Source: Octopus vulgaris
Taxonomy: Eukaryota
NCBI GenBank assembly: GCA_951406725.2
Contig: OX597824.1
Location: 54,932,001 to 54,996,000 of the forward strand
Direction: 5' to 3'
DNA length: 64,000 nt
Shown: positions 1-64,000 of the stretch, piece after piece
How positions within the stretch are numbered: position 1 is the first letter of the stretch
Layout of the letters: every line of letters begins with the position of its first letter
The notes under the pieces: generated by a model
What the model was told of the DNA's origin: nothing
The model's database searches: none
Seen by the model: only the letters and a program-made list of their open reading frames with translations
Made by a program: the position numbers and the translations under genes

Positions 1-222
1 ATTTACCATCAATTTTTCCCATTTTTAATCCATTTTTGACATATATAAGGGAAGTAACTCTCTAAAATTTATTATTAAATCTCAGAACGTAAAAAGCTAC
101 AGTAACACCCCTCCCCCTTTGTGGTTAGCCATATTGAGATGGCTATTATACTTTACATCTCTAAAAATGCTTATATAATTATTTCCCTTACAAACCCGAG
201 CAACGCCGGGCGATACTGCTAG
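1..222 (+). mobile_element. 3' end of non-autonomous Helitron
   Basis: Subterminal hairpin cccgagcaacgccggg (195-210), then cgatactgCTAG|T at 219-223; same terminus as the element ending at 2798. Confidence 0.8.
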
Positions 223-1625
<1,403 letters not shown>

Positions 1626-1626
<1 letters not shown>

Positions 1627-2798
1627 CTCTTATTATAAAAGGCAGATTTTAGCTGCCTCCCTTTGGGAGTTATAGAAATCTACAATATAGGATTTCTTCA
1701 ATTACAATTTACCTAGCAGTTTTAGGAGTACAATGCATCGCGTCATGCCAGGTCCAGTTTTTAAAATTTAAACTCCAATTAAGCAAAATTTACAGAAAAC
1801 TCACATTCTGGTGTGTGTGTCAAATGCTTTTCTTAGTCTGGTTTACACTACACGCAAACGCACACACACAGTGGGCAACGAATAAAATGAAAGTAAATGT
1901 AATATTTGTTTCTGTCTATCACGCTGATAGATACATGAGTAAAATGTATGGGAAGCTAACAGATAACAGTGAGTGAAAATGTTCTTGGAAGAGAGTAAAT
2001 TAGCGACAGTGATTTGAGGAAGACTAAACTGAAACTATGAAACAGTGTTTATGTATAGACAGACGACACTTATAAAACCCTTTCGTTACCAAACCGCCCG
2101 AATTTACCTATTCATATTTAAATGAGAATATCAGAGTAAATCTCTTTAGTACATTCGTGAAAACACGTATTATACTTCGTAAACACTTCAAATACAGTTT
2201 TGTACAAAAATCGAAGTGTAATTTTAATTCCGTGAATTATGGGAGATTTTTTTCCGAAATTTGTTCCTGTTGTGTTTTCAAAATTTGTAATTCTGACAAA
2301 AAATGGATACGAATTTCATTATATCAAGCAGCAAGTCAGAATTCGAAGGATTTTCTACTGAAGACCTTCATAAATCTAACTCTATGACTGAAAAAAAAAA
2401 GCATCTTTATATAAGAGTGAAGTTGTGTGTCTGTCCCCTTCGATTTACATTCGTAATTACTCCCACATTTTGCGGTGCAGTTTAACCAAAAGCGGGTATC
2501 TTATAGTCGTGATTCATATCGAGCCCTTCTGGGTATTAGCGCGCGTCTACGATGAGTCTACGATTTAAAAAAAATTTACCATCATATTTTTCCATTTTAA
2601 TGCATTTTTTTCGCTTTTATATAAGGGAAGTAACTCTCTAAAAATATCTACGATGTGTCAACGATTTAAAGAAAATTTACCTTAATTTTTTTTTAATTTT
2701 TAATGCATTTTTTTTGCTATTTTTTGGCTATAACTCTCTAAAAATGCTTATATAGTTATTTCCCTTACAACCCGAGCAACGCCGGGCGATACTGCTAG
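1626..2798 (+). mobile_element. Composite non-autonomous Helitron (two TC 5' ends, one CTAG 3' end)
   Basis: A|TCtcttattataaaaggcaga at 1626; second A|TCtttatataagag at 2404; hairpin 2771-2786 and CTAG|T at 2795-2799. Confidence 0.75.
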
Positions 2799-3182
2799 TG
2801 TATGAATATAACACGTGCGTTTGTGTATGTGTATGAGTGTGCATGTGTGTGGGTGTGCGTGTGTGAGTGTTTGTGTTCGTATCAGTGGAAAAAAGATAGA
2901 AAGGAAGGGAGAAGGGCAATAAATGGTGTCTTTAGGCCGACCAGGCTTGCTCCCTTGGGAGAGCTGGCCTGGTGAGTCGAGGTCAAAATAAAAATAAAGA
3001 TAAGATAAAATTAAAATTAGGGAAGAAACGTGTGTGTATGTGTGTGCATGTATATGCATATGTATGTGTATGTATATATGTGTGTATATATATATATATA
3101 TGTGTGTGTATATATATATATATATGTATAAGTGTGGGTATGTATGTGTGTATGTATATATATGTGTATGTATATATGTATG

Positions 3183-3228
<46 letters not shown>

Positions 3229-3426
3229 TATGTGAGCGTGTGAGTATGGGGGTGTATATCCTCCTTTATATTTGTTTTTGTGTTTATATTTACATTTATA
3301 TTTTCTTATATATGTGTGTAGAGATATGAGTGTATGTATGAGTATGGATATGGGCGGGTACGTAGATGTATGTAAATGGGTGCATATGTACATGTGTATA
3401 TGGATGTATGTGTGTATGTGTACGTA

Positions 3427-3513
<87 letters not shown>

Positions 3514-3820
3514 GTATGTGTGTGTGTATGTGTATATATATACATGTGTGTGTATGTGTATATATATATATATAAGTGAGAGTCTCCTTATTTACCTAAA
3601 ACTCTGTTATTCTATTTATTCTTTTATCTACTTTATCACTGATTCCTTTCCCCTAAGAATGATAGTTTGCGCCATGTCTACCCCCAAAAAGTCCCCCCAC
3701 CACCACCCCTTTAAACCTGCCTAAATGTATAAATGCCAAAACTATTCTTGTCACCTAGCTTCCTGATGATTTCTTTTGAATGAAACAGTTCTAGTCCTGT
3801 AGAAGCTCCTTCTATAAAAT

Positions 3821-3826
<6 letters not shown>
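2799..3826 (+). mobile_element. Non-coding, microsatellite-bodied element ending in a hammerhead (non-autonomous PLE/retrozyme-like), copy A
   Basis: Unique segments 2800-3030 and 3574-3826 are reverse-complement homologs of about 62930-63145 and 62320-62585; terminal HHR; no real ORF. Confidence 0.7.
3757..3807 (+). ncRNA. Type I hammerhead ribozyme
   Basis: agcttc-CTGATGA-tttc tttt gaat-GAAA-cag ttctagtc ctg-TA-gaagct: canonical core, 6-bp stem I, predicted cleavage after 3801. Confidence 0.85.
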
Positions 3827-3886
<60 letters not shown>

Positions 3887-4045
3887 AATATATATATATA
3901 TATTATTTTATTTTATAGAAGGAGCTTCTACACCAAACGGTATATACAGGTGCTTACAATTATCAAGTACTCACCCCGAATTTATATATATATATATATA
4001 TATATATTTACTTCATAAATTGAAACTGATTTGAAAATCGGAAAA

Positions 4046-4089
4046 CCACCTGACGAATGTCATTTGAAGACATGAAACGATTGTAGTGG
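4046..4089 (+). ncRNA. Minimal type I hammerhead ribozyme
   Basis: ccac-CTGACGA-atgtc atttgaa gacat-GAAA-cgattg-TA-gtgg; very short stem III typical of PLE-associated HHRs. Confidence 0.85.
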
Positions 4090-4320
4090 CGGTTTATTTA
4101 ATTTATATAAAAATTTTATGTATTGATTAAGTCTTTCCTTGTTTGTTTTGCAAAATAGTGGTTTTGTCTCGAATTAATATTATATATATATATATATAAT
4201 ATTATATATATATATATATAATATTAATTCGAGACAAAACCACTATTTTGCAAAACAAACAAGGAAAGACTTAATCAATACATAAAATTTTAATATAAAT
4301 TAAATAAACCGCCACTACAA
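4081..4320. repeat. Inverted repeat of a pseudo-LTR tail around a (TA)n spacer
   Basis: 4081-~4180 is the near-perfect reverse complement of ~4221-4320. Confidence 0.9.
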
Positions 4321-4348
4321 TATATATATTGTGTGTGTGTGTGTGTGT

Positions 4349-4610
4349 GGAGGCGCAATAGCCCAGTGGTTAGGGCAGCGGACTCGCAGTCGTTGGATCG
4401 TGGTTTCGATTCCCAGACCGGGTGTTGTGAGTGTTTATTGAGCGAAAACACCTAAAAGCTCCACGAGGCTGGGGGTGGTGGCGGTACCTGCTGTACTCTT
4501 TCGCTACAACTTTCTCTCACCCTTTCTTCTGTTGGCCTGCTCGCTTAGCCAAGCGGGGTGGCGTCATTCGAAGGCTAAAACGATGCGAAAGCATTGTGAC
4601 CAGCGAAGTA
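4349..4610 (+). mobile_element. tRNA-derived SINE (truncated)
   Basis: ggaggcgcaatagcccagtggttaggg (A box) and ggtttcgattccc (B box); homologous to 38891-39281. Confidence 0.85.
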
Positions 4611-4621
4611 TATAAGTGGAA

Positions 4622-4683
<62 letters not shown>

Positions 4684-4738
4684 TGGTGCGTTAAGAAAAG
4701 AAAGAGACCTCAATATTATGTAAATAGTGGAAATTTAA

Positions 4739-4831
4739 CTGTAAAATAATATGTGACGATTATTCAATAGCCAAGATAACACTCAAAGTTTTATTTTGGC
4801 TATTGAATAATTGTCTCATAATATTTTACAG
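4739..4831. repeat. Imperfect palindrome (MITE-like or inverted pseudo-LTR fragment)
   Basis: ctgtaaaata...attattcaatagccaa pairs with ttggctattgaataat...tattttacag. Confidence 0.7.
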
Positions 4832-4962
4832 GTATATGTATATATATATATATACACATATATATACATATATATATACATATATATACATATATATATA
4901 TACATATATGTACATATATATATATACATATATGTACATATATATAGACATATATATAGACA

Positions 4963-5009
<47 letters not shown>

Positions 5010-5055
5010 AAACAAGTCAAAAATAGAAAATGCTAAGATAATTTTATAGTGAATC

Positions 5056-5099
5056 TTTCAGTACCGGTTTCGGTCATTTTGAGACCTTTTCAACTGTAA
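5056..5099 (-). ncRNA. Hammerhead ribozyme, U3-A8 core variant
   Basis: Minus strand reads cag-TTGAAAA-ggtc tcaaaat gacc-GAAA-ccgg-TA-ctg; palindromic stem III. Confidence 0.75.
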
Positions 5100-5419
5100 C
5101 GATTAAATAATTAAATTTAGAAAAATTAGAAGAAAAGTTTTTTTAAAAGGAATATTTCTATAGTAGTGTTCAGATATAAGTGGCATTCTGCCTTTCTCTG
5201 ACTCCCTTGTTTGCACTTGTGTGTTCGAGGTCGTTGTGAGTTCTTGGTAGGGTAGGAGAAGCAGAAGGCTGATGTGGAGAGGGGTGGGGAAATCTGGGAA
5301 TGCCTTGATGGTCGTATTTTGAATGGTCAGTGGCGGACAGCAGTCGCAGTTCAATTCAGGAATTGTTTATGGAATTTGCGTAGGCGTTATACTGAAAGGC
5401 ATTAGTGACATGGTTAAGG

Positions 5420-5575
5420 AGTAGAAGGTGGAGAAGTAGAAGAAGAAGAAGAAGATGACGATATTGATGATGATGATGATGAAGAAGAAGGAGAAGGAGA
5501 AGATGATGGTGATGATGATGACGACGATGATGATGATAATGATGATGATGAAGAAGAAGAGGAAGAAGAAGAAAA
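5420..5575. repeat. (GAA)n/(GAT)n trinucleotide tract in the PLE 3' UTR
   Basis: Mixed gaa/gat runs. Confidence 0.9.
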
Positions 5576-5699
5576 AAACAGAGAAGGGAGAATATGAATG
5601 GGTGAAAGTATAGCTGTGATGGGGCTGATTAGTAATGGATTCTATGGAATGTAATATTTGTGTGTGTATATATTTCTTTTATTCTAAAGTTGAGGTATA

Positions 5700-8030
5700 T
5701 TAATTGTTTGTCGTAGACCCGTTAAGAAGTGGCCTGTATTTTGTAATAAAGAGATTTTCTTTACTTATTCGTTGTCTCGAGGTTGTATCGTCCCTAAATT
5801 GGTAGAGGGGGAAAATTCTGAAGTTTGGTGTTTTTTTGTTGGCGCAAGTATCTATGTGTTGGCTAAAAGCTATTTTTCTGTTTTGGGGAATTTTTATCTG
5901 GGATCTGTGCAGGGCCATTCGTTTACGCAAACCATTTTTTGTTTGGCCTATGTACTGCTCTTGACACCCGGAGCAGGTTAATGAGTATATTAGGTTCTCC
6001 GAAGCACATGTGAAGTTGCTTTTCACTGTAAACCGTTGTCCCTGTTTGAAGGAGAACTCTGATCCCTCAATTAGATAGTCGCATATCCCGCAATTGGGTC
6101 TTCCACATTTTTTTACTGTCGGCTTCAGTGTTGAAGAGTGAATTCGGGCTTGTGTTAGGAGACTTTTCATGGATCTAGGCTGTCTTTTGCTTTTTATGAT
6201 CGTGTGTGTTTGGAGGATTGTGTTCATTCTGTGGTCTTTTTTTAGGAGGGGTATGTTGTGGAGGATGTTGCCGAAGGCTTCGTTATTGAGAGGGTTGTGT
6301 GTGGAGATGTATGGTAAGGCTTTTGGTTGTAAGTTTTTCTTTGATTTGGGATGTCTCAGTTCCTTGATGTTAAGTTGAAGGGCACGTTGAATGCACTTGT
6401 CAATAAGTGAAGGTGGATAGTTCCTGGTGATAAGGGTATCTTTTAGTTCTTGTAGTCGTGTGTCTCTGGTGTTTGCGTTAGAGACTATAGTGCATATCCT
6501 TTTTGCTAGATTGAAGGGGATATTCATCCTGGTGTGTCTGGGGTGGCATGAATTGAATGGAAGATATTGCTTAGAGTCTGTAGGCTTATAGTATATGTCT
6601 GTTTCTATTATATTATTAGCTTTCTTAATGAGGATATCGAGGAAGGGGAGTTGTTGCTGGCTATATTCCATCGTGAATTGGATGTTTACGTCCAGTCCGT
6701 TTAAAATTTCCTGGAATTCTATGAGTTTTTCTATATTTTTATGCCAAAGAATGAAACAGTCATCTAGATATCTCTTCCAGTTGTTTTCTATGTAGATGGA
6801 GAAAGGGCTGCCATATCTTTCTAGAACCTTACGATACAGACTGATCTCTAGGTATCCTATGACTAGGTTGGCAAAGGAGGGGGCCATTCGTGTACCCATT
6901 GCAGTCCCCGATTTTTGTCGGTAGAAGTTGTCATTGAAGGCGAAGAAGTTATTTTCCAGGATGAATTTAACCCCTTCTATCACGAATTCTTTTTTGATGC
7001 GGTGTGGTAGTTCGTTGGCGTGATTCTCTAGCCAGAATTGGATTGCCTCTAGTCCTAGGTTGTGGGGGATATTGGAGTAGAGGTTGGCTACATCGAAGGA
7101 TACCAGTATGGTGTTTTTGTTTATAGTATTCGGTAGGTGATTGAGCATATCTAAGTCGTCCCTTATATAGCTTTTGACATGTTTGAGGAGTGGTTTTAAC
7201 AGGGTGTCTAAAAAGTTACTGAGGCGGTGGGTTTCTCATGCGGGACCTGCTATTATGGGTCTCAATTTGAGGTCATTAGGATTAGGGACTTTAATTATTT
7301 TGTCTGTAGCTATCTTGCATGCGTTGCTTATTTTTTCACTTTTGTGGATCTTAGGTATACCGTAGAATTGGCTAGTTTTACTTGTGAAATTGGTCATATA
7401 ATCATATTCTTTGTCGGTGAGCCCTGCTTTGTATGTGTTTAATATGAATTTTAGTTCCCTCATTATTTTTTGTTGACTGTAGTTTTGTGCCTTTTCATAG
7501 TATGTTGTGTCTTCCAGCAGGGAAAGTACCAAAGTTATGTAAAATGTCGTATCCATTAAGACAACAGCACTCCCTTTATCGGCCTCCTTGATTGTTATTG
7601 TTTTATCTTGTTTTAATTTGTTCAACTCAGCCCATTCTTTTTTGCTGAAGTTTGGTTTGTGTTTTTGTTTGTGCATATGTTGATATGGGTAATTAGATAT
7701 GTGGTCACAGAAATCATCAAGTGTTTTGTTCTTACCTTTCGAGGGGGTGTAGTTACTCCTATTTCTGGCTAACGATTCGTCCTCGTTGTATTTATCGTAT
7801 AGCTCTTCAGTAAGTCTTAATTTTCTGCAGAATTCTGCGATGTCTTCTTTCATTTCGTTGTAGTTGGGGTGTTATGGGGTGGGTGTAAACTTGAGTCCTT
7901 TGGAAAGTATGTTTATTTGGTTTGCTGTTAGTTCCTTGTGAGTTAGATTGATAATTTTTATTACTTTTGGTTCCTCCTGCTTGTTTGGTGCTATCTTGTG
8001 TCTCTGTGTTTGCGTATTGGGTCTAAAAAA
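5700..8030 (-). pseudogene. PLE RT-GIY-YIG reading frame with two in-frame stops
   Basis: ORFs 7236-7853 and 5700-7148 share a frame and are split by TGA at 7238-7236; TAA at about 7873; the frame continues upstream through LSKGLKFTPTP to about 8050. Confidence 0.85.
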
Positions 8031-8937
8031 TGAATGCGGTGGTTGGGACGGTAGCTATTATATAGTTGTTCTTTGTTGATGTGGGGTCTCCTGTTGTGAT
8101 TTATGGTGTGTGTTCTTGGAGCAGTATTGAGGAGAGCATCCCGATATCCCATATTCGGGTGTGGTGTTCTAGGAGGCCTTCGTTGGTAATCATTGTAAGT
8201 GGTGTGGGTTTGTTGTGCATGGTTGTTTAACCGGTTGATGGGACGGAGATTTCGTTGGTAACTCTTTTGGGTGGGGATAAGGTTGCAGTGTCTATGCTGT
8301 GGGTGTTGATTTATCCTTTCTCTGCTTGAAGTGGGGGTATTCCTGATATTGTAACGCTGGCTGCTTACAGAGTTAGGGTTAGGTCCTGTATTCTTTTAGA
8401 CAGGTGTGTATCGGTGTTTGGGTGTTGTTTTGGTTTTCTTATTTTCTGGAAAGGGTTGTTGGAGGCGTGCTCTGTTTGAAAGACGGCTTCATAGTCTGAG
8501 AACCAAATGGCGCTTTTCTCCCAGCGTTGGAGAGATTTTAGTTCTTCTTTTTCACAGTCCTCTTTCCATAGTTTGGAGAACTTCTCTTGATCTGGGCCTT
8601 GGGTCATTTTGCGAATTTCTTCGTTGATATCTTCATCGGTGGATTTTATTTTATCCTCATTCGTTTGAGCCCTCAATTTCAGAAGTTCTATTTCCATTTT
8701 CATTTTTTCCAGTGCCATTCTCTCCCTGAGGTGTCTTTGTGTTTCAGGTTCCTCTGTAATAGCTTTGAACTGGAATTTACGAGGGAGGATTAACGGGGTC
8801 CGGTTGAGCCATTTTTCGTATATATCCGCTTTGTTGTTGTTTTGGATCATCTTCCAAAAGGCGAACTTTCTATCTCTGAGTGATTTGTTCCATTTGTTCC
8901 TTTTCTTCTAATTTTTCTAAATTTAATTATTTAATCG

Positions 8938-8981
8938 TTACAGTTGAAAAGGTCTCAAAATGACCGAAACCGGTACTGAAA
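8938..8981 (+). ncRNA. Hammerhead ribozyme, U3-A8 variant (inverted pseudo-LTR copy)
   Basis: Identical to the 5056-5099 motif on the opposite strand. Confidence 0.75.
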
Positions 8982-9067
8982 GATTCACTATAAAATTATC
9001 TTAGCATTTTCTATTTTTGACTTGTTTTTTCATATATATCAACTCGTGTGTTCCTTTCCACCCTTAT

Positions 9068-9129
<62 letters not shown>

Positions 9130-9164
9130 GTGTGTGTACATATATATATACACATATATGTACG

Positions 9165-10017
9165 TAAAAGATAAGAATATTCTTCTTTCAGCCTCGTTTC
9201 ATCTACCTACTAATTGCACAGATCATTATTATTATTATTATTCTTTTCATTATTCTGTCTAGTTCAGTAACATGCCATTCATGTAAATATACTTTTCGTT
9301 TAGTCTTGTCTTCCTCTCGAAGATAACCTTATATTCATTGATTCTCTTAACTATTAATGTCTTATGACACAGCCGCTCCTCTATTGCCTAAAATTTCTCT
9401 TTCTCAGATTTTTCAAACCTTCCCTTTTGGTCTCATGATTAGCCACGATTAGCAGACCCTCTTCCTAGTTAGATGTCCACGTATTTCCTCAACCCAACAT
9501 ATTCATTGATTCATCCTTTAAAGTGTTATCACACAGGTGGCTGTGTGATAACACTTTAAAGGATGAATCAATGAATATGTATTCTCTAAAACTTTGTCTT
9601 AGATTGCCTGACGATCTCAGATTTTACTTTTTCAAGTCTATCTTAAATATTATCGATACTGCCGTCTCCTTTTAACTATGCCAGTCAGATCCCCTCAAAA
9701 TGTTTCCTCCTGCGTGTTTTCTTGTCCACTTCTCCCCCTCACTAACTAACCCTGTCTATGTCCCTATGTTTCTCTATGTCTCCCTCTTTCGATAACCACT
9801 TGCTTCGCCTAGACCTCCTCCCACCACCATCGCCCTTTTATAAACTAGCGAAAGCATAACGGGACTCCCACTCGCTTCCTAACCCCTACCGAAGAATAAC
9901 GGACTGCTCATGAACGGATAAAAGATAAGAATCTTTCTTTCAACCTCGCTTCTTCTACCTACTATCTTTGCACATATTATTCTTTCATTACTTTTTCATT
10001 ATTCTGTCTAGTTCAGT
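9165..10017 (+). mobile_element. Non-coding element bounded by ~100-bp direct repeats (possible non-autonomous PLE)
   Basis: aaaagataagaat...ttctgtctagttcagt at 9165-9267 and 9920-10017; internal perfect hairpin at 9497-9580. Confidence 0.45.
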
Positions 10018-10319
10018 GTGTGGGATGACGTCAGCAGCTGGGCGAGCTGACCGGAAGGGGGCAGCCGGGACGCGCGCGCAACGAGCGGGGATTTCGGCCT
10101 TTCGAACCAGGGTCGTCGTCGTCGTGTTAAGACGGGTGAAGACGTTGCTAAGGTTGGGTGAAGCAGCTGCTATCTCAAGCGTTCGGAGCGGGCTGTGTCG
10201 AAGAATCCGTTACCACTGAAGGGTCTCCATCAGAGAGAAGAGAAGGTAGGTGCCTTTATATTCGAATCTCTAGCACACACCACAAGCTATTTCGGCACTC
10301 CACATAAGTCGTCACCGCG

Positions 10320-11045
10320 ATGTCTGCGAAAATCAGGATCGCCAGCGACACCACCAGACCCTTCAATGGTGAAGGCGATGTAGTGGCCTGGATTCGTAAA
10401 ATCAGGCTGGTGGCAAGACTGCAAGTGGCAAGTCTTATGGCGCTGTATTTAGAAGGGAGCGCGTTAACGCTATACCTTGAGATGGAGGAGGAGGAACGCC
10501 TGAGCGAGGAAAAGATAGAGCAACAATTGCGGGATGCCTACACAGAATGTGAATACGCAGCTTTTCTAAGCTGGGTACGATCAGATGGACAGGTGGACGA
10601 GTACGCGTCAGAAGTTAGAAGGTTAGCGACGCTGGCTGGGTTTACGGGAGAAGGGCTGGAGAGAGCAGCGCGGCTGGCGTTTGTAAATGGGTTCCCCGAC
10701 GATGTAGGGATTCACCTACAACGCTTGCCCGGGATTAAAAAGATGGCGCTGAGCGAATTTGTGACTCAAGCCCGCGTGTTGATGCGACACTTTGGGCGGA
10801 AGGCGATAGCGATGGCGGTGACGGAGGTGCGTAAAGACGGACGACGACCGGAGAAAGACGTACAGAACCGGCCGTTCTCAGGTCGGTGTTTTAGATGTCA
10901 GGGGTCGCACATGGCGAGGGAGTGTACGCAACCGGGGCCCGTTTGCTATCGATGCAGGCAGACAGGGCACATCGCCCGTGATTGCGACCAGGGAAACGAC
11001 CGCGGGGAAGTTGCTGCCTCTCGAACTTTCCCCGCAAACGAGTAG
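10320..11045 (+). CDS. gag: Gypsy Gag (241 aa)
   Basis: CFRCQGSHMAREC and CYRCRQTGHIARDC zinc knuckles. Confidence 0.85.
   Translation: MSAKIRIASDTTRPFNGEGDVVAWIRKIRLVARLQVASLMALYLEGSALTLYLEMEEEERLSEEKIEQQLRDAYTECEYAAFLSWVRSDGQVDEYASEVRRLATLAGFTGEGLERAARLAFVNGFPDDVGIHLQRLPGIKKMALSEFVTQARVLMRHFGRKAIAMAVTEVRKDGRRPEKDVQNRPFSGRCFRCQGSHMARECTQPGPVCYRCRQTGHIARDCDQGNDRGEVAASRTFPANE
10991..11035 (+). promoter_or_regulatory. -1 ribosomal frameshift signal (gag-pol)
   Basis: G GGA AAC heptamer in the gag frame, followed by stem gcggggaagtt/aactttccccgc; the protease ORF is in the -1 frame. Confidence 0.8.
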
Positions 11046-12570
11046 ATGCGCTATTGGAGACGCTGCCATTAATTGACGTGGAGGCCGAGGGGAAGACGTT
11101 CAAGGCCCTCGTGGATACGGGCTGTACGACCACCCTTGTGACTTCAAGGGTGACGAAGGAATGAAACGGGGCAAGTAGCGTCCGGGCGGTCGACGGCAGC
11201 GAAATCTGTTGCAGAGGCAGCAGCAAGGTAGAGATAGTGGTGCGCGGCGCGACGCTAAGACTGCAGATAATTGTGGCTGAACGCGTGATAGATGGGGTTG
11301 ATGTGGTGATGGGGATGGACGCCATCAACAGTCTCGGTGGCGTCGGTGTTGTGGGAAATGAGGTCACGTTCGGAAGCGTGGGGGCGTCGTGCACTGCGAG
11401 TCAGGATCGCCAGAGAGAGCAGAGCCCCGCGAGGGACTGCGCCGCTTACACCATCGAGGACAAAGACTTTCAGGCGGTGTTTGATGGTCAACGGTGGACG
11501 ATAGAGTAGCGATGGAAGGACGAGCCCCCGACGCTGGAAAACAGGGTGAGCTGCTACCAGCATACCCTGAAAGGCCACACCAGGGTTGAGTTTGAAGACG
11601 AGGTGGAGAGGTGGATCGAGGAAGGGGTCCTTGTCCCTTGGAAGAAAGAGGTAGCGGGCGGAGTGCTACCCCTGATGGCGGTGGTGCAGCCTACGAAGGG
11701 AAAAGTCAGACCGGTGCTGGACTTCAGGGAGTTAAACCAGCATATATCGTGTCACACGGGAAGTGAGGCGACGGACGTTTGTGGCGAGACGTTACGTGCG
11801 TGGAGACAGTCGACCAAGGCAGCAACGATTGTCGACTTGAAATCGGCATACTTGCAGCTCCATGTGAGCGACAAACTGTGGCGATATCAGCTGGTCCGGT
11901 ACAAAGGCGGACGTACTGTTTAACCAGGCTGGGTTTCGGGCTGAATTCCACTCCGAAGATCATGGCGGCAGTGCTTAAGTCCGTCCGAGGGAAAGACGGC
12001 AAGATTAGAAAGGCCACCAGCTCCTACATTGACGACATTTTGGTGGATGAAACTGTAGTGCCAGCCAACGAGGTAGTTAGACATCTGGAGAAGTTCGGAC
12101 TGATTGCGAAGCCACCGGAGTCAATGGAAGGGGGAGCCGCGCTGGAGCTGAAGCTGCGAAGAGATAGATCGGGTGAATTGGTGTTCCGGAGAGGGAATGA
12201 AAACCCAGATCTGAGTTCCAGCGTCAGCAGGAGAGAGCTATTCTCGGTGTGTGGGAAGTTGGTCGGTCCCTACCTGATCGCTGGATGGCTGCGCACGGCG
12301 TGTAGTTACACCAAGAGACGAGCAGAGGGGGAGAGTTGGGGCGACAAGGTGGGAGAAGGGACGGTGGCGATGATGCAGGAAATCCTAGAGAGGACGAGAG
12401 CGGAAGACCCAGTCAGGGTGAACTGGTACGTGCCCAAGACGGAATGCGGGACCGTCTGGTGTGATGCTAGCAGTATAGCGATAGAGGTTGTGTTGGCGAT
12501 CGAAGGCGCTGAGGTGGAGGACGCGGCCTGGCTTTTTTAAGCAGATGACTTTAACCACATCATTGTCGCC

Positions 12571-15500
12571 GGAAGTGGGGTGTTGGTCCTGGTGAAAAAG
12601 AACCGGGTTTCTGAGAAAAAGTTGATTTTTGCAGATCCAGAAGGTAGGCTGGTCGTCGTTGATTTGACGTTCAGCAGTCGTCAGACAATCAGACTGGTTG
12701 CGGTTTACGCCCCCAATAATAAGGGGAATAGTGAGTATTTTCGGAATCTGGAGAGGTTTCTAGGTACATCGTGCCCTTTAGTAATGTTAGGAGACTACAA
12801 CACAATCTGCAATGTGCGGGTAGACTGTGTAGGCTCGCAAACAGACAGGAAAGGAAATGCTTGCTTCCTGGATCTACTAAGATGTTTTGAGCTGGTAGAT
12901 CCATATAGACTGGAACATCCGGACGCTCCATTGTGGACATGGACAAACAGCGACGGATCGTCAAGGTCATACATAGACAGGATTTTAATTAGGAAGGTAG
13001 ATAGAAACCTAGTTAAGAGTCCACAGCTCCACATAGTCAGCTACAGTGACCACAAGATGGTCACCTGTAAGCTAGACGTAGATAAGATAAATAGAGGTCC
13101 TGGTTACTGGAAACTTAATACGTCCCTTTTGGCGATTAAGGAGTACAGTGACAGGATTATGTTAATGATCCAGAGGGCCATGACCGGCTCCATTATCAAT
13201 AACAAATGGTGGTATGCCCTCAAGCGAGCCATAAGATATGAGTCTATTAGATATAGTATAGATCTCGTAGCTAGAGAGGCTAGAAAAGAAACTACTCTAG
13301 TTAAGGACCTAGAGGAAGCAATGCGAACTGGCAACGCGGCTCAGGTGAAGGCCAAGAGACTGGTTTTAAACCAGCACCTCGAAGCCAAACACATGGGTTG
13401 TATTGTCAGAGCTAGACAACGTACAATGGGGAGCGAAGGAATTAATGCCGCGAGATGGGCCCGAGTGGTGGAAGCCCAGCGTGGCAACGATGACACAATT
13501 CGATCTCTGACGAACCAACAAGGTAAGTTGACAGACGAGCCCGAGGAGATGTGTCAAGCTTTTCAGGACCACTTCGCCCAGCTCTTTGGGGGTGGCGGCG
13601 GGCCGGATGAGAGGAGGGACCTAACGGACCTTCTTGACGGACTGCCGCGCCTCTCGGGGCAGGATGCGGAGTGTAGTGAGAAGCCGATCACGCCTGAGGA
13701 GGTAATGGAGGCCATGGCAGACTGCGGTGCGGGTAAGGCGCCGGGACTGGATGGTCTGCCCTACGAGCTTTATAAAAGTATGCCGGACTTGTTCGGGGAC
13801 TTACTGGCGGACGTCTACGCGAACTGGCAGCAGAATGGGTTCATACCCAGATCTGTGCGCCGGGGAGTGGTGACACTAGTCAGGAAGGACCAGAGCAAGG
13901 GGGACGTCATTGATAATTTCAGGCCCATCACTCTGCTTAACGCAGAGTTGAAGATTTTGGCCAAAGTGTTATTGAACAGATTGGCGCATGTCGCGAATGG
14001 ACTGATCGGGAAAGCGCAAACGTGCGCCGTACCGGGCAAAACCATTCAGGATAATCTCCATCTAATTAGATACACGATAGAGGGAATGGATAATGATCCC
14101 GGCAAGGGAGAGGCAGTGGTCCATTTAGACCAGTCAAAAACTTTCGATAGGGTCGACCATCGTTACCTGGTGTCCGTCCTGGCTCAGTTCGGCCTGGGTC
14201 TTGGCTTCCTCAGGTGGATCATACAATTGTATGACAACGTCGACTCGGTAGTTCGGGTGAACGGCTTTATTTCTAAGCCGTTCAAAGTCAAACGCTCGGT
14301 CCGTCAGGGATGTCCGCTCTCCCCGCTTTTGTATGTAGTGGCTCTTGAGCCGCTGCTGCGAAAACTGAGTGGCATCCCGAGGCAGCCAGGTCGTGGAATG
14401 TCGGTTTCGGCGTACGCGGATGACATCACTATCATCGTGACCGAAATGGACCTCCTACGTAAAGTAGGCAAGGCCATAGAGGTTTACGAGACGGTGACAG
14501 GAGCAAAGGTTAATCGTGAAAAGTCAGTCGGCTTGCAACTCGGCACCTGGAGAGGCAAGTCGATGCCTCCAGACAGCGTCGTGGGACGTTGGACGGAGGG
14601 CCCGATTAAGTTGCTCGGGGTTTGGTTCGGACCAGGCCTCCAAATAGAGAAGAACTGGAGCGAGGTATCGAGCAGGGTGACCGCAGTAGTCAACACCTGG
14701 TCTTGGCGGTGGTTATCCCTGAAAGGTAGGGCGGAGGTAGCCAATGTGTTCATCGCATTGGTGATCACCTACCGCCTTGCCGTCGTGCCTCGCCCGGATT
14801 CGTGGTTGAACAAGTTGGAGAGACAGCTCTTTCACTTTTTGTGGAAGGGCTCGAAACCACTTGTGAAACGCTCTATTTGCTGTCAAAAACCGTTACAGGG
14901 TGGACTAGGGATGCCGTGGCTAATGATGCGCAGAAATGCGCTGAGGCTAAGGCACCTGTGGCTCCATCTGGATGGTGAACGGGTGTGGTCTCCGCTGGCG
15001 AAGCAGACGTTCCCCAGGTTCACCAGTTTCGGTGGACGGGAAGACTGGTATAATCGTAGATCGAAGTTGGGTACATGGTACACGGAGTGCCGTAAGGCAC
15101 TCCGACTATTCCGTCGCTCGGGCAATGCCTGCGGCAGTGGTTCTACCGCTGTGTTTTATAAAGGTTTTGTAGAGGCCGGTAACGATGATACGCTAGGGGA
15201 AACCCTAGGTTTCAACGATAATCAGCTGGCCAGTCTGTTCCAACGTACATTCGGGCCGAAGGCACTGGATAATTTCCAGAAGTCTTTGGCTTGGCAGTGT
15301 TACCGAGGAGCCTTACCTGTTCGAGATAAACACGCAAGGCATGGTGCCCCAGTCAGCCCGACCTGCGCAAAATGTGGGCAAGATAGGGAAACCGTCTCGC
15401 ACGCGATCGTGCAGTGCCCAGGGGTGACAGACATGTGGGTTCATGCCAAACAACTGATGCCAAGTGGAGGAAGAGTACAGCTATCAGCCGAATCCATTGT

Positions 15501-15765
15501 GAAAATCAGCCCACCTGATTTCTTAACGAAAGAAGGTAAGAATTGTTTTCTCTCTGTGGTTTCAATTGCGAAACAGGCAGTATGGAAGACACGGGTGAAA
15601 GGGATGCTAACAGGCGACTTCATCTCCGGTTCTAGTCTTGTGGAATACTTCAAATTCCACCTGAAAAGACAAATAGAACTGGAGAGGAGGAGCCTGAGTA
15701 AGAAAGTGTTCGATGAAAGGTGGAAGAATGTGGCGAATAAAAGGTCCCTCACAAATACGAGATAG
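12571..15765 (+). CDS. L1/Tx1-clade ORF2 (APE endonuclease lacking its N-terminus, RT, CCHC finger), open for over 1060 aa
   Basis: VYAPN, LGDYN, SYIDR, SDH, GPGYWKLN, RQGCPLSPLLY, AYADD, CAKC...ETVSHAIVQC; T-rich 3' UTR to about 15995. Confidence 0.93.
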   Translation, partial: GSGVLVLVKKNRVSEKKLIFADPEGRLVVVDLTFSSRQTIRLVAVYAPNNKGNSEYFRNLERFLGTSCPLVMLGDYNTICNVRVDCVGSQTDRKGNACFLDLLRCFELVDPYRLEHPDAPLWTWTNSDGSSRSYIDRILIRKVDRNLVKSPQLHIVSYSDHKMVTCKLDVDKINRGPGYWKLNTSLLAIKEYSDRIMLMIQRAMTGSIINNKWWYALKRAIRYESIRYSIDLVAREARKETTLVKDLEEAMRTGNAAQVKAKRLVLNQHLEAKHMGCIVRARQRTMGSEGINAARWARVVEAQRGNDDTIRSLTNQQGKLTDEPEEMCQAFQDHFAQLFGGGGGPDERRDLTDLLDGLPRLSGQDAECSEKPITPEEVMEAMADCGAGKAPGLDGLPYELYKSMPDLFGDLLADVYANWQQNGFIPRSVRRGVVTLVRKDQSKGDVIDNFRPITLLNAELKILAKVLLNRLAHVANGLIGKAQTCAVPGKTIQDNLHLIRYTIEGMDNDPGKGEAVVHLDQSKTFDRVDHRYLVSVLAQFGLGLGFLRWIIQLYDNVDSVVRVNGFISKPFKVKRSVRQGCPLSPLLYVVALEPLLRKLSGIPRQPGRGMSVSAYADDITIIVTEMDLLRKVGKAIEVYETVTGAKVNREKSVGLQLGTWRGKSMPPDSVVGRWTEGPIKLLGVWFGPGLQIEKNWSEVSSRVTAVVNTWSWRWLSLKGRAEVANVFIALVITYRLAVVPRPDSWLNKLERQLFHFLWKGSKPLVKRSICCQKPLQGGLGMPWLMMRRNALRLRHLWLHLDGERVWSPLAKQTFPRFTSFGGREDWYNRRSKLGTWYTECRKALRLFRRSGNACGSGSTAVFYKGFVEAGNDDTLGETLGFNDNQLASLFQRTFGPKALDNFQKSLAWQCYRGALPVRDKHARHGAPVSPTCAKCGQDRETVSHAIVQCPGVTDMWVHAKQLMPSGGRVQLSAESIVKISPPDFLTKEGKNCFLSVVSIAKQAVWKTRVKGMLTGDFISGSSLVEYFKFHLKRQIELERRSLSKKVFDERWKNVANKRSLTNTR

Positions 15766-16045
15766 ACCTGTAAAAGAAGATCACAAGGTTAAGTGTCGTG
15801 GCGGGGAGCGTGGGGTCCGCGGACCCGCCCCACTGCATTCTGTCAATTTGTAAAAGTGTCTTTGTAATTGTAATTTCATTCGATTTTATTGTTCAGTCAA
15901 ATTTTTAATTGATCCCACAAAGCATCTTATTGTATCATCATTCGTGATTGTCATGTTCTTTTCTATGTCGCCCCTAGTGGGTAATAAAGAATTTGAAATT
16001 CGGCAAAGAAATGAATTTTCGGGATGTAGCCTGGAGGGTTTTTTC

Positions 16046-16079
<34 letters not shown>

Positions 16080-16083
<4 letters not shown>

Positions 16084-16349
16084 TCATATATATATGTATG
16101 TATAAATATATACATATGAGAGTTTGATAGAAGAAGGCTAACTCTTCCTTCAGTAGAAGAAAAAATTCAAATCGGACCATGTTAACACCAAAAAAAGATG
16201 CCTTTTCTCTATGAAAATCACAATTTTTTATGATGCTTTGACTGCTGTGTCGCCATTTTTCGGTGTATTTCACTTAAAGAGAATAACAAGCTACATACTG
16301 CCAAATTTTTACTTTTCAAAAATTCTAATTCGCCAGGCGATACTGCTAG
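16080..16349 (+). mobile_element. Helitron remnant
   Basis: Ends in cgccaggcgatactgCTAG|T (16346-16350); 5' boundary uncertain. Confidence 0.5.
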
Positions 16350-17130
16350 TATGTCTCTAAATATCTGTCCATTTGCAGGATCTTTAAGTCTCCAGACCCT
16401 TCCTCTCCTTGATGATCGTCTTCTGGGCATCCATTTAGCTCTGATCCTGAAGTCACTAACTACTAGTCTATGTTGTGAGATACATTCTTTGCCTGGGAAG
16501 GTTTTGGCATTTATAAGCAGCCATCTTTCCCTTTTTCTGGTGAGAATGTAGTCGATCTGACAGGTGACTAGGTGGCTGGCAGGTTTTCTGAAGTTAGTGT
16601 TGCAAACCATAAGATCACTTGCATCACAGAACTCCAGCAGCCTGGTTCCCTCCTCATTGCGAGAGCCAAAACCAAAGCCTCCATGTATGCCATGGAAGCC
16701 CCCAACATGTCCAGTGAAGTCGCCAGCCACAAAGAGAAGGTCCCTGTCATTCGTCAACGCGATAGTCTACAAGAGGGTGTCATAGAATCGGTCTTTCTGT
16801 CCATTGGGTAGCCCTGGCTGAGGGGCATAGGCTGAGATAATGGTTGCTAACCCATGATGAAGAACTAATCTAATCTTAAGTATTCTGTCGCATACTCTGA
16901 CTACCTCAATTACTTTATCTACCCATTTCTCCACAAGAAGTATACCCACATCCCCAACCCCGTGAGTGTTCCCTGCCCAGAAAATCTTGTACCTGTGTTC
17001 TTTGCCTGTGAGGAATCTCTCCATCTCACTTCTAGAATGCAGCACATATCGATACATCTCGGTTCAAGCATCTCAACAATCTCACCAGACCTACCTTTCA
17101 GTGTGCCGACGTTGAGAGTGACAACCTAGA
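16350..17130 (-). mobile_element. RTE-clade LINE, endonuclease fragment (degenerate)
   Basis: TLNVGTLKGRS, ISAYAPQPG, AGDF, RNEEGTRLLEFC, QIDYILTR, QHRLVV motifs. Confidence 0.85.
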
Positions 17131-18260
17131 GACCGTGAGACATGTAATATATATATATAATCTCAAATTAAAAACCACAAATCTTGAAAATAACTACCCA
17201 GGGTTTCTTAGTTGAAATAATAATTTATGCTGCCATTGATTATTATTTTGACGAGGAAACCCTGTGCAGCTATTTGCAAGATTTATAGTTTTTAATTTAA
17301 GATTACTTTTATTCTCTTAGCTGATGGAGTGCTTTTCTACCTGTTGAAGCATTACCACATAATACACATACAAATGTACATATGGATAAAAGTGAGGAAG
17401 GGAGAGACATATACATTATGTTTATAATCATGTGTGTATCATAGTGTGCATATCATATAACCTTGAGTTAGATCTCCATATATTCCATTACCCTCTAAAA
17501 CAGATAATTGGAAAGTAATTTGAATCATTACACAGATAATTCCATGTAACAGGTTTGTTGGGAAGAAAGATCAAAGAGTACAGAAAAATATCAGAAGAGA
17601 ATATAGTGTGAAATAATTTCCTCATAACACCTTTACATGTTTTTCTGTGACAATTACATTTTGTAATGTATGTTCCGAGTTATTAATATTCTGCTGTGTT
17701 GCACTTTGTACACACACACCAGCTACCATGTAGAACAAGCTTCGTTTGAGCATTTTCTTCTTCATTTTCTCAACAATCTCACCAGACCTACCTTTCACTG
17801 TGCCGACGTTGAGACCCTGGACGGGGAACATGTAATATATATATATAATCTCAAATTAAAAACCACAAATCTTGCAAATAACTACCCAGGGTTTCGTAAT
17901 TGAAATAATAATTTATGCTGCCATTGATTATTATTTTGACGAGGAAACCCTGTGCAGCTATTTGCAAGATTTATAGTTTTTAATTTAAGATTACTTTTAC
18001 TCTCTTAGCTGTTGAAGCATTACCACATAATATATATATATATACACATACAAATGTACATAACACCTTTACATGTTTTTCTGTGACAATTACATTTTGT
18101 AAAATTAATTTATATATTTCTCTTGCACAAGCCAAAATTAGTTTTATGTAATCATTATGGAATTGCCTTGAAAATGTATGTTCTGAGTTATTAATATTCT
18201 GCTGTGTTGCACTTTGTACACACACACCAGCTACCATGTAGAACAAGCTTCGTTTGAGCA
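17075..18260. repeat. Imperfect tandem duplication; each unit holds a ~145-bp palindromic MITE-like element
   Basis: 17075-17751 resembles 17771-18260 with different indels; palindromes at 17158-17304 and 17846-17991. Confidence 0.8.
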
Positions 18261-18720
18261 TAGGACTGCCACTTCATTTCTATGGTTCATATTCATAGCT
18301 TAGAAAACTGGGTCAAGGACACTCAATTTTTGCGTTCTCAGTATTTATGATGGAATATTTACTTTAGAAACTACTCTAATATTCAATAAATTTATAAAAT
18401 AATGAATATATTTATTCATTCTATAAAATTAGAAAACTTTTTTGACATGTAAAATACTTTCTTGAAGTTACAGAAAAGAAAAGATATATTAAAAAGATTT
18501 GTTTTATATAAATGTTGAAATATGTAAAAAATAACAAATACAATGAGAAACTGTTTTAAATATTATTTAAATATCCATCATCTAGAAGTAATTCATGTAT
18601 ATAACAAAGGAAGTCATAAAAAGGGAAAATTATTTGAAACATAAAAAGAAATCTTTTTGATATTATATAGTTATCAGTGTTTCTATTACCACTGAGAAGA
18701 AAACAAAACAGTAACAGGAT

Positions 18721-18803
18721 CTATAATTTAGCATTAACAACAACTGTCTTAGTATCAAGGTTGATACTAGCCACTGGTACAGTTGGAACTTCAATCTGTT
18801 GAG
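18721..18803 (-). CDS. GNPAT: GNPAT last coding exon (…QQIEVPTVPVASINLDTKTVVVNAKL*)
   Basis: Acceptor ttttatctatttcAG; phase 1 matches the previous exon; ends in peroxisomal PTS1 AKL then TAG. Confidence 0.88.
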
Positions 18804-20336
18804 CTGAAATAGATAAAAAAAATAGTTATAAATAAATAGTCGTAAATGAAGCTTTAAAACATTGAATTTACAAAACAATTTCATGCATATATCATTGAAA
18901 ATAGTAAAGAGGTTGTTAATTAAAATTACACTTAGTATTTTCTGGTTAAGAAATGCAAAGGAGACAACCTGGGATTTAAATCAATTAAATTCAGTATGCA
19001 CAGGTTAGGATGTTGGCTGCATGATCATAAGATTGTGGTTTTAACAAGCAATGTGTTCTGTTCTTGAGCAAAAGACTTCACATCACATTCCTCCAGCCTA
19101 CTCAGCTGGCAAAACTGAGTAATCCAGCAATGGACTGGTGTCCCCAAAGGTATAAACCAGGAAACTGGCCATTATAAGCCCATTGAGCTCAAGAAGGATG
19201 GTTTATCCTTATCCTTATGCACTGGTGAGTGAAGTTGATCTTTAACAGCACTGTGAGAACTCTGGACAGAGAAGGAAAATATAAGTTTATACCACATTCA
19301 TAATCAATGTTTTAACATTCATTGACTATGTTGACAAAAAACATGTATAGAATACCACCAATAAAATTTATTCTTGAATCCTTATTTATAGGGTCTAATC
19401 CTCTGAGTATTAGTAACTACTCCATTTCAAGTTTCCTTTTTTACTATATCTTCATATCCTTTTTCACTAGCTTGCATTAGCAATTAGCATTTCATATTCA
19501 TACTCATGAATTCATCTTTACTATATAACTAGCTGATGCTAACCTGTATCTAACCTGCCAATTAAATTGCTTTTGACATTCTTTGTCCAAATTTCACAAT
19601 CATCATACATCATCAAATTTAAGGTGGGGAGAGAGAGAAGAAAACCCTTAAATTTTAAATAAATATGGAAGTTTTTTTACCAATCTATTTCAAAATCTTG
19701 TCAATATACTATCTTTAGCCTCATCCCCTGTCTGAGAAATTCATAACAGTTCATAGCTCTGGTACTGCTGGCTACTATAGTACATTATGAGCACACTATT
19801 AGAATACTTAATATCACCTTGCGTAATAAAAATGAGCTTTGATGATTCCTCCTGCTGAATTAGTTTGATTATATTCATTCTGAGATCTTTGAACCTGCCT
19901 TTTCAGTTTCAAACATATGTGGCAGCTCTTGAAAAAGAAAGTTATTAGCTGTAGAAGCTTCCAAGCAAGTCCAGTTCCAAACTTCTTTGTGATAGAAAGA
20001 GTTATGGAAGTTAAGATGACCAGCAAGTGATTACAGGCAATGTAAAATGCAAGATTTGGTATATATCATGTATAATACATGTATCATGCTGCAAGTAAGG
20101 TTAGATATTACAAACTTAGCAAACATCACCATTTCATGCTCCACCATTATAAAAACTTATCCATTCAAATATTAAGCTACTGCAAGAATAAAAAGATAAG
20201 GACATATATACATTACAAATATAATGACCTTCTACTGGTGAAAATCTCCAGTTACAAGGTGACAGAAAATAGGAAGCATATAAAAAAGGCATCTTCATGC
20301 AAAAGAAATACATATATTTATATGTATGCTAGATGT

Positions 20337-20640
20337 TGTCATCACCATCCTCATTTAACATCCATTTTCAATATTGGTATGTGTTGGATGGTTAGACAGG
20401 ATCTGGTGAGCTACAAGTTCCAATGTTAGCTTTGGTATGGTTTCTATGGCTGGATGGCCTTCCTGATGCCAACCTTTTTCATTCTGTCCTAATGGTGGCA
20501 TGAAAAAAGCACTATTGGGGTTACCAAGTAAATTGCAAGACAGGATTAAAGATAAAAAGAAAAAATGGCTACCCTGCATTATATATTGACAGATGGGAAT
20601 AGCTGGAAAGAAGATAAAGGTGCCAGAGTCAACTCTCAAA
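20337..20640 (-). mobile_element. Degenerate RTE-tail/SINE fragment
   Basis: (CAT)n-type tail plus ggctggatggccttcct motif shared with the 42621 and 51594 copies. Confidence 0.6.
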
Positions 20641-21846
20641 GTACAAGAATATGAGAGAATATGGATTGTGGATCAAGGAGGGAAGGAGAAGTGTAATGGA
20701 TGGTTAGAGATAGAGGTGAATGCAGTGAGTGATGAACAAGGGTAAGACATGCAGTTGATGGTAAATATAGTGTGTGGGGAGGGGTAAGGTAAGAAAGATA
20801 GAAGTGAGTCAAGAAGGATAGATTAGCAAGTAGGGTGATGATTCTGTGAATTTGATAAATTATTCAAAAAAGCATATTTGTAGCATTTGTGAAATTATAG
20901 CTACAAAAAATGGAGGCATTAATACAGAGGAAATAAACTAGAAAGAAATTATGCAAATTTATCAAAACAATATTTTACCTACAACTTGCACTGTGGGACA
21001 CATCTTTCCTTAGTTGTCAACCACAATGATTTCAGTACCTTCCAACAGTGTTGCTCAATCCAGCAGTGCTGAACAGGACTGATGCTATCAGAGAATATCC
21101 AAGTTCCTTTGGTCTAAACTGTAGCATGCTTTTCCCCTCCATTATCCATGCAGCTACCGCACATGACTAGGTGCAACTATAAAGACTCCAAACATGCAAC
21201 AACTATTTTGTTTTACTGTTTGCTGAAGATTTGTTCTTTGCTAACAGCTTTGATTTTTTTTTCTCCTACATATAACCTGCCATATCTACAATGAAGCATT
21301 TTCTACTTCCTTTTTTAGTTCATGAATCACAGCCCTACTGTCCTTCCCAAATTCAATATCAGCTAGGAAGCACATAGCAGAACTAGCTTCCATTTCACAG
21401 CAATTCCCCTTACTGAAATCAAAGTACATTACCATTCTTGTTGCTTACACAATTTTCTAGGTGCGTCATAGTTTAATCTCTTCTTTTTGAATACCTACTT
21501 AATATTGTCTACACAGGCATATAACAATCAGGACTTTTTAAATCATGTCAGACCATGCCATAAAGAGAGAGAATTATTTTGTCATTGCTGTATGCCTTGA
21601 GAACATAAGTGCTTCCTTCAAGTTCACCTGCACTTTATAGTAATTAGCACCATACAGAACATATTCTATAAACCAACTCAGCCTGCTCAGTGTAGGAACC
21701 AAATTTCACAATCATAGCATCATTAAAATAATGACCAACATACTTTAAAGCCTATAACTTATGGTTTAGTTAGAAAACTGATAAACAGGTGCATGATAGT
21801 AAAAGCCTAGAAATTTTAAGTTTTCTTTTATTTTACAAACACTTAC

Positions 21847-21908
21847 CAATATTCTCTGTAATTTTTGTTAATACGACAGTATTTGGTGACATATACACAT
21901 TTCCACCC
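21847..21908 (-). CDS. GNPAT: GNPAT exon, 62 nt (GGNVYMSPNTVVLTKITENI)
   Basis: Poly-T acceptor ...tttacAG and donor GTAAGT; phases 2/1 match both neighbours. Confidence 0.88.
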
Positions 21909-23628
21909 CTGTAAAAAAAAAAAAAGAATTAATGTGGAATTTCATCAACATACAAAATTTACAAAATTTAAATACATTTAGCAAATGTCAATTTTGATCC
22001 AAACTGGACAACCTCCAAAGTACTAGTTGCTCCTGTCATATATTATATGTAGTTATATTATGCAGGTGGGCATGGAAACTCAAGTCTGGGAGCATGACAG
22101 GCAAATATGCAATATGGTAGTCAGATTATGTTGTATATGTTTTGACAGCTAACCTTTGGAAAGAATTAGTGGTATTCATAGTTGAGAACAGTTTGTGGAC
22201 TTCATTTTACAGATAGACTTATGGTTAAATACTCCTATGCATCTAGTACATGTAAAGTTTGGGTTCTTGGGTAATCTTGCTAGAAATCCCACTTCCTTTG
22301 AGTGTCCATTTATTTTGTGCCTTCTGTTACTAATTAGCAGCATATTGAAATTTTAAACTGTTTTGAAACTTTTTCTGCAGCTCTTGGCTAGATTTGCAAT
22401 AAGAAATAGCAGCATATAAATATTCTCAAAGACATCAAGTTATGAACTGAGACATTATTACCTTAAGAATTATAATGAGTAGTTTGGAGATGGGGAGTAG
22501 CCACCTTTACTCAACTTTCTAACAATTTTAACACTGCTGATAAAGACCTAACACATATCTTGAAACTCACGCAGACCATTTATCAGCACCTAATATTCTC
22601 AGAAATAATATATATGAGAAGCTGCCATCTCCATTTCAACAAATACAAAGTAAATCAAGCAGCTTGTTCTTCATTAAAAACTTCTATTACTGAATTGTTT
22701 CACTAGAAGTACAGCACCCATGATCTCATATCCTGACACAAATCCTTTAACTCTATGTTGTACTAATTATGTTAGTATTCTCTAAACTACTTTAAGGCCT
22801 CTGTAATTACCAACCAGTAGAGCACCATCTGCCCTTGTTACAATGATACCATACCAGGGATAACATATTCCTTCATTAATTATTAATTAACTAATTGTTA
22901 TAGGAATTAGTTTGAAGTAAGAAAATATTTCTTTCTTTTAATTTCACTAGAATGTCAATTTTTCTTAACTTATTCATATTCCCCATCTCCAAACTTTGCT
23001 AATGGTTGTTCACTCACTTGTTTAGGTATGTTAATGAAACTTCTATTAAATGTGTAGCTCTTTATAGTTGGAAATTTTGAATTATATTTCTAAGTTTTAC
23101 CTTAGAAACTGTATTGGTAGGGAGAGTTTGATTAAGCTGGAGCCTTAGTTTAATGCTTTCTCATGATAATCACATCTCACCTACACTTCATTATAATAGG
23201 ATGCATTGTCATTAAAATTCTTTTCATTGAGCTATTATTTCTAATGGAACTATTACTGATTTAGGATGATTAGATTTCTTATTTGTGTACTATAGAGGTT
23301 CATTGGAAAAGGATAAAAAAGGCCAGAAGGCCATCAAGGATATCAACAATTTTTATATTCTTATCAAAAGATTTTAATTCCTAAAGAATTAATGAAAGGA
23401 TTTTTTAAAGTTGCTCTAAGTCAGAAGTGGAGAAATTAATAGTTGTGGAAAGAGAAATTTTAAAAAATTTATGTAAATCAGCTATCTGAGCTGAATTGTA
23501 GGAGTCAGTATCAAAATTATTAGTTCTGGATTTTCTAGTACAATAATTGTCTTGGAATAAGATCAGTGCTAAAATTATAAGATGCTAAAATTATGACCAT
23601 ATCTTTATCTGTTAAGCTAGTGAAAATA

Positions 23629-24880
23629 CAAGGAGGTATCCAAAAGCAACTGGAAACGTTCTCTGTGGGGAAAGCCAGTTGTAGTTCAGACTTCCACTGC
23701 TAGAAGCCACTCATTGAAACCCTCAGGGATCAATCTGCTGACTGGCAGTGGCGAGTGAGGTCATTTTGCCATGTCGTGTGTTATTGTTTTGCAGTGATTC
23801 TTCCTTGTTTGTTGATTTTTGCAATGGCTAAAACAAAAGAACAGTCTGCTTTTGTGAAATTCTATTTTCTGCTGGGGAAAACGGCGACCAAAACAGTTGT
23901 TATGCTTCAGACAGCTTACAAGGATGTTGCCTTGAGCAAAACACAAGTTTACAAGTGGTTTTCATGCCTTAGGAATGGCCCCTATGAACTTGAAGACCAA
24001 CCTTGTTCAGGGTGACCATCAACTTCCTGAATGGATGAAAACATCACGAAAATTCATGAATTGATCTTGGAGGACCATTGCCAAACATTTGATGAACTTG
24101 TTGATATGACTGGTGTGTCCTGGAACTCCTGCCAACAAGTTTTGAGTGAGGAATTGCAAATGAAAAAGATCAAAAGTAGTCATGACTGAATGCGTGTTGT
24201 GTACTGAAAGAACAGTTGGAAGTTGATTTGGACCTTTTTCTGGTGATGAAAACTGGTGCTATGGCTACGACCCAGAAATGAAACAGCAATTAAGTCAATG
24301 GAAGCATTCAATGTCACCTCACCTCAAAAAGCATGTCAAATGAAGTCTAATGTCAAGATGATGCTGATTTGTTTCATCGATGTGAAAGGAATTGTCCACA
24401 CAGCATTTGTTCCTCTTGGTCAAACTGTTAACCAAATGTTTTACTTGGCAGTTCTGAAGTATTTGTGAAATGTGTTAAGATGAAATCACCCTAACCTGTG
24501 GAAAAGTGGAAAGTGGTGGTTTCATCATGACAATGATACCACCTTGAGTGTGAGACAGTTTTTGACCAAAAGTGGCATGACCCTGCTTACCCACTCTCCT
24601 TGTTCACCTGATCTTGCTCCCAGCAACTTTTTTTTTTGTTTCCCCAAATGAAAAAAGTCCTTAAAGGAAAACGTTTTGCAGATGTGGAAGAGGTGAAGAA
24701 AAAGTGATGGAGGCATTAAAAGGCATCACTTCACAAGAGTTCCAGGATTGCTTCAAACAGTGGAAAACATGTCTGGATTGATGGGTTGCTTCAAATGGAG
24801 AGTACTTTGAAGGCAATAAAAGTGTAAACATGTAAAAGTAAGTGAATAAAATAACATTGCAAAATTCAAGTTTCTTATTC
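23629..24880 (+). mobile_element. Mariner DNA transposon (degenerate)
   Basis: HTH (GKTATKT…LSKTQVYKWF), GDENWCYGYDPE, HHDN, SPDLAP motifs; stops and frameshifts. Confidence 0.88.
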
Positions 24881-25399
24881 AAAAGTAAAGGCGATATGGA
24901 TGAATAGTAGCTACTGATATCAAACTACAAGAATGAAACTTTTTGCTTGTATAGCAACCTAACAAAACACTATATCACTTCACCAGAGCTATCCAAAAGA
25001 AATAGTTTTATAGAATTTTTCATTTTGGTACTATATTATCTAGAATCCTCTCACTAGTATGAATAATGAATTTTCCTCTAAACTGTGCTTATATGGTCTT
25101 TAACATTTAAATGAGGGATCTTAGGCTTAAAGGGCTCGGTCCTATCAGCTAAAGTGAATTCAGTGTCTAATTTATAACCCTTATAATTTGTATTTTTTAG
25201 ATAATTTTTTCTAGTTTTTTTTTTTTTCATAATTCATATTTACTTCCTTAGTAACTATATTTTTGATTAAAATAGCATATACATTGCCTGCTTTATCTGA
25301 ATGTAAATGTAAAAAAAATATGAGCATTTGATCTGGGAGATTCTGTGAGAAAGATTCTTTTGAAACTCATTTGCCATGATTTATTTTTTAGAACTATAT

Positions 25400-26505
25400 A
25401 TGAGGGGTGTTCATTAAAGATTTCCCCTGACCCACTTCCGGAAACGGAACTTGTACAAGTATCATCAAACATGTCTCTACGTGTCACCTTGTAAATTTCA
25501 ACTTTCCACTAGTATTCATTTGTCTTCTATGGCTGCTGAAATGGACTAAGGTGTTACAATGGAGGCAGCTGAAAGCAGATCAGTGATCAGGTTCTTATAC
25601 TTGAAAGGTTGTACACCAAAAAAACTTTTGATGAGATGAAAAAAGGTTTATGGTGATGATGCACCATCATATGGCATTGTCAAGAACTAGCATCACCAGT
25701 TCAAATGTGGTTGGACATTGGGGGGGAAACTGCTCCTATTCCTGGCTGACCACATTCCGCCATTGATGACGACACCATCCATAAAGTGGAAGCTGCCATT
25801 TTGAAGGAATGTTGCATAACTATTTGGCAACTAGGCCAAGAAGTGAAGATAAGTGTAGGGTATGTGGGAAAAAATCATTCACAACCATTTGCACATGCAG
25901 AAGTTGTCTGCATGATGGATTCCCTGGATGCTCACATTTTTTCAGAAGCAGGAACAAGTCAATTGTTCCCAGGTTCTTTTGGCAGTGTGCCAAGAAAATG
26001 AGGGAGACTTTTTCAGCAGACTTACCACACAGGATGAAACATGGGTCTATCACTATGATCCTGAGACTGAAGTCCAGTTGAAGCAATGCAAGCATCATAC
26101 CTCACCAATCCTCAGCAGGTAAGGTGCTCAGTCTTTTGGGACCAGCATGGAGTAGTGATGATGAATTTTCTGGCAAAGGGCACCACAATTAACAGAGTAT
26201 ATTATGCTTCTCTGCTGCAGAAATTGCAGGATGCCATCAAAGCCGAGAGAGGCATGGCATGTTGACCAAAGGAGTCTGCATCCTCCAAGACACTGCTCCA
26301 GTTCACAATGCACATGTTGCCCAGATGAAAGCACACTCCTTGCAGCTATGAAATCCTTCTTCAACCTCCTTACTCTCCCAACCTTGCACCATCTAACTTC
26401 TACCTCTGTCCAATCATGAAATCTTTTTTGGAAGGGGAAGCACTTTTCAGATGATGATGAACTTATTTCCAGATGCAACCTACTGACTTCAACAGATAAG
26501 GTCTT
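25400..26505 (+). mobile_element. Mariner DNA transposon, second family (degenerate)
   Basis: TA|tgaggggtgttca TIR; DETWVYHYDPET, LQDTAP, PYSPNLAPSNF motifs. Confidence 0.85.
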
Positions 26506-26698
26506 CACATCTGAAGATGAGAATTAGATATTCTCTGTATAGAATATACTTAGTAGTGCTCAAGAAGTTTAAACTTGAGTGGATGGAGGAGTAAATGTAA
26601 GGATAAGCAAGTTAGGCAGGTTGATATACAAAGAATATTAAAACAGTTCTATATTTGAGAGATGAGGAATTATGTACATTATTTACATTTGTTGGATA

Positions 26699-29600
26699 CA
26701 CTGTGCGACACTAAAAAACGTACAAGAGATTTGTGGTCATTTTTATATGTCAAATGACATGGGAAATCCATTTCTGGCCTTCTTTTTGTTGAATTAGGCA
26801 TGGTTTCTACAGAATTTTCACTGTATACCCTTTTTGTCATTATTATTAAATAAAATTCTCTACCACATTGTAAAATGGGTTTAGGGCTAGAGACCAATCT
26901 TAGTAACACCTACAATGTGATTCAAAGCTTGTGTTTAATGTTACTAGCAGAATTGCCCGGCGTTGCTCGGAGCTGAATTGCTTGAAAGTACTGTTAATGA
27001 TTGCACTGAATTATGATGATTATTCAGGCAAATATTGATATAAGTTTACGGCGAATGAATGTATTTGTAAGTGTATAGAAAGCCGTGTAAAGGGGTTCCT
27101 ACCCCCTCGTAGAATGGTGTAAGAATTGAATGTGAGGTTGCCTTGAAAAGAGCCATGTTATTGTTCTCATAATTGTAAGAATTTGATAGTCATGGAAGGC
27201 GGTGTATGAATGGCAGCGGATGTACTGTTACAAAACTTCATGCTGTGTTAAAAGAGAATGGATGCCCTATGTAGGCAAGAGGGGAATGAAGCATGGGTAA
27301 GTAAATATGGGTAATTTATAAAATATAGAACAATAGCATCTACTCACCATATGTCAGACCGGCAAGACTGTAGTGGTGCTGAATAGATGAAGTGAATTGT
27401 GTGTGTGTGTTTGAGTGTTTGTATGTAGTTGTTTGAAACGTTTGTTTGTCACTGTTATATATGTATATGTTTGTGTGTCTATGTGTGTGTGTGAAGAGTA
27501 AATCGTTATGTATTTATTTTTTTCTGTTTCCTCTCTGTCTTTTTTTTGAGGAGTGGTTTGCAAAGAGAAAGTAGATGTATATGTTTGCGTGTCTATGTGT
27601 GTGTGTGTGAGGAGTAAATCATTATGTATTTATTTTTTCTCTGTCTTTTTTTTGAGGAGTGGTTTAAGCATTAATAAAAGAAAGTAGGAGAATGTGTGAT
27701 GTTGAATGTATTTTTAAGAGTGGTATACACTTGCAAAGAGAAAGTAGCAGAAAGTGTGGTAATAGAAAGAGTAAAGCAGTTGAAATGAGAGAGGCAAATC
27801 GTAAAATATTGAGTTTTATCGAATTTTTACTTAATTGGGGGGGGGGGGGGCAAATTTAAAAAAGTTTATATGCCATGACCCAATCGAATCTACTTCGAAA
27901 AATCATAGCTAAATTCCAATTGAAGAAATTCTATATTGTACAATCGTATAGCAAACGAACATAGTCTGCCTTTTATCATAAGAGATTTTTTATCTTTCAG
28001 ATCTTATTTGTTTTCAACAATGAGTGCAAGACAGTGCAAAAATGATCCAAACAGATTCTGTTATATCTGTGGGGAATTGACTTTTGCTATTTACATGCCA
28101 TATCAAGAAAATATACAAGGTGTACTTCGATTGTTACTTAGGAGACCAGTCATGGGCTCTTCATGTGTGTTGCCTTACATGTGTGAAGACATTGAGTGCC
28201 TGGTATGCAGGAAAAAATGTTCACATGAAATTTGGTGTGCCAATGATTTGGTGTGAACAGAAAGATCACTCTAATGATTGCTATTTCTGTCACCATGACA
28301 TTACAGGCTGTACAACAGCAAAGAAAAAGAAACACATTGTTTACCCAAATTTGCAATCAGTAATGCGCCCAGTAGAGCACTCAGAAAATTTACCTGTGCC
28401 CAAACCTCCAGATCAAAAAATCTAGAGTTCCAGCATTGCTGATGAACATTCCAGTGGTGAATGTGTGAAGCCCAATGACCCAGAAAGCGAGAATAAACCA
28501 ATAACATTTTCTCAAGAGGCACTAAATGACTTGTGCAGGGATCTCTATTTAACCAAAGAGAAAACTGTGTTTCTGGCATCAAGACTTCAGGAATGTAATC
28601 GTCTTGAGAAAGGAGTGAAGATAACACTGTACAGATAACGTACAGAGGATCTGTTTGCATTATTCACCATGAAGAATGACTTATGCTTTTGTAATGACAT
28701 CACTGAACTTTTTAAGCAACTGGAAATACCATATGATAAAACCAACTAGCGACTTTTCATAGATGCATCCAAGGACAGCATCAAAGCTGTTCTGCTACAC
28801 AATGGTAATACTCTGCCTTCTTAATTCCCATAGCTTACAATACAACCATGAAAGAATCATATGAAAATCTGAAAGCAATTCTAACAAGCATACAGTATGA
28901 TGACCATACCTGGCACATTTGTGCAGATTTTAAGGTTGTGACCATGCTTACTGGCCTTTAGCTTGGCTATACTAAATTTTGATGCTTCCTGTGCTTATGG
29001 AATTCCGGAGCAAGAGCTGAACATTATGTACACAAAGATTGGCTGATCCGAGATGAAGTTGAGCAAGGAAAACACTGCACCATGCACAAATCACTTGTGA
29101 AAAGTGATAGAATTTTTTTACCACCTTTGCATATTAAACTTGGTTTGTTTAAGCAATTTGTGAAAGCCTTGGACAAGGAACCCTCCGCATTTGCATATCT
29201 TGCAGAAAAGTTCCCTTCCCTGAGTCAAGCTAAAATTAAAGAAGGTTTCTTCATAGGTTCCCAAATTCGAAAAATTGTACTAGATGAAACCTTCATCACA
29301 CATCTTAAGAGAAAAGAGAAGCTTGCCTTTAAGTCATTCAAGAAAGTTTCCTGGGCAACCATCGTTCAGAAGACTATGTGCAAGTTGTGAATGATCTGCT
29401 GAGTCATTATCATGATATGGGATATAACATGTCTCTAAAAGTTCATGTGCTTCACTCTCATTTGGACTTTTTTGCGGAAAATCTTGGTGATATGAGTGAT
29501 GAACATGGCGAAAGATTACATCAGGATATTTCAGTGATGGAGTGACGATTCAAAGGAAACTGGTACCCTGCCATGTTGGCAGACTACTGCTGGGGTATAA

Positions 29601-29883
29601 AAAAAGATCACTCCGCACAAGAAGCTTAAAAAGACAAATGTTGTTTAAACTGACAGGTGTGTTTTTAATACATAACCAATATATGTTTTGTCATACCAAC
29701 TAAATTTTTGTTTTGATTTTTGTAACTTTAAGTATTTGCAATGTTTATAAAACATGGTTCATGGTACAGGAAAACGGTGCCTAATCTGGAGAAATAACAG
29801 TCAGAATCAGGACAACTTTTTGACCCAGAAACAAGGCTTACTTAACTTGTACTCTTTTTGAACCTGAAATTTGTTGCACAATT
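26699..29883 (+). mobile_element. Chapaev3 (CMC) DNA transposon, degenerate
   Basis: TIR CACTGTGCGACA vs degraded tgttgcacaatt; 3-bp ATA TSD; FCYICG, LPPLHIKLGL and HSHLDFF..NLG..SDEHGERLHQDI motifs at 28020-29640. Confidence 0.8.
26944..27985 (-). mobile_element. Non-autonomous Helitron nested in Chapaev3
   Basis: Minus-strand 5' TCtcttatgataaaaggcaga (27985) and 3' ccgagcaacgccgggcaattctgCTAG|T (26944). Confidence 0.85.
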
Positions 29884-31860
29884 ATATTTGGCCTCATCTT
29901 GTTTTAGCTGATATACTCTCCAGCTTTGCGATATCCCTCTATCCTTATTTTGAGGGGCAGCATGTTTCATCTTTGTATAACCTACCACAGCTGCATGGGA
30001 TGGAGTACACATAGTCTTTGGTCATATTCTCTTCTATTGGTGGTTTTACTTGAAGGAGGTAATTTCGAAGTATTTTATTAATCTTCAATACTGTTCTGAT
30101 GTCATATGGGTTGCATATCTTTTGTATCTTTTCGGAGAAGCCTTTCACATAGGGTATACAGACTGTGGTCAGTTTATGGGTTCCATCCTCTCTTCTCTTC
30201 ATAATTGTGTGCTTTTGGGGTAGTTGTTGCTTAATAGATTGCTACTTAGCTTGATCATTTCTTCATGGTGTTTATCAGGATCGCTACTTATATTCTTTGC
30301 TTGATGTTTTAGGCACTGAGCAATCCCCCTCTTTACACTGTATGGATGGTGGGAATTGAAGTTGAGGTATTGTCTGGTGAAGGCTGGCTTGCGGTATATA
30401 GACGTACTGGATCCATACTTGGTGTGTGTTATTAATACACCCAGGAATGCTAGCTGATTGTCTTTTTCCTTTTCCATTGTGAACTGAATGGATGGCTTTA
30501 TTGAGTTCACATGATATAACAGTACTTGGACATCTTCCTGGTGGGGCCAGAGTATAAAGGTGTCATCAACATATCGCAGCCATAGGGTTGGTTTTAGTGG
30601 TGTTGATCCTAAAGCCAAATTCTCAAAGTATTCCATGAATATATTGGCTATTATTGGTGATAATGGCAAACCCATAGCTAAACCCTCTTCTTGTTGATAT
30701 ATATCCGTTCCCATACTGATGTAGGTAGTTTCTACACAGAAGGTCAACATTTCCAACAAGTATTGCTTGTACTTCATTGGTATAAAGTGACCCTTGTTCT
30801 TGGTCAAGATCTGTGACAACTTCCTCTCTGTTTTCAGAGCTGGGTCTTTCTTTACTTTGCTGTAGCTACCATCACTTATGAGACTTGCCAATTTTTCAGA
30901 GTAGTCAGACTTGTTCATCACCACTAGTCTGTTGGAAGTATTATGATGGAATTGTCATTCTGTTGTATTTTGATAGCGAACTTTTCTTCCTTAGTGATGT
31001 TTGGTTTGAGAAGTTTCGTTTTTTCTTGTACTTGTCTCATTTTCCACCTTAGTTCATCTCCCTGAGCTTTTGGTATTTTTATGGCTATCTCTTCAATAGG
31101 GGCTATTATGTCCAAGTATGGAATGAACTTGATGGTTGTTGCAAAGTTGAGACCTTTGTTTAGTACCACTTCTTCAGAGCTTTCTAGATGTTGGCTACTT
31201 ACGTTAATTACTGCTTTCACAGGTGGGTGACAGACTTCAGTCTTCATTCTCTGACCTTCATAAACTTCTTAACCTGGCATGTCTTCACCTTTTCAAATTC
31301 TTTATTGCACAACTTTTCTAGATCTTGTTGGATTCTCTTTCAATCATCATCTCTGGTTATTCTCCTAAGTAATGAAGATAACCTCTCTCTGATTTCATTA
31401 TTTAGTTGATGTTTTTTCCAATGGTTATAATGGATCTTCTCACAGACGAGGGCATGTCTTGCCATTTCCGCTACTCTTCAAACTTTATATGAATCCACTG
31501 GTATCATTACATTCAAGCCGGGTGGTATTAGCTTTGAGTCTCTACATCTACACAGGAAAGTTAGATGGTTTGAAAGATGAGCTAGTTCCTGATGGAGTTT
31601 CTCTGTATGTCTCCATTGAAGTCTAATGTTAGCTCCACACCGATTAGATAATACAGTTCTATATTTGAGAGATGAGGTATTATGTACATTATTTATATTT
31701 GATGGATATTCGTTGTCACCTTGTTTGTTGTTAACACAATGTTTCGGCTGATATACTCTCCAGCCTTCTTCAGGTGTCCTGGGGAAATTTCAAACCTGGG
31801 TTCTCATTCCTAAGGTATTTTTTGATGTTATTATTATTATTATTATTATTCAGGTCTGAC
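29884..31860 (-). mobile_element. Penelope-like element (Penelope/Poseidon-type), degenerate; 3' pseudo-LTR continues at 26640-26698
   Basis: LNKGLNFA, GLAMGLPLSP, WLRYVDDTF, YVYSIPCSCG; pseudo-LTR 31652-31770 is repeated at 26641-26698 plus 29884-29925. Confidence 0.88.
31733..31778 (-). ncRNA. Minimal type I hammerhead in PLE pseudo-LTR
   Basis: Minus strand reads gacac-CTGAAGA-a ggctg gagagtatat cagcc-GAAA-ca-TT-gtgtt; stem III minimal and probably mutated. Confidence 0.7.
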
Positions 31861-32904
31861 TTACACAGAATAGAAATAACAAGAATTAAAGGGCTTGAAG
31901 AAAAGTATTACAAATCCAACAGCTGTTTCTGGGGGCCTAGTGGTCCAAAATAATGATTGGAAGAAATCTTACATTTGAAGTATTAATTTCTTCTTGGAAC
32001 CAGATTATATGCTGACTTGCAGGGATTTATCTGGAACTTTCTAGTACTGATTTATTAAGATTCTGTTTATAATTAGAATATATTCTCTCAATTTCAGTTG
32101 TCTTTTGGCTCCACTAATTTAATGTAGCATATAACATAATTCTCTATTACTTGATAATAATTACTGAACTTCCCAAAAATACATAAAAAAACCCCAGCAC
32201 ATATGCAACAATTGGAGGCAATTTCATTCTTTCATTTCTAATAACATAAAGCAGGAATATCATATATATGAATAGGGATGGAAAACATGGCAATAATGTT
32301 CTTATTATTCAATTGAGAATGCAGGAATTTAGGTTCATTGCAAAAATAGCAACAACTTTATTCTTCCTCTGTTTACCATAAATGGTGAAACAATTACAGA
32401 AAGGAACATAGCTGTAAAATTAACAATGGCCTCAATGATACTTTCTTTCTTATAAACAACTATGAGTAGAAGAGAAATGGCAAGAGAAAAGAAACATCAC
32501 AATACAGTAAAAAATGAAAGGAAAAGAGTAAAAATTCATAAAATAACATTGTATAATAGTAAAAATTATCAGGTGAAAATGATAGAAAAAAAAGACAGCT
32601 AAAAATGAAAGAATATGAGAGGAAGATAAGACAACAAGAAAGTAATAAAGATAGAGAAATAAGATAGCAGAGAAAGGAGAAAATTACAGAAATAGCAAAA
32701 AAAAACCCAAGAAAATACAAAAAAGAAGACGAATAAGATTGCTAAAAAATGAAGAAAGAATAAATGGAGTATGCAAGCGTGAAAAAGACTGAAAAATAAG
32801 ATTTTAAAAAAAGTTTTGTAAATTTGTAGAAAATGTATGGATGGTTGCAATGGCTGGGTGCAATATTTACTTATCACAAAATATGTAATGAGTAGTGCTA
32901 GAAA

Positions 32905-34357
32905 GTGGGACAAAGTGGCAACTCAGCCACAGCCCATGTTTTACTGTCATGCAGCATAGCTGTTTGCACACAGGCATCATACAGTCTGCCCTTCAATCTG
33001 AGGGAGAGGCTCTTTGTTGCCAGCAGAAGTAGGAACTCTCCGATCTTTGCCCAGCCTATTCTTATTTTTGCAGATAAACTACCTCTAGCTTACCCCACTG
33101 GCAGTTGATGGAGTCTGTTTTCTGTACATTTTTTTTGTGTTTATTGTACCTGTGCACCTTCCACACACAAAAACTGTTTTCCCAGTTAACCTTCCTTGGA
33201 TATTGTTGCACCTCTTATCTGTCCATAGCTTGCACAAGGTACATCTTATGGAATTCCTACCAATGCCTTTCCTACAGATTAAGCAGGGCTATCTGCCTGT
33301 AGGGATTTGTGATTTGTCTGCTTTCCTACTTACCAAAACTTTGGTTTTTGCTACATCAACTCTAAGGCCCTTTAATTCTAGATCTTGCTTCCATATCAGA
33401 AATTTCTTCTCTATTTCTCATAGTGATTTGGCTATAAGAACAAGGTCATCAGCATAGAGGAGCTCTCAAGGGCAGCCTGACTTGAATTCCTCTGTTATTA
33501 CCTGGAGGACTATGATGAACAAGAGGGGTTGAGGACTGATCCTTGGTGAACACCTACTTGTACCCTGAATTTCTTGCTAAACTCCTTGAAAACCTTCACC
33601 TTCCTAACAGCACCCCTGTACATGGCTTGTACAGCTCTCACCAACAACTCATTGACACCTAGCTTCCACATTGACCATCAGATAAGGGAGCGGGTACTCT
33701 GTCAAAGGCTTTCTCCATGATGGTCTGAAAAGTTGGGCACAAGAAACATCTGATATGGTGTGCAAGAGAGATGACTGTGCTGGTATGGCCATGTGATGTC
33801 TATGGATGAGGACAGCTGGGTAAAGAAGAGCTGATTTCTAAGTGTGGAGGGAACCTGTGGTAGAGGTAAATCCAGGAAGACATGGGACGAGGTGGTGAAG
33901 CATGATCTTCAAACATTGGGCCTCACGGAAGTAATGATTAGTGACCGAAACCTTTGGCAATATGCCGTGCTTGAGAAGACCCATCAAGCCAAGTGAAATC
34001 ATAGTTGTGGCCAGTGCTGGTGTCACATAACTGGCACCCATGCTAAAAGCACCTTTCATGTGTTGTGCCTCATGGAAGCAATGACAAATATCCAAAACTT
34101 TTGGCAATATGCCATGCTCGAGAAGAAGACCCATCAAGCTGAGTGAAATTGTAGTCATGGTAGATACTGGTGTCATGCAACTGGCATACAAAAAGCACCC
34201 ACTACACTCTCAGAGTGGGTGGTGTTAGGAAGGGTATCCAGCCATAGAAACCATGCCAAATCAGACTGGAGTCAGGTGCAGCTCCTCAGCTTACCTGCTA
34301 TGGTCAAACTGTTCAACCCATGTCAGCATGGACAACAGATGTTAAATGATGATGATA
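32905..34357. mobile_element. RTE LINE 3' portion with 5' inversion
   Basis: Minus-strand RT piece 32905-33718 (EKAFD, YADDLVL) joined to a plus-strand C-terminus (WYGHV-like) and a 3' UTR ending in (GAT)n. Confidence 0.75.
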
Positions 34358-34689
34358 GGTGACATTCAAAAAGAAATAAAAAATCAGAACTTATTTTAAA
34401 TTTGCAAGAGAGGTTTCCTGAAAAGAATTCTTATGTCAGAAGCTTTCAGTATGCTTTCGAATTTACTTCTGGGTTTTCTAAGTTGTCATCAATGCTAACA
34501 AAAGACCAACAAGGATATATGCATTGGTTTAATGTTTCTGAATGAAATGAGAGGAACATGGTAAACAAGATATTGTTTTAAAATAAGGTGACATAACCAT
34601 CAAACTCAATAATGAAACTCACTTTGTATACAATGTTTTACAATATATCCATTGCTTTTTGTTAACTGAGAAGATGGATACCAGGCTTG

Positions 34690-36520
34690 CTTCCGTTTCC
34701 GGTCATTAGTCTTTCTTCTCTCTGCCGTTGAAGTCGTCACGCTGGTTCGCAGCTGGCGTAAATTAAACTGAAGTTGCTGGTTTGCAGCTGGCGAAAATTA
34801 AAAGACGCTCTACTGTAGGGTAAGACTTTTTGCTTTTTGGGTCTGGTGGGATTTGTTGCCTGCTGGTTTTATTCTTTTGAACAGGCAGGGAGTCCTCACC
34901 AGATTCGAGGCTTGTTGTCTGCCTTGCAGTGGAGACGTATGTATTTTCTCACATAATTGTGAGAAATTATTTTTTACCTGTGGATTATTGGCCAGGAGTA
35001 CTTTTTCGGCCGAAAATTAATTTCTTGGTCTGGAATTGAACTCTCTTCTTCAAAGCTTTCATTTATTTAAAAAAAAAACAACTTTTATTGAAGTTATTTT
35101 TATTTTATTTCTTCTCTTCTGTTGTGTCTTTCCTTCTTCTTTTTTTGTGTCGTTTTAATTTTTACGTTTTTGAACTGCATTCGAACTTTGTGTTGAAATG
35201 GCAAAGGAATTTCTTGTGTGGGACTTGACACCTCCCAAAAAAGAGCTTGAAAGGAAGACGGTGGTGTTGAGGACTTATTCAAAGTCGCTCGACACCATAG
35301 CTGTCTTCCCGAGGGCCACAATTTTGAATGAGCCGGCAGATTACATGCCAGCTATTAAATTTATTTCACGGGGAGTCAAATATGCAACGGTCTGGTTGCT
35401 ATTTGACTCCCCCCAAGAAGCTTGCAATTTTGCAAGTCAGCCCCCTCGAGGGCGAGGAAATAATGTTTCTTCCAAGCTACTGTGGAAAGAAATTATTGAG
35501 GGCTTAGATCTGCGGTTTGCCACCCGGAGTTGAGCCCGAGTGGATAGAGGACTATCCACCGGGGTCTGGGTGGTAGTAGTACCAAGCTGCTTAATGTGAA
35601 AATGTTGCCTGCGGCTGATTGGGAGGGGTCAAAAGCTGTTTTGACTCTATGGACCCAATCAGCCGAAAGTCTGGTCATTCCAGATTTTTTGAGGATGGCC
35701 GGTGATGCTCGAGGGACGCCCCCCCCCCCCAAGTGTCACCTTGGATCCTGGAGCAGTTAATAGTGGAATCTCTCCCTGCTCCCTCAATGGAGGGAGAGAA
35801 GGAGGATGACAAGGAGGTTTCTACATCCTCGAAAAAACGAAAACGAAAGGTGGACAACAATGGTTGCCCACCGAAGGACCCGAGGGCTGTGGGAGAGGAG
35901 GACCTGTTGCGTGCATCACAGGAACCTCACCCTCTCGCGGCACAAGGGAAAAAGAAAAAAAGAAAGAAGAAAAACGAGACATCGCCGGCGGGTTGTGACA
36001 TGCTGCCGGCATGTCCCAATCCTCCTCAGGCTGGTGTGCCGCTGGAGGATGAATTTGTGGTCCTCTTCCACAAAGGAGGAACCATAGAAAATGAAGTTAA
36101 AAAAATGGAAAGGAGGGGCCGATGGGAGGGACTTCTGTCCTGCACGGAGGATCCTGAGTGGCCTTCGCAGGTGGCTGCGGAGGTCCTATGGGATAGTGAT
36201 CTGTGCAGGATCATAAATTCCTTCCCGGAGGACTCCTACAGATTTATGTCTGTGTGGTCCGGCCTGGAACCGAGTACATGCTTCAATGAAGCAAGGAGAC
36301 TGGTCAGCCAGATAACCTGAAACATGTGACTTTTTGTGTGTTTTAAAAAAGAATTCTGAACATTGTGTTAGAGATTTATTGCCTCGTTGTGTTTTGAAAT
36401 AAGAACATTGTTTTAGAGAAGCGAAAGTCGGCGGGCGCTTTTCGTCTTCTCCCATCATCCTCATTTTTGCATCACCATGAAATTCATCTTTATCACTGTC
36501 AAAGTCTTTTTAATCACTAC
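34690..36520 (+). mobile_element. L1/Tx1-like element with 5' UTR and broken ORF1 only
   Basis: ORF pieces 35198-36320 include ICGLPPGVEPEWIE (RRM-like, alternate frame) and a K-rich linker; no ORF2. Confidence 0.4.
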
Positions 36521-36521
36521 A

Positions 36522-36981
36522 TCTGTATATATAAAAGGCAGAACGTGTATGTGTGTGTGCGTACGTGAATGTAGATTATGCACATCCACAAATTAGCACG
36601 CATGCCGCTCAAATTTTAGGAGGACATTTATCATGACCCTAGCTGTATTTTCGCCAAATTATTTTCCTCTGAGGCACCAGCAAATAGCGGTAAAAATAAT
36701 TTTGAACCATAACTTCTAACAATTTTCAAGTCGGAGAAATACACCATCATTTGCAAATATGAGTTAAGTCCCCTTCTAGCCATGGTGTAAAGAGAGGGGG
36801 AGAGAGAGAGAGAGATATAACAGATTTTTAAAATTTCGTCTTTTTAGTGAGTGATTGATAGGCAAAACCAGACAGACAGGCGTATGTATGTATGTGTGAA
36901 TGGCTTCAGTCTCACATACACACACTTCGAACATGTATGCATACAAAACACTTGTATGCAATGTGTGTGTGTGTGTTGCCC

Positions 36982-37020
<39 letters not shown>

Positions 37021-37402
37021 CACAATATAAATGATATACTCCGTTTCTCCACAACTAATTTCCAAATTAGCTGAATCCGTTGCTCTACTCATACTGACAT
37101 ATAGCTGGTCGTGCGTGAACATAGGAGAGAGCAGAAGTTACCAGAGCAAAAACACTAAGTGTTGACTCCTTCGCAAATGATCAGCTATTATTTTGTAAAC
37201 TGTTTCGAAACTGTTCATGTTTTCGAAAGGAGAGATCTGACTCTCACATCTCTGTGGGAGAAGGTAGGCCTCTCTATTCCTCTTACAAAACTTACGTCCG
37301 GGTGCTAAATTTTCTTCAGTTGATGGTATTACTCTGGGGCAAAGGTGTAGAAAAACACGTATGCAATAGGTGTATGTACATATATGTCTCTGTGTGTGTT
37401 GC

Positions 37403-37448
<46 letters not shown>

Positions 37449-38163
37449 TTAATTGTAATCTGATCATAACTGCTTCTCACACAGAGGCGTTCTATTTTCC
37501 TTGCTGGAAAGATTCCCAACCCATGGGCAAAGGGGGTTATATGATGGGGGATGGTATTTTCAAAAGGGTTAGCATATGCAACCTGATCACCTCTGCCGAT
37601 TAAACTCCCAACTGATGCGCTCCTGTTGCGATACTGATTCTGCAGAACTGGGCTGGGTATGAAAACCAACTTTAAAGTATAAATATAGATGTTTTTGAAT
37701 CAGCAATGTTGTGTGTGCTTAAGTTCTATTTGGAGTGAAAAATCAATAAACTGATTCCTTATGGGGTTTTCCATTTAAATAAAACAAATTGATAAACCTT
37801 ATAGGACTTCTTACTAAAATTGGCTACACTCCATTCTCAACCATAACTTTTACCAATTTTGATGTATTTTGTTCAAACTTGATGCCAGCATTACTTAGGA
37901 CTCATGGGATCTTTGAATGCTTTAAGTTCTCCAAAAACGAAAAAAAACAAAACAATTGATGAGTGGAGAAAATCAATAAACCAATTCCTTATGGGATTCC
38001 CCAATCAAATTGTCTGGAACTCATTTTCAGCCAAAAGTTTACCAATTTCAATGGATTTCGCTCAAATTTGACATTGATGTTACTTAGTTTGGTTTGAAAT
38101 AAAGAGCTTGATTAGCTTAATAATCCTAACTTAATCCCGAGCAAAGCTGGGCTATACTGCTAG
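36522..38163 (+). mobile_element. Non-autonomous Helitron with antisense Pif1 relic
   Basis: A|TCtgtatatataaaaggcaga; 3' cccgagcaaagctggg...CTAG|T; minus strand encodes MFTHDQLYVSMSRA at 37122. Confidence 0.85.
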
Positions 38164-38890
38164 TAGTGTATAAATGTATGGTGACAATACAGAATAAGTA
38201 CTATGTTGGAGCTACAATGAAACATATGAAGGAGCACATCTTGATGCATAGGCACGCCTTCTCAAACTCTTGTCATAAGTTCTCAACATACTCAGGATGA
38301 TTACTTGCAGATTACAACACATACTTGCATAATATTTTTGGATAACTTACTGTTATGCATGTGGAAGCTAATGCACATCCACACACGTGTGTATGTGTGT
38401 GCATAAAGCAGCATGTAGAAAGAGTGAGGACAGTATGTGAGATGTCTGCCTGTGTGTGGGTATAAGCGCATATGTGTATATATATATATCTGCACATGCA
38501 TGTACATATAACTACATGTGTATGCATATAGATGTGTATGTGAGTGTATGTATACATATGGCCAAGAATGACTGATTTATGATGTACTTATAAAGGCAAC
38601 TGCTAAATGCCAAGCTTGTCAAACCAGAACTCATCGGACCTAAACATAGAGATGTCAAGAAAGATGGCAACTATTTTTCTTTTGTACAATGACATATGGT
38701 GGAGAGAATGGAGTTACTACTACAATAACTGTAAGCTTTTCTACCTCACTTTCTTCCCTTTTCTCTTTTATGTGTACATACATGTGTGTATGTTCCTCCC
38801 TATCCTTCTCTCTCTTTTCCTCATTCTTCTCTTAACATTATCCCTCGACCTTGCCTCCTATCATCTTGTATTCTGGTATACCACCCTGTG

Positions 38891-39281
38891 AGTGGAGGCG
38901 CAATGGCCCAGTGGTTAGGACAGCGGACTCGTGGTCATAGGATCGCGGTTTCAATTCACAGACCGGGCGTTATGAGTATTTATTGAGCGAAAACACCTAA
39001 AAAGGCTCCACGAGGCTCCGGCAGGGGATAGTGGTGATCCCTGCTGTACTCTTTCACCACAACTTTCTCTTACTCTTACTTCCTGTTTCTGTTGTACCTG
39101 TATTTCAAGGGGCTGGCCTTGTCACTCTCTGTGTCACGCTGAATATCCCCGAGAACTATGTTAAGGGTGCACATGTCTGTGGAGTGCTCAGCCACTTACA
39201 CGTTAATTTCACGAGCAGGCTGTTCCGTTGATTCGGATCAACCGGAACCTTCATCGTCGTAACCGACGGAGTGCTTCCATC
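38891..39281 (+). mobile_element. Full-length tRNA-derived SINE with 13-bp TSD
   Basis: A and B boxes; TSD ataccaccctgtg at 38878-38890 and 39282-39294. Confidence 0.9.
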
Positions 39282-42193
39282 ATACCACCCTGTGTACATA
39301 TGCAGGGCTAAGATCTATAAGAGCATGCAATGAACATTGTATTGTATGTTTTGCTTTAATACTTATTTATAGATATTTATGGCGCTTAAAAATACTCTTA
39401 TACCCAGTGTTTGTCAACCTTTGACAGAGTTTTCTGCCCTGTGATTTGGTCAGTGCTAAGGAAGCCAGGTATAGTTGAGATTTAGTAGTGTGTTCAGTAA
39501 TGGATTTTGGGTTCAGGTAAGGTTCACGAAATCTGTGTCCTCACCTTCATTTTGTCGCATTTAGTTATAACAGAAGAGTCTAAGACTGACACGCTCATGC
39601 AAGCTCCTCAATGCTGATGACCAAATTCTTATATCATAATGTGATTTAGAGAGGACATTCCAGATTGAGAGACCTCAAATTTAACTTAGTTAAGACCAAA
39701 GTATTTGTAAATAGGAGAAAAGATAGGACCCTGCCTCCATCACAGAAATAGCCATACCCAATGTACAGGAAAGTAAGAATTCCCTCTGGACAAACAAGAA
39801 AGGCAACAGGATCATAGTCTACAGAAAATATACACTTTACACATGGCAGATTCAAGGGGAACAACTTTTAAAAAACCATGGGAAATAAATACTATAGAAA
39901 ACTTGGAAGGTTCCCTAGTAGTTGATACCTAAGTGGCTTAATTAGGAGTGGGAGTGAATGCCTAGACTGCAAAGCAGTCAAAATGAGATTGGGTTGTAAA
40001 AAGAAGCATAGGAAGCTATTACCTCTGCTGGCAAAGAAAGGCTTCTCTCTAAATGTAAAGAGTAGATTGTATGATGCATATATGCAATGTACAATGATGC
40101 ATGGTCATCAGACATGGCCTTGAACCCAGAGGATTTGTGGAGATTCAATGAAGCAAGCATACTTCACTGGGTGTGTAATGTAAGCATGCACAAGTGATAA
40201 AGTATTAAAGAGGTGAGATAAAAAGAGGATATAAGGGGAGTTATATGTAGTATGCAAGAGAGAATGGACATGTAATGCATATGCAGGATGAAAGCTGTAA
40301 ACATGTGCTGTGCATTCAGAGAGAATGGCACCTGTGGAAGAGGTGAGACAAAGAAAAACTTAGTATGAATGATGAAAACTGATCTCAAGATGCAAATTGC
40401 CATGCTTGCCTAATGGTCACAAGAATAGTGGTAGTGATCTAGTGGTAGTATATGTACAGCTAAGTTGATTATTGCTGTCTTCCTCCACACTTTATTATCC
40501 TATCACTTGCTTCCCTGTTATTCTTATCTTAATTGCTATCATTTGTGCTGTTCAGTGGTACAGGACCAGACAACTTTCAATTCCCCCAACCAACAGCTCA
40601 TCACTTAGCCTTCTGACTCACCTCAAAAGTCAGTTGTGCCCAATACATTCTACCTTCTCACTTCCCTCCAGTATTGCCTGTCATCAGCTTATCTCACTCT
40701 CTGTCTTCATACTTTCTTGGATCAATTGTAACTAGTACATTCTATCCTTCACTCTTCCCTGGGTCATATCTTCAGTCGTTGCTTCTTCCTCAAGTAGCTG
40801 CAACCAAGATGCCTCATACAATGCTGCATCAGGAATCTCTGTTCCTTATTAGCTTTGGTAAATCCTCAATTTCAGGATATGTATCCCTACCAATAACATC
40901 AATGTAGCTGAGTGGTATTCATCTTTTGTTAGGGTGTGTTAGTCTACAGAAAATATAATATGGTCTGTTGTTCAGCACAATAGCAAATGGTTAGCAAAGT
41001 TCACTCTGTATTGAGCAATAATAGTAAAGATAAATGGATTGTGTCTATAAGTCTCTTCTTTGGTCTTGTGCTCATGCCATGAGATATTTTGAGCCCATTT
41101 GATACTTATAATCCAGATTTCAGCTATATAAAAATGCACTCAAAACATGCTCTGAAGAAGGCAAGCTTTGTTGACATTGAAATAATTAACAGACAGAAGT
41201 TTTGAAGCTTGTTACAAGTACTCTTTGTGTGTTAGAAAGCTTTTCCTACTTAGAATCCAAAGTACCCAAAATCACTGACCTTAAGTTGTGTGCCATTGTT
41301 GGAGCAAATTGGCAGGTGGATTTCATCTTTATTAACAGTCATGTACTCAGTCTTTTTTGCATTGAAAGTCTTTGGCTACAGCTTTCTTAAGACTGAGTAT
41401 CCCTGCTTGTTTTAAAATCTATGAATAGCAAACAATATTGGATCCCCCGTGCCCAGTAAACTCTACCTTCACCCTTCCCTCCTGTTCTGACTGCTATCAC
41501 CTTGTCTTGCTTATTCTGGTATCTCACACATGCTCTAAGTACATATCTCAGAAGATTGTCTTACACTATCACACATTTATTACTATCATTCATGCCTCTT
41601 ATTCTGTAAAGAAATTAGTAGCAGGCAGATACAAGGATTCATGAAGTCCTTTTAGTTAGACTGCCTCTTTAGTGCTGGTTGGAGATAGGAAGGGTATACA
41701 GCAGTAGAAACAAAGCCAATAATAAAAAAAACGTAAGTGAAATATGGTTTTCTAAATCATCAAGGAAGCAGTATATGCACTAATTCCAATTGTTACATGC
41801 CAGCATGGAAAGTGGACATAAAACTTTGATATTGATGATGTTCACCTTGTATCATGAGAAAATGCACCAACACACTCTGCAGAGTGGTGTAGAGTTATGT
41901 TAGGAAGGGCATCCAAATGTAGAAACCAAGCCAAATGAGCACCTAGTCTTTGGGAGCAGTAGCTTCTAATGGGAAGGTGACTAGAATTATGATGGTCCAT
42001 CCAATCCATGTAAACAATGAAAGTGGCTGTAAAAGATGATGAATACATACACATATATACGGTAAAACTTTCATTAAATCTTGATAAGTAATATCTATAT
42101 GAATTTTCCATTATATTTTTAACAGTTAGACTCAAAAAGCAAATATATTTACAACATGCAACTGTAAAATTCAATAATCAGTATTTAAGATAC

Positions 42194-42405
42194 CTTTTTT
42201 CTTTATGTAGAGCATCCATATTGTACAAAGCTATGAGTCCATTATTAAGTAAGTTAAGAGACAGTATTTCTGGATGTTTAATCAATTGTTCACGGAGTAA
42301 TCGAGCTGCAATCATCTGGGCTTCCTTTGCCAGCATTTGTATGGGTTTAGCAAGCAATTTGCCATGACCTACTTGTGGCATTGACAGCAGATGCTGACAC
42401 AGAAC
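42194..42405 (-). CDS. GNPAT: GNPAT exon, 212 nt (VLCQHLLS…EILSLNLLNNGLIALYNMDALHKEK)
   Basis: tttgtttAG acceptor, GTATCT donor, phases 0/2; resembles the vertebrate GNPAT C-terminal region as recalled. Confidence 0.88.
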
Positions 42406-42620
42406 CTAAACAAAGTAGAAATAACAATTTATTACAATAATAAACAATAAAAATATATATACTAACATTTTAAATTGTGTATCATGAACCACATAAAGAA
42501 AATTTAATCTTTTCATAAATAGTGGTATCAATAAGATGAGACAGGTTTATCTATGGAAATAACACTAATTTAATGTCTTTCTTAAAGAAACTTGGTACCA
42601 ATTTTCAATGGCTTACTATT

Positions 42621-43000
42621 CATCATCATCATCATCATCATTTAGCGTCCGTTCTCCATGCTAGCATGTGTTGGACGGTTCAACTGGGGTCTGTGAAGCT
42701 GGAAGGCTTCATCAGGCCCAGTCAGATCTGGCAGTGTTTCTACGGCTGGATGCCCTTCCTAACGCCAACCACTCCGTGAGTGTAGTGGGTGCTTTTTACG
42801 TGCCACCCGCACAGGTGCCAGAAAGAGCTGGCAAACGGCCACGAACGGATGGTGCTTTTACGTGTCACCGGCACGGGGCCAGGCGAGGCTGGCAAAGGAC
42901 ACGAACGGATGGTGCTTTTACGTGCCACCAACACGGGGGCCAGACAGAGCTAGCAAACGGCCACGAAACGGATGGTGCTTTTACGTGTCACCGGCACGTA
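42621..43000 (-). mobile_element. RTE-tail/SINE with ~60-bp internal tandem repeats
   Basis: (CAT)n tail; acgaacggatggtgcttttacgtg repeated three times. Confidence 0.75.
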
Positions 43001-44821
43001 AATGTATACATTGTATTCTATCAACCTGGTCAGTGATATCACTTTTATGTGCATTTTCCAAGGTTGCATGCACTTGGCACTATTTAAGGTGACAATCAAT
43101 TCATTGCCAAACAATTTCATGGCATGCCAGTTGAATAACATTGTGAACTATGATGATAGTTGTTTAAATTTATTCACATACTGTGAACTTGAGCAATTAT
43201 TGTAAATATGACAATTGGTGACACAATTTTATAAATCTAATAATCTACTAACAACACTAGCATAAACTTAATTATCAAACTGAAAGTTGTATGTACTACA
43301 ATTTTTCAAAATTGTTCATTTAAAGATTTTAAATATGCAATTGAAAAAATAACTAAACCTAGAGAAAAGACTTGTCATGTTTATACAGGTTAACATTCCT
43401 AGGACTACAGCAAAAAACAAGCTAATGATTTCCTGCAAAATTCCAATGTACATACTTTTTTGAGTAAATTCTCTGCAATCAAAGATGGTCCAAAAGTAGC
43501 GTTTATAAAATTGGTTTTTATTAATGAAATTGTATTCAGACAATCAAGAAAAAAGACTCTAAAGTGCCCCTCTTAGACCTGGTTAACCTTGTAATGGTAC
43601 ACTGAGAGTGAGCTTTTGCTCTTGGGTCAATAATAATGTCAGGTTCTAGTACAGAAGTATCTAATATATTTCTAGAAATGACTTATCAAAGTAAGCCTAC
43701 CAAATTGTGGATTATCACATCTTTCCAAATCCTGAACTGCATATAAAAAGAAAAGCTTCAATAGTGGTCAACAGGAGCATTTAAGCAAATTCTGTAGGTC
43801 AAAGCTACTGTATTCTATCAAACCTCTCCATAATGATAATGTTAGGGAAATTAGTCCTAAACAATGAGGAAATATCTTTGAATATCAATTGTGCAACAAA
43901 TGATAATTTACATAAGGTTAAATGAACAACTAGTCACATGCAATTGGATATTGATGTAGTATGTCCCACTGTACCGACTTAAATGTTAACGAAGTTATCA
44001 TTAATCTTCACATCTATTGACAAATATCTCACTGGTCCAAATATCATTGGCTTTGTTGTGGTTAATAGCCCAAAAACCTTTAGATTGTCCAGTCATACAG
44101 GTTTTTGTAAAGTTTAAAAGTTTACAATATGATTAAAAAAAAACAATCCCTTAAGAGATTGTTAAAATTTATTGTCAATGAAATTTGCAATACATACATG
44201 TTTTTTGCTATTAAAATGATTACAAAATAATATCTATTAATTCTGGCACATTTGAACATGAATGTTTGATCATTGTTGTCTTTCCTCATTAGGAACACCC
44301 CCTTTCTTTAAATGATGTGTATTCATAACACATATAATTAAACAATGATAAAAAGCAACATTGTTCAGGTGTTCATGATTGAATCTGCCTGAACATATTA
44401 AGAATAAACAGATATATTATTGTTTGGATTCTTGATGTTCTGCATGCAGCCCTTGAATTATTATCTGTTTGACAGACTTCAACATGCATCAGCAAATAAT
44501 TTTCTGATTTCTATAAACAAGAGCCTTGTGCTCTCGTCAGATTCATTAGTTGAGGAGACATATAATTAGGATTAGGTCAAAACATTTGTGCACTTTACAT
44601 CTCCTTACACCGGTAGATTGCTTGTGTTATCTAAAGGGAGGAGGTATTCTCTGATGACAAAAAAACAACAGCAATTAGATATTTACATCCAAATCTGCCA
44701 GAATATGAGTGAACAAAAGCATTATTGTTTAGATTCTCATTGTTTTGCATGCTTCCTGTGAATTAGCGTAAAATAATCATTTCATTGAAAAAGAATTCTT
44801 TTTCTTCAACACAATACTTAC

Positions 44822-44962
44822 CCAATATCCCATCAGAAATGGTTCAAACATATGGCTAAAGAATACTGTATATTTATTGGTTGATGGTTTAATCAATACA
44901 ACTTCATCTTGTAGTACGACTCCACAAGTATGGGCTAAAACTAATAGGGCTTGTTCAAAATC
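44822..44962 (-). CDS. GNPAT: GNPAT exon, 141 nt (DFEQALLVLAHTCG…MFEPFLMGYW)
   Basis: ctctctcAG acceptor, GTAAGT donor, phases 0/0; resembles recalled GNPAT DFEEGC…FKPFVESY. Confidence 0.88.
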
Positions 44963-45125
44963 CTGAGAGAGAAAAAGGAAATTGTGTGTGTGTTTTTAAT
45001 AAGATAATTAAAATCTAGTGAAATCAACAAACAAAAATAAACTCACAAAAATATCAATGAAAACAAAAAATGTATGTACTTGAAACCTGGTACTTGAATG
45101 TACATCTATTTAAAGCCTTATTATA

Positions 45126-46197
45126 CAGACTGCATCAGTTTTTTTGAGAACACCTTTTTTAAGAGCTCTAAATATCTTCTTATTTTTTACCTTATTTTCA
45201 GATAAATAATGTCAGCAAATGAAAAGGAATGCCTTAAAAGCATTAGTAATACAGAGATAGTTTGCTTCTTGAAAGTTGCTTGCAGTTAAAAGCAAAATGC
45301 ATGTACAGGATCCTAATATCATTAGAACACATAATACATGCAAAACGTCCAAGAAATAAGTGATTAAAACCCTCAGAAAGTCAATCAGAACCATTGCAAA
45401 GGACCTCAAGGTTTCAGAATGCACCATCGGAAGAGTTGTACATGAGGACATCTGGTACAGTTGTATGTGATGTGCAGGGGTCAGTTTATATTGGACATGA
45501 CAAGAGAGAATCATTCAATCCATGCAAATCACTTGCTAAACAAGTTAAAACACCAAGAAGCTGGAATGCTTTGGTTTTTCTCTGAGGAGAAAAACTTTGA
45601 ACAGGATCAAAGGGTAAACCAAAGGGATGACAGACCCAAATGAGGTTCCAACAGTCATGCATACTAAGTTCCCAGCAACTGTGATGGTTCTGAGAGCCAT
45701 CAGTAATGATGGAGATGTAGTGCTGCGTGTTGTAGAAAGTTGTGAGAGCCTGGATAGATAGAGTATGCAATGGAAGATTGTACACCTTCCAACAAGATTC
45801 TGCACCATCTCATAAGGCTAGAGCAATCCAAGTGTGGATGTGTTCCAATCTTCACAACCATGTACTCCCAGACACATGACCTCCTAGCTCACTAGACCTC
45901 AATCCACTTAACTATTACATATGGGGCAGAGCTGAGAGAAAGGTCAAACAACACTCCCATGACACCATACACTCTCTCAAGTCTGCCATAAACAGGGCTA
46001 TTCTCAGAATTTATATTATCTGATTCAGGCTGGTCAATGCTTTTGATCCCCAATATGAAGCAGCCATTGATGCAATGGTATATTCATTGAATAGGTGTGA
46101 TAAAAGGATTCTCAAGTTATTTGTACCAATTTGTTTTCAAATATAGCTTTTCTTCTTCGAATTCATACAAATGACTTCAAAAAACTGATGCACCCTT
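45126..46197 (+). mobile_element. Tc1/mariner transposon (maT/DD37D-like), degenerate
   Basis: TIRs tgcatcagtttttg / caaaaaactgatgca; FSEEKNF, KFPATVMV, FQQDSAPSH, SLDLNPL motifs. Confidence 0.8.
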
Positions 46198-46855
46198 ATT
46201 TAGGATCTGGGAGATTTAAGATAAATGTAGAAACTGTTATCATTCAAAATCTTATTGCCTAGGGACAAACATTAACATTCTATCAAAGTATTCTTTATAA
46301 CATATGTTATATTTTAAAGCATGACAGTGCATTGGGTTCTCACATTTTAATTCTCATCTCTGGGTAGATTTGTAAATCCATACAGACATTGTTAAAGAAA
46401 GAAAATGTAAGCTTTTTAACAATTCTTTCATAGTTTATCCAGCAATAAAATAAAATTTTTTATTTTATTCTAAAAATGTATTCACATAAGTTACATCAGA
46501 ATTACATAGGAATGATTTAAGAACAGGTTTGGTTATATCGACAAAATGAAAAGAACCACTAGAATGTATTTTCAGTTTTGAATAATTATCAGAAGTAGTG
46601 ATAGTACTTTACAACCTTCTTATTACATCTGTAAAGTTTGGCAAAATATATCTTAAATTTTTTCAAAACAAATTCAGATAACCTTAATGAATATTGTAAA
46701 GTAGCAGATGTTATGGATGATAAACTATTTAATAATGTGTATAAAAGTATCATTTAACAAACATTAATAAGAATAAAGACTAGTTTTAATATATAAAAAA
46801 AAAAGGGTTCAAGTTGAAAACAAAACCATACCAAAACCAAACTGAGGCACTCTAC

Positions 46856-46935
46856 CTGTTTAGTATTTCCTGGAAGGAAGATAAACTCTCTGCTGAAAAG
46901 TTTCTCCAGAAAAACATACTTTTCATAGAGATCAT
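46856..46935 (-). CDS. GNPAT: GNPAT exon, 80 nt (DLYEKYVFLEKLFSREFIFLPGNTKQ)
   Basis: ttgttatAG acceptor, GTAGAG donor; EFIFLPGNT matches the recalled GNPAT motif; upstream exons not found in this window. Confidence 0.88.
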
Positions 46936-47732
46936 CTATAACAAATCAGACATAAATATGAAAGCCATTGATATAATAATCTACTGTATAAGAACAGCAA
47001 GAAACATACGAAAAAATTATACATATACGTAAATGGTGAACAAAAACAATCACATACATAGATAAATGAACAGTGTACAAGTGTTTGAAGTGCAAAGTTT
47101 TAAGTAATTTAGATTAAGGGCTTTGTTTAGTACCTAGACAATGTTTTGTAAACTAAAAACAACATTTACAATGTTTGTAGCCTAAACTTTCAGCTTTTTG
47201 TCTCAATTAATCAATCAATTATGTAACAAATATGTAACAAATTTTTTAAATTCTTTGTCATTTGTCAATAAGTGTTGTTTCCTGTTTGCTTCAGTCTAGA
47301 AATCAAAGGAAATAACTACTATTCCCTTCAAACATTACTTTTGTGACCTGGACATCAATGTCTTGAAACTGACCTATTTTTCATTACATTTCAGACAAAC
47401 TGAACATGGAATTGTTGAAGCAGAAATATCATTATAACATATATTCTACTCAATATCATAGATTTGCTTGTCAGTTACTTGGCTGTAACCACTTGAGGAT
47501 GTAACTGACAATATGTGCATCTCTGATCATGAGCAGGAGTAGTGGGGAAGCATCATGGCCATGTGTTGAGAGGGAGTCTTTGGGGTTTGAATAAATATAA
47601 CTAAAGCAAAGTTTGAAGGAAATATTAGCCATTCTTCATACTTTCTAGAAGTAAGTAAATAGGAAATAACAGTTACTAAGGACAAAAATCATGTTATCTA
47701 ACTGTCCTAAATCTATACATTGTATATATTAA

Positions 47733-49754
47733 CCTTCTCCATGTTGCTGTCACAATTTGTCGTCCACAAATTTTCTCCCCTGTAGTTGCAGGCACATTTT
47801 GTTGCCTTGAGAGGGATGCTTAAAATAAACACTCTGTAAATTCTATTTCCGGTACTTTAAGCTGGAAACAGTGTACTTTTGATTCAGAATGAGGCTTAAA
47901 CTTCCATTTTAGGACACCATTTTCATTGTTTATATTCTTGCCACAAGATACACAAGCTTTGAAATCAATTACTGATTTTTTTATTTTTACCAAATGAAAA
48001 CTGCCACTCTTGCATTTGATGAAGCTTTTCTACAAGAAATCTTTGATTCTGACTCAGATGGCAATTTTGAAAGATTTACTCAGATATCAATGGTGAAATG
48101 ATTCGAGGTGATGATGAGGATATAGAATGTATTTACAATGATATTGAAAATGATGTACTAAGTGGATACTATCATCTATAGTTGGTTCATTTTAAGGAAA
48201 ATACAGGCCCCAAGTAGGTACCTGATGGCATTTCTGAGGGACAACTCTTTCCTTACTTTCTTAATGATGAAATTATAATTTTGTTAACGAGAACTATGTA
48301 TGCTAGTCATGTGAAGGAAAAGAGAGGGGAAATGCTGGTGCCTACTTATATATCAACATATGGAAGAACACCACTTCTGAAGAAATGAAGATATTTGTCA
48401 CAATTTTACTTATGATTGGGTTCACCAAATAAATGCTCATCATTTGAATTATATTGGTCAACTGATGACTTTATTGAGATGACAGCTTCAGGTACATCAT
48501 GACAAGAGACAGATTTCTGAGAATCTTGTCCTTTTTCCATCCTTTGAGCAACTCCAAAGCGAAACCAAAGAATCATCCTGAGCATGATAGGGCTCACAAA
48601 ATCCAACCACTTTTTGAAAAGCTTGTGCCACTTCGGCAAAAATACTTTTACTGTGGAAAGGAATATTCAGTGGATGAAAGTATGATTTCTTTCAAAGGAA
48701 GAACATGTCTACTGATCTACATGCCAACAAAATCAACCAAGTGGAACCTGAAAGCTGGGGGATGGCTGATGCAAAAACCAGGTACATGTACAACTGGCAG
48801 CTGTACTTGGGCTCAGAAACAACCCAGGTACCAAGAGCAGTTGGTGTTGGACCATAAAGTGGTTTCCTCCCTGACAGAGAATGTACAAAATAAGGGCCAT
48901 GTCATTTATATGGACAATTTAATTTCATCATCTACATTGTTCCAGGATCTAGTGCAAAATGGAACAGGGGCATGTGCCACACTATGTGTAAACTGTCAAG
49001 TATGCCTTATGAAATCAAAGCAACAAGACTCCAAGCAGGCACTACTCCATCATACAGAGATGGACACATTTTGTACATTTCCAGGTATGACAAAAGACCT
49101 GTTTATCTTCTGACAACTGCCTACTCTGCTCAGACCTTCAGAAAAGAAGATCGATCAAAGCATCATGAAGATCATACCGGATTGTTATACATACCTTGTG
49201 CTGTGTGGTCCTACTATCAACACATGGGGATGATAGTGCAGACAAGCAGATGTACCAAGTGGAAGAAGAAAGTTTTTTTCTACGTCTTTGAAATATGTTT
49301 CTGTAATGCCCTTGTCATCTGGAAAGCCAAGTCAGTTCACCAGGTCAATGCTGAAAAGTTCAGGCTCAAAATTGTACATTCTCTGCTGGAAGGCTACCAG
49401 TCAGGTGCATCTCACGGGAGAGGGAAAAATCAGAATCCCCTTACCCAGAGAAACTGGTGTTAACAGAACACCTTATTATTAACCCCAAGCACCTAAAATC
49501 TGGCAGGCCATCTTGCCCAGATTGTGTTGCTTGTTTAAACAGAGAGAAAAAGATCACCAAACCAAGTTTGCTTGCAGGAAATGTAATGTGGCACTCTGCC
49601 CATACCCCTGCTTCCACAGTCTGAGAGAGTACAAAGTAGACTGCACTCAAGAACTCCATAAAAAGTGATCAAGGTATGTTGTAAGTATATTAACAAATCT
49701 GTGCTTTTTGTTTTTGTTTTATTTATTTTTTGATGTCAAAACATGGTGAACAGG
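47733..49754 (+). mobile_element. piggyBac (PGBD4-like) transposon, degenerate; a fragment is duplicated at 50640-50790
   Basis: TTAA|cc left end; MTRDRF, VDESMISFKGR, YMDN motifs and a Cys-rich C-terminus. Confidence 0.85.
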
Positions 49755-49799
49755 AAATTGACTGCATTCACCATGTGGAATTTTCCAAGTAATTGTTGT

Positions 49800-50340
49800 C
49801 CCTGAAATACCAATATCAAACAGTAAGACCATCTAAGTCAGATATAGGTAAAATTAGCAAAGCAATAATAAATGGGATGATACCTAAATTAAAATGTGTA
49901 AACAACCTCAGATTATGGTCTAACACAAATGAAGTTATCATATGGTTTAAAAGGCTGGGGAAAAAAACAAGACCAAACATGTGCAGCTAAACATATCAAA
50001 CTACTACCAGTCCATAAACCCAGTTCTACTAAACAAGGCGCTAATATTCACTAAGACCAACTGAGAAGAAATAAATATAATTTTTGCTGCTAGGAGCACT
50101 ATAATAGAATAAGGAGGTAAGCTATGGAGTTGATTGGACAGGGTTGGCTCATTTGACATAACAATGGGGTCCAGTGACTACACACAAGTCACAGATTTAG
50201 TATGTACCTATTATTGCAAATAGAATCTTGGCAACCGAACATGGGGGAGGTAGGATTATATAGAGATGATGCATTGTTCACTATACAAAAAGTAGCAACG
50301 TAGAAATAGAAAGATGCAAGAAACAACTTTTTAAATTCTT
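49800..50340 (+). mobile_element. Highly decayed PLE RT fragment (GLYRDD type)
   Basis: PSKSDIGKISK, FDITMGS, GLYRDDAL motifs. Confidence 0.6.
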
Positions 50341-50390
50341 GTAATTTGTTATGTACAATAAATAAGATAACCAGACAACAGTAAAAACAA

Positions 50391-50592
50391 TGTAATGAAC
50401 TAACAAACCTCTTTATGAACCAACAATCAATATTCTTTGTGAACTAACCAACTGACACCTTCCGACTTCACTGAGAACTCAAACTCCACTCAACTCTGAA
50501 CTCACTCGGGTCGTTACTATTTATGCTTTACTCAGACCCGTCTATCTCTCATAAGGAGATGTTGCAACTCTCATTACATCATCCCTTTTGAG
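50391..50592 (-). mobile_element. Short LTR (188 bp) with adjacent polypurine tract
   Basis: TGTAATGA…TCATTACA termini (50391-50578); minus-strand aaaagggatga directly precedes the LTR. Confidence 0.65.
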
Positions 50593-50999
50593 ATTTCGAC
50601 TGCTGTGAGAAAGTGGAATTTCTTTCCTTTTTTTTTTTTCTTTCCAGGTATGACAAAAGACCTGTGAATTTTCTGACAACTGCCTACTCTGCTCAGACCT
50701 TCAGAAAAGAAGATCAATCAAAGCGTTATGAAGATCATACCAGGATTGTTGTACATACCTTGTGCTGTGCAGTCCTACTATCAACACATTTTTTCTTTTT
50801 TAGTCTTGAGTATCTTAATTGTTGCCTGACTTTTAAGGTAGTATTATTCATTGCACACAATTTTTCTTTTTCTTGCGTTTGGATATATGATTTAACGAAG
50901 CAAAAGTAAAGCAATGTATTCACATGATATGCTTCGACTACTGCTATGTGAGACTCAAATGCCCTCAGTTGTCTCAACAATAATGGACACAAAAACACT

Positions 51000-51590
51000 A
51001 AGGAGAAAAAACAAAACACCACACCTCACTTTAAATCACTCCCATACATATCAACCCACAACCCCAGAAACAATGAAGCATACAATACAATTATACAAAA
51101 TCTCCCTCTGCTCACTCAAGACTCAAAAATGAACAACATCCTAAATACACATAAACTCCTCAAATGCAAAAGACAACACAAATCACTCAAGAGACTCCTA
51201 AAAATGCAAAACTATACTCAATACATACAATACAAACAGTTAAAAAATGCAGGTGACCTAATTGTGGTATATGTTCATAGCTAACTGAAGGCTCGGAATT
51301 CACATTCCAGCAAGGAGAAAAATTGTCAATTAAGACCAACTTCACATGTACTTCCCAGAATCTTATCTATGTCTTAACCTGCTCAAGTTGTGGCTACAAT
51401 TATGTGGGCCAGATGAGCCTTACTTTGAGATGCACTTTGAGATGCAGAGTCATGCTGCATAAAGAACAGATTCATATTCTTCAATACAGGCAGATAGCCC
51501 TGAGCAAACATATCGACAGATGCGCAAAAAATAAAACGCCGAATTTCCTTATCTTTCCATTATATCAATGCAAAGATTCAATCGCCTTAC
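51000..51590 (+). mobile_element. Neptune-type PLE GIY-YIG fragment
   Basis: NFTCTSQNLIYVLTCSSCGYNYVGQ; homologous to 5700-6300. Confidence 0.8.
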
Positions 51591-51593
51591 GTA

Positions 51594-51768
51594 AAAAGCA
51601 CCCACTACACTCACGGAGTGGTTGGCGTTAGGAAGGGCATCCAGCCGTAGAAACATTGCCAGATCAGACTGGGCCTGGTGCAGCCTTCTGGTTTCCCAGA
51701 CCCCAGTTGAACCGTCCAACCCATGCTAGCATGGAAAGCGGACGCTAAATGATGATGATGATGATGAT
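51594..51768 (+). mobile_element. RTE-tail/SINE 3' fragment
   Basis: ggaagggcatccagccgtagaaac…(GAT)n tail. Confidence 0.75.
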
Positions 51769-51889
51769 ATTTAAAAAAAAATTTCTTTATAAAAAGATAT
51801 TAAACTATGTGAAACGAAGGCATTTCTCTTCCACTTTTTATATGTTTTCTACATATTTTCAACCTATATATATAACAGAAATAGGTTTC

Positions 51890-53880
51890 AAAGAGAAAAT
51901 AAACTACACATGGTAGATATATGGGGAAAGTAAGAAGAAAAAAGCGAAAATGGACATTGAATAAGAAAAAATAAAGGCTTTTTAAGAAAAGTAACGATAA
52001 ATATATGCAATTACATGAACTGAGGTAGAATTGAGAGGAATAAAAGTCATTATTTTGAATTGTTAAAGGAATTCAAAGTCATAACTGGTATTGTCAATTG
52101 CTGTTCACTGGCTTTGAATGCACACCAATTACCAAATGGTGTTAGGTCTACTAGTCCCCGAGTAAAAGATTATATGCAAGGGAGGTAAGTAGTTCTAGGA
52201 GTGGTGCAATTAGGGTAGATGTAATACTGTATGGAATATATGGGAATTAGTGGTATTACTGGTAAGGTTATTAGTGTTCTGTTTTATGTTATGTGTTCAT
52301 GTTGAGTTGTGGATCATGTTTATTGATGAAAGTTGCTTCTTTATTTATTCTTTGCTGAACAGAAGTGTTCTGTGAACATGGGTTACCTAGAAGTCAAACT
52401 ATACCAATCATCACTACAAAAATATGGCACCTCATTTCATTGCTATTTAACAGAGAACTGGAAGAGGTACTTAAATGATTGCTTTATACTTTGGAAAGAT
52501 AGCATGGACAAATTCCTCGATTTCAAAATAATGCTCAACAATATCAATAGCAATATCAATTCACCATGGAATACAGCAATAAACAACTTGCATTTCTTGA
52601 CATCCTAATTAAAATAGTCAATAACCACATTGAAATGGACATCTATAAACCCACAGATTCAAAACAATACTTATTATTCAACTCATGCTACCCCAAACAC
52701 ATAAAAATTAATATACCTTATAATCTAGAGAAAAGAATCTGTACCATAGTTTTGGACACCAATACTCATGAACTCAGATCAATACTAATCAAGAGACATT
52801 ACCCAAAATCATTAATAAATGATGGCATTAAACGAGCAAAGAAAATAGACATACGAACTTTAAGGGAAGTCAACTGAAATACTACACCAGACTTTAAAAT
52901 ACTCTCATAAATTTTCACACACAACCCTAGAAACAATGAGGCCTTTAACATTATCATCCAAAATCTACCCATCCTCACAGGAAATAAAACAATGAACAAA
53001 ATTTTAGGTTCACACAAAATTATCAAGAGCAAAATGCAACTGAAATCATCGAAAAAAATATTAACCAATGCAAGACTATATCCATTAACAATGGAACCAA
53101 AAGTGAAAAAATGCAGTCAGCCTAATTGTGGCAAATGCAGCCACCTTTTGGAGGATACAGAGTTCCACTATAAAAAAGGTGAAATATTTAAGATAAAATC
53201 AAATTTTACCTGTGCCTTGGAAAACCTAATCTATGCCATTACCTGCTTAGGATGTGGTAATAATTATAGTGGCCGAACAGGAATGTCTCTCCGTCAAAGA
53301 TCAACTCTTCACAAACAACAAATCCACTACCCACAATACAGACAGTTACAAGAAAGGTGTGCTAGGAACCTTAATCCTAACTTCCAAATTTTCCCTTTAT
53401 ATCAATCAATGTTCATAGAACACCTCAGTTCAGCAAAGAATGAATAAAGAAGCAACTTTCAATAAACATCATCCACAACTCAATATGAACACATAACATA
53501 ATACAGAACACTACTAATTTCACACTGAATACCACTAATTCCCATACATTCCATACACCACTCATATTACAGTATTACATCTACCCTAATTGCACCAAAC
53601 CCAGAACTACTTACCTCCCTTACACATAATCTTTTTACACAGGGACTAGTAGACCTAACACCATTTGGTAATCATTGTGCATTCAAAACCAGCGAACAGA
53701 AATTGACAATGTTGGTATGACTTTCAATCCCTTTAGCAATTCAAAATAATGACTTTTCTTCCCCTCAATTCTACCTCAGTTCATGTAATTGTATATATTT
53801 ATTGTTACTTTTCATAAAAAGGCCTTTATTTTTTTTCTTATTCAATGTGCATTTTTGCTTTTTCTTCTTACTTTCCCTAT
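51890..53880 (+). mobile_element. Neptune-type PLE 3' half with an inverted 5' copy of its tail
   Basis: WKRYLNDCFILW and NLIYAITC motifs at 52370-53450; 51890-52325 is the diverged reverse complement of about 53470-53880. Confidence 0.82.
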
Positions 53881-54004
53881 ATATGTATATATATACATAT
53901 ATATATATACATACAACTATATATATATATATATATATACATACATATATATATACATACATATATATATATATATATACATACATATATATATATACAT
54001 ATAC

Positions 54005-54040
<36 letters not shown>

Positions 54041-54042
<2 letters not shown>

Positions 54043-55952
54043 CTCTTTTACTCTTTTACTTGTTTCAGCCATCCGGCTGAGGCCATGCTGGGGCACCGCC
54101 CTTGTTGCTACCCTCTCTAAGTCCAGTTTGCCGTGGCTGGCTACTGATCTAAGAGAGAGTTTGTAGCTGCTGCCCTTAGGTTACCTTCGTACCTTGCAGT
54201 GGGTTCATCTGGGATCCCGGAAAGCAGCTTGTCTAGATGTTTTTTGAAAATGTCCACATCCGCATCATGTAGATCTCTTAGTTTTCTTGGCAGTTTGTTG
54301 AACAGCTGAGGGCCCCTGAACCCCAGGCTATTACAGTATCTGCTCCTTACCCTGGATGTGGAAGACGGGACCTTTGGCACCACACAGTGACGTCCTGTAC
54401 GGGGATTGGAACAGCTCTCAATTCCAAAATTTGGTGCTAGTCCCTCCAGGATTTTCCATATGTATATCACTGCATATCTCTCTCGTCTTCGTTCCAAGGA
54501 GTACAAATTGAGTTCCCTAAGCCTCTCCCAATAGTTCTTTTCTTTCATGGTGGAAATCCTCTTGGTGAAATGTCTTTGGATTGTCTCAAGCTCTGTGGTT
54601 AGTTTGACACTATGCGGTGACCACAGTTGGGAGCAGTAGTCCAGGCGTCTTAGGACAAATGTCCTCCATAGTGTCAACATGGTCTCGCAGTCTCTTGTCC
54701 GGAATGTCCTCAGGATCCAGCCAGTGAGTCGTCTGCACATTGTCGCCACCTTCGCGATGTGTGAAGAAAAAGATGCATCGTCACTCATGTCTATCCCCAG
54801 GTCCCGTATTGATTTCGATACTGGGATTTCGATCCCTCCTGGACCAGTATAGTTGTGTTGTAATGTATATGTGTTTACAGCTTGATATTGTAAGGCTTGA
54901 AATTTACCAGCATTAAATTGCATGTTGTTGTCTTCAGCCCATTTGTATATGGCATCCAGATCTTGTTGTAAAAGGTCAGCATCAGCTGGGTTTTTGATTG
55001 CCTGTGCTACCTTTGTGTCATCAGCATAGCTAGTGAGGGATGTTGTTAGTGCTACCAAGGGCATGTCAGAGAGCGCCACCAAAAACAGCAAGGGTCCCAA
55101 GACTGTGCCCTGTGGCACCCCGCTTGCTATTGGTGTCTTTCCCGAGAGGGCTCCATTGGCTGCAACCATCTGGCTTCTGTCCTTCAGGAAGTCATGTATC
55201 CACTCACCTACTTTTCCTGTTATGCCGAGTCTGAGTAATTTGTGACATATCACTCCGTGGTCGACTTTGTCAAAGGCCTTCGCAAAGTCGAGATATACCA
55301 CATCCACCTGTGAGCGATCCAGTAGTTGTTTCAGTACCCAGTCGTAGTGTTGTAACAGCTGCGTAAGGCAGCTTCTTCCTGGGCGAAAGCCATGCTGTGT
55401 GTCAGTGAGACGGTTAGTTTCTTCGAGGAACGTGATCAGTTTTTTTCTGATGATTCGTTCCATGACCTTACTTATGTGTGACGTCAGGGAGACTGGCCTG
55501 TAGTTTTTGGCCTCTGCTCTACTCCCTCCTTTGTGGATAGGGCATATGGTGCCTTCTTTTAGCGCCCTGGGCAGTTTACCGTTAGCCAAGGAACCACTGA
55601 AGAGCTTCTTCAGTGGTCCCGCTAGGGCATGCCTGCATGTTTTTAGGAGGACTGCTGGGAATCTATCTGGTCCAGCAGCTGAGTTTATTCTCATTTCTTC
55701 TATGGCAGATATTACATCCCTCTCTGTTATGTCTATGTGGTCGATGGTTGTTGTTTGGTTTTGGAGTGTTGTGGCATCAAAGAAAACTTCTGGGTTTGTG
55801 ATTTGCATGTGCCCCAGAGGGGATGTGAACACACTTTTATACTGTTCCTTTAGTATTTCACTTATCCCTTGGGGGTCCTCAGTTAGAGAGCCCTTTTTAT
55901 CAAAGAGTGGGCCAATCTTGCAGTGTACCGAGGTGGTTTCTTTCGCAAATTT
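54041..55952 (-). mobile_element. CR1/Jockey-group LINE, 5'-truncated copy 1
   Basis: [33 protein letters not shown]; (GAGTAAAA)n tail; premature stop near the C-terminus. Confidence 0.9.
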
Positions 55953-55963
55953 ATATGTATATA

Positions 55964-56040
<77 letters not shown>

Positions 56041-56177
56041 GTATATATATATGTATATGTATATATATATATGTGTATATATATATATGTATATATATGT
56101 ATATATATAAATATATTTTATATATATATATATATATATGTATGTATATATGTATGTATATATGAATGTATATATGA

Positions 56178-56475
56178 TACTGTAATAGCCTGGGGTTTAG
56201 GGGCCCTCAGCTGTTCAACAAACTGCCAAGAAAACTAAGAGATCTACATGATGCGGATGTGGACATTTTCAAAAAACATCTAGACAAGCTGCTTTCCGGG
56301 ATCCCAGATGAACCCACTGCAAGGTACGAAGGTAACCTAAGGGCAGCAGCTACAAACTCTCTCTTAGATCAGTGGCCAGCCACGGCAAACTGGACTTAGA
56401 GAGGGTAGCAACAAGGGCGGTGCCCCAGCATGGCCTCAGCCGGATGGCTGAAACAAGTAAAAGAGTAAAAGAGTA
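56178..56475 (+). mobile_element. Same LINE, short 3' fragment in the opposite orientation
   Basis: Reverse complement of 54041-54336. Confidence 0.9.
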
Positions 56476-56560
56476 TATACATATACATATATATATATAC
56501 ATATACATATACATATATACATATATATATACATATATATATATATACATATATATATAC

Positions 56561-56591
<31 letters not shown>

Positions 56592-56908
56592 CATACATAT
56601 ATATATACATATATACATATAATTTCAACAATTGAGGGTAAAATTAATTAATTATTAATCAATTTCACCAAGTATTCAGTATGTAAAGGGACCATTTAAG
56701 GCGAATTCAAATTATTACATTATATAAAAGGGCTTAGTAAAATAAATTACTTTGCCACATACTGAACTCATTAGAAATAGTAGCTAAAAAAACTTTTTTA
56801 AAACTATTTCTAATACTTAAAGAAAATCTCTCTCATATAGTGTTTGCTCAATTCAACTCACGAAAGTATGGGGGTAAAGACATTAAAAAATCAAATGCAA
56901 AGGTTATT

Positions 56909-56960
56909 TGAGAACGTACGTTTCAAGATTAGTCAACTCGACATTTCTATCATCAGCTCA
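56909..56960 (-). ncRNA. Type I hammerhead ribozyme
   Basis: Minus strand reads tgag-CTGATGA-…gtc gagtt gac…-GAAA-cgtacg-TT-ctca; palindromic stem III. Confidence 0.72.
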
Positions 56961-57674
56961 GAACTCCTTGGTTTGGATTTGAAAACACTGAAAGTGGGAG
57001 CATACCCTTTCGGCTTCTTATCGCTTCTGAAGATCTGCTCGAAACTAACAGTGCCAGCAAACCCAAAATATGCAAGCGAAGAATTTCTGCTCTCCCCTTT
57101 CCACCAGCGTGGGTTAAAATCAGTAAACACTATGCTTTTTCGGTAAAATCCGAAGCATTAAATAGAGAGAGATGAATTATAATTTCAACAATTGAGGGTA
57201 AAATTAATTAATTATTAATCAATTTCACCAAGTATTCAGTATGTAAAGGGACCATTTAAGGCGAATTCAAATTATTACATTATATAAAAGGGCTTAGTAA
57301 AATAAATTACTTTGCCACATACTGAACTCATTAGAAATAGTAGCTAAAAAAACTTTTTAAAACTATTTCTAATACTTAAAGAAAATCTCTCTCATATAGT
57401 GTTTGCTCAATTCAACTCACGAAAGTATTAATTTTACCCTCAATTGTTGAAATTATAATTCATCTCTCTCTATTTAATGCTTCGGATTTTACCGAAAAAG
57501 CATAGTGTTTACTGATTTTAACCCACGCTGGTGGAAAGGGGAGAGCAGAAATTCTTCGCTTGCATATTTTGGGTTTGCTGGCACTGTTAGTTTCGAGCAG
57601 ATCTTCAGAAGCGATAAGAAGCCGAAAGGGTATGCTCCCACTTTCAGTGTTTTCAAATCCAAACCAAGGAGTTC

Positions 57675-57726
57675 TGAGCTGATGATAGAAATGTCGAGTT
57701 GACTAATCTTGAAACGTACGTTCTCA
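57675..57726 (+). ncRNA. Type I hammerhead ribozyme (inverted copy)
   Basis: CTGATGA 57679-57685, GAAA 57711-57714, cgtacg, TT, ctca. Confidence 0.72.
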
Positions 57727-58004
57727 AATAACCTTTGCATTTGATTTTTTAATGTCTTTACCCCCATACTTTCGTGAGTTGAATTGAGCAAACACTATAT
57801 GAGAGAGATTTTCTTTAAGTATTAGAAATAGTTTTAAAAAAGTTTTTTTAGCTACTATTTCTAATGAGTTCAGTATGTGGCAAAGTAATTTATTTTACTA
57901 AGCCCTTTTATATAACATATATACATATATATATATACATATACACATATATATATATATACATATATATACATATACATATATATACATATATATATAT
58001 ACTT

Positions 58005-58465
58005 ATAAATCCTTAAATCCTTAAAAATGTTTTAGCCCGAAGGCCGCGGCCATGCTGGGGCACCACCACTGAATGAGCTACACTAATTTGTGAATCCACC
58101 TCTGATATGTGGCACTTGATCAACAAGGGAGTTCGATGCTGCTGCCCGCATCCGTGTCTCCTGTCGTGAGGTAGGCTTATCTGGGACTCCCAACAAGAAG
58201 AGATCCAGTTTAGTTTTAAAGAAACCCACATCCACACTATGTAAGTCTCTCAGGCATTTAGGGAGGATGTTAAAGAGCTGTGGTCCTCTGAAACCCAAGC
58301 TGTTGCAGTATCTGGACCTGTATTTTGATGGTGATGTTGGAATCCTTGGCACCATGCAGTGGCACCCCGTTCTGCGGTTGGAGTAACTTTGAATGCCAAA
58401 GTTTGGGACAAGACCCTCCGGGATTTTCCAGATGTATATCACCGCATATCTCTCCCGCCTCCGGG
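58005..58465 (-). mobile_element. Related CR1-group LINE 3' fragment
   Basis: [14 protein letters not shown]…GFRGPQLFN; (GGATTTAA)n tail. Confidence 0.85.
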
Positions 58466-58542
58466 ATATATACATATATATACATATATATACATATATA
58501 TATATACATATATATACATATATATATATACATATATATACA

Positions 58543-59008
58543 TATACTAAGTAATTAAGGGTTTAGCAACGATTTGCCTCACCACACACCGAATTTAGAA
58601 ATAGCAGTCAAAGAGTTATAGCTATTCTTTCTTCTAAAAGGGAGATCTCAGTAAAACCACAGCACTTGAAAGGCAAACACAGACAGGCAAGAGAGAAAGA
58701 AATGACGACAATCGACCATACAATATTAAGTCACCTACGGACGTACGTTTCGAAATTAAGTTTTAGGAAAGCATAAGAATTAGATAATTATGTCGAGATC
58801 TCCCTTTTAGTAGAAAGAATAGCTATAACTCTTTGACGGCTATTTCTAGATTCGGTGTGTGGTGAGGCAAATCGTTGCTAAACCCTAAATTACTTAGTAT
58901 TACTTAAACTTTCCTCGAATGGGGCTTTTACATGCCGAAATCTACTTGGTGAAATTAATGATTATTCCAAATTAATTAATTTCACCCTATATTATTACTG
59001 AAAATCAG
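58543..59008. repeat. Inverted-repeat pseudo-LTR relic related to the 560-bp monomer
   Basis: 58543-58650 pairs with 58795-58900; partial HHR (GAAAcgtacgTC, minus strand, about 58735-58752); tail resembles 56636-56675. Confidence 0.65.
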
Positions 59009-59047
59009 ATATATACATATATATATATACATATATATATATATACA

Positions 59048-61308
59048 TACTCTTTTACTCTTTTACTCTTTTACTTGTTTCAGCCATCCGGCTGAGGCCA
59101 TGCTGGGGCACCGCCCTTGTTGCTACCCTCTCTAAGTCCAGTTTGCCGTGGCTGGCCACTGATCTAAGAGAGAGTTTGTAGCTGCTGCCCTTAGGTTACC
59201 TTCGTACCTTGCAGTGGGTTCATCTGGGATCCCGGAAAGCAGCTTGTCTAGATGTTTTTTGAAAATGTCCACATCCGCATCATGTAGATCTCTTAGTTTT
59301 CTTGGCAGTTTGTTGAACAGCTGAGGGCCCCTGAACCCCAGGCTATTACAGTATCTGCTCCTTACCCTGGATGTGGAAGACGGGACCTTTGGCACCACAC
59401 AGTGACGACCTGTACGGGGATTGGAACAGCTCTCAATTCCAAAATTTGGTGCTAGTCCCTCCAGGATTTTCCATATGTATATCACTGCATATCTCTCTCG
59501 TCTTCGTTCCAAGGAGTACAAATTGAGTTCCCTAAGCCTCTCCCAATAGTTCTTTTCTTTCATGGTGGAAATCCTCTTGGTGAAATGTCTTTGGATTGTC
59601 TCAAGCTCTGTGGTTAGTTTGACACTATGCGGTGACCACAGTTGGGAGCAGTAGTCTAGGCGGCTTAGGACAAATGTCCTCCATAGTGTCAACATGGTCT
59701 CGCAGTCTCTTGTCCGGAATGTCCTCAGGATCCAGCCAGTGAGTCGTCTGCACATTGTCGCCACCTTCGCGATGTGTGAAGAAAAAGATGCATCGTCACT
59801 CATGTCTATCCCCAGGTCCCGTATTGATTTCGATACTGGGATTTCGATCCCTCCTGGACCAGTATAGTTGTGTTGTAATGTATATGTGTTTACAGCTTGA
59901 TATTGTAAGGCTTGAAATTTACCAGCATTAAATTGCATGTTGTTGTCTTCAGCCCATTTGTATATGGCATCCAGATCTTGTTGTAAAAGGTCAGCATCAG
60001 CTGGGTTTTTGATTGCCTGTGCTACCTTTGTGTCATCAGCATAGCTAGTGAGGGATGTTGTTTGTGCTACCAAGGGCATGTCAGAGAGCGCCACCAAAAA
60101 CAGCAAGGGTCCCAAGACTGTGCCCTGTGGCACCCCGCTTGCTATTGGTGTCTTTCCCGAGAGGGCTCCATTGGCTGCAACCATCTGGCTTCTGTCCTTC
60201 AGGAAGTCATGTATCCACTCACCTACTTTTCCTGTTATGCCGAGTCTGAGTAATTTGTGACATATCACTCCGTGGTCGACTTTGTCAAAGGCCTTCGCAA
60301 AGTCGAGATATACCACATCCACCTGTGAGCGATCCAGTAGTTGTTTCAGCACCCAGTCGTAGTGTTGTAACAGCTGCGTAAGGCAGCTTCTTCCTGGGCG
60401 AAAGCCATGCTGTGTGTCAGTGAGACGGTTAGTTTCTTCGAGGAACGTGATCAGTTTTTTTCTGATGATTCGTTCCATGACCTTACTTATGTGTGACGTC
60501 AGGGAGACTGGCCTGTAGTTTTTGGCCTCTGCTCTACTCCCTCCTTTGTGGATAGGGCATATGGTGCCTTCTTTTAGCGCCCTGGGCAGTTTACCGTTAG
60601 CCAAGGAACCACTGAAGAGCATCTTCAGTGGTCCCGCTAGGGCATGCCTGCATGTTTTTAGGAGGACTGCTGGGAATCCATCTGGTCCAGCAGCTGAGTT
60701 TATTCTCATTTCTTCTATGGCAGATATTACATCCCTCTCTGTTATGTCTATGTGGTCGATGGTTGTTGTTTGGTTTTGGAGTGTTGTGGCATCAAAGAAA
60801 ACTTCTGGGTTTGTGATTTGCATGTGCCCCAGAGGGGATGTGAACACACTTTTATACTGTTCCTTTAGTATTTCACTTATCCCTTGGGGGTCCTCAGTTA
60901 GAGAGCCCTTTTTATCAAAGAGTGGGCCAATCTTGCAGTGTACCGAGGTGGTTTCTTTCGCAAATTTAAAGAAAGCTTTAGGGTTTGTTTTAATATTCTC
61001 TATGGCCCTGGCTTCTCTCTCTGCCCTCTCCTTCTCATAGGAAAGTTTGAGTGCAGTTTCCGTTTCAAAAAGTTTCAGGTGGAGTCCCTTATTGTTTCTC
61101 TGCCGTGCATTCAGTTGCTTCGAGAGCTTAGCTCTTCGCCTCATAAGTATTTTCCTGTCTCTGGGAATAACGTTCCTATGCCCGCTGGCTTTTTTCTCCG
61201 GGACAAACTTATGGCATATGTTCTGTATTGTTGTCATGAAATGTTGGAAATGTGTGTTGGTCTCTTGTGTGGTGATGAAGTCACTCCAGTCATGTTTTCG
61301 GATCTCTT

Positions 61309-61309
<1 letters not shown>
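59048..61309 (-). mobile_element. CR1/Jockey-group LINE, 5'-truncated copy 2 with open RT frame
   Basis: Near-identical to copy 1; the real coding part is 59132-~61308, and the rest of the 1043-aa ORF is microsatellite. Confidence 0.92.
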
Positions 61310-62319
<1,010 letters not shown>

Positions 62320-62326
<7 letters not shown>

Positions 62327-62657
62327 TATAAAAGGAGCTTCTACAGGACTAGAACTGTTTCATTCAAGAGAAATCATCAGGAAGCTAGTTAACAAGAATT
62401 GTATTGGCATTTATATATTTAGGTAGGTTTAAAGGGGTGGTGGTGGGGGACTTTTTGGGGGTAGGCATAGCGCAAAAATATCATACTTGGGGGAGTGGTC
62501 AAGGAGTCAGTGGTAAATTAGATAAAAGAATAAAAAAATATATAGAAGAATAGAGTTTTAGGTAAATAAGGAGATTCTCACTTATACCTATACACATATG
62601 TATATATATATACACACACACACATATACACACACATATATATATACATATATACAC

Positions 62658-62702
<45 letters not shown>

Positions 62703-62842
62703 CGCACACACACATACACACACACATGTATATATACACACACGCCCCCACATACATATACACACAAAAATATATACATACACACACATACACATACACA
62801 CACATATCTACATACACACATGCACACACAAGTCCATATATA

Positions 62843-62881
<39 letters not shown>

Positions 62882-63531
62882 GTGTACCTATACATACCTA
62901 CACATACACACATATACATACAAATACAAACCCATTCCCTAATTTTAATTTTATTATTATCTTCATTTATTACTTTTGTTATCTTTGACCGCGGGTCACA
63001 AGCATCTTGGCTATCGTCCCCTTGGGGACGACAGCAAGTCCATTTATCTTTCTACTCGAACACAAGCACTCACTCACGCACGCACGCACACTCACTCATT
63101 CGTACACTCATACACATACACGCACGCACTCGTTATATTCATACATACATACATCTACATACATTCACATATATACACATACGTACGCGTACCTACAGAT
63201 TCATGTCTACACGCTTACACATACATACCTCAATACACCCACAGAAGACTAGTCCATACATATACACCAATAAATATATATACACACATACATATACACC
63301 TACATACAAATACATACACATACACATATATATATATATATATATACGTATATATACATACATATACATACACCCATACATACATACATATATATATACA
63401 CATACACACACCCACACATATACATATATGCGCATACATACACATACATATACACATACACACACCCACACATATACATATACACGCATACATACACATA
63501 CATATACATACATATACATACATATACATAC

Positions 63532-63592
<61 letters not shown>

Positions 63593-63790
63593 CATACATA
63601 CACATACATATATACACACACACATACACACACATACATACACATATACATACACACACATACACATATACATGCGTACCCATACACACACACACACGCG
63701 CGCATCCATATATACACATAAGTACACACATGCGTAAAAGTATACATATATCTATACATATGCTTACACATACACACACACACAGGCGCC
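62320..63790 (-). mobile_element. Microsatellite-bodied hammerhead element, copy B
   Basis: Homolog of 2799-3826; far boundary uncertain. Confidence 0.65.
62336..62386 (-). ncRNA. Type I hammerhead ribozyme
   Basis: Same as 3757-3807 except for one change in the stem II loop. Confidence 0.85.
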
Positions 63791-63956
63791 TCCTTATGTT
63801 CATATACTTACATACATACTCAAAAAATAAATAATAAAATATATATACGTGCAGTTATTCATATACATACATGCATACTCAAAAAATAAATAATAAATAT
63901 TAAGTATATATACGTGCAGTTACCTATTATACAGACGGATACATACATATAAACTT

Positions 63957-63997
<41 letters not shown>

Positions 63998-64000
63998 CCT

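What the first reader, a model, noticed from the sequence alone, without database searches (positions are those of the whole stretch)
2799..3826. Mobile element made mostly of microsatellite, with a conserved terminal ribozyme
Two opposite-strand copies about 60 kb apart (2799-3826 and 62320-63790) share the same order: TG-rich segment, GC hairpin, TA/TG arrays, about 250-bp unique tail, HHR. The 51-nt HHR differs at only one loop base while the rest is visibly diverged, which suggests selection on the ribozyme. Inference: a non-autonomous PLE derivative that spreads microsatellites and would be masked as simple repeat.
Basis: partly seen in the sequence, partly recalled or inferred. Interest (0 to 1): 0.75.

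Follow-up and report, generated by a model that had tools for sequence, protein, structure and literature searches.

The report
Microsatellite-filled Penelope passenger with hammerhead
Two copies of a repeat end in a well-preserved self-cutting-RNA motif of the kind carried by Penelope-like jumping genes and share a protein-free body of TG/TA microsatellite; it is likely a passenger copied by a Penelope enzyme and would spread microsatellites, but only two long copies could be examined.

Summary
Copies A (2799-3826, +) and B (62317-63145 and beyond, -) share in order: a TG-rich block, a hairpin slot, an A-rich block, TG/TA arrays, a C-rich tail of about 190 nt, a 51-nt type I hammerhead (1 difference, in loop II), and a (TA)n flank. 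The tail is a large repeat family (76-1788 contigs in each of 4 runs). Its 4 common hammerhead variants all lie at free positions (p about 0.003). The hammerhead looks most like those of Hydra-clade Penelope-like elements (PLEs).

Not shown:
- Head-to-tail linkage rests on 2 copies.
- The arrays and hairpins match in position and strand bias, not in sequence.
- B runs off the window with no 5' end.
- No autonomous partner was found.

Best reading (0.5): a non-autonomous PLE passenger, perhaps a Hydra-type 3' end that captured its own microsatellite flank. Main rival (0.25): truncated copies of an autonomous PLE with a long repetitive 3' UTR. This scan has already noted hammerhead-bearing PLE ends and retrozymes in TA tracts elsewhere in this genome; no note matched this sequence. 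New variant of a known kind; interest 0.4.

The parts
2799..2879 (+). Copy A, TG-rich head block; 5' limit of homology to B, abutting a Helitron-like 3' end
   Evidence: 80% to 63145-63057; 0 of 500 Markov nulls reach the score; neighbour described
2919..2987 (+). Copy A, hairpin slot between two anchors shared with B
   Evidence: -31 kcal/mol, z -3.6, 1 of 200 shuffles; interior not alignable to B's
2985..3024 (+). Copy A, A-rich block ending in a 20-mer identical in B
   Evidence: 88% over 42 nt; the 20-mer is found only in A and B
3031..3573 (+). Copy A, TG/TA arrays (543 nt), including a less regular stretch of about 190 nt (near 3230-3420) with no counterpart in B
   Evidence: TRF rows; skew +0.76; interruption map
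3574..3756 (+). Copy A, C/T-rich tail resembling a PLE 3' UTR
   Evidence: 17 substitutions and 4 indels vs B; tail skew -0.41 vs -0.54 for the neighbouring PLE 3' UTR; covered in all 4 runs
3757..3807 (+). Type I hammerhead motif: stem I 6 bp, stem II 3 bp behind a U.U pair, stem III 4 bp with an 8-nt loop holding a 4-nt palindrome; predicted cut after 3801
   Evidence: pattern scans; fold energies; variants
3808..3826 (+). Short extension after the hammerhead, ending at the (TA)n junction
   Evidence: 22-23 nt from the predicted cut to TA in A and B; loose ends at 3821-3823
3827..3903 (.). (TA)n flank, the likely target tract
3904..3932 (-). 29-nt inverted piece of the same 3' end, starting 4 nt 5' of the predicted cut
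   Evidence: 100% to 3798-3826
62317..62583 (-). Copy B, tail plus hammerhead (hammerhead 62386-62336)
62584..62930 (-). Copy B, TG/TA arrays (347 nt)
62935..63145 (-). Copy B head: A-rich block 62976-62935, hairpin slot 63047-62984, TG-rich block 63145-63057
63146..64000 (-). Further same-strand TG/TA arrays upstream in B, with a duplicated 59-nt spacing unit near 63800-63900; no 5' terminus within the window
   Evidence: skew +0.67; family D15; no RT or EN motif in context
61309..62316 (.). 1-kb (TA)n-rich 3' flank of B

Best explanation
This is a repeat family whose 3' end carries a hammerhead motif and abuts (TA)n, and it is likely a non-autonomous passenger of Penelope-like elements (PLEs), its microsatellite body likely copied as part of the RNA. 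Shown: the anatomy, the lack of an ORF over at least 1.68 kb in B, the many family members, and variation that spares the core and stems of the hammerhead. Inferred steps: (1) a Hydra-type 3' end (about 190-200 nt of UTR, hammerhead, 22-nt extension) sat in or beside a TG/TA tract and was transcribed through from upstream; (2) a PLE RT/GIY-YIG protein supplied in trans nicks (TA)n and primes reverse transcription at the 3' extension, then copies whatever lies upstream, so the old flank became the body; (3) early stops give 5'-shortened copies such as A, and inverted junction pieces; (4) the arrays then turn over by slippage and stop aligning, while tail and hammerhead stay under selection in master copies; (5) the hammerhead probably cuts weakly, perhaps as a dimer through the loop III palindrome. 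Each long insertion would deposit 0.35 to more than 1 kb of new TG/TA array, including new (TA)n target.
For: Same order and orientation of four homologous blocks in 2 of 2 long copies; the head 20-mer occurs nowhere else in the window. Both tails start at the same base against the array, with a sharp skew flip (+0.76/+0.80 to -0.41/-0.49). Homology ends at the (TA)n junction. Tail laid on 1788, 1209, 798 and 76 contigs in 4 of 4 runs, 29 of 29 bins covered, from organism labels A, B and D. The 4 common variants inside the hammerhead (3767 = N7; 3774 and 3776 = loop II; 3790 = loop III) all fall in the 13 free positions of 51, p = 0.003; 0 of 38 constrained sites vary vs 18 of 183 flank sites, p = 0.029. 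The 3790 variant lengthens the palindrome (dimer -15.2 vs -12.8 kcal/mol). Architecture matches the Hydra-clade table of PMC8557442: U.U flank of stem II in 14 of 25 families, same 4-bp stem III in 4 of 25 (counted by eye). Hydra stop-to-hammerhead distances are about 150-180 nt in the two consensus ends I could read, close to the tail length and far below 1.6 kb. Loose ends show TA after the 3' end in X4 and X13, and inverted hammerhead sequence joined at stem I in 11 contigs of X2.
Against: Only two long copies; the head was never tested against reads. Arrays and hairpin interiors are not alignable, so 'copied with the element' is not shown. No 5' terminus. No partner: the tail has no local match to the window's other PLE 3' regions (scores 17-20) and supplement searches for its motifs gave 0 hits. 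Long or repetitive 3' UTRs exist in coding PLEs: the neighbour at 5000-9035 has 607 nt from stop to hammerhead, with a trinucleotide array in it, and one consensus in the PMC8557442 supplement has a (CA)n run right after its apparent stop. Rfam finds no hammerhead at either locus even at E 10; the motif's fold z-scores are -0.10 and 0.27; the canonical G10.1-C11.1 pair is absent; loop III is 8 nt vs 1-3 nt in 25 of 25 Hydra rows. Variant-free stretches of 29-36 nt also occur outside the constrained hammerhead positions. The X2 loose-end consensus at 3823 (43 contigs, agreement 0.74) is not TA. Neither copy's internal arrays holds a nested PLE insertion.
Confidence: 0.5

Rival explanations
1. 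A and B are 5'-shortened copies of an autonomous PLE (Hydra, Neptune or Nematis type) whose 3' UTR is unusually long and microsatellite-rich; the ORF lies beyond the window edge.
For: B has no 5' end within the window. Most metazoan minimal hammerheads are solitary and attributed to truncated PLEs (PMC4209133). The neighbouring coding PLE has a 607-nt stop-to-hammerhead region with a microsatellite; a published consensus has (CA)n after its apparent stop.
Against: It needs more than 1.6 kb of UTR, against about 150-180 nt in the two Hydra ends read. The body is G-rich on the hammerhead strand while the window's PLE 3' UTR is C-rich. The head has diverged far more than the tail.
Confidence: 0.25
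2. Only the 253-nt tail is the mobile family. Head and arrays are shared by A and B through one rare event (a local inverted duplication or a low-copy capture of flank) and are not a family trait.
For: The copies are only 60 kb apart; head blocks were seen only here; no look-alike in the scan's notes; arrays do not align.
Against: Homology stops at the element's 3' end, with different flanks. A passive duplicate with a tail about 90% alike should not have a hairpin interior at shuffle-level identity that is still a strong hairpin in both (windows this stable: 26 of 1827, 3 of them these two hairpins). 10-31 contigs per run carry the B allele at 3606, so many copies reach the array edge.
Confidence: 0.17
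3. It is a long non-LTR retrozyme: a unit of more than 1.6 kb between two hammerheads that is cut out and circularised.
For: Non-coding, type I hammerhead with a dimer-capable loop III; a U.U-based stem II occurs in an axolotl retrozyme that cleaves 22% as monomer and better as dimer (PMC7229834 section 15).
Against: [quoted passage not shown]
Confidence: 0.08

Closest known systems
Hydra clade of C-terminal EN+ PLEs, including Hydra-1_Obim (Craig et al. 2021, PMC8557442; passages, section 11, supplement search hits and supplement parts 2 and 52 of 59 seen)
   Same: Sense-strand type I hammerhead near the 3' end; U.U flank of stem II (14 of 25 families); same 4-bp stem III (4 of 25); insertion in (TA)n; inverted pieces; UTR-sized C/T-rich tail.
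   Different: No ORF in at least 1.68 kb; microsatellite body; loop III of 8 nt (1-3 nt in 25 of 25); the hammerhead is not that of Hydra-1_Obim.
Non-autonomous PLE derivatives such as MRC1 of Chlamydomonas (PMC8557442, passage)
   Same: Works like them if the best reading is right: non-coding body with a PLE-type 3' end.
   Different: Similarity to an autonomous 3' end and head-to-tail copies, both reported for them, were not found here; the passage does not describe a microsatellite body.
Metazoan non-LTR retrozymes (PMC7229834, passages and section 15; bioRxiv 10.64898/2026.07.22.740005, part 1 of 5 and passages)
   Same: Non-coding, type I hammerhead, proposed PLE origin.
   Different: Not tandem, more than 1 kb long, low-complexity rather than highly self-paired; no RNA circle evidence.
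Microsatellite seeding by CR1-L3 and Rex LINEs in snakes (PMC6050309, passages)
   Same: A retroelement that carries a simple repeat to each new site.
   Different: There the repeat is at the 3' end of an autonomous LINE; here it is internal, dinucleotide, strand-biased and of the same kind as the target site.

Membership tests
Type I hammerhead motif of PLEs | Core CUGANGA, GAAA and UH with stems I-III | tested here: met
   hammerhead fold -7.3 vs MFE -7.6 kcal/mol
Type I hammerhead motif of PLEs | G10.1-C11.1 closing pair of stem II | tested here: not met
   U.U instead; so in 14 of 25 Hydra families and an active axolotl motif
Type I hammerhead motif of PLEs | Variation spares core and stems | tested here: met
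   4 of 4 common variants at free positions, p 0.003
Type I hammerhead motif of PLEs | Match to an Rfam hammerhead model | tested here: not met
   none at gathering score or E up to 10
Type I hammerhead motif of PLEs | Self-cleavage | not testable with these tools
   needs an in vitro assay
Autonomous PLE (Hydra, Neptune) | RT plus C-terminal GIY-YIG ORF | tested here: inconclusive
   absent from A and from 62317-64000, but B leaves the window
Autonomous PLE (Hydra, Neptune) | Insertion into (TA)n | tested here: met
   2 of 2 window copies; loose ends in X4 and X13, not clearly in X2
Autonomous PLE (Hydra, Neptune) | Tandem pLTR or inverted 5'-shortened copies | tested here: inconclusive
   inverted pieces seen (3904-3932; 11 contigs in X2, agreement 0.6); no tandem pLTR seen
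Non-autonomous PLE derivative | Defined full-length unit without ORF | tested here: inconclusive
   no 5' terminus; two copies only
Non-autonomous PLE derivative | 3' end similar to an autonomous family | tested here: inconclusive
   no match to four PLE 3' regions in the window or to two supplements; the genome could not be searched
Non-autonomous PLE derivative | Many dispersed copies | tested here: met
   for the tail only: 76-1788 contigs per run; head not tested
Non-LTR retrozyme | Tandem units of about 150-450 bp, each with a hammerhead | tested here: not met
   single motif per copy; none upstream in 1.6 kb
Non-LTR retrozyme | Circular RNA | not testable with these tools
   only contigs were available

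The most novel reading that the evidence does not exclude
A Penelope passenger born by capturing the microsatellite it landed in, which now copies 0.35 to more than 1 kb of TG/TA array, including fresh (TA)n landing sites, with every long insertion: a self-feeding loop that helps build this genome's very large dinucleotide content while hiding from repeat annotation.
Probability: 0.25. Interest if true: 0.7.

Novelty: new variant of a known kind. Interest (0 to 1): 0.4.

Why it matters
Hammerhead-tipped PLE ends in (TA)n, non-autonomous PLE derivatives and microsatellite seeding by retroelements are each described. I found no description of an element that combines them with an internal dinucleotide body (searches; the library lacks most subscription papers, and Repbase, Dfam and a recent octopus library on Zenodo were not seen). 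If the arrays are copied with the element, part of what is masked as simple repeat in such genomes is mobile-element body, and the element would make its own target sites. It would also confound microsatellite markers. The family's variants give a natural map of which hammerhead positions are under selection, which bears on the open question of what PLE hammerheads do.

Tried and rejected
No whole genome is held for this window, so no genome-wide consensus, copy count or partner search. Collection scans for the hammerhead pattern: 0 in metagenome, viral and prokaryote genome contigs. A shorter pattern gave 1 metagenome hit, L001, rejected as chance: no CUGANGA, no stem I, unrelated context. 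Protein searches with spurious frames across the tail and the head found nothing. Rfam gave only low-complexity miRNA-type matches below gathering scores; rejected. A consensus fold of the two hairpins gave 4 pairs only. No RNA holder listed; X5 is only guessed to be RNA, so nothing is claimed on expression. Summed contig depth is higher at the hammerhead than at 3592-3600 (3-20% of the peak in X2, X4 and X13; 67% in X5), which would fit frequent 5' shortening, but contig depth cannot rank parts or give copy number, so it is not used as evidence. I laid 4 of the 20 holder rows, and only the tail. The coding PLE at 5000-9035 was considered as the partner and rejected as the source of the tail: different hammerhead (U3-A8 core), no tail similarity. 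The idea that the arrays are stuttered out at insertion (an earlier AI note) was not tested; matching slot positions in both copies argue against it as the whole cause.

Full report
Setting. The window is AT-rich, repeat-dense animal DNA (36.8% GC; 49 tandem-repeat rows). That it looks octopus-like is my recall plus earlier AI notes, not a test. No whole genome is held, so the work rests on the window, one laying of public contigs on the tail, and papers.

What is there. Copy A (2799-3826, +) and copy B (minus strand) share a 253/267-nt tail at 86%. Pattern scans find a type I hammerhead in both: stem I 6 bp, CUGAUGA, a U.U pair then 3-bp stem II with a 4-nt loop, GAAA, 4-bp stem III with an 8-nt loop, and a GUA cut site after 3801. 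The hammerhead fold is 0.3 kcal/mol above the MFE. It is not more stable than shuffles (z -0.10 and 0.27), and Rfam does not detect it. Upstream lie TG/TA arrays (543 nt in A, 347 in B), an A-rich block with an exact 20-mer found only in these two places, a hairpin slot, and a TG-rich block whose match beats 500 of 500 Markov nulls at each of three orders. The arrays do not align better than composition-matched nulls. The two hairpins are strong (z -3.6, -4.7) and flanked by the same anchors, yet their interiors align at shuffle level. A stops at 2799 against a Helitron-like 3' end.

Is the ribozyme selected? Between A and B it differs at 1 of 51 sites against 20 substitutions and 4 indels over 201 flank positions (p 0.048 and 0.023); this is modest, and any-window chance is 0.38. 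The family data are stronger. The tail is held by 20 listed runs in 10 studies. I laid 4 of them: 1788, 1209, 798 and 76 contigs, all 29 bins covered. Of 22 listed variant sites, 4 are in the hammerhead: N7, two in loop II, one in loop III. All 4 are among the 13 free positions (p 0.003), and 0 of 38 constrained positions vary against 18 of 183 flank positions (p 0.029). Overall variability is not lower than in the flank (p 0.45), other stretches of 29-36 nt are also free of listed variants, and contigs under 80% alike are not counted. The loop III variant extends its palindrome and strengthens the predicted dimer (-15.2 vs -12.8 kcal/mol), in line with the dimer model for metazoan PLE hammerheads (PMC4209133, parts 1-2 of 4). 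Cleavage is untested; in the one PLE tested in vitro the hammerhead cut only with protein present and was not needed for insertion (PMC11167929, parts 1-2 of 4).

Which PLE? The table of Hydra-clade hammerheads in the supplement of PMC8557442 (counted by eye) shows the U.U flank in 14 of 25 families and the same 4-bp stem III in 4 of 25; loop III is 1-3 nt in all 25, against 8 here. Nearly all Hydra families insert in (TA)n. The motif is not that of Hydra-1_Obim, and motif searches in that supplement and in that of PMC13282606 gave 0 hits. In the two Hydra consensus ends I could read, stop and hammerhead are about 150-180 nt apart (by eye); the C-rich tail here runs 189 nt (A) and 203 nt (B) before the core. 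Loose ends show TA after 3821-3823 in X4 and X13 (not clearly in X2), and inverted hammerhead sequence joined at stem I in 11 contigs of X2; inverted shortened copies are a PLE hallmark. The coding PLE next door (5000-9035, minus; RVT_1 E 4e-8, GIY-YIG just under cut-off) has a different hammerhead and no tail similarity.

Mechanism. I read it as a non-autonomous passenger (0.5). The sharp change from G-rich body to C-rich, UTR-sized tail at the same base in both copies suggests that a Hydra-type 3' end was fused to, or captured, a microsatellite-rich flank. A PLE protein in trans would prime at the 3' extension on nicked (TA)n, as shown for internal initiation in AT-rich DNA by the anole element, and copy upstream until it stops. 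Slippage would then scramble the arrays. All of this is inference. The rivals are an autonomous PLE with a long repetitive 3' UTR (0.25; the neighbour has 607 nt with a trinucleotide array, and one published consensus has (CA)n after its apparent stop), a head shared through one rare event (0.17), and a long retrozyme (0.08; no tandem unit). Linkage of head and tail beyond these two copies is open, because the head and arrays were not tested against reads.

Novelty. PLE hammerheads, (TA)n targeting, non-autonomous PLEs (MRC1), retrozymes as PLE derivatives (bioRxiv 10.64898/2026.07.22.740005, part 1 of 5 and passages; its supplements are closed; PMC7229834, passages and section 15) and microsatellite seeding by LINEs (PMC6050309, passages) are known. 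Eight searches showed no PLE derivative with an internal dinucleotide body; other papers in those lists were seen as listings only. The O. vulgaris annotation (PMC13282606, parts 1-2 of 3 and a supplement search) lists 190 Penelope-like families, whose sequences I could not see and which may include this one. Earlier notes of this scan report many hammerhead-tipped PLE ends and retrozymes in this genome; none matched the tail or head by sequence or the wording. Verdict: real, a new variant of a known kind, with the interesting claim (it carries and seeds microsatellites) plausible but unproven. Interest 0.4.

Noticed in passing
window 5000-9035 (-): Near-complete coding PLE with DKG and CxxxxCxxC linker motifs (Neptune-like by my reading), an in-frame stop at 7236-7238, a U3-A8 core hammerhead at 5093 (-) and an inverted copy of its 3' end at the 5' side (hammerhead at 8944, +).
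   Followed up: partly
window 4046-4321: A second hammerhead family (core at 4050, +) with a 95-nt extension, facing a 101-nt inverted copy (99%) across a TA palindrome. The inverted arm starts 6 nt 5' of the predicted cut; the finding's own arm (3904-3932) starts 4 nt 5' of its cut. Both begin near but not at the cut site; unexplained.
   Followed up: partly
window 56618-57915: A third hammerhead family (cores at 57679 + and 56956 -) in a 489-nt perfect inverted repeat with a direct 185-nt duplicate; long stem II.
   Followed up: no
window 3933-3982 (+): 50-nt unique piece between the inverted arm and the next TA tract; its start resembles the 3' half of a hammerhead, so it may be the clipped end of another family. 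No other copy in the window.
   Followed up: partly
window 2402-2798; ends also near 222, 26944 and 38163: Helitron-like repeat (3' hairpin plus CTAG, internal 100-nt duplication) abutting the 5' limit of copy A; the copy ending at 222 is followed by a 1.4-kb strand-biased TA array.
   Followed up: partly
window 49750-50350 (+), 50990-51500 (+), 52350-53450 (+), 30199-30954 (-): Decayed PLE remnants: the first has Hydra-type RT motifs, the next two resemble the coding neighbour, the last has an RT domain (RVT_1 E 1e-9).
   Followed up: partly
window 54008-56470 and 59023-61309 (-): Two near-identical 5'-shortened LINE copies with long RT frames, each capped by a TA array; the second shares its array with the 3' flank of copy B.
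   Followed up: no
window, 13 of 15 TA arrays examined: The interruptions of TA arrays are mostly strand-biased (for example 88 G vs 3 C at 225-1626), so G bias alone is not specific to this element; its arrays are richer in G (13-29% vs mostly 1-10%).
   Followed up: partly
window 4342-4457 and 38887-39002: Two copies (89%) of a tRNA-like SINE head after a TG run; the label is recalled, not tested.
   Followed up: no
window 2950-2960 vs 63015-63025: The centres of the two hairpins read as reverse complements of each other, which a small inversion inside the stem could give; the whole interior does not align in either orientation.
   Followed up: partly
window 9480-9590: A fold-back inverted repeat of about 45 bp per arm with a 4-nt centre, upstream of the coding PLE.
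   Followed up: no

Follow-up and report, generated by a model that had tools for sequence, protein, structure and literature searches.

Two fixed 3' end sites, one per arm, in insertions of a non-coding 560-nt hammerhead element of Octopus vulgaris

The window, i.e., the whole stretch of 64,000 nucleotides of Octopus vulgaris DNA analyzed here (assembly GCA_951406725.2, contig OX597824.1, positions 54,932,001 to 54,996,000), contains a young insertion of a 560-nt tandem element that is non-coding, dispersed through the genome, and bears a hammerhead motif. Insertions of this family often have two arms, whose outward-facing 3' ends almost always lie at two fixed sites, one site for each arm. 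We think it probable that the element is a non-autonomous Penelope-like element (PLE) of the non-LTR retrozyme type, which a Penelope RT-endonuclease copies in trans while priming from both ends of a DNA break.

Layout of the window locus

Unit M, the 560 nt on the minus strand from 57179 to 56620 of the window, is the reference for all M positions. The features of the locus and its surroundings are as follows, in window coordinates.

56474..56619, no strand: left (TA/TACA)n target microsatellite
56620..57179, minus strand: full unit M1-560; its 3' end at 56620 is site A and abuts the TA microsatellite
56637..56766, minus strand: conserved three-helix 3' module, M414-543, aligned from 15 segments of three families
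56909..56960, minus strand: type I hammerhead motif, M220-271; predicted cut between 56913 and 56912 (M267/268)
57180..57428, minus strand: 5'-truncated upstream unit M311-560, 249 nt, no hammerhead, one 1-nt indel relative to the full unit
57427..57428, no strand: meeting point of the 5' ends of both arms; the alignments overlap by 2 nt (microhomology)
57427..57915, plus strand: inverted arm M532-560 plus M1-460, 489 nt; its 3' end at 57915 is site B
57675..57726, plus strand: hammerhead of the inverted arm (second copy), with its cut predicted between 57722 and 57723
57916..58001, no strand: right (TA/TACA)n target microsatellite
58544..59008, no strand: two-armed insertion of the sister family F2 in a neighboring TA tract, with A/B ends as in M and only the 3' half of the hammerhead

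The direct block (M311-560 followed by M1-560, from 57428 to 56620) is 809 nt long and is joined 5' to 5' with the inverted block, both outer ends being 3' ends that run into (TA/TACA)n. The first-pass annotation had described a 560-nt unit with head-to-tail and inverted copies, and its coordinates proved right to within 1-2 nt. Its estimate of about 1.45 tandem units also stands, but the units it called identical are 99.6% identical over their overlap, with a single 1-nt homopolymer indel. The inverted copy does span the unit junction, as annotated, and is 100% complementary to 56720-57208 over its 489 nt. The absence of a credible open reading frame was likewise borne out: the longest ATG ORF in a concatemer of M has 18 aa in sense and 92 aa in antisense. 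The RT plus GIY-YIG ORF between pLTRs that is a trait of autonomous PLEs was found neither in M nor contiguous with the element. A search of M for Pol III box A/B motifs found none, and the sense strand has 11 runs of four or more T.

The insertion shares its TA-rich cluster with nested 5'-truncated LINE copies (54001-55953, 56176-56475, and 59013-60968), which are 98-100% identical, have short tandem 3' tails, and occur in both orientations. The window also holds a further LINE frame of 1,074 aa (12541-15765) and, on the minus strand at 5700-7871, a broken PLE with Pfam hits to RT plus GIY-YIG and one in-frame stop.

Families, hammerhead, and fold

We searched a genome of 2.8 Gb in 227 contigs. 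Similarity to M gave 1,739 first-look candidates, 40 of which were scored, and full-length copies that are 97-100% identical were found on many contigs. The first-pass view of a retrozyme-type, recently active, non-coding hammerhead unit is supported. Most loci have 1-3 units, while dispersed arrays reach ~14 units, with one hammerhead core per unit. Older subfamilies of the family of M (F1) have units of 545-566 nt and 72-97% identity. Two sister families are colinear with M: F2 (unit ~583-594 nt, ~60-66% identical to M, longer stem II, 2,617 first-look candidates genome-wide) and F3 (561-562 nt). F3 was found at L335:936-1497 (C1:22.62 Mb) and at L330-L354; it is young and tandem, with A/B ends as in M. 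All three families are non-coding, with units of 545-594 nt that are 60-78% identical, and share one common fold. Among 66 loci screened, none had a frame of at least 200 aa contiguous with the element, and Hydra-type ORF pieces occurred at three, always beyond TA tracts. The sequence is contained in sequencing runs of nine studies, none of them recorded as RNA; such contig data are uninformative on expression, ends, strand, and circles.

The hammerhead of the window has a 4-bp stem I, a U.U at the base of stem II, and a 2-bp stem III with a palindromic loop, whose computed duplex energy is -11.6 kcal/mol. As first annotated, there is one per full unit with a palindromic stem III: the core is present in the full unit and in the inverted arm, and missing from the partial unit. 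With one hammerhead per strand, the locus is itself unable to release a monomer by double cleavage. We call the motif a ribozyme because it combines the core motif with covariation between families and because a looser core pattern has 2,309 matches in the genome, against 3 for the reversed pattern. A 25-nt stretch of the hammerhead has 149 exact matches genome-wide, the control having 0. Stem I is altered on both sides between F1 and F2, stems I and II covary across the families, and the consensus fold recovers both stems. Position 10.1-11.1 is U.U, U-A, A-U, or G.U in F1 subfamilies and G10.1-C11.1 in F2, and position 17 is U, A, or C among the listed variants; the stem III loop of F3 is not palindromic. 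An Rfam search of this region gave no hammerhead at the gathering threshold nor at E<=5, and the weak matches were dismissed as TA-repeat or chance. M has the conserved core, the 4-5 bp helix I, the long helix II, and the small palindromic helix III by which Cervera & de la Pena (2014) defined the PLE-type variant. PLE-type hammerheads cleave weakly (PMC4209133), and that of the window's F1 subfamily may be weak as well, judging from the U.U at the base of stem II and the GUU cut triplet.

The RNA of M folds far better than its shuffles (z -6.9). The circular fold of the hammerhead strand reaches -149.6 kcal/mol and that of the complement -125.8, compared with -108.3 +/- 7.6 in the comparison set. 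In the three-helix module, 94.4% of the cells are paired (33-46% in slid controls) and 7 of the 34 pairs changed on both sides; the aligned sequences are related, and hence the shuffle counts should not be read as probabilities. Site B falls immediately 3' of helix 2, within a large open loop, and site A follows helix 3 at a distance of ~17 nt on the 3' side; both offer TA microhomology. For the whole unit (10 sequences of F1 and F3), 25 of the 136 predicted pairs are compensatory, and the hammerhead is exposed at the tip of a predicted rod that pairs about M50-115 with M275-340. Folding energy and the G.U-rich covariation favor the hammerhead strand as the structured RNA. Outside the ribozyme and the 3' module, two short motifs are kept in F1, F2, and F3, at M69-90 (57111..57090 of the window, minus strand) and M191-207; they are possible promoter or protein-binding elements.

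End sites and arms

To count the ends, we took 98 F1-type loci, namely the 40 best matches, 27 loci from contigs 1-7 selected for an exact match to the ribozyme motif, and 31 loci of other subfamilies on contig 1. They were split into 105 insertions, with duplicates of one place counted once. Ends at M545 or more were scored as site A (mode 558-560) and ends at M430-478 as site B (mode 461). Two arms were found in 65 of the 105 insertions, all with the tails out and none with the heads out. Among these 65, we counted 60 A+B, no A+A, one scored B+B, and four with another end; the single B+B becomes A+B on visual inspection if the alignment is carried across a 186-nt insertion. The first 40 loci are biased toward site-A ends by the query, but the motif-chosen sets are free of end bias and gave A+B in 18/18 and 19/21 cases. 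One-armed copies end at A in 20 cases, at B in 16, and elsewhere in four. The same rule was followed by 15 of 19 two-armed F2 inserts (by eye and query-biased) and by 7/7 of F3 (by eye, omitting one 84% palindromic match in L337). Among the loci displayed, flanks are TA-rich by eye at nearly all 3' ends, and target-site duplications are unreadable within (TA)n.

The first-pass annotation had taken a permuted insert of greater than unit length as the footprint of a circular RNA, and proposed checking whether genomic copies start at varied permutation points. As a diagnostic of circles, this is not supported: the 3' ends sit at two fixed sites and only the 5' ends are scattered, which rejects randomly permuted ends, and coding Hydra-type PLEs make the same inserts, so that the anatomy is not diagnostic of circles. 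The unit junction would mark a priming site rather than the ribozyme cut. TA microhomology alone was also rejected as the cause of the end sites, since the TATA at M341 is unused as an end.

Only 4 of 169 5' ends lie within 5 nt of the predicted cut site, compared with 3.3 expected. A pile-up there had been hinted at by two early matches, and counting showed no enrichment; hence, cut linear monomers are not the templates. Furthermore, 153 segments cross the predicted cut site without an indel (first 67 loci), and 36 of the 105 insertions hold two same-strand hammerheads. In the 60 A+B inserts, the arm lengths are uncorrelated (rho 0.01), and in 21 of them neither arm is contained in the other, when independence predicts 19.4. 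Independent lengths and non-nested arms imply that each arm needed a separate pass over the template. Near-symmetric junctions are in excess (9/60, 3.2 expected, p about 0.004), making fold-back possible in a minority of inserts. In the duplicated loci L210 and L211 (C9:28.70 and 28.78 Mb), an internal inversion and loss set the two F1 inserts apart, which suggests recombination between inverted arms after insertion.

Insertion mechanism, template, and known systems

The reading that we consider probable, i.e., trans-mobilization by a PLE, builds on the (TA)n targets, the two tail-out arms, the A/B ends, the random 5' ends, the independence of the arms, and the fold common to three families. 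An enzyme that is probably dimeric and probably belongs to the Hydra clade would cut both strands in (TA)n. From one DNA end, cDNA synthesis would then be primed at site A, and from the other at site B, on RNA from the same source. Each cDNA would reach a variable length, passing ribozyme sites that are uncut or re-ligated, and both 5'-truncated products would be joined by microhomology. Several elements of this scheme have precedents. In vitro, a PLE protein, predicted to dimerize, cuts and extends both strands, uses two internal RT starts that match the genomic tail, and can dispense with ribozyme cleavage (Frangieh 2024, PMC11167929). Craig 2021 (PMC8557442) reports tandem-plus-inverted inserts in which a single end bears a tail of 30-40 bp, and also that Hydra elements target (TA)n. 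The following points speak against the trans-PLE reading: no partner was found among five PLE families, the tail of ~100 nt compares with 30-40 nt in the literature, near-symmetric junctions are in excess, and in vitro the start site of the PLE is the same for both strands (PMC11167929).

A fold-back of the first arm on itself (self-priming), or an antisense template, with the tail difference arising from endonuclease resolution, might instead have produced the inverted arm. This route was proposed for rotifer Penelopes by Arkhipova 2013, who also describes inverted pLTRs, tails, and trans-mobilization (PMC3846280), and tails by resolution appear in PMC8557442. The excess of near-symmetric junctions agrees with it, as does the window itself, where the short arm lies wholly inside the long arm and is identical to it. 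We nevertheless find it improbable as the general explanation, because non-nested arms are as frequent as independence predicts and because covariation and energy point to the hammerhead strand as the structured RNA. Even less probable, in our view, is that a coding PLE left solo pseudo-LTRs behind, and that unequal exchange multiplied these remnants locally as a satellite, without retrotransposition of the units as such, a route proposed in Li, Clavereau & Pollet 2026 (bioRxiv 10.64898/2026.07.22.740005). Mosaic arrays and the internal inversion of L210/L211 do reveal local recombination. Yet the copies occupy dozens of unrelated loci on many contigs, each with its own 5' junction and all with two common 3' ends, whereas satellites form few large arrays without hallmarks of retrotransposition and here most loci have 1-3 units. 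The 66 loci without contiguous ORF and the single fold kept by three colinear non-coding families also speak against a satellite of this origin. The first-pass annotation had named pseudo-LTRs attached to coding PLEs as an alternative; the 66 loci without contiguous ORF and the lack of homology to the ends of five PLE families speak against it. As for a read or assembly chimera with a fold-back artefact, which had also been named, the perfect inverted identity in an AT-rich repeat context and the absence of the exact window junction among the read joints listed would fit. However, the same fixed-end anatomy recurs in 60 further insertions and in three families besides that of M, and the sequence is in the runs of nine studies, which leaves this explanation with a negligible probability.

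The trans-PLE reading is compatible with several templates. One is a 560-nt circle, covalently closed by ligation after two hammerhead cleavages, in which case arms of more than one unit would be rolling-circle cDNA; we judge this template nearly as likely as its absence, with the balance slightly against it. The cut site is read through seamlessly in the 153 segments, with no stop at the site, and the pairs of same-strand hammerheads in 36 insertions, the stable fold, and the conserved rod, which would hold the cut ends together, all agree with a circle. So do arrays with 11/11 and 8/9 identical cut-to-cut units, which differ by about 2% at least from the other loci compared, and 15 locus-private substitutions that every covering unit carries, 10 of which occur in the two arms alike (119 were singletons). 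Circles also have precedents in coral, mussel, and axolotl retrozymes (PMC7229834). However, 13 private variants are common to only some units (16 were scored and three dropped as edge artefacts), with a period of 3 in L031 and mirrored across the arms in L034 and L036. Such variants are incompatible with a single monomer circle unless there was later conversion; multimeric templates, or recombination at a later stage, would account for the mosaic arrays. L210/L211 show that recombination happens locally, the identical 11-unit array is bounded by assembly gaps, coding PLEs produce the same greater-than-unit inserts, and the hammerhead may be weak, as its U.U and GUU triplet suggest. In vitro, uncut RNA predominated as substrate and mutating the ribozyme did not abolish insertion (PMC11167929), and only one of nine Xenopus dimers was cleaved (Li 2026). 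The array at L031 (C3:97078478-97086129) has ~14 units, and the recurrence of its variants about every third unit suggests a higher-order repeat.

More speculative, and rather doubtful as a whole, is a combined scheme in which all three families would form ~560-nt RNA circles, two hairpin-defined starts 100 nt apart would load the halves of a dimeric Hydra-type RT, and both break ends would be extended by rolling circle, one per site and without exception. If so, these insertions would record in the genome a target-primed reverse transcription that is two-ended and asymmetric, and would show directly how animal retrozymes are mobilized.

Neither the class of the element nor any of its ingredients (hammerhead repeats, inverted arm, tail, internal initiation) is new. 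M resembles metazoan non-LTR retrozymes in its non-coding tandem units with one type I hammerhead each, its low GC, its range from monomers to multimers, its stable fold, and its co-occurrence with PLEs. Its hammerhead is like axolotl HHR_Amex2 in the U.U at the base of helix II and the 2-bp helix III with a tetraloop; it is unlike those of metazoan retrozymes, and PLE-like, in its short stem I and the lack of a recognizable loop 1-loop 2 motif. The first-pass remark that the monomer exceeds known metazoan retrozymes is correct for those with demonstrated circles (170-400 nt; Cervera & de la Pena 2020, PMC7229834), from which M, known here from DNA alone, differs in length. It is not for the animal retrozymes that Li 2026 describes as non-autonomous PLE derivatives, since M falls within their 51-972 bp. 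Term searches of the main texts of Cervera 2020 and Li 2026 gave no description of inverted arms, tails, or fixed end sites. With EN+ PLE insertions, especially of the Hydra clade, M shares the partial tandem with an inverted 5'-truncated copy, the extension at one end, the (TA)n target, and a hammerhead with palindromic helix III (Arkhipova 2013, Craig 2021). Unlike them, it has no ORF, its tail is ~100 nt rather than 30-40, and it matches no pLTR examined. Poseidon PAc (PMC11167929) is similar in its two internal RT starts downstream of the hammerhead, which match genomic ends, its AT-rich target with both strands cut, and its ribozyme cut site that is unused as an end. The starts of PAc are adjacent, in an AC-rich stem-loop, non-homologous to the target, and the same for both strands, whereas those of M are ~100 nt apart, AU-rich, with TA microhomology, and one per arm.

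In the open-access literature, we found no inverted arms or two fixed ends in retrozymes, and no count of one arm per start. In L1 twin priming, two primers yield a 5' inversion. M would likewise combine two primers with a 5' inversion, but its second site is fixed, its arms are longer than one unit and overlap without constraint, and its ends lack poly(A). Both the mobilization of retrozymes and the origin of the tandem-plus-inverted inserts of Penelopes are called open in the literature. The M family links the two groups by anatomy, not by mere co-occurrence, and provides a near-strict, countable rule (one arm per start site, independent arms) together with a compact 130-nt structured signal.

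The genome has young PLE families with long stop-free frames of RT/endonuclease type, several of them with the Hydra motifs DKT, CxCX5C, CxxC, and CxH; with these Hydra-type elements, two-ended priming and the choice between circle and multimer become testable in vitro. Among the top-scoring loci of each search, the 781-aa, 785-aa, 899-aa, L230-type, and 717-aa families showed no terminal similarity to M. As these five families share no terminal sequence with M, the assignment of the copying enzyme to the Hydra clade would follow from the target and the end rule. M-like matches beside PLE ORFs were rejected as partners, being separate TA-tract insertions or a passenger mini-insert of the L230-type family. 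This old, two-armed, F1-type mini-insert (L230:2203-2440, L231, L232, L233, and about 11 further loci) sits in the long microsatellite-rich 3' region of a Hydra-type PLE. It ends at M461 and ~M556, its junction is the same in all copies, and it has been amplified along with the PLE as a passenger. What looked like a selenocysteine pair in this family turned out to be its true double stop.

The coding 899-aa Hydra-type PLEs (L201-L209, L242-L249) have a hammerhead with a long stem II and also make greater-than-unit tandem-plus-inverted inserts. They follow the two-end rule in 8 of the 9 cases with both ends seen, at about +60-70 and +216-227 from the cut, with a tail of about 160 nt, as compared to ~100 nt in the M family and the usual 30-40 nt. 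The 717-aa Hydra-type PLE (L355:3144-5294 and L300-L329) is very young and high-copy, with copies 98-100% identical. Its two-armed inserts are common, and its terminal repeat seems to hold a hammerhead-like motif with an altered core. Another hammerhead-bearing element, at L189:201-545 and 4251-4443, has a terminal hairpin that resembles that of M; one of its pieces directly abuts the 5' end of a Hydra-type PLE, possibly by a template switch between two RNAs.
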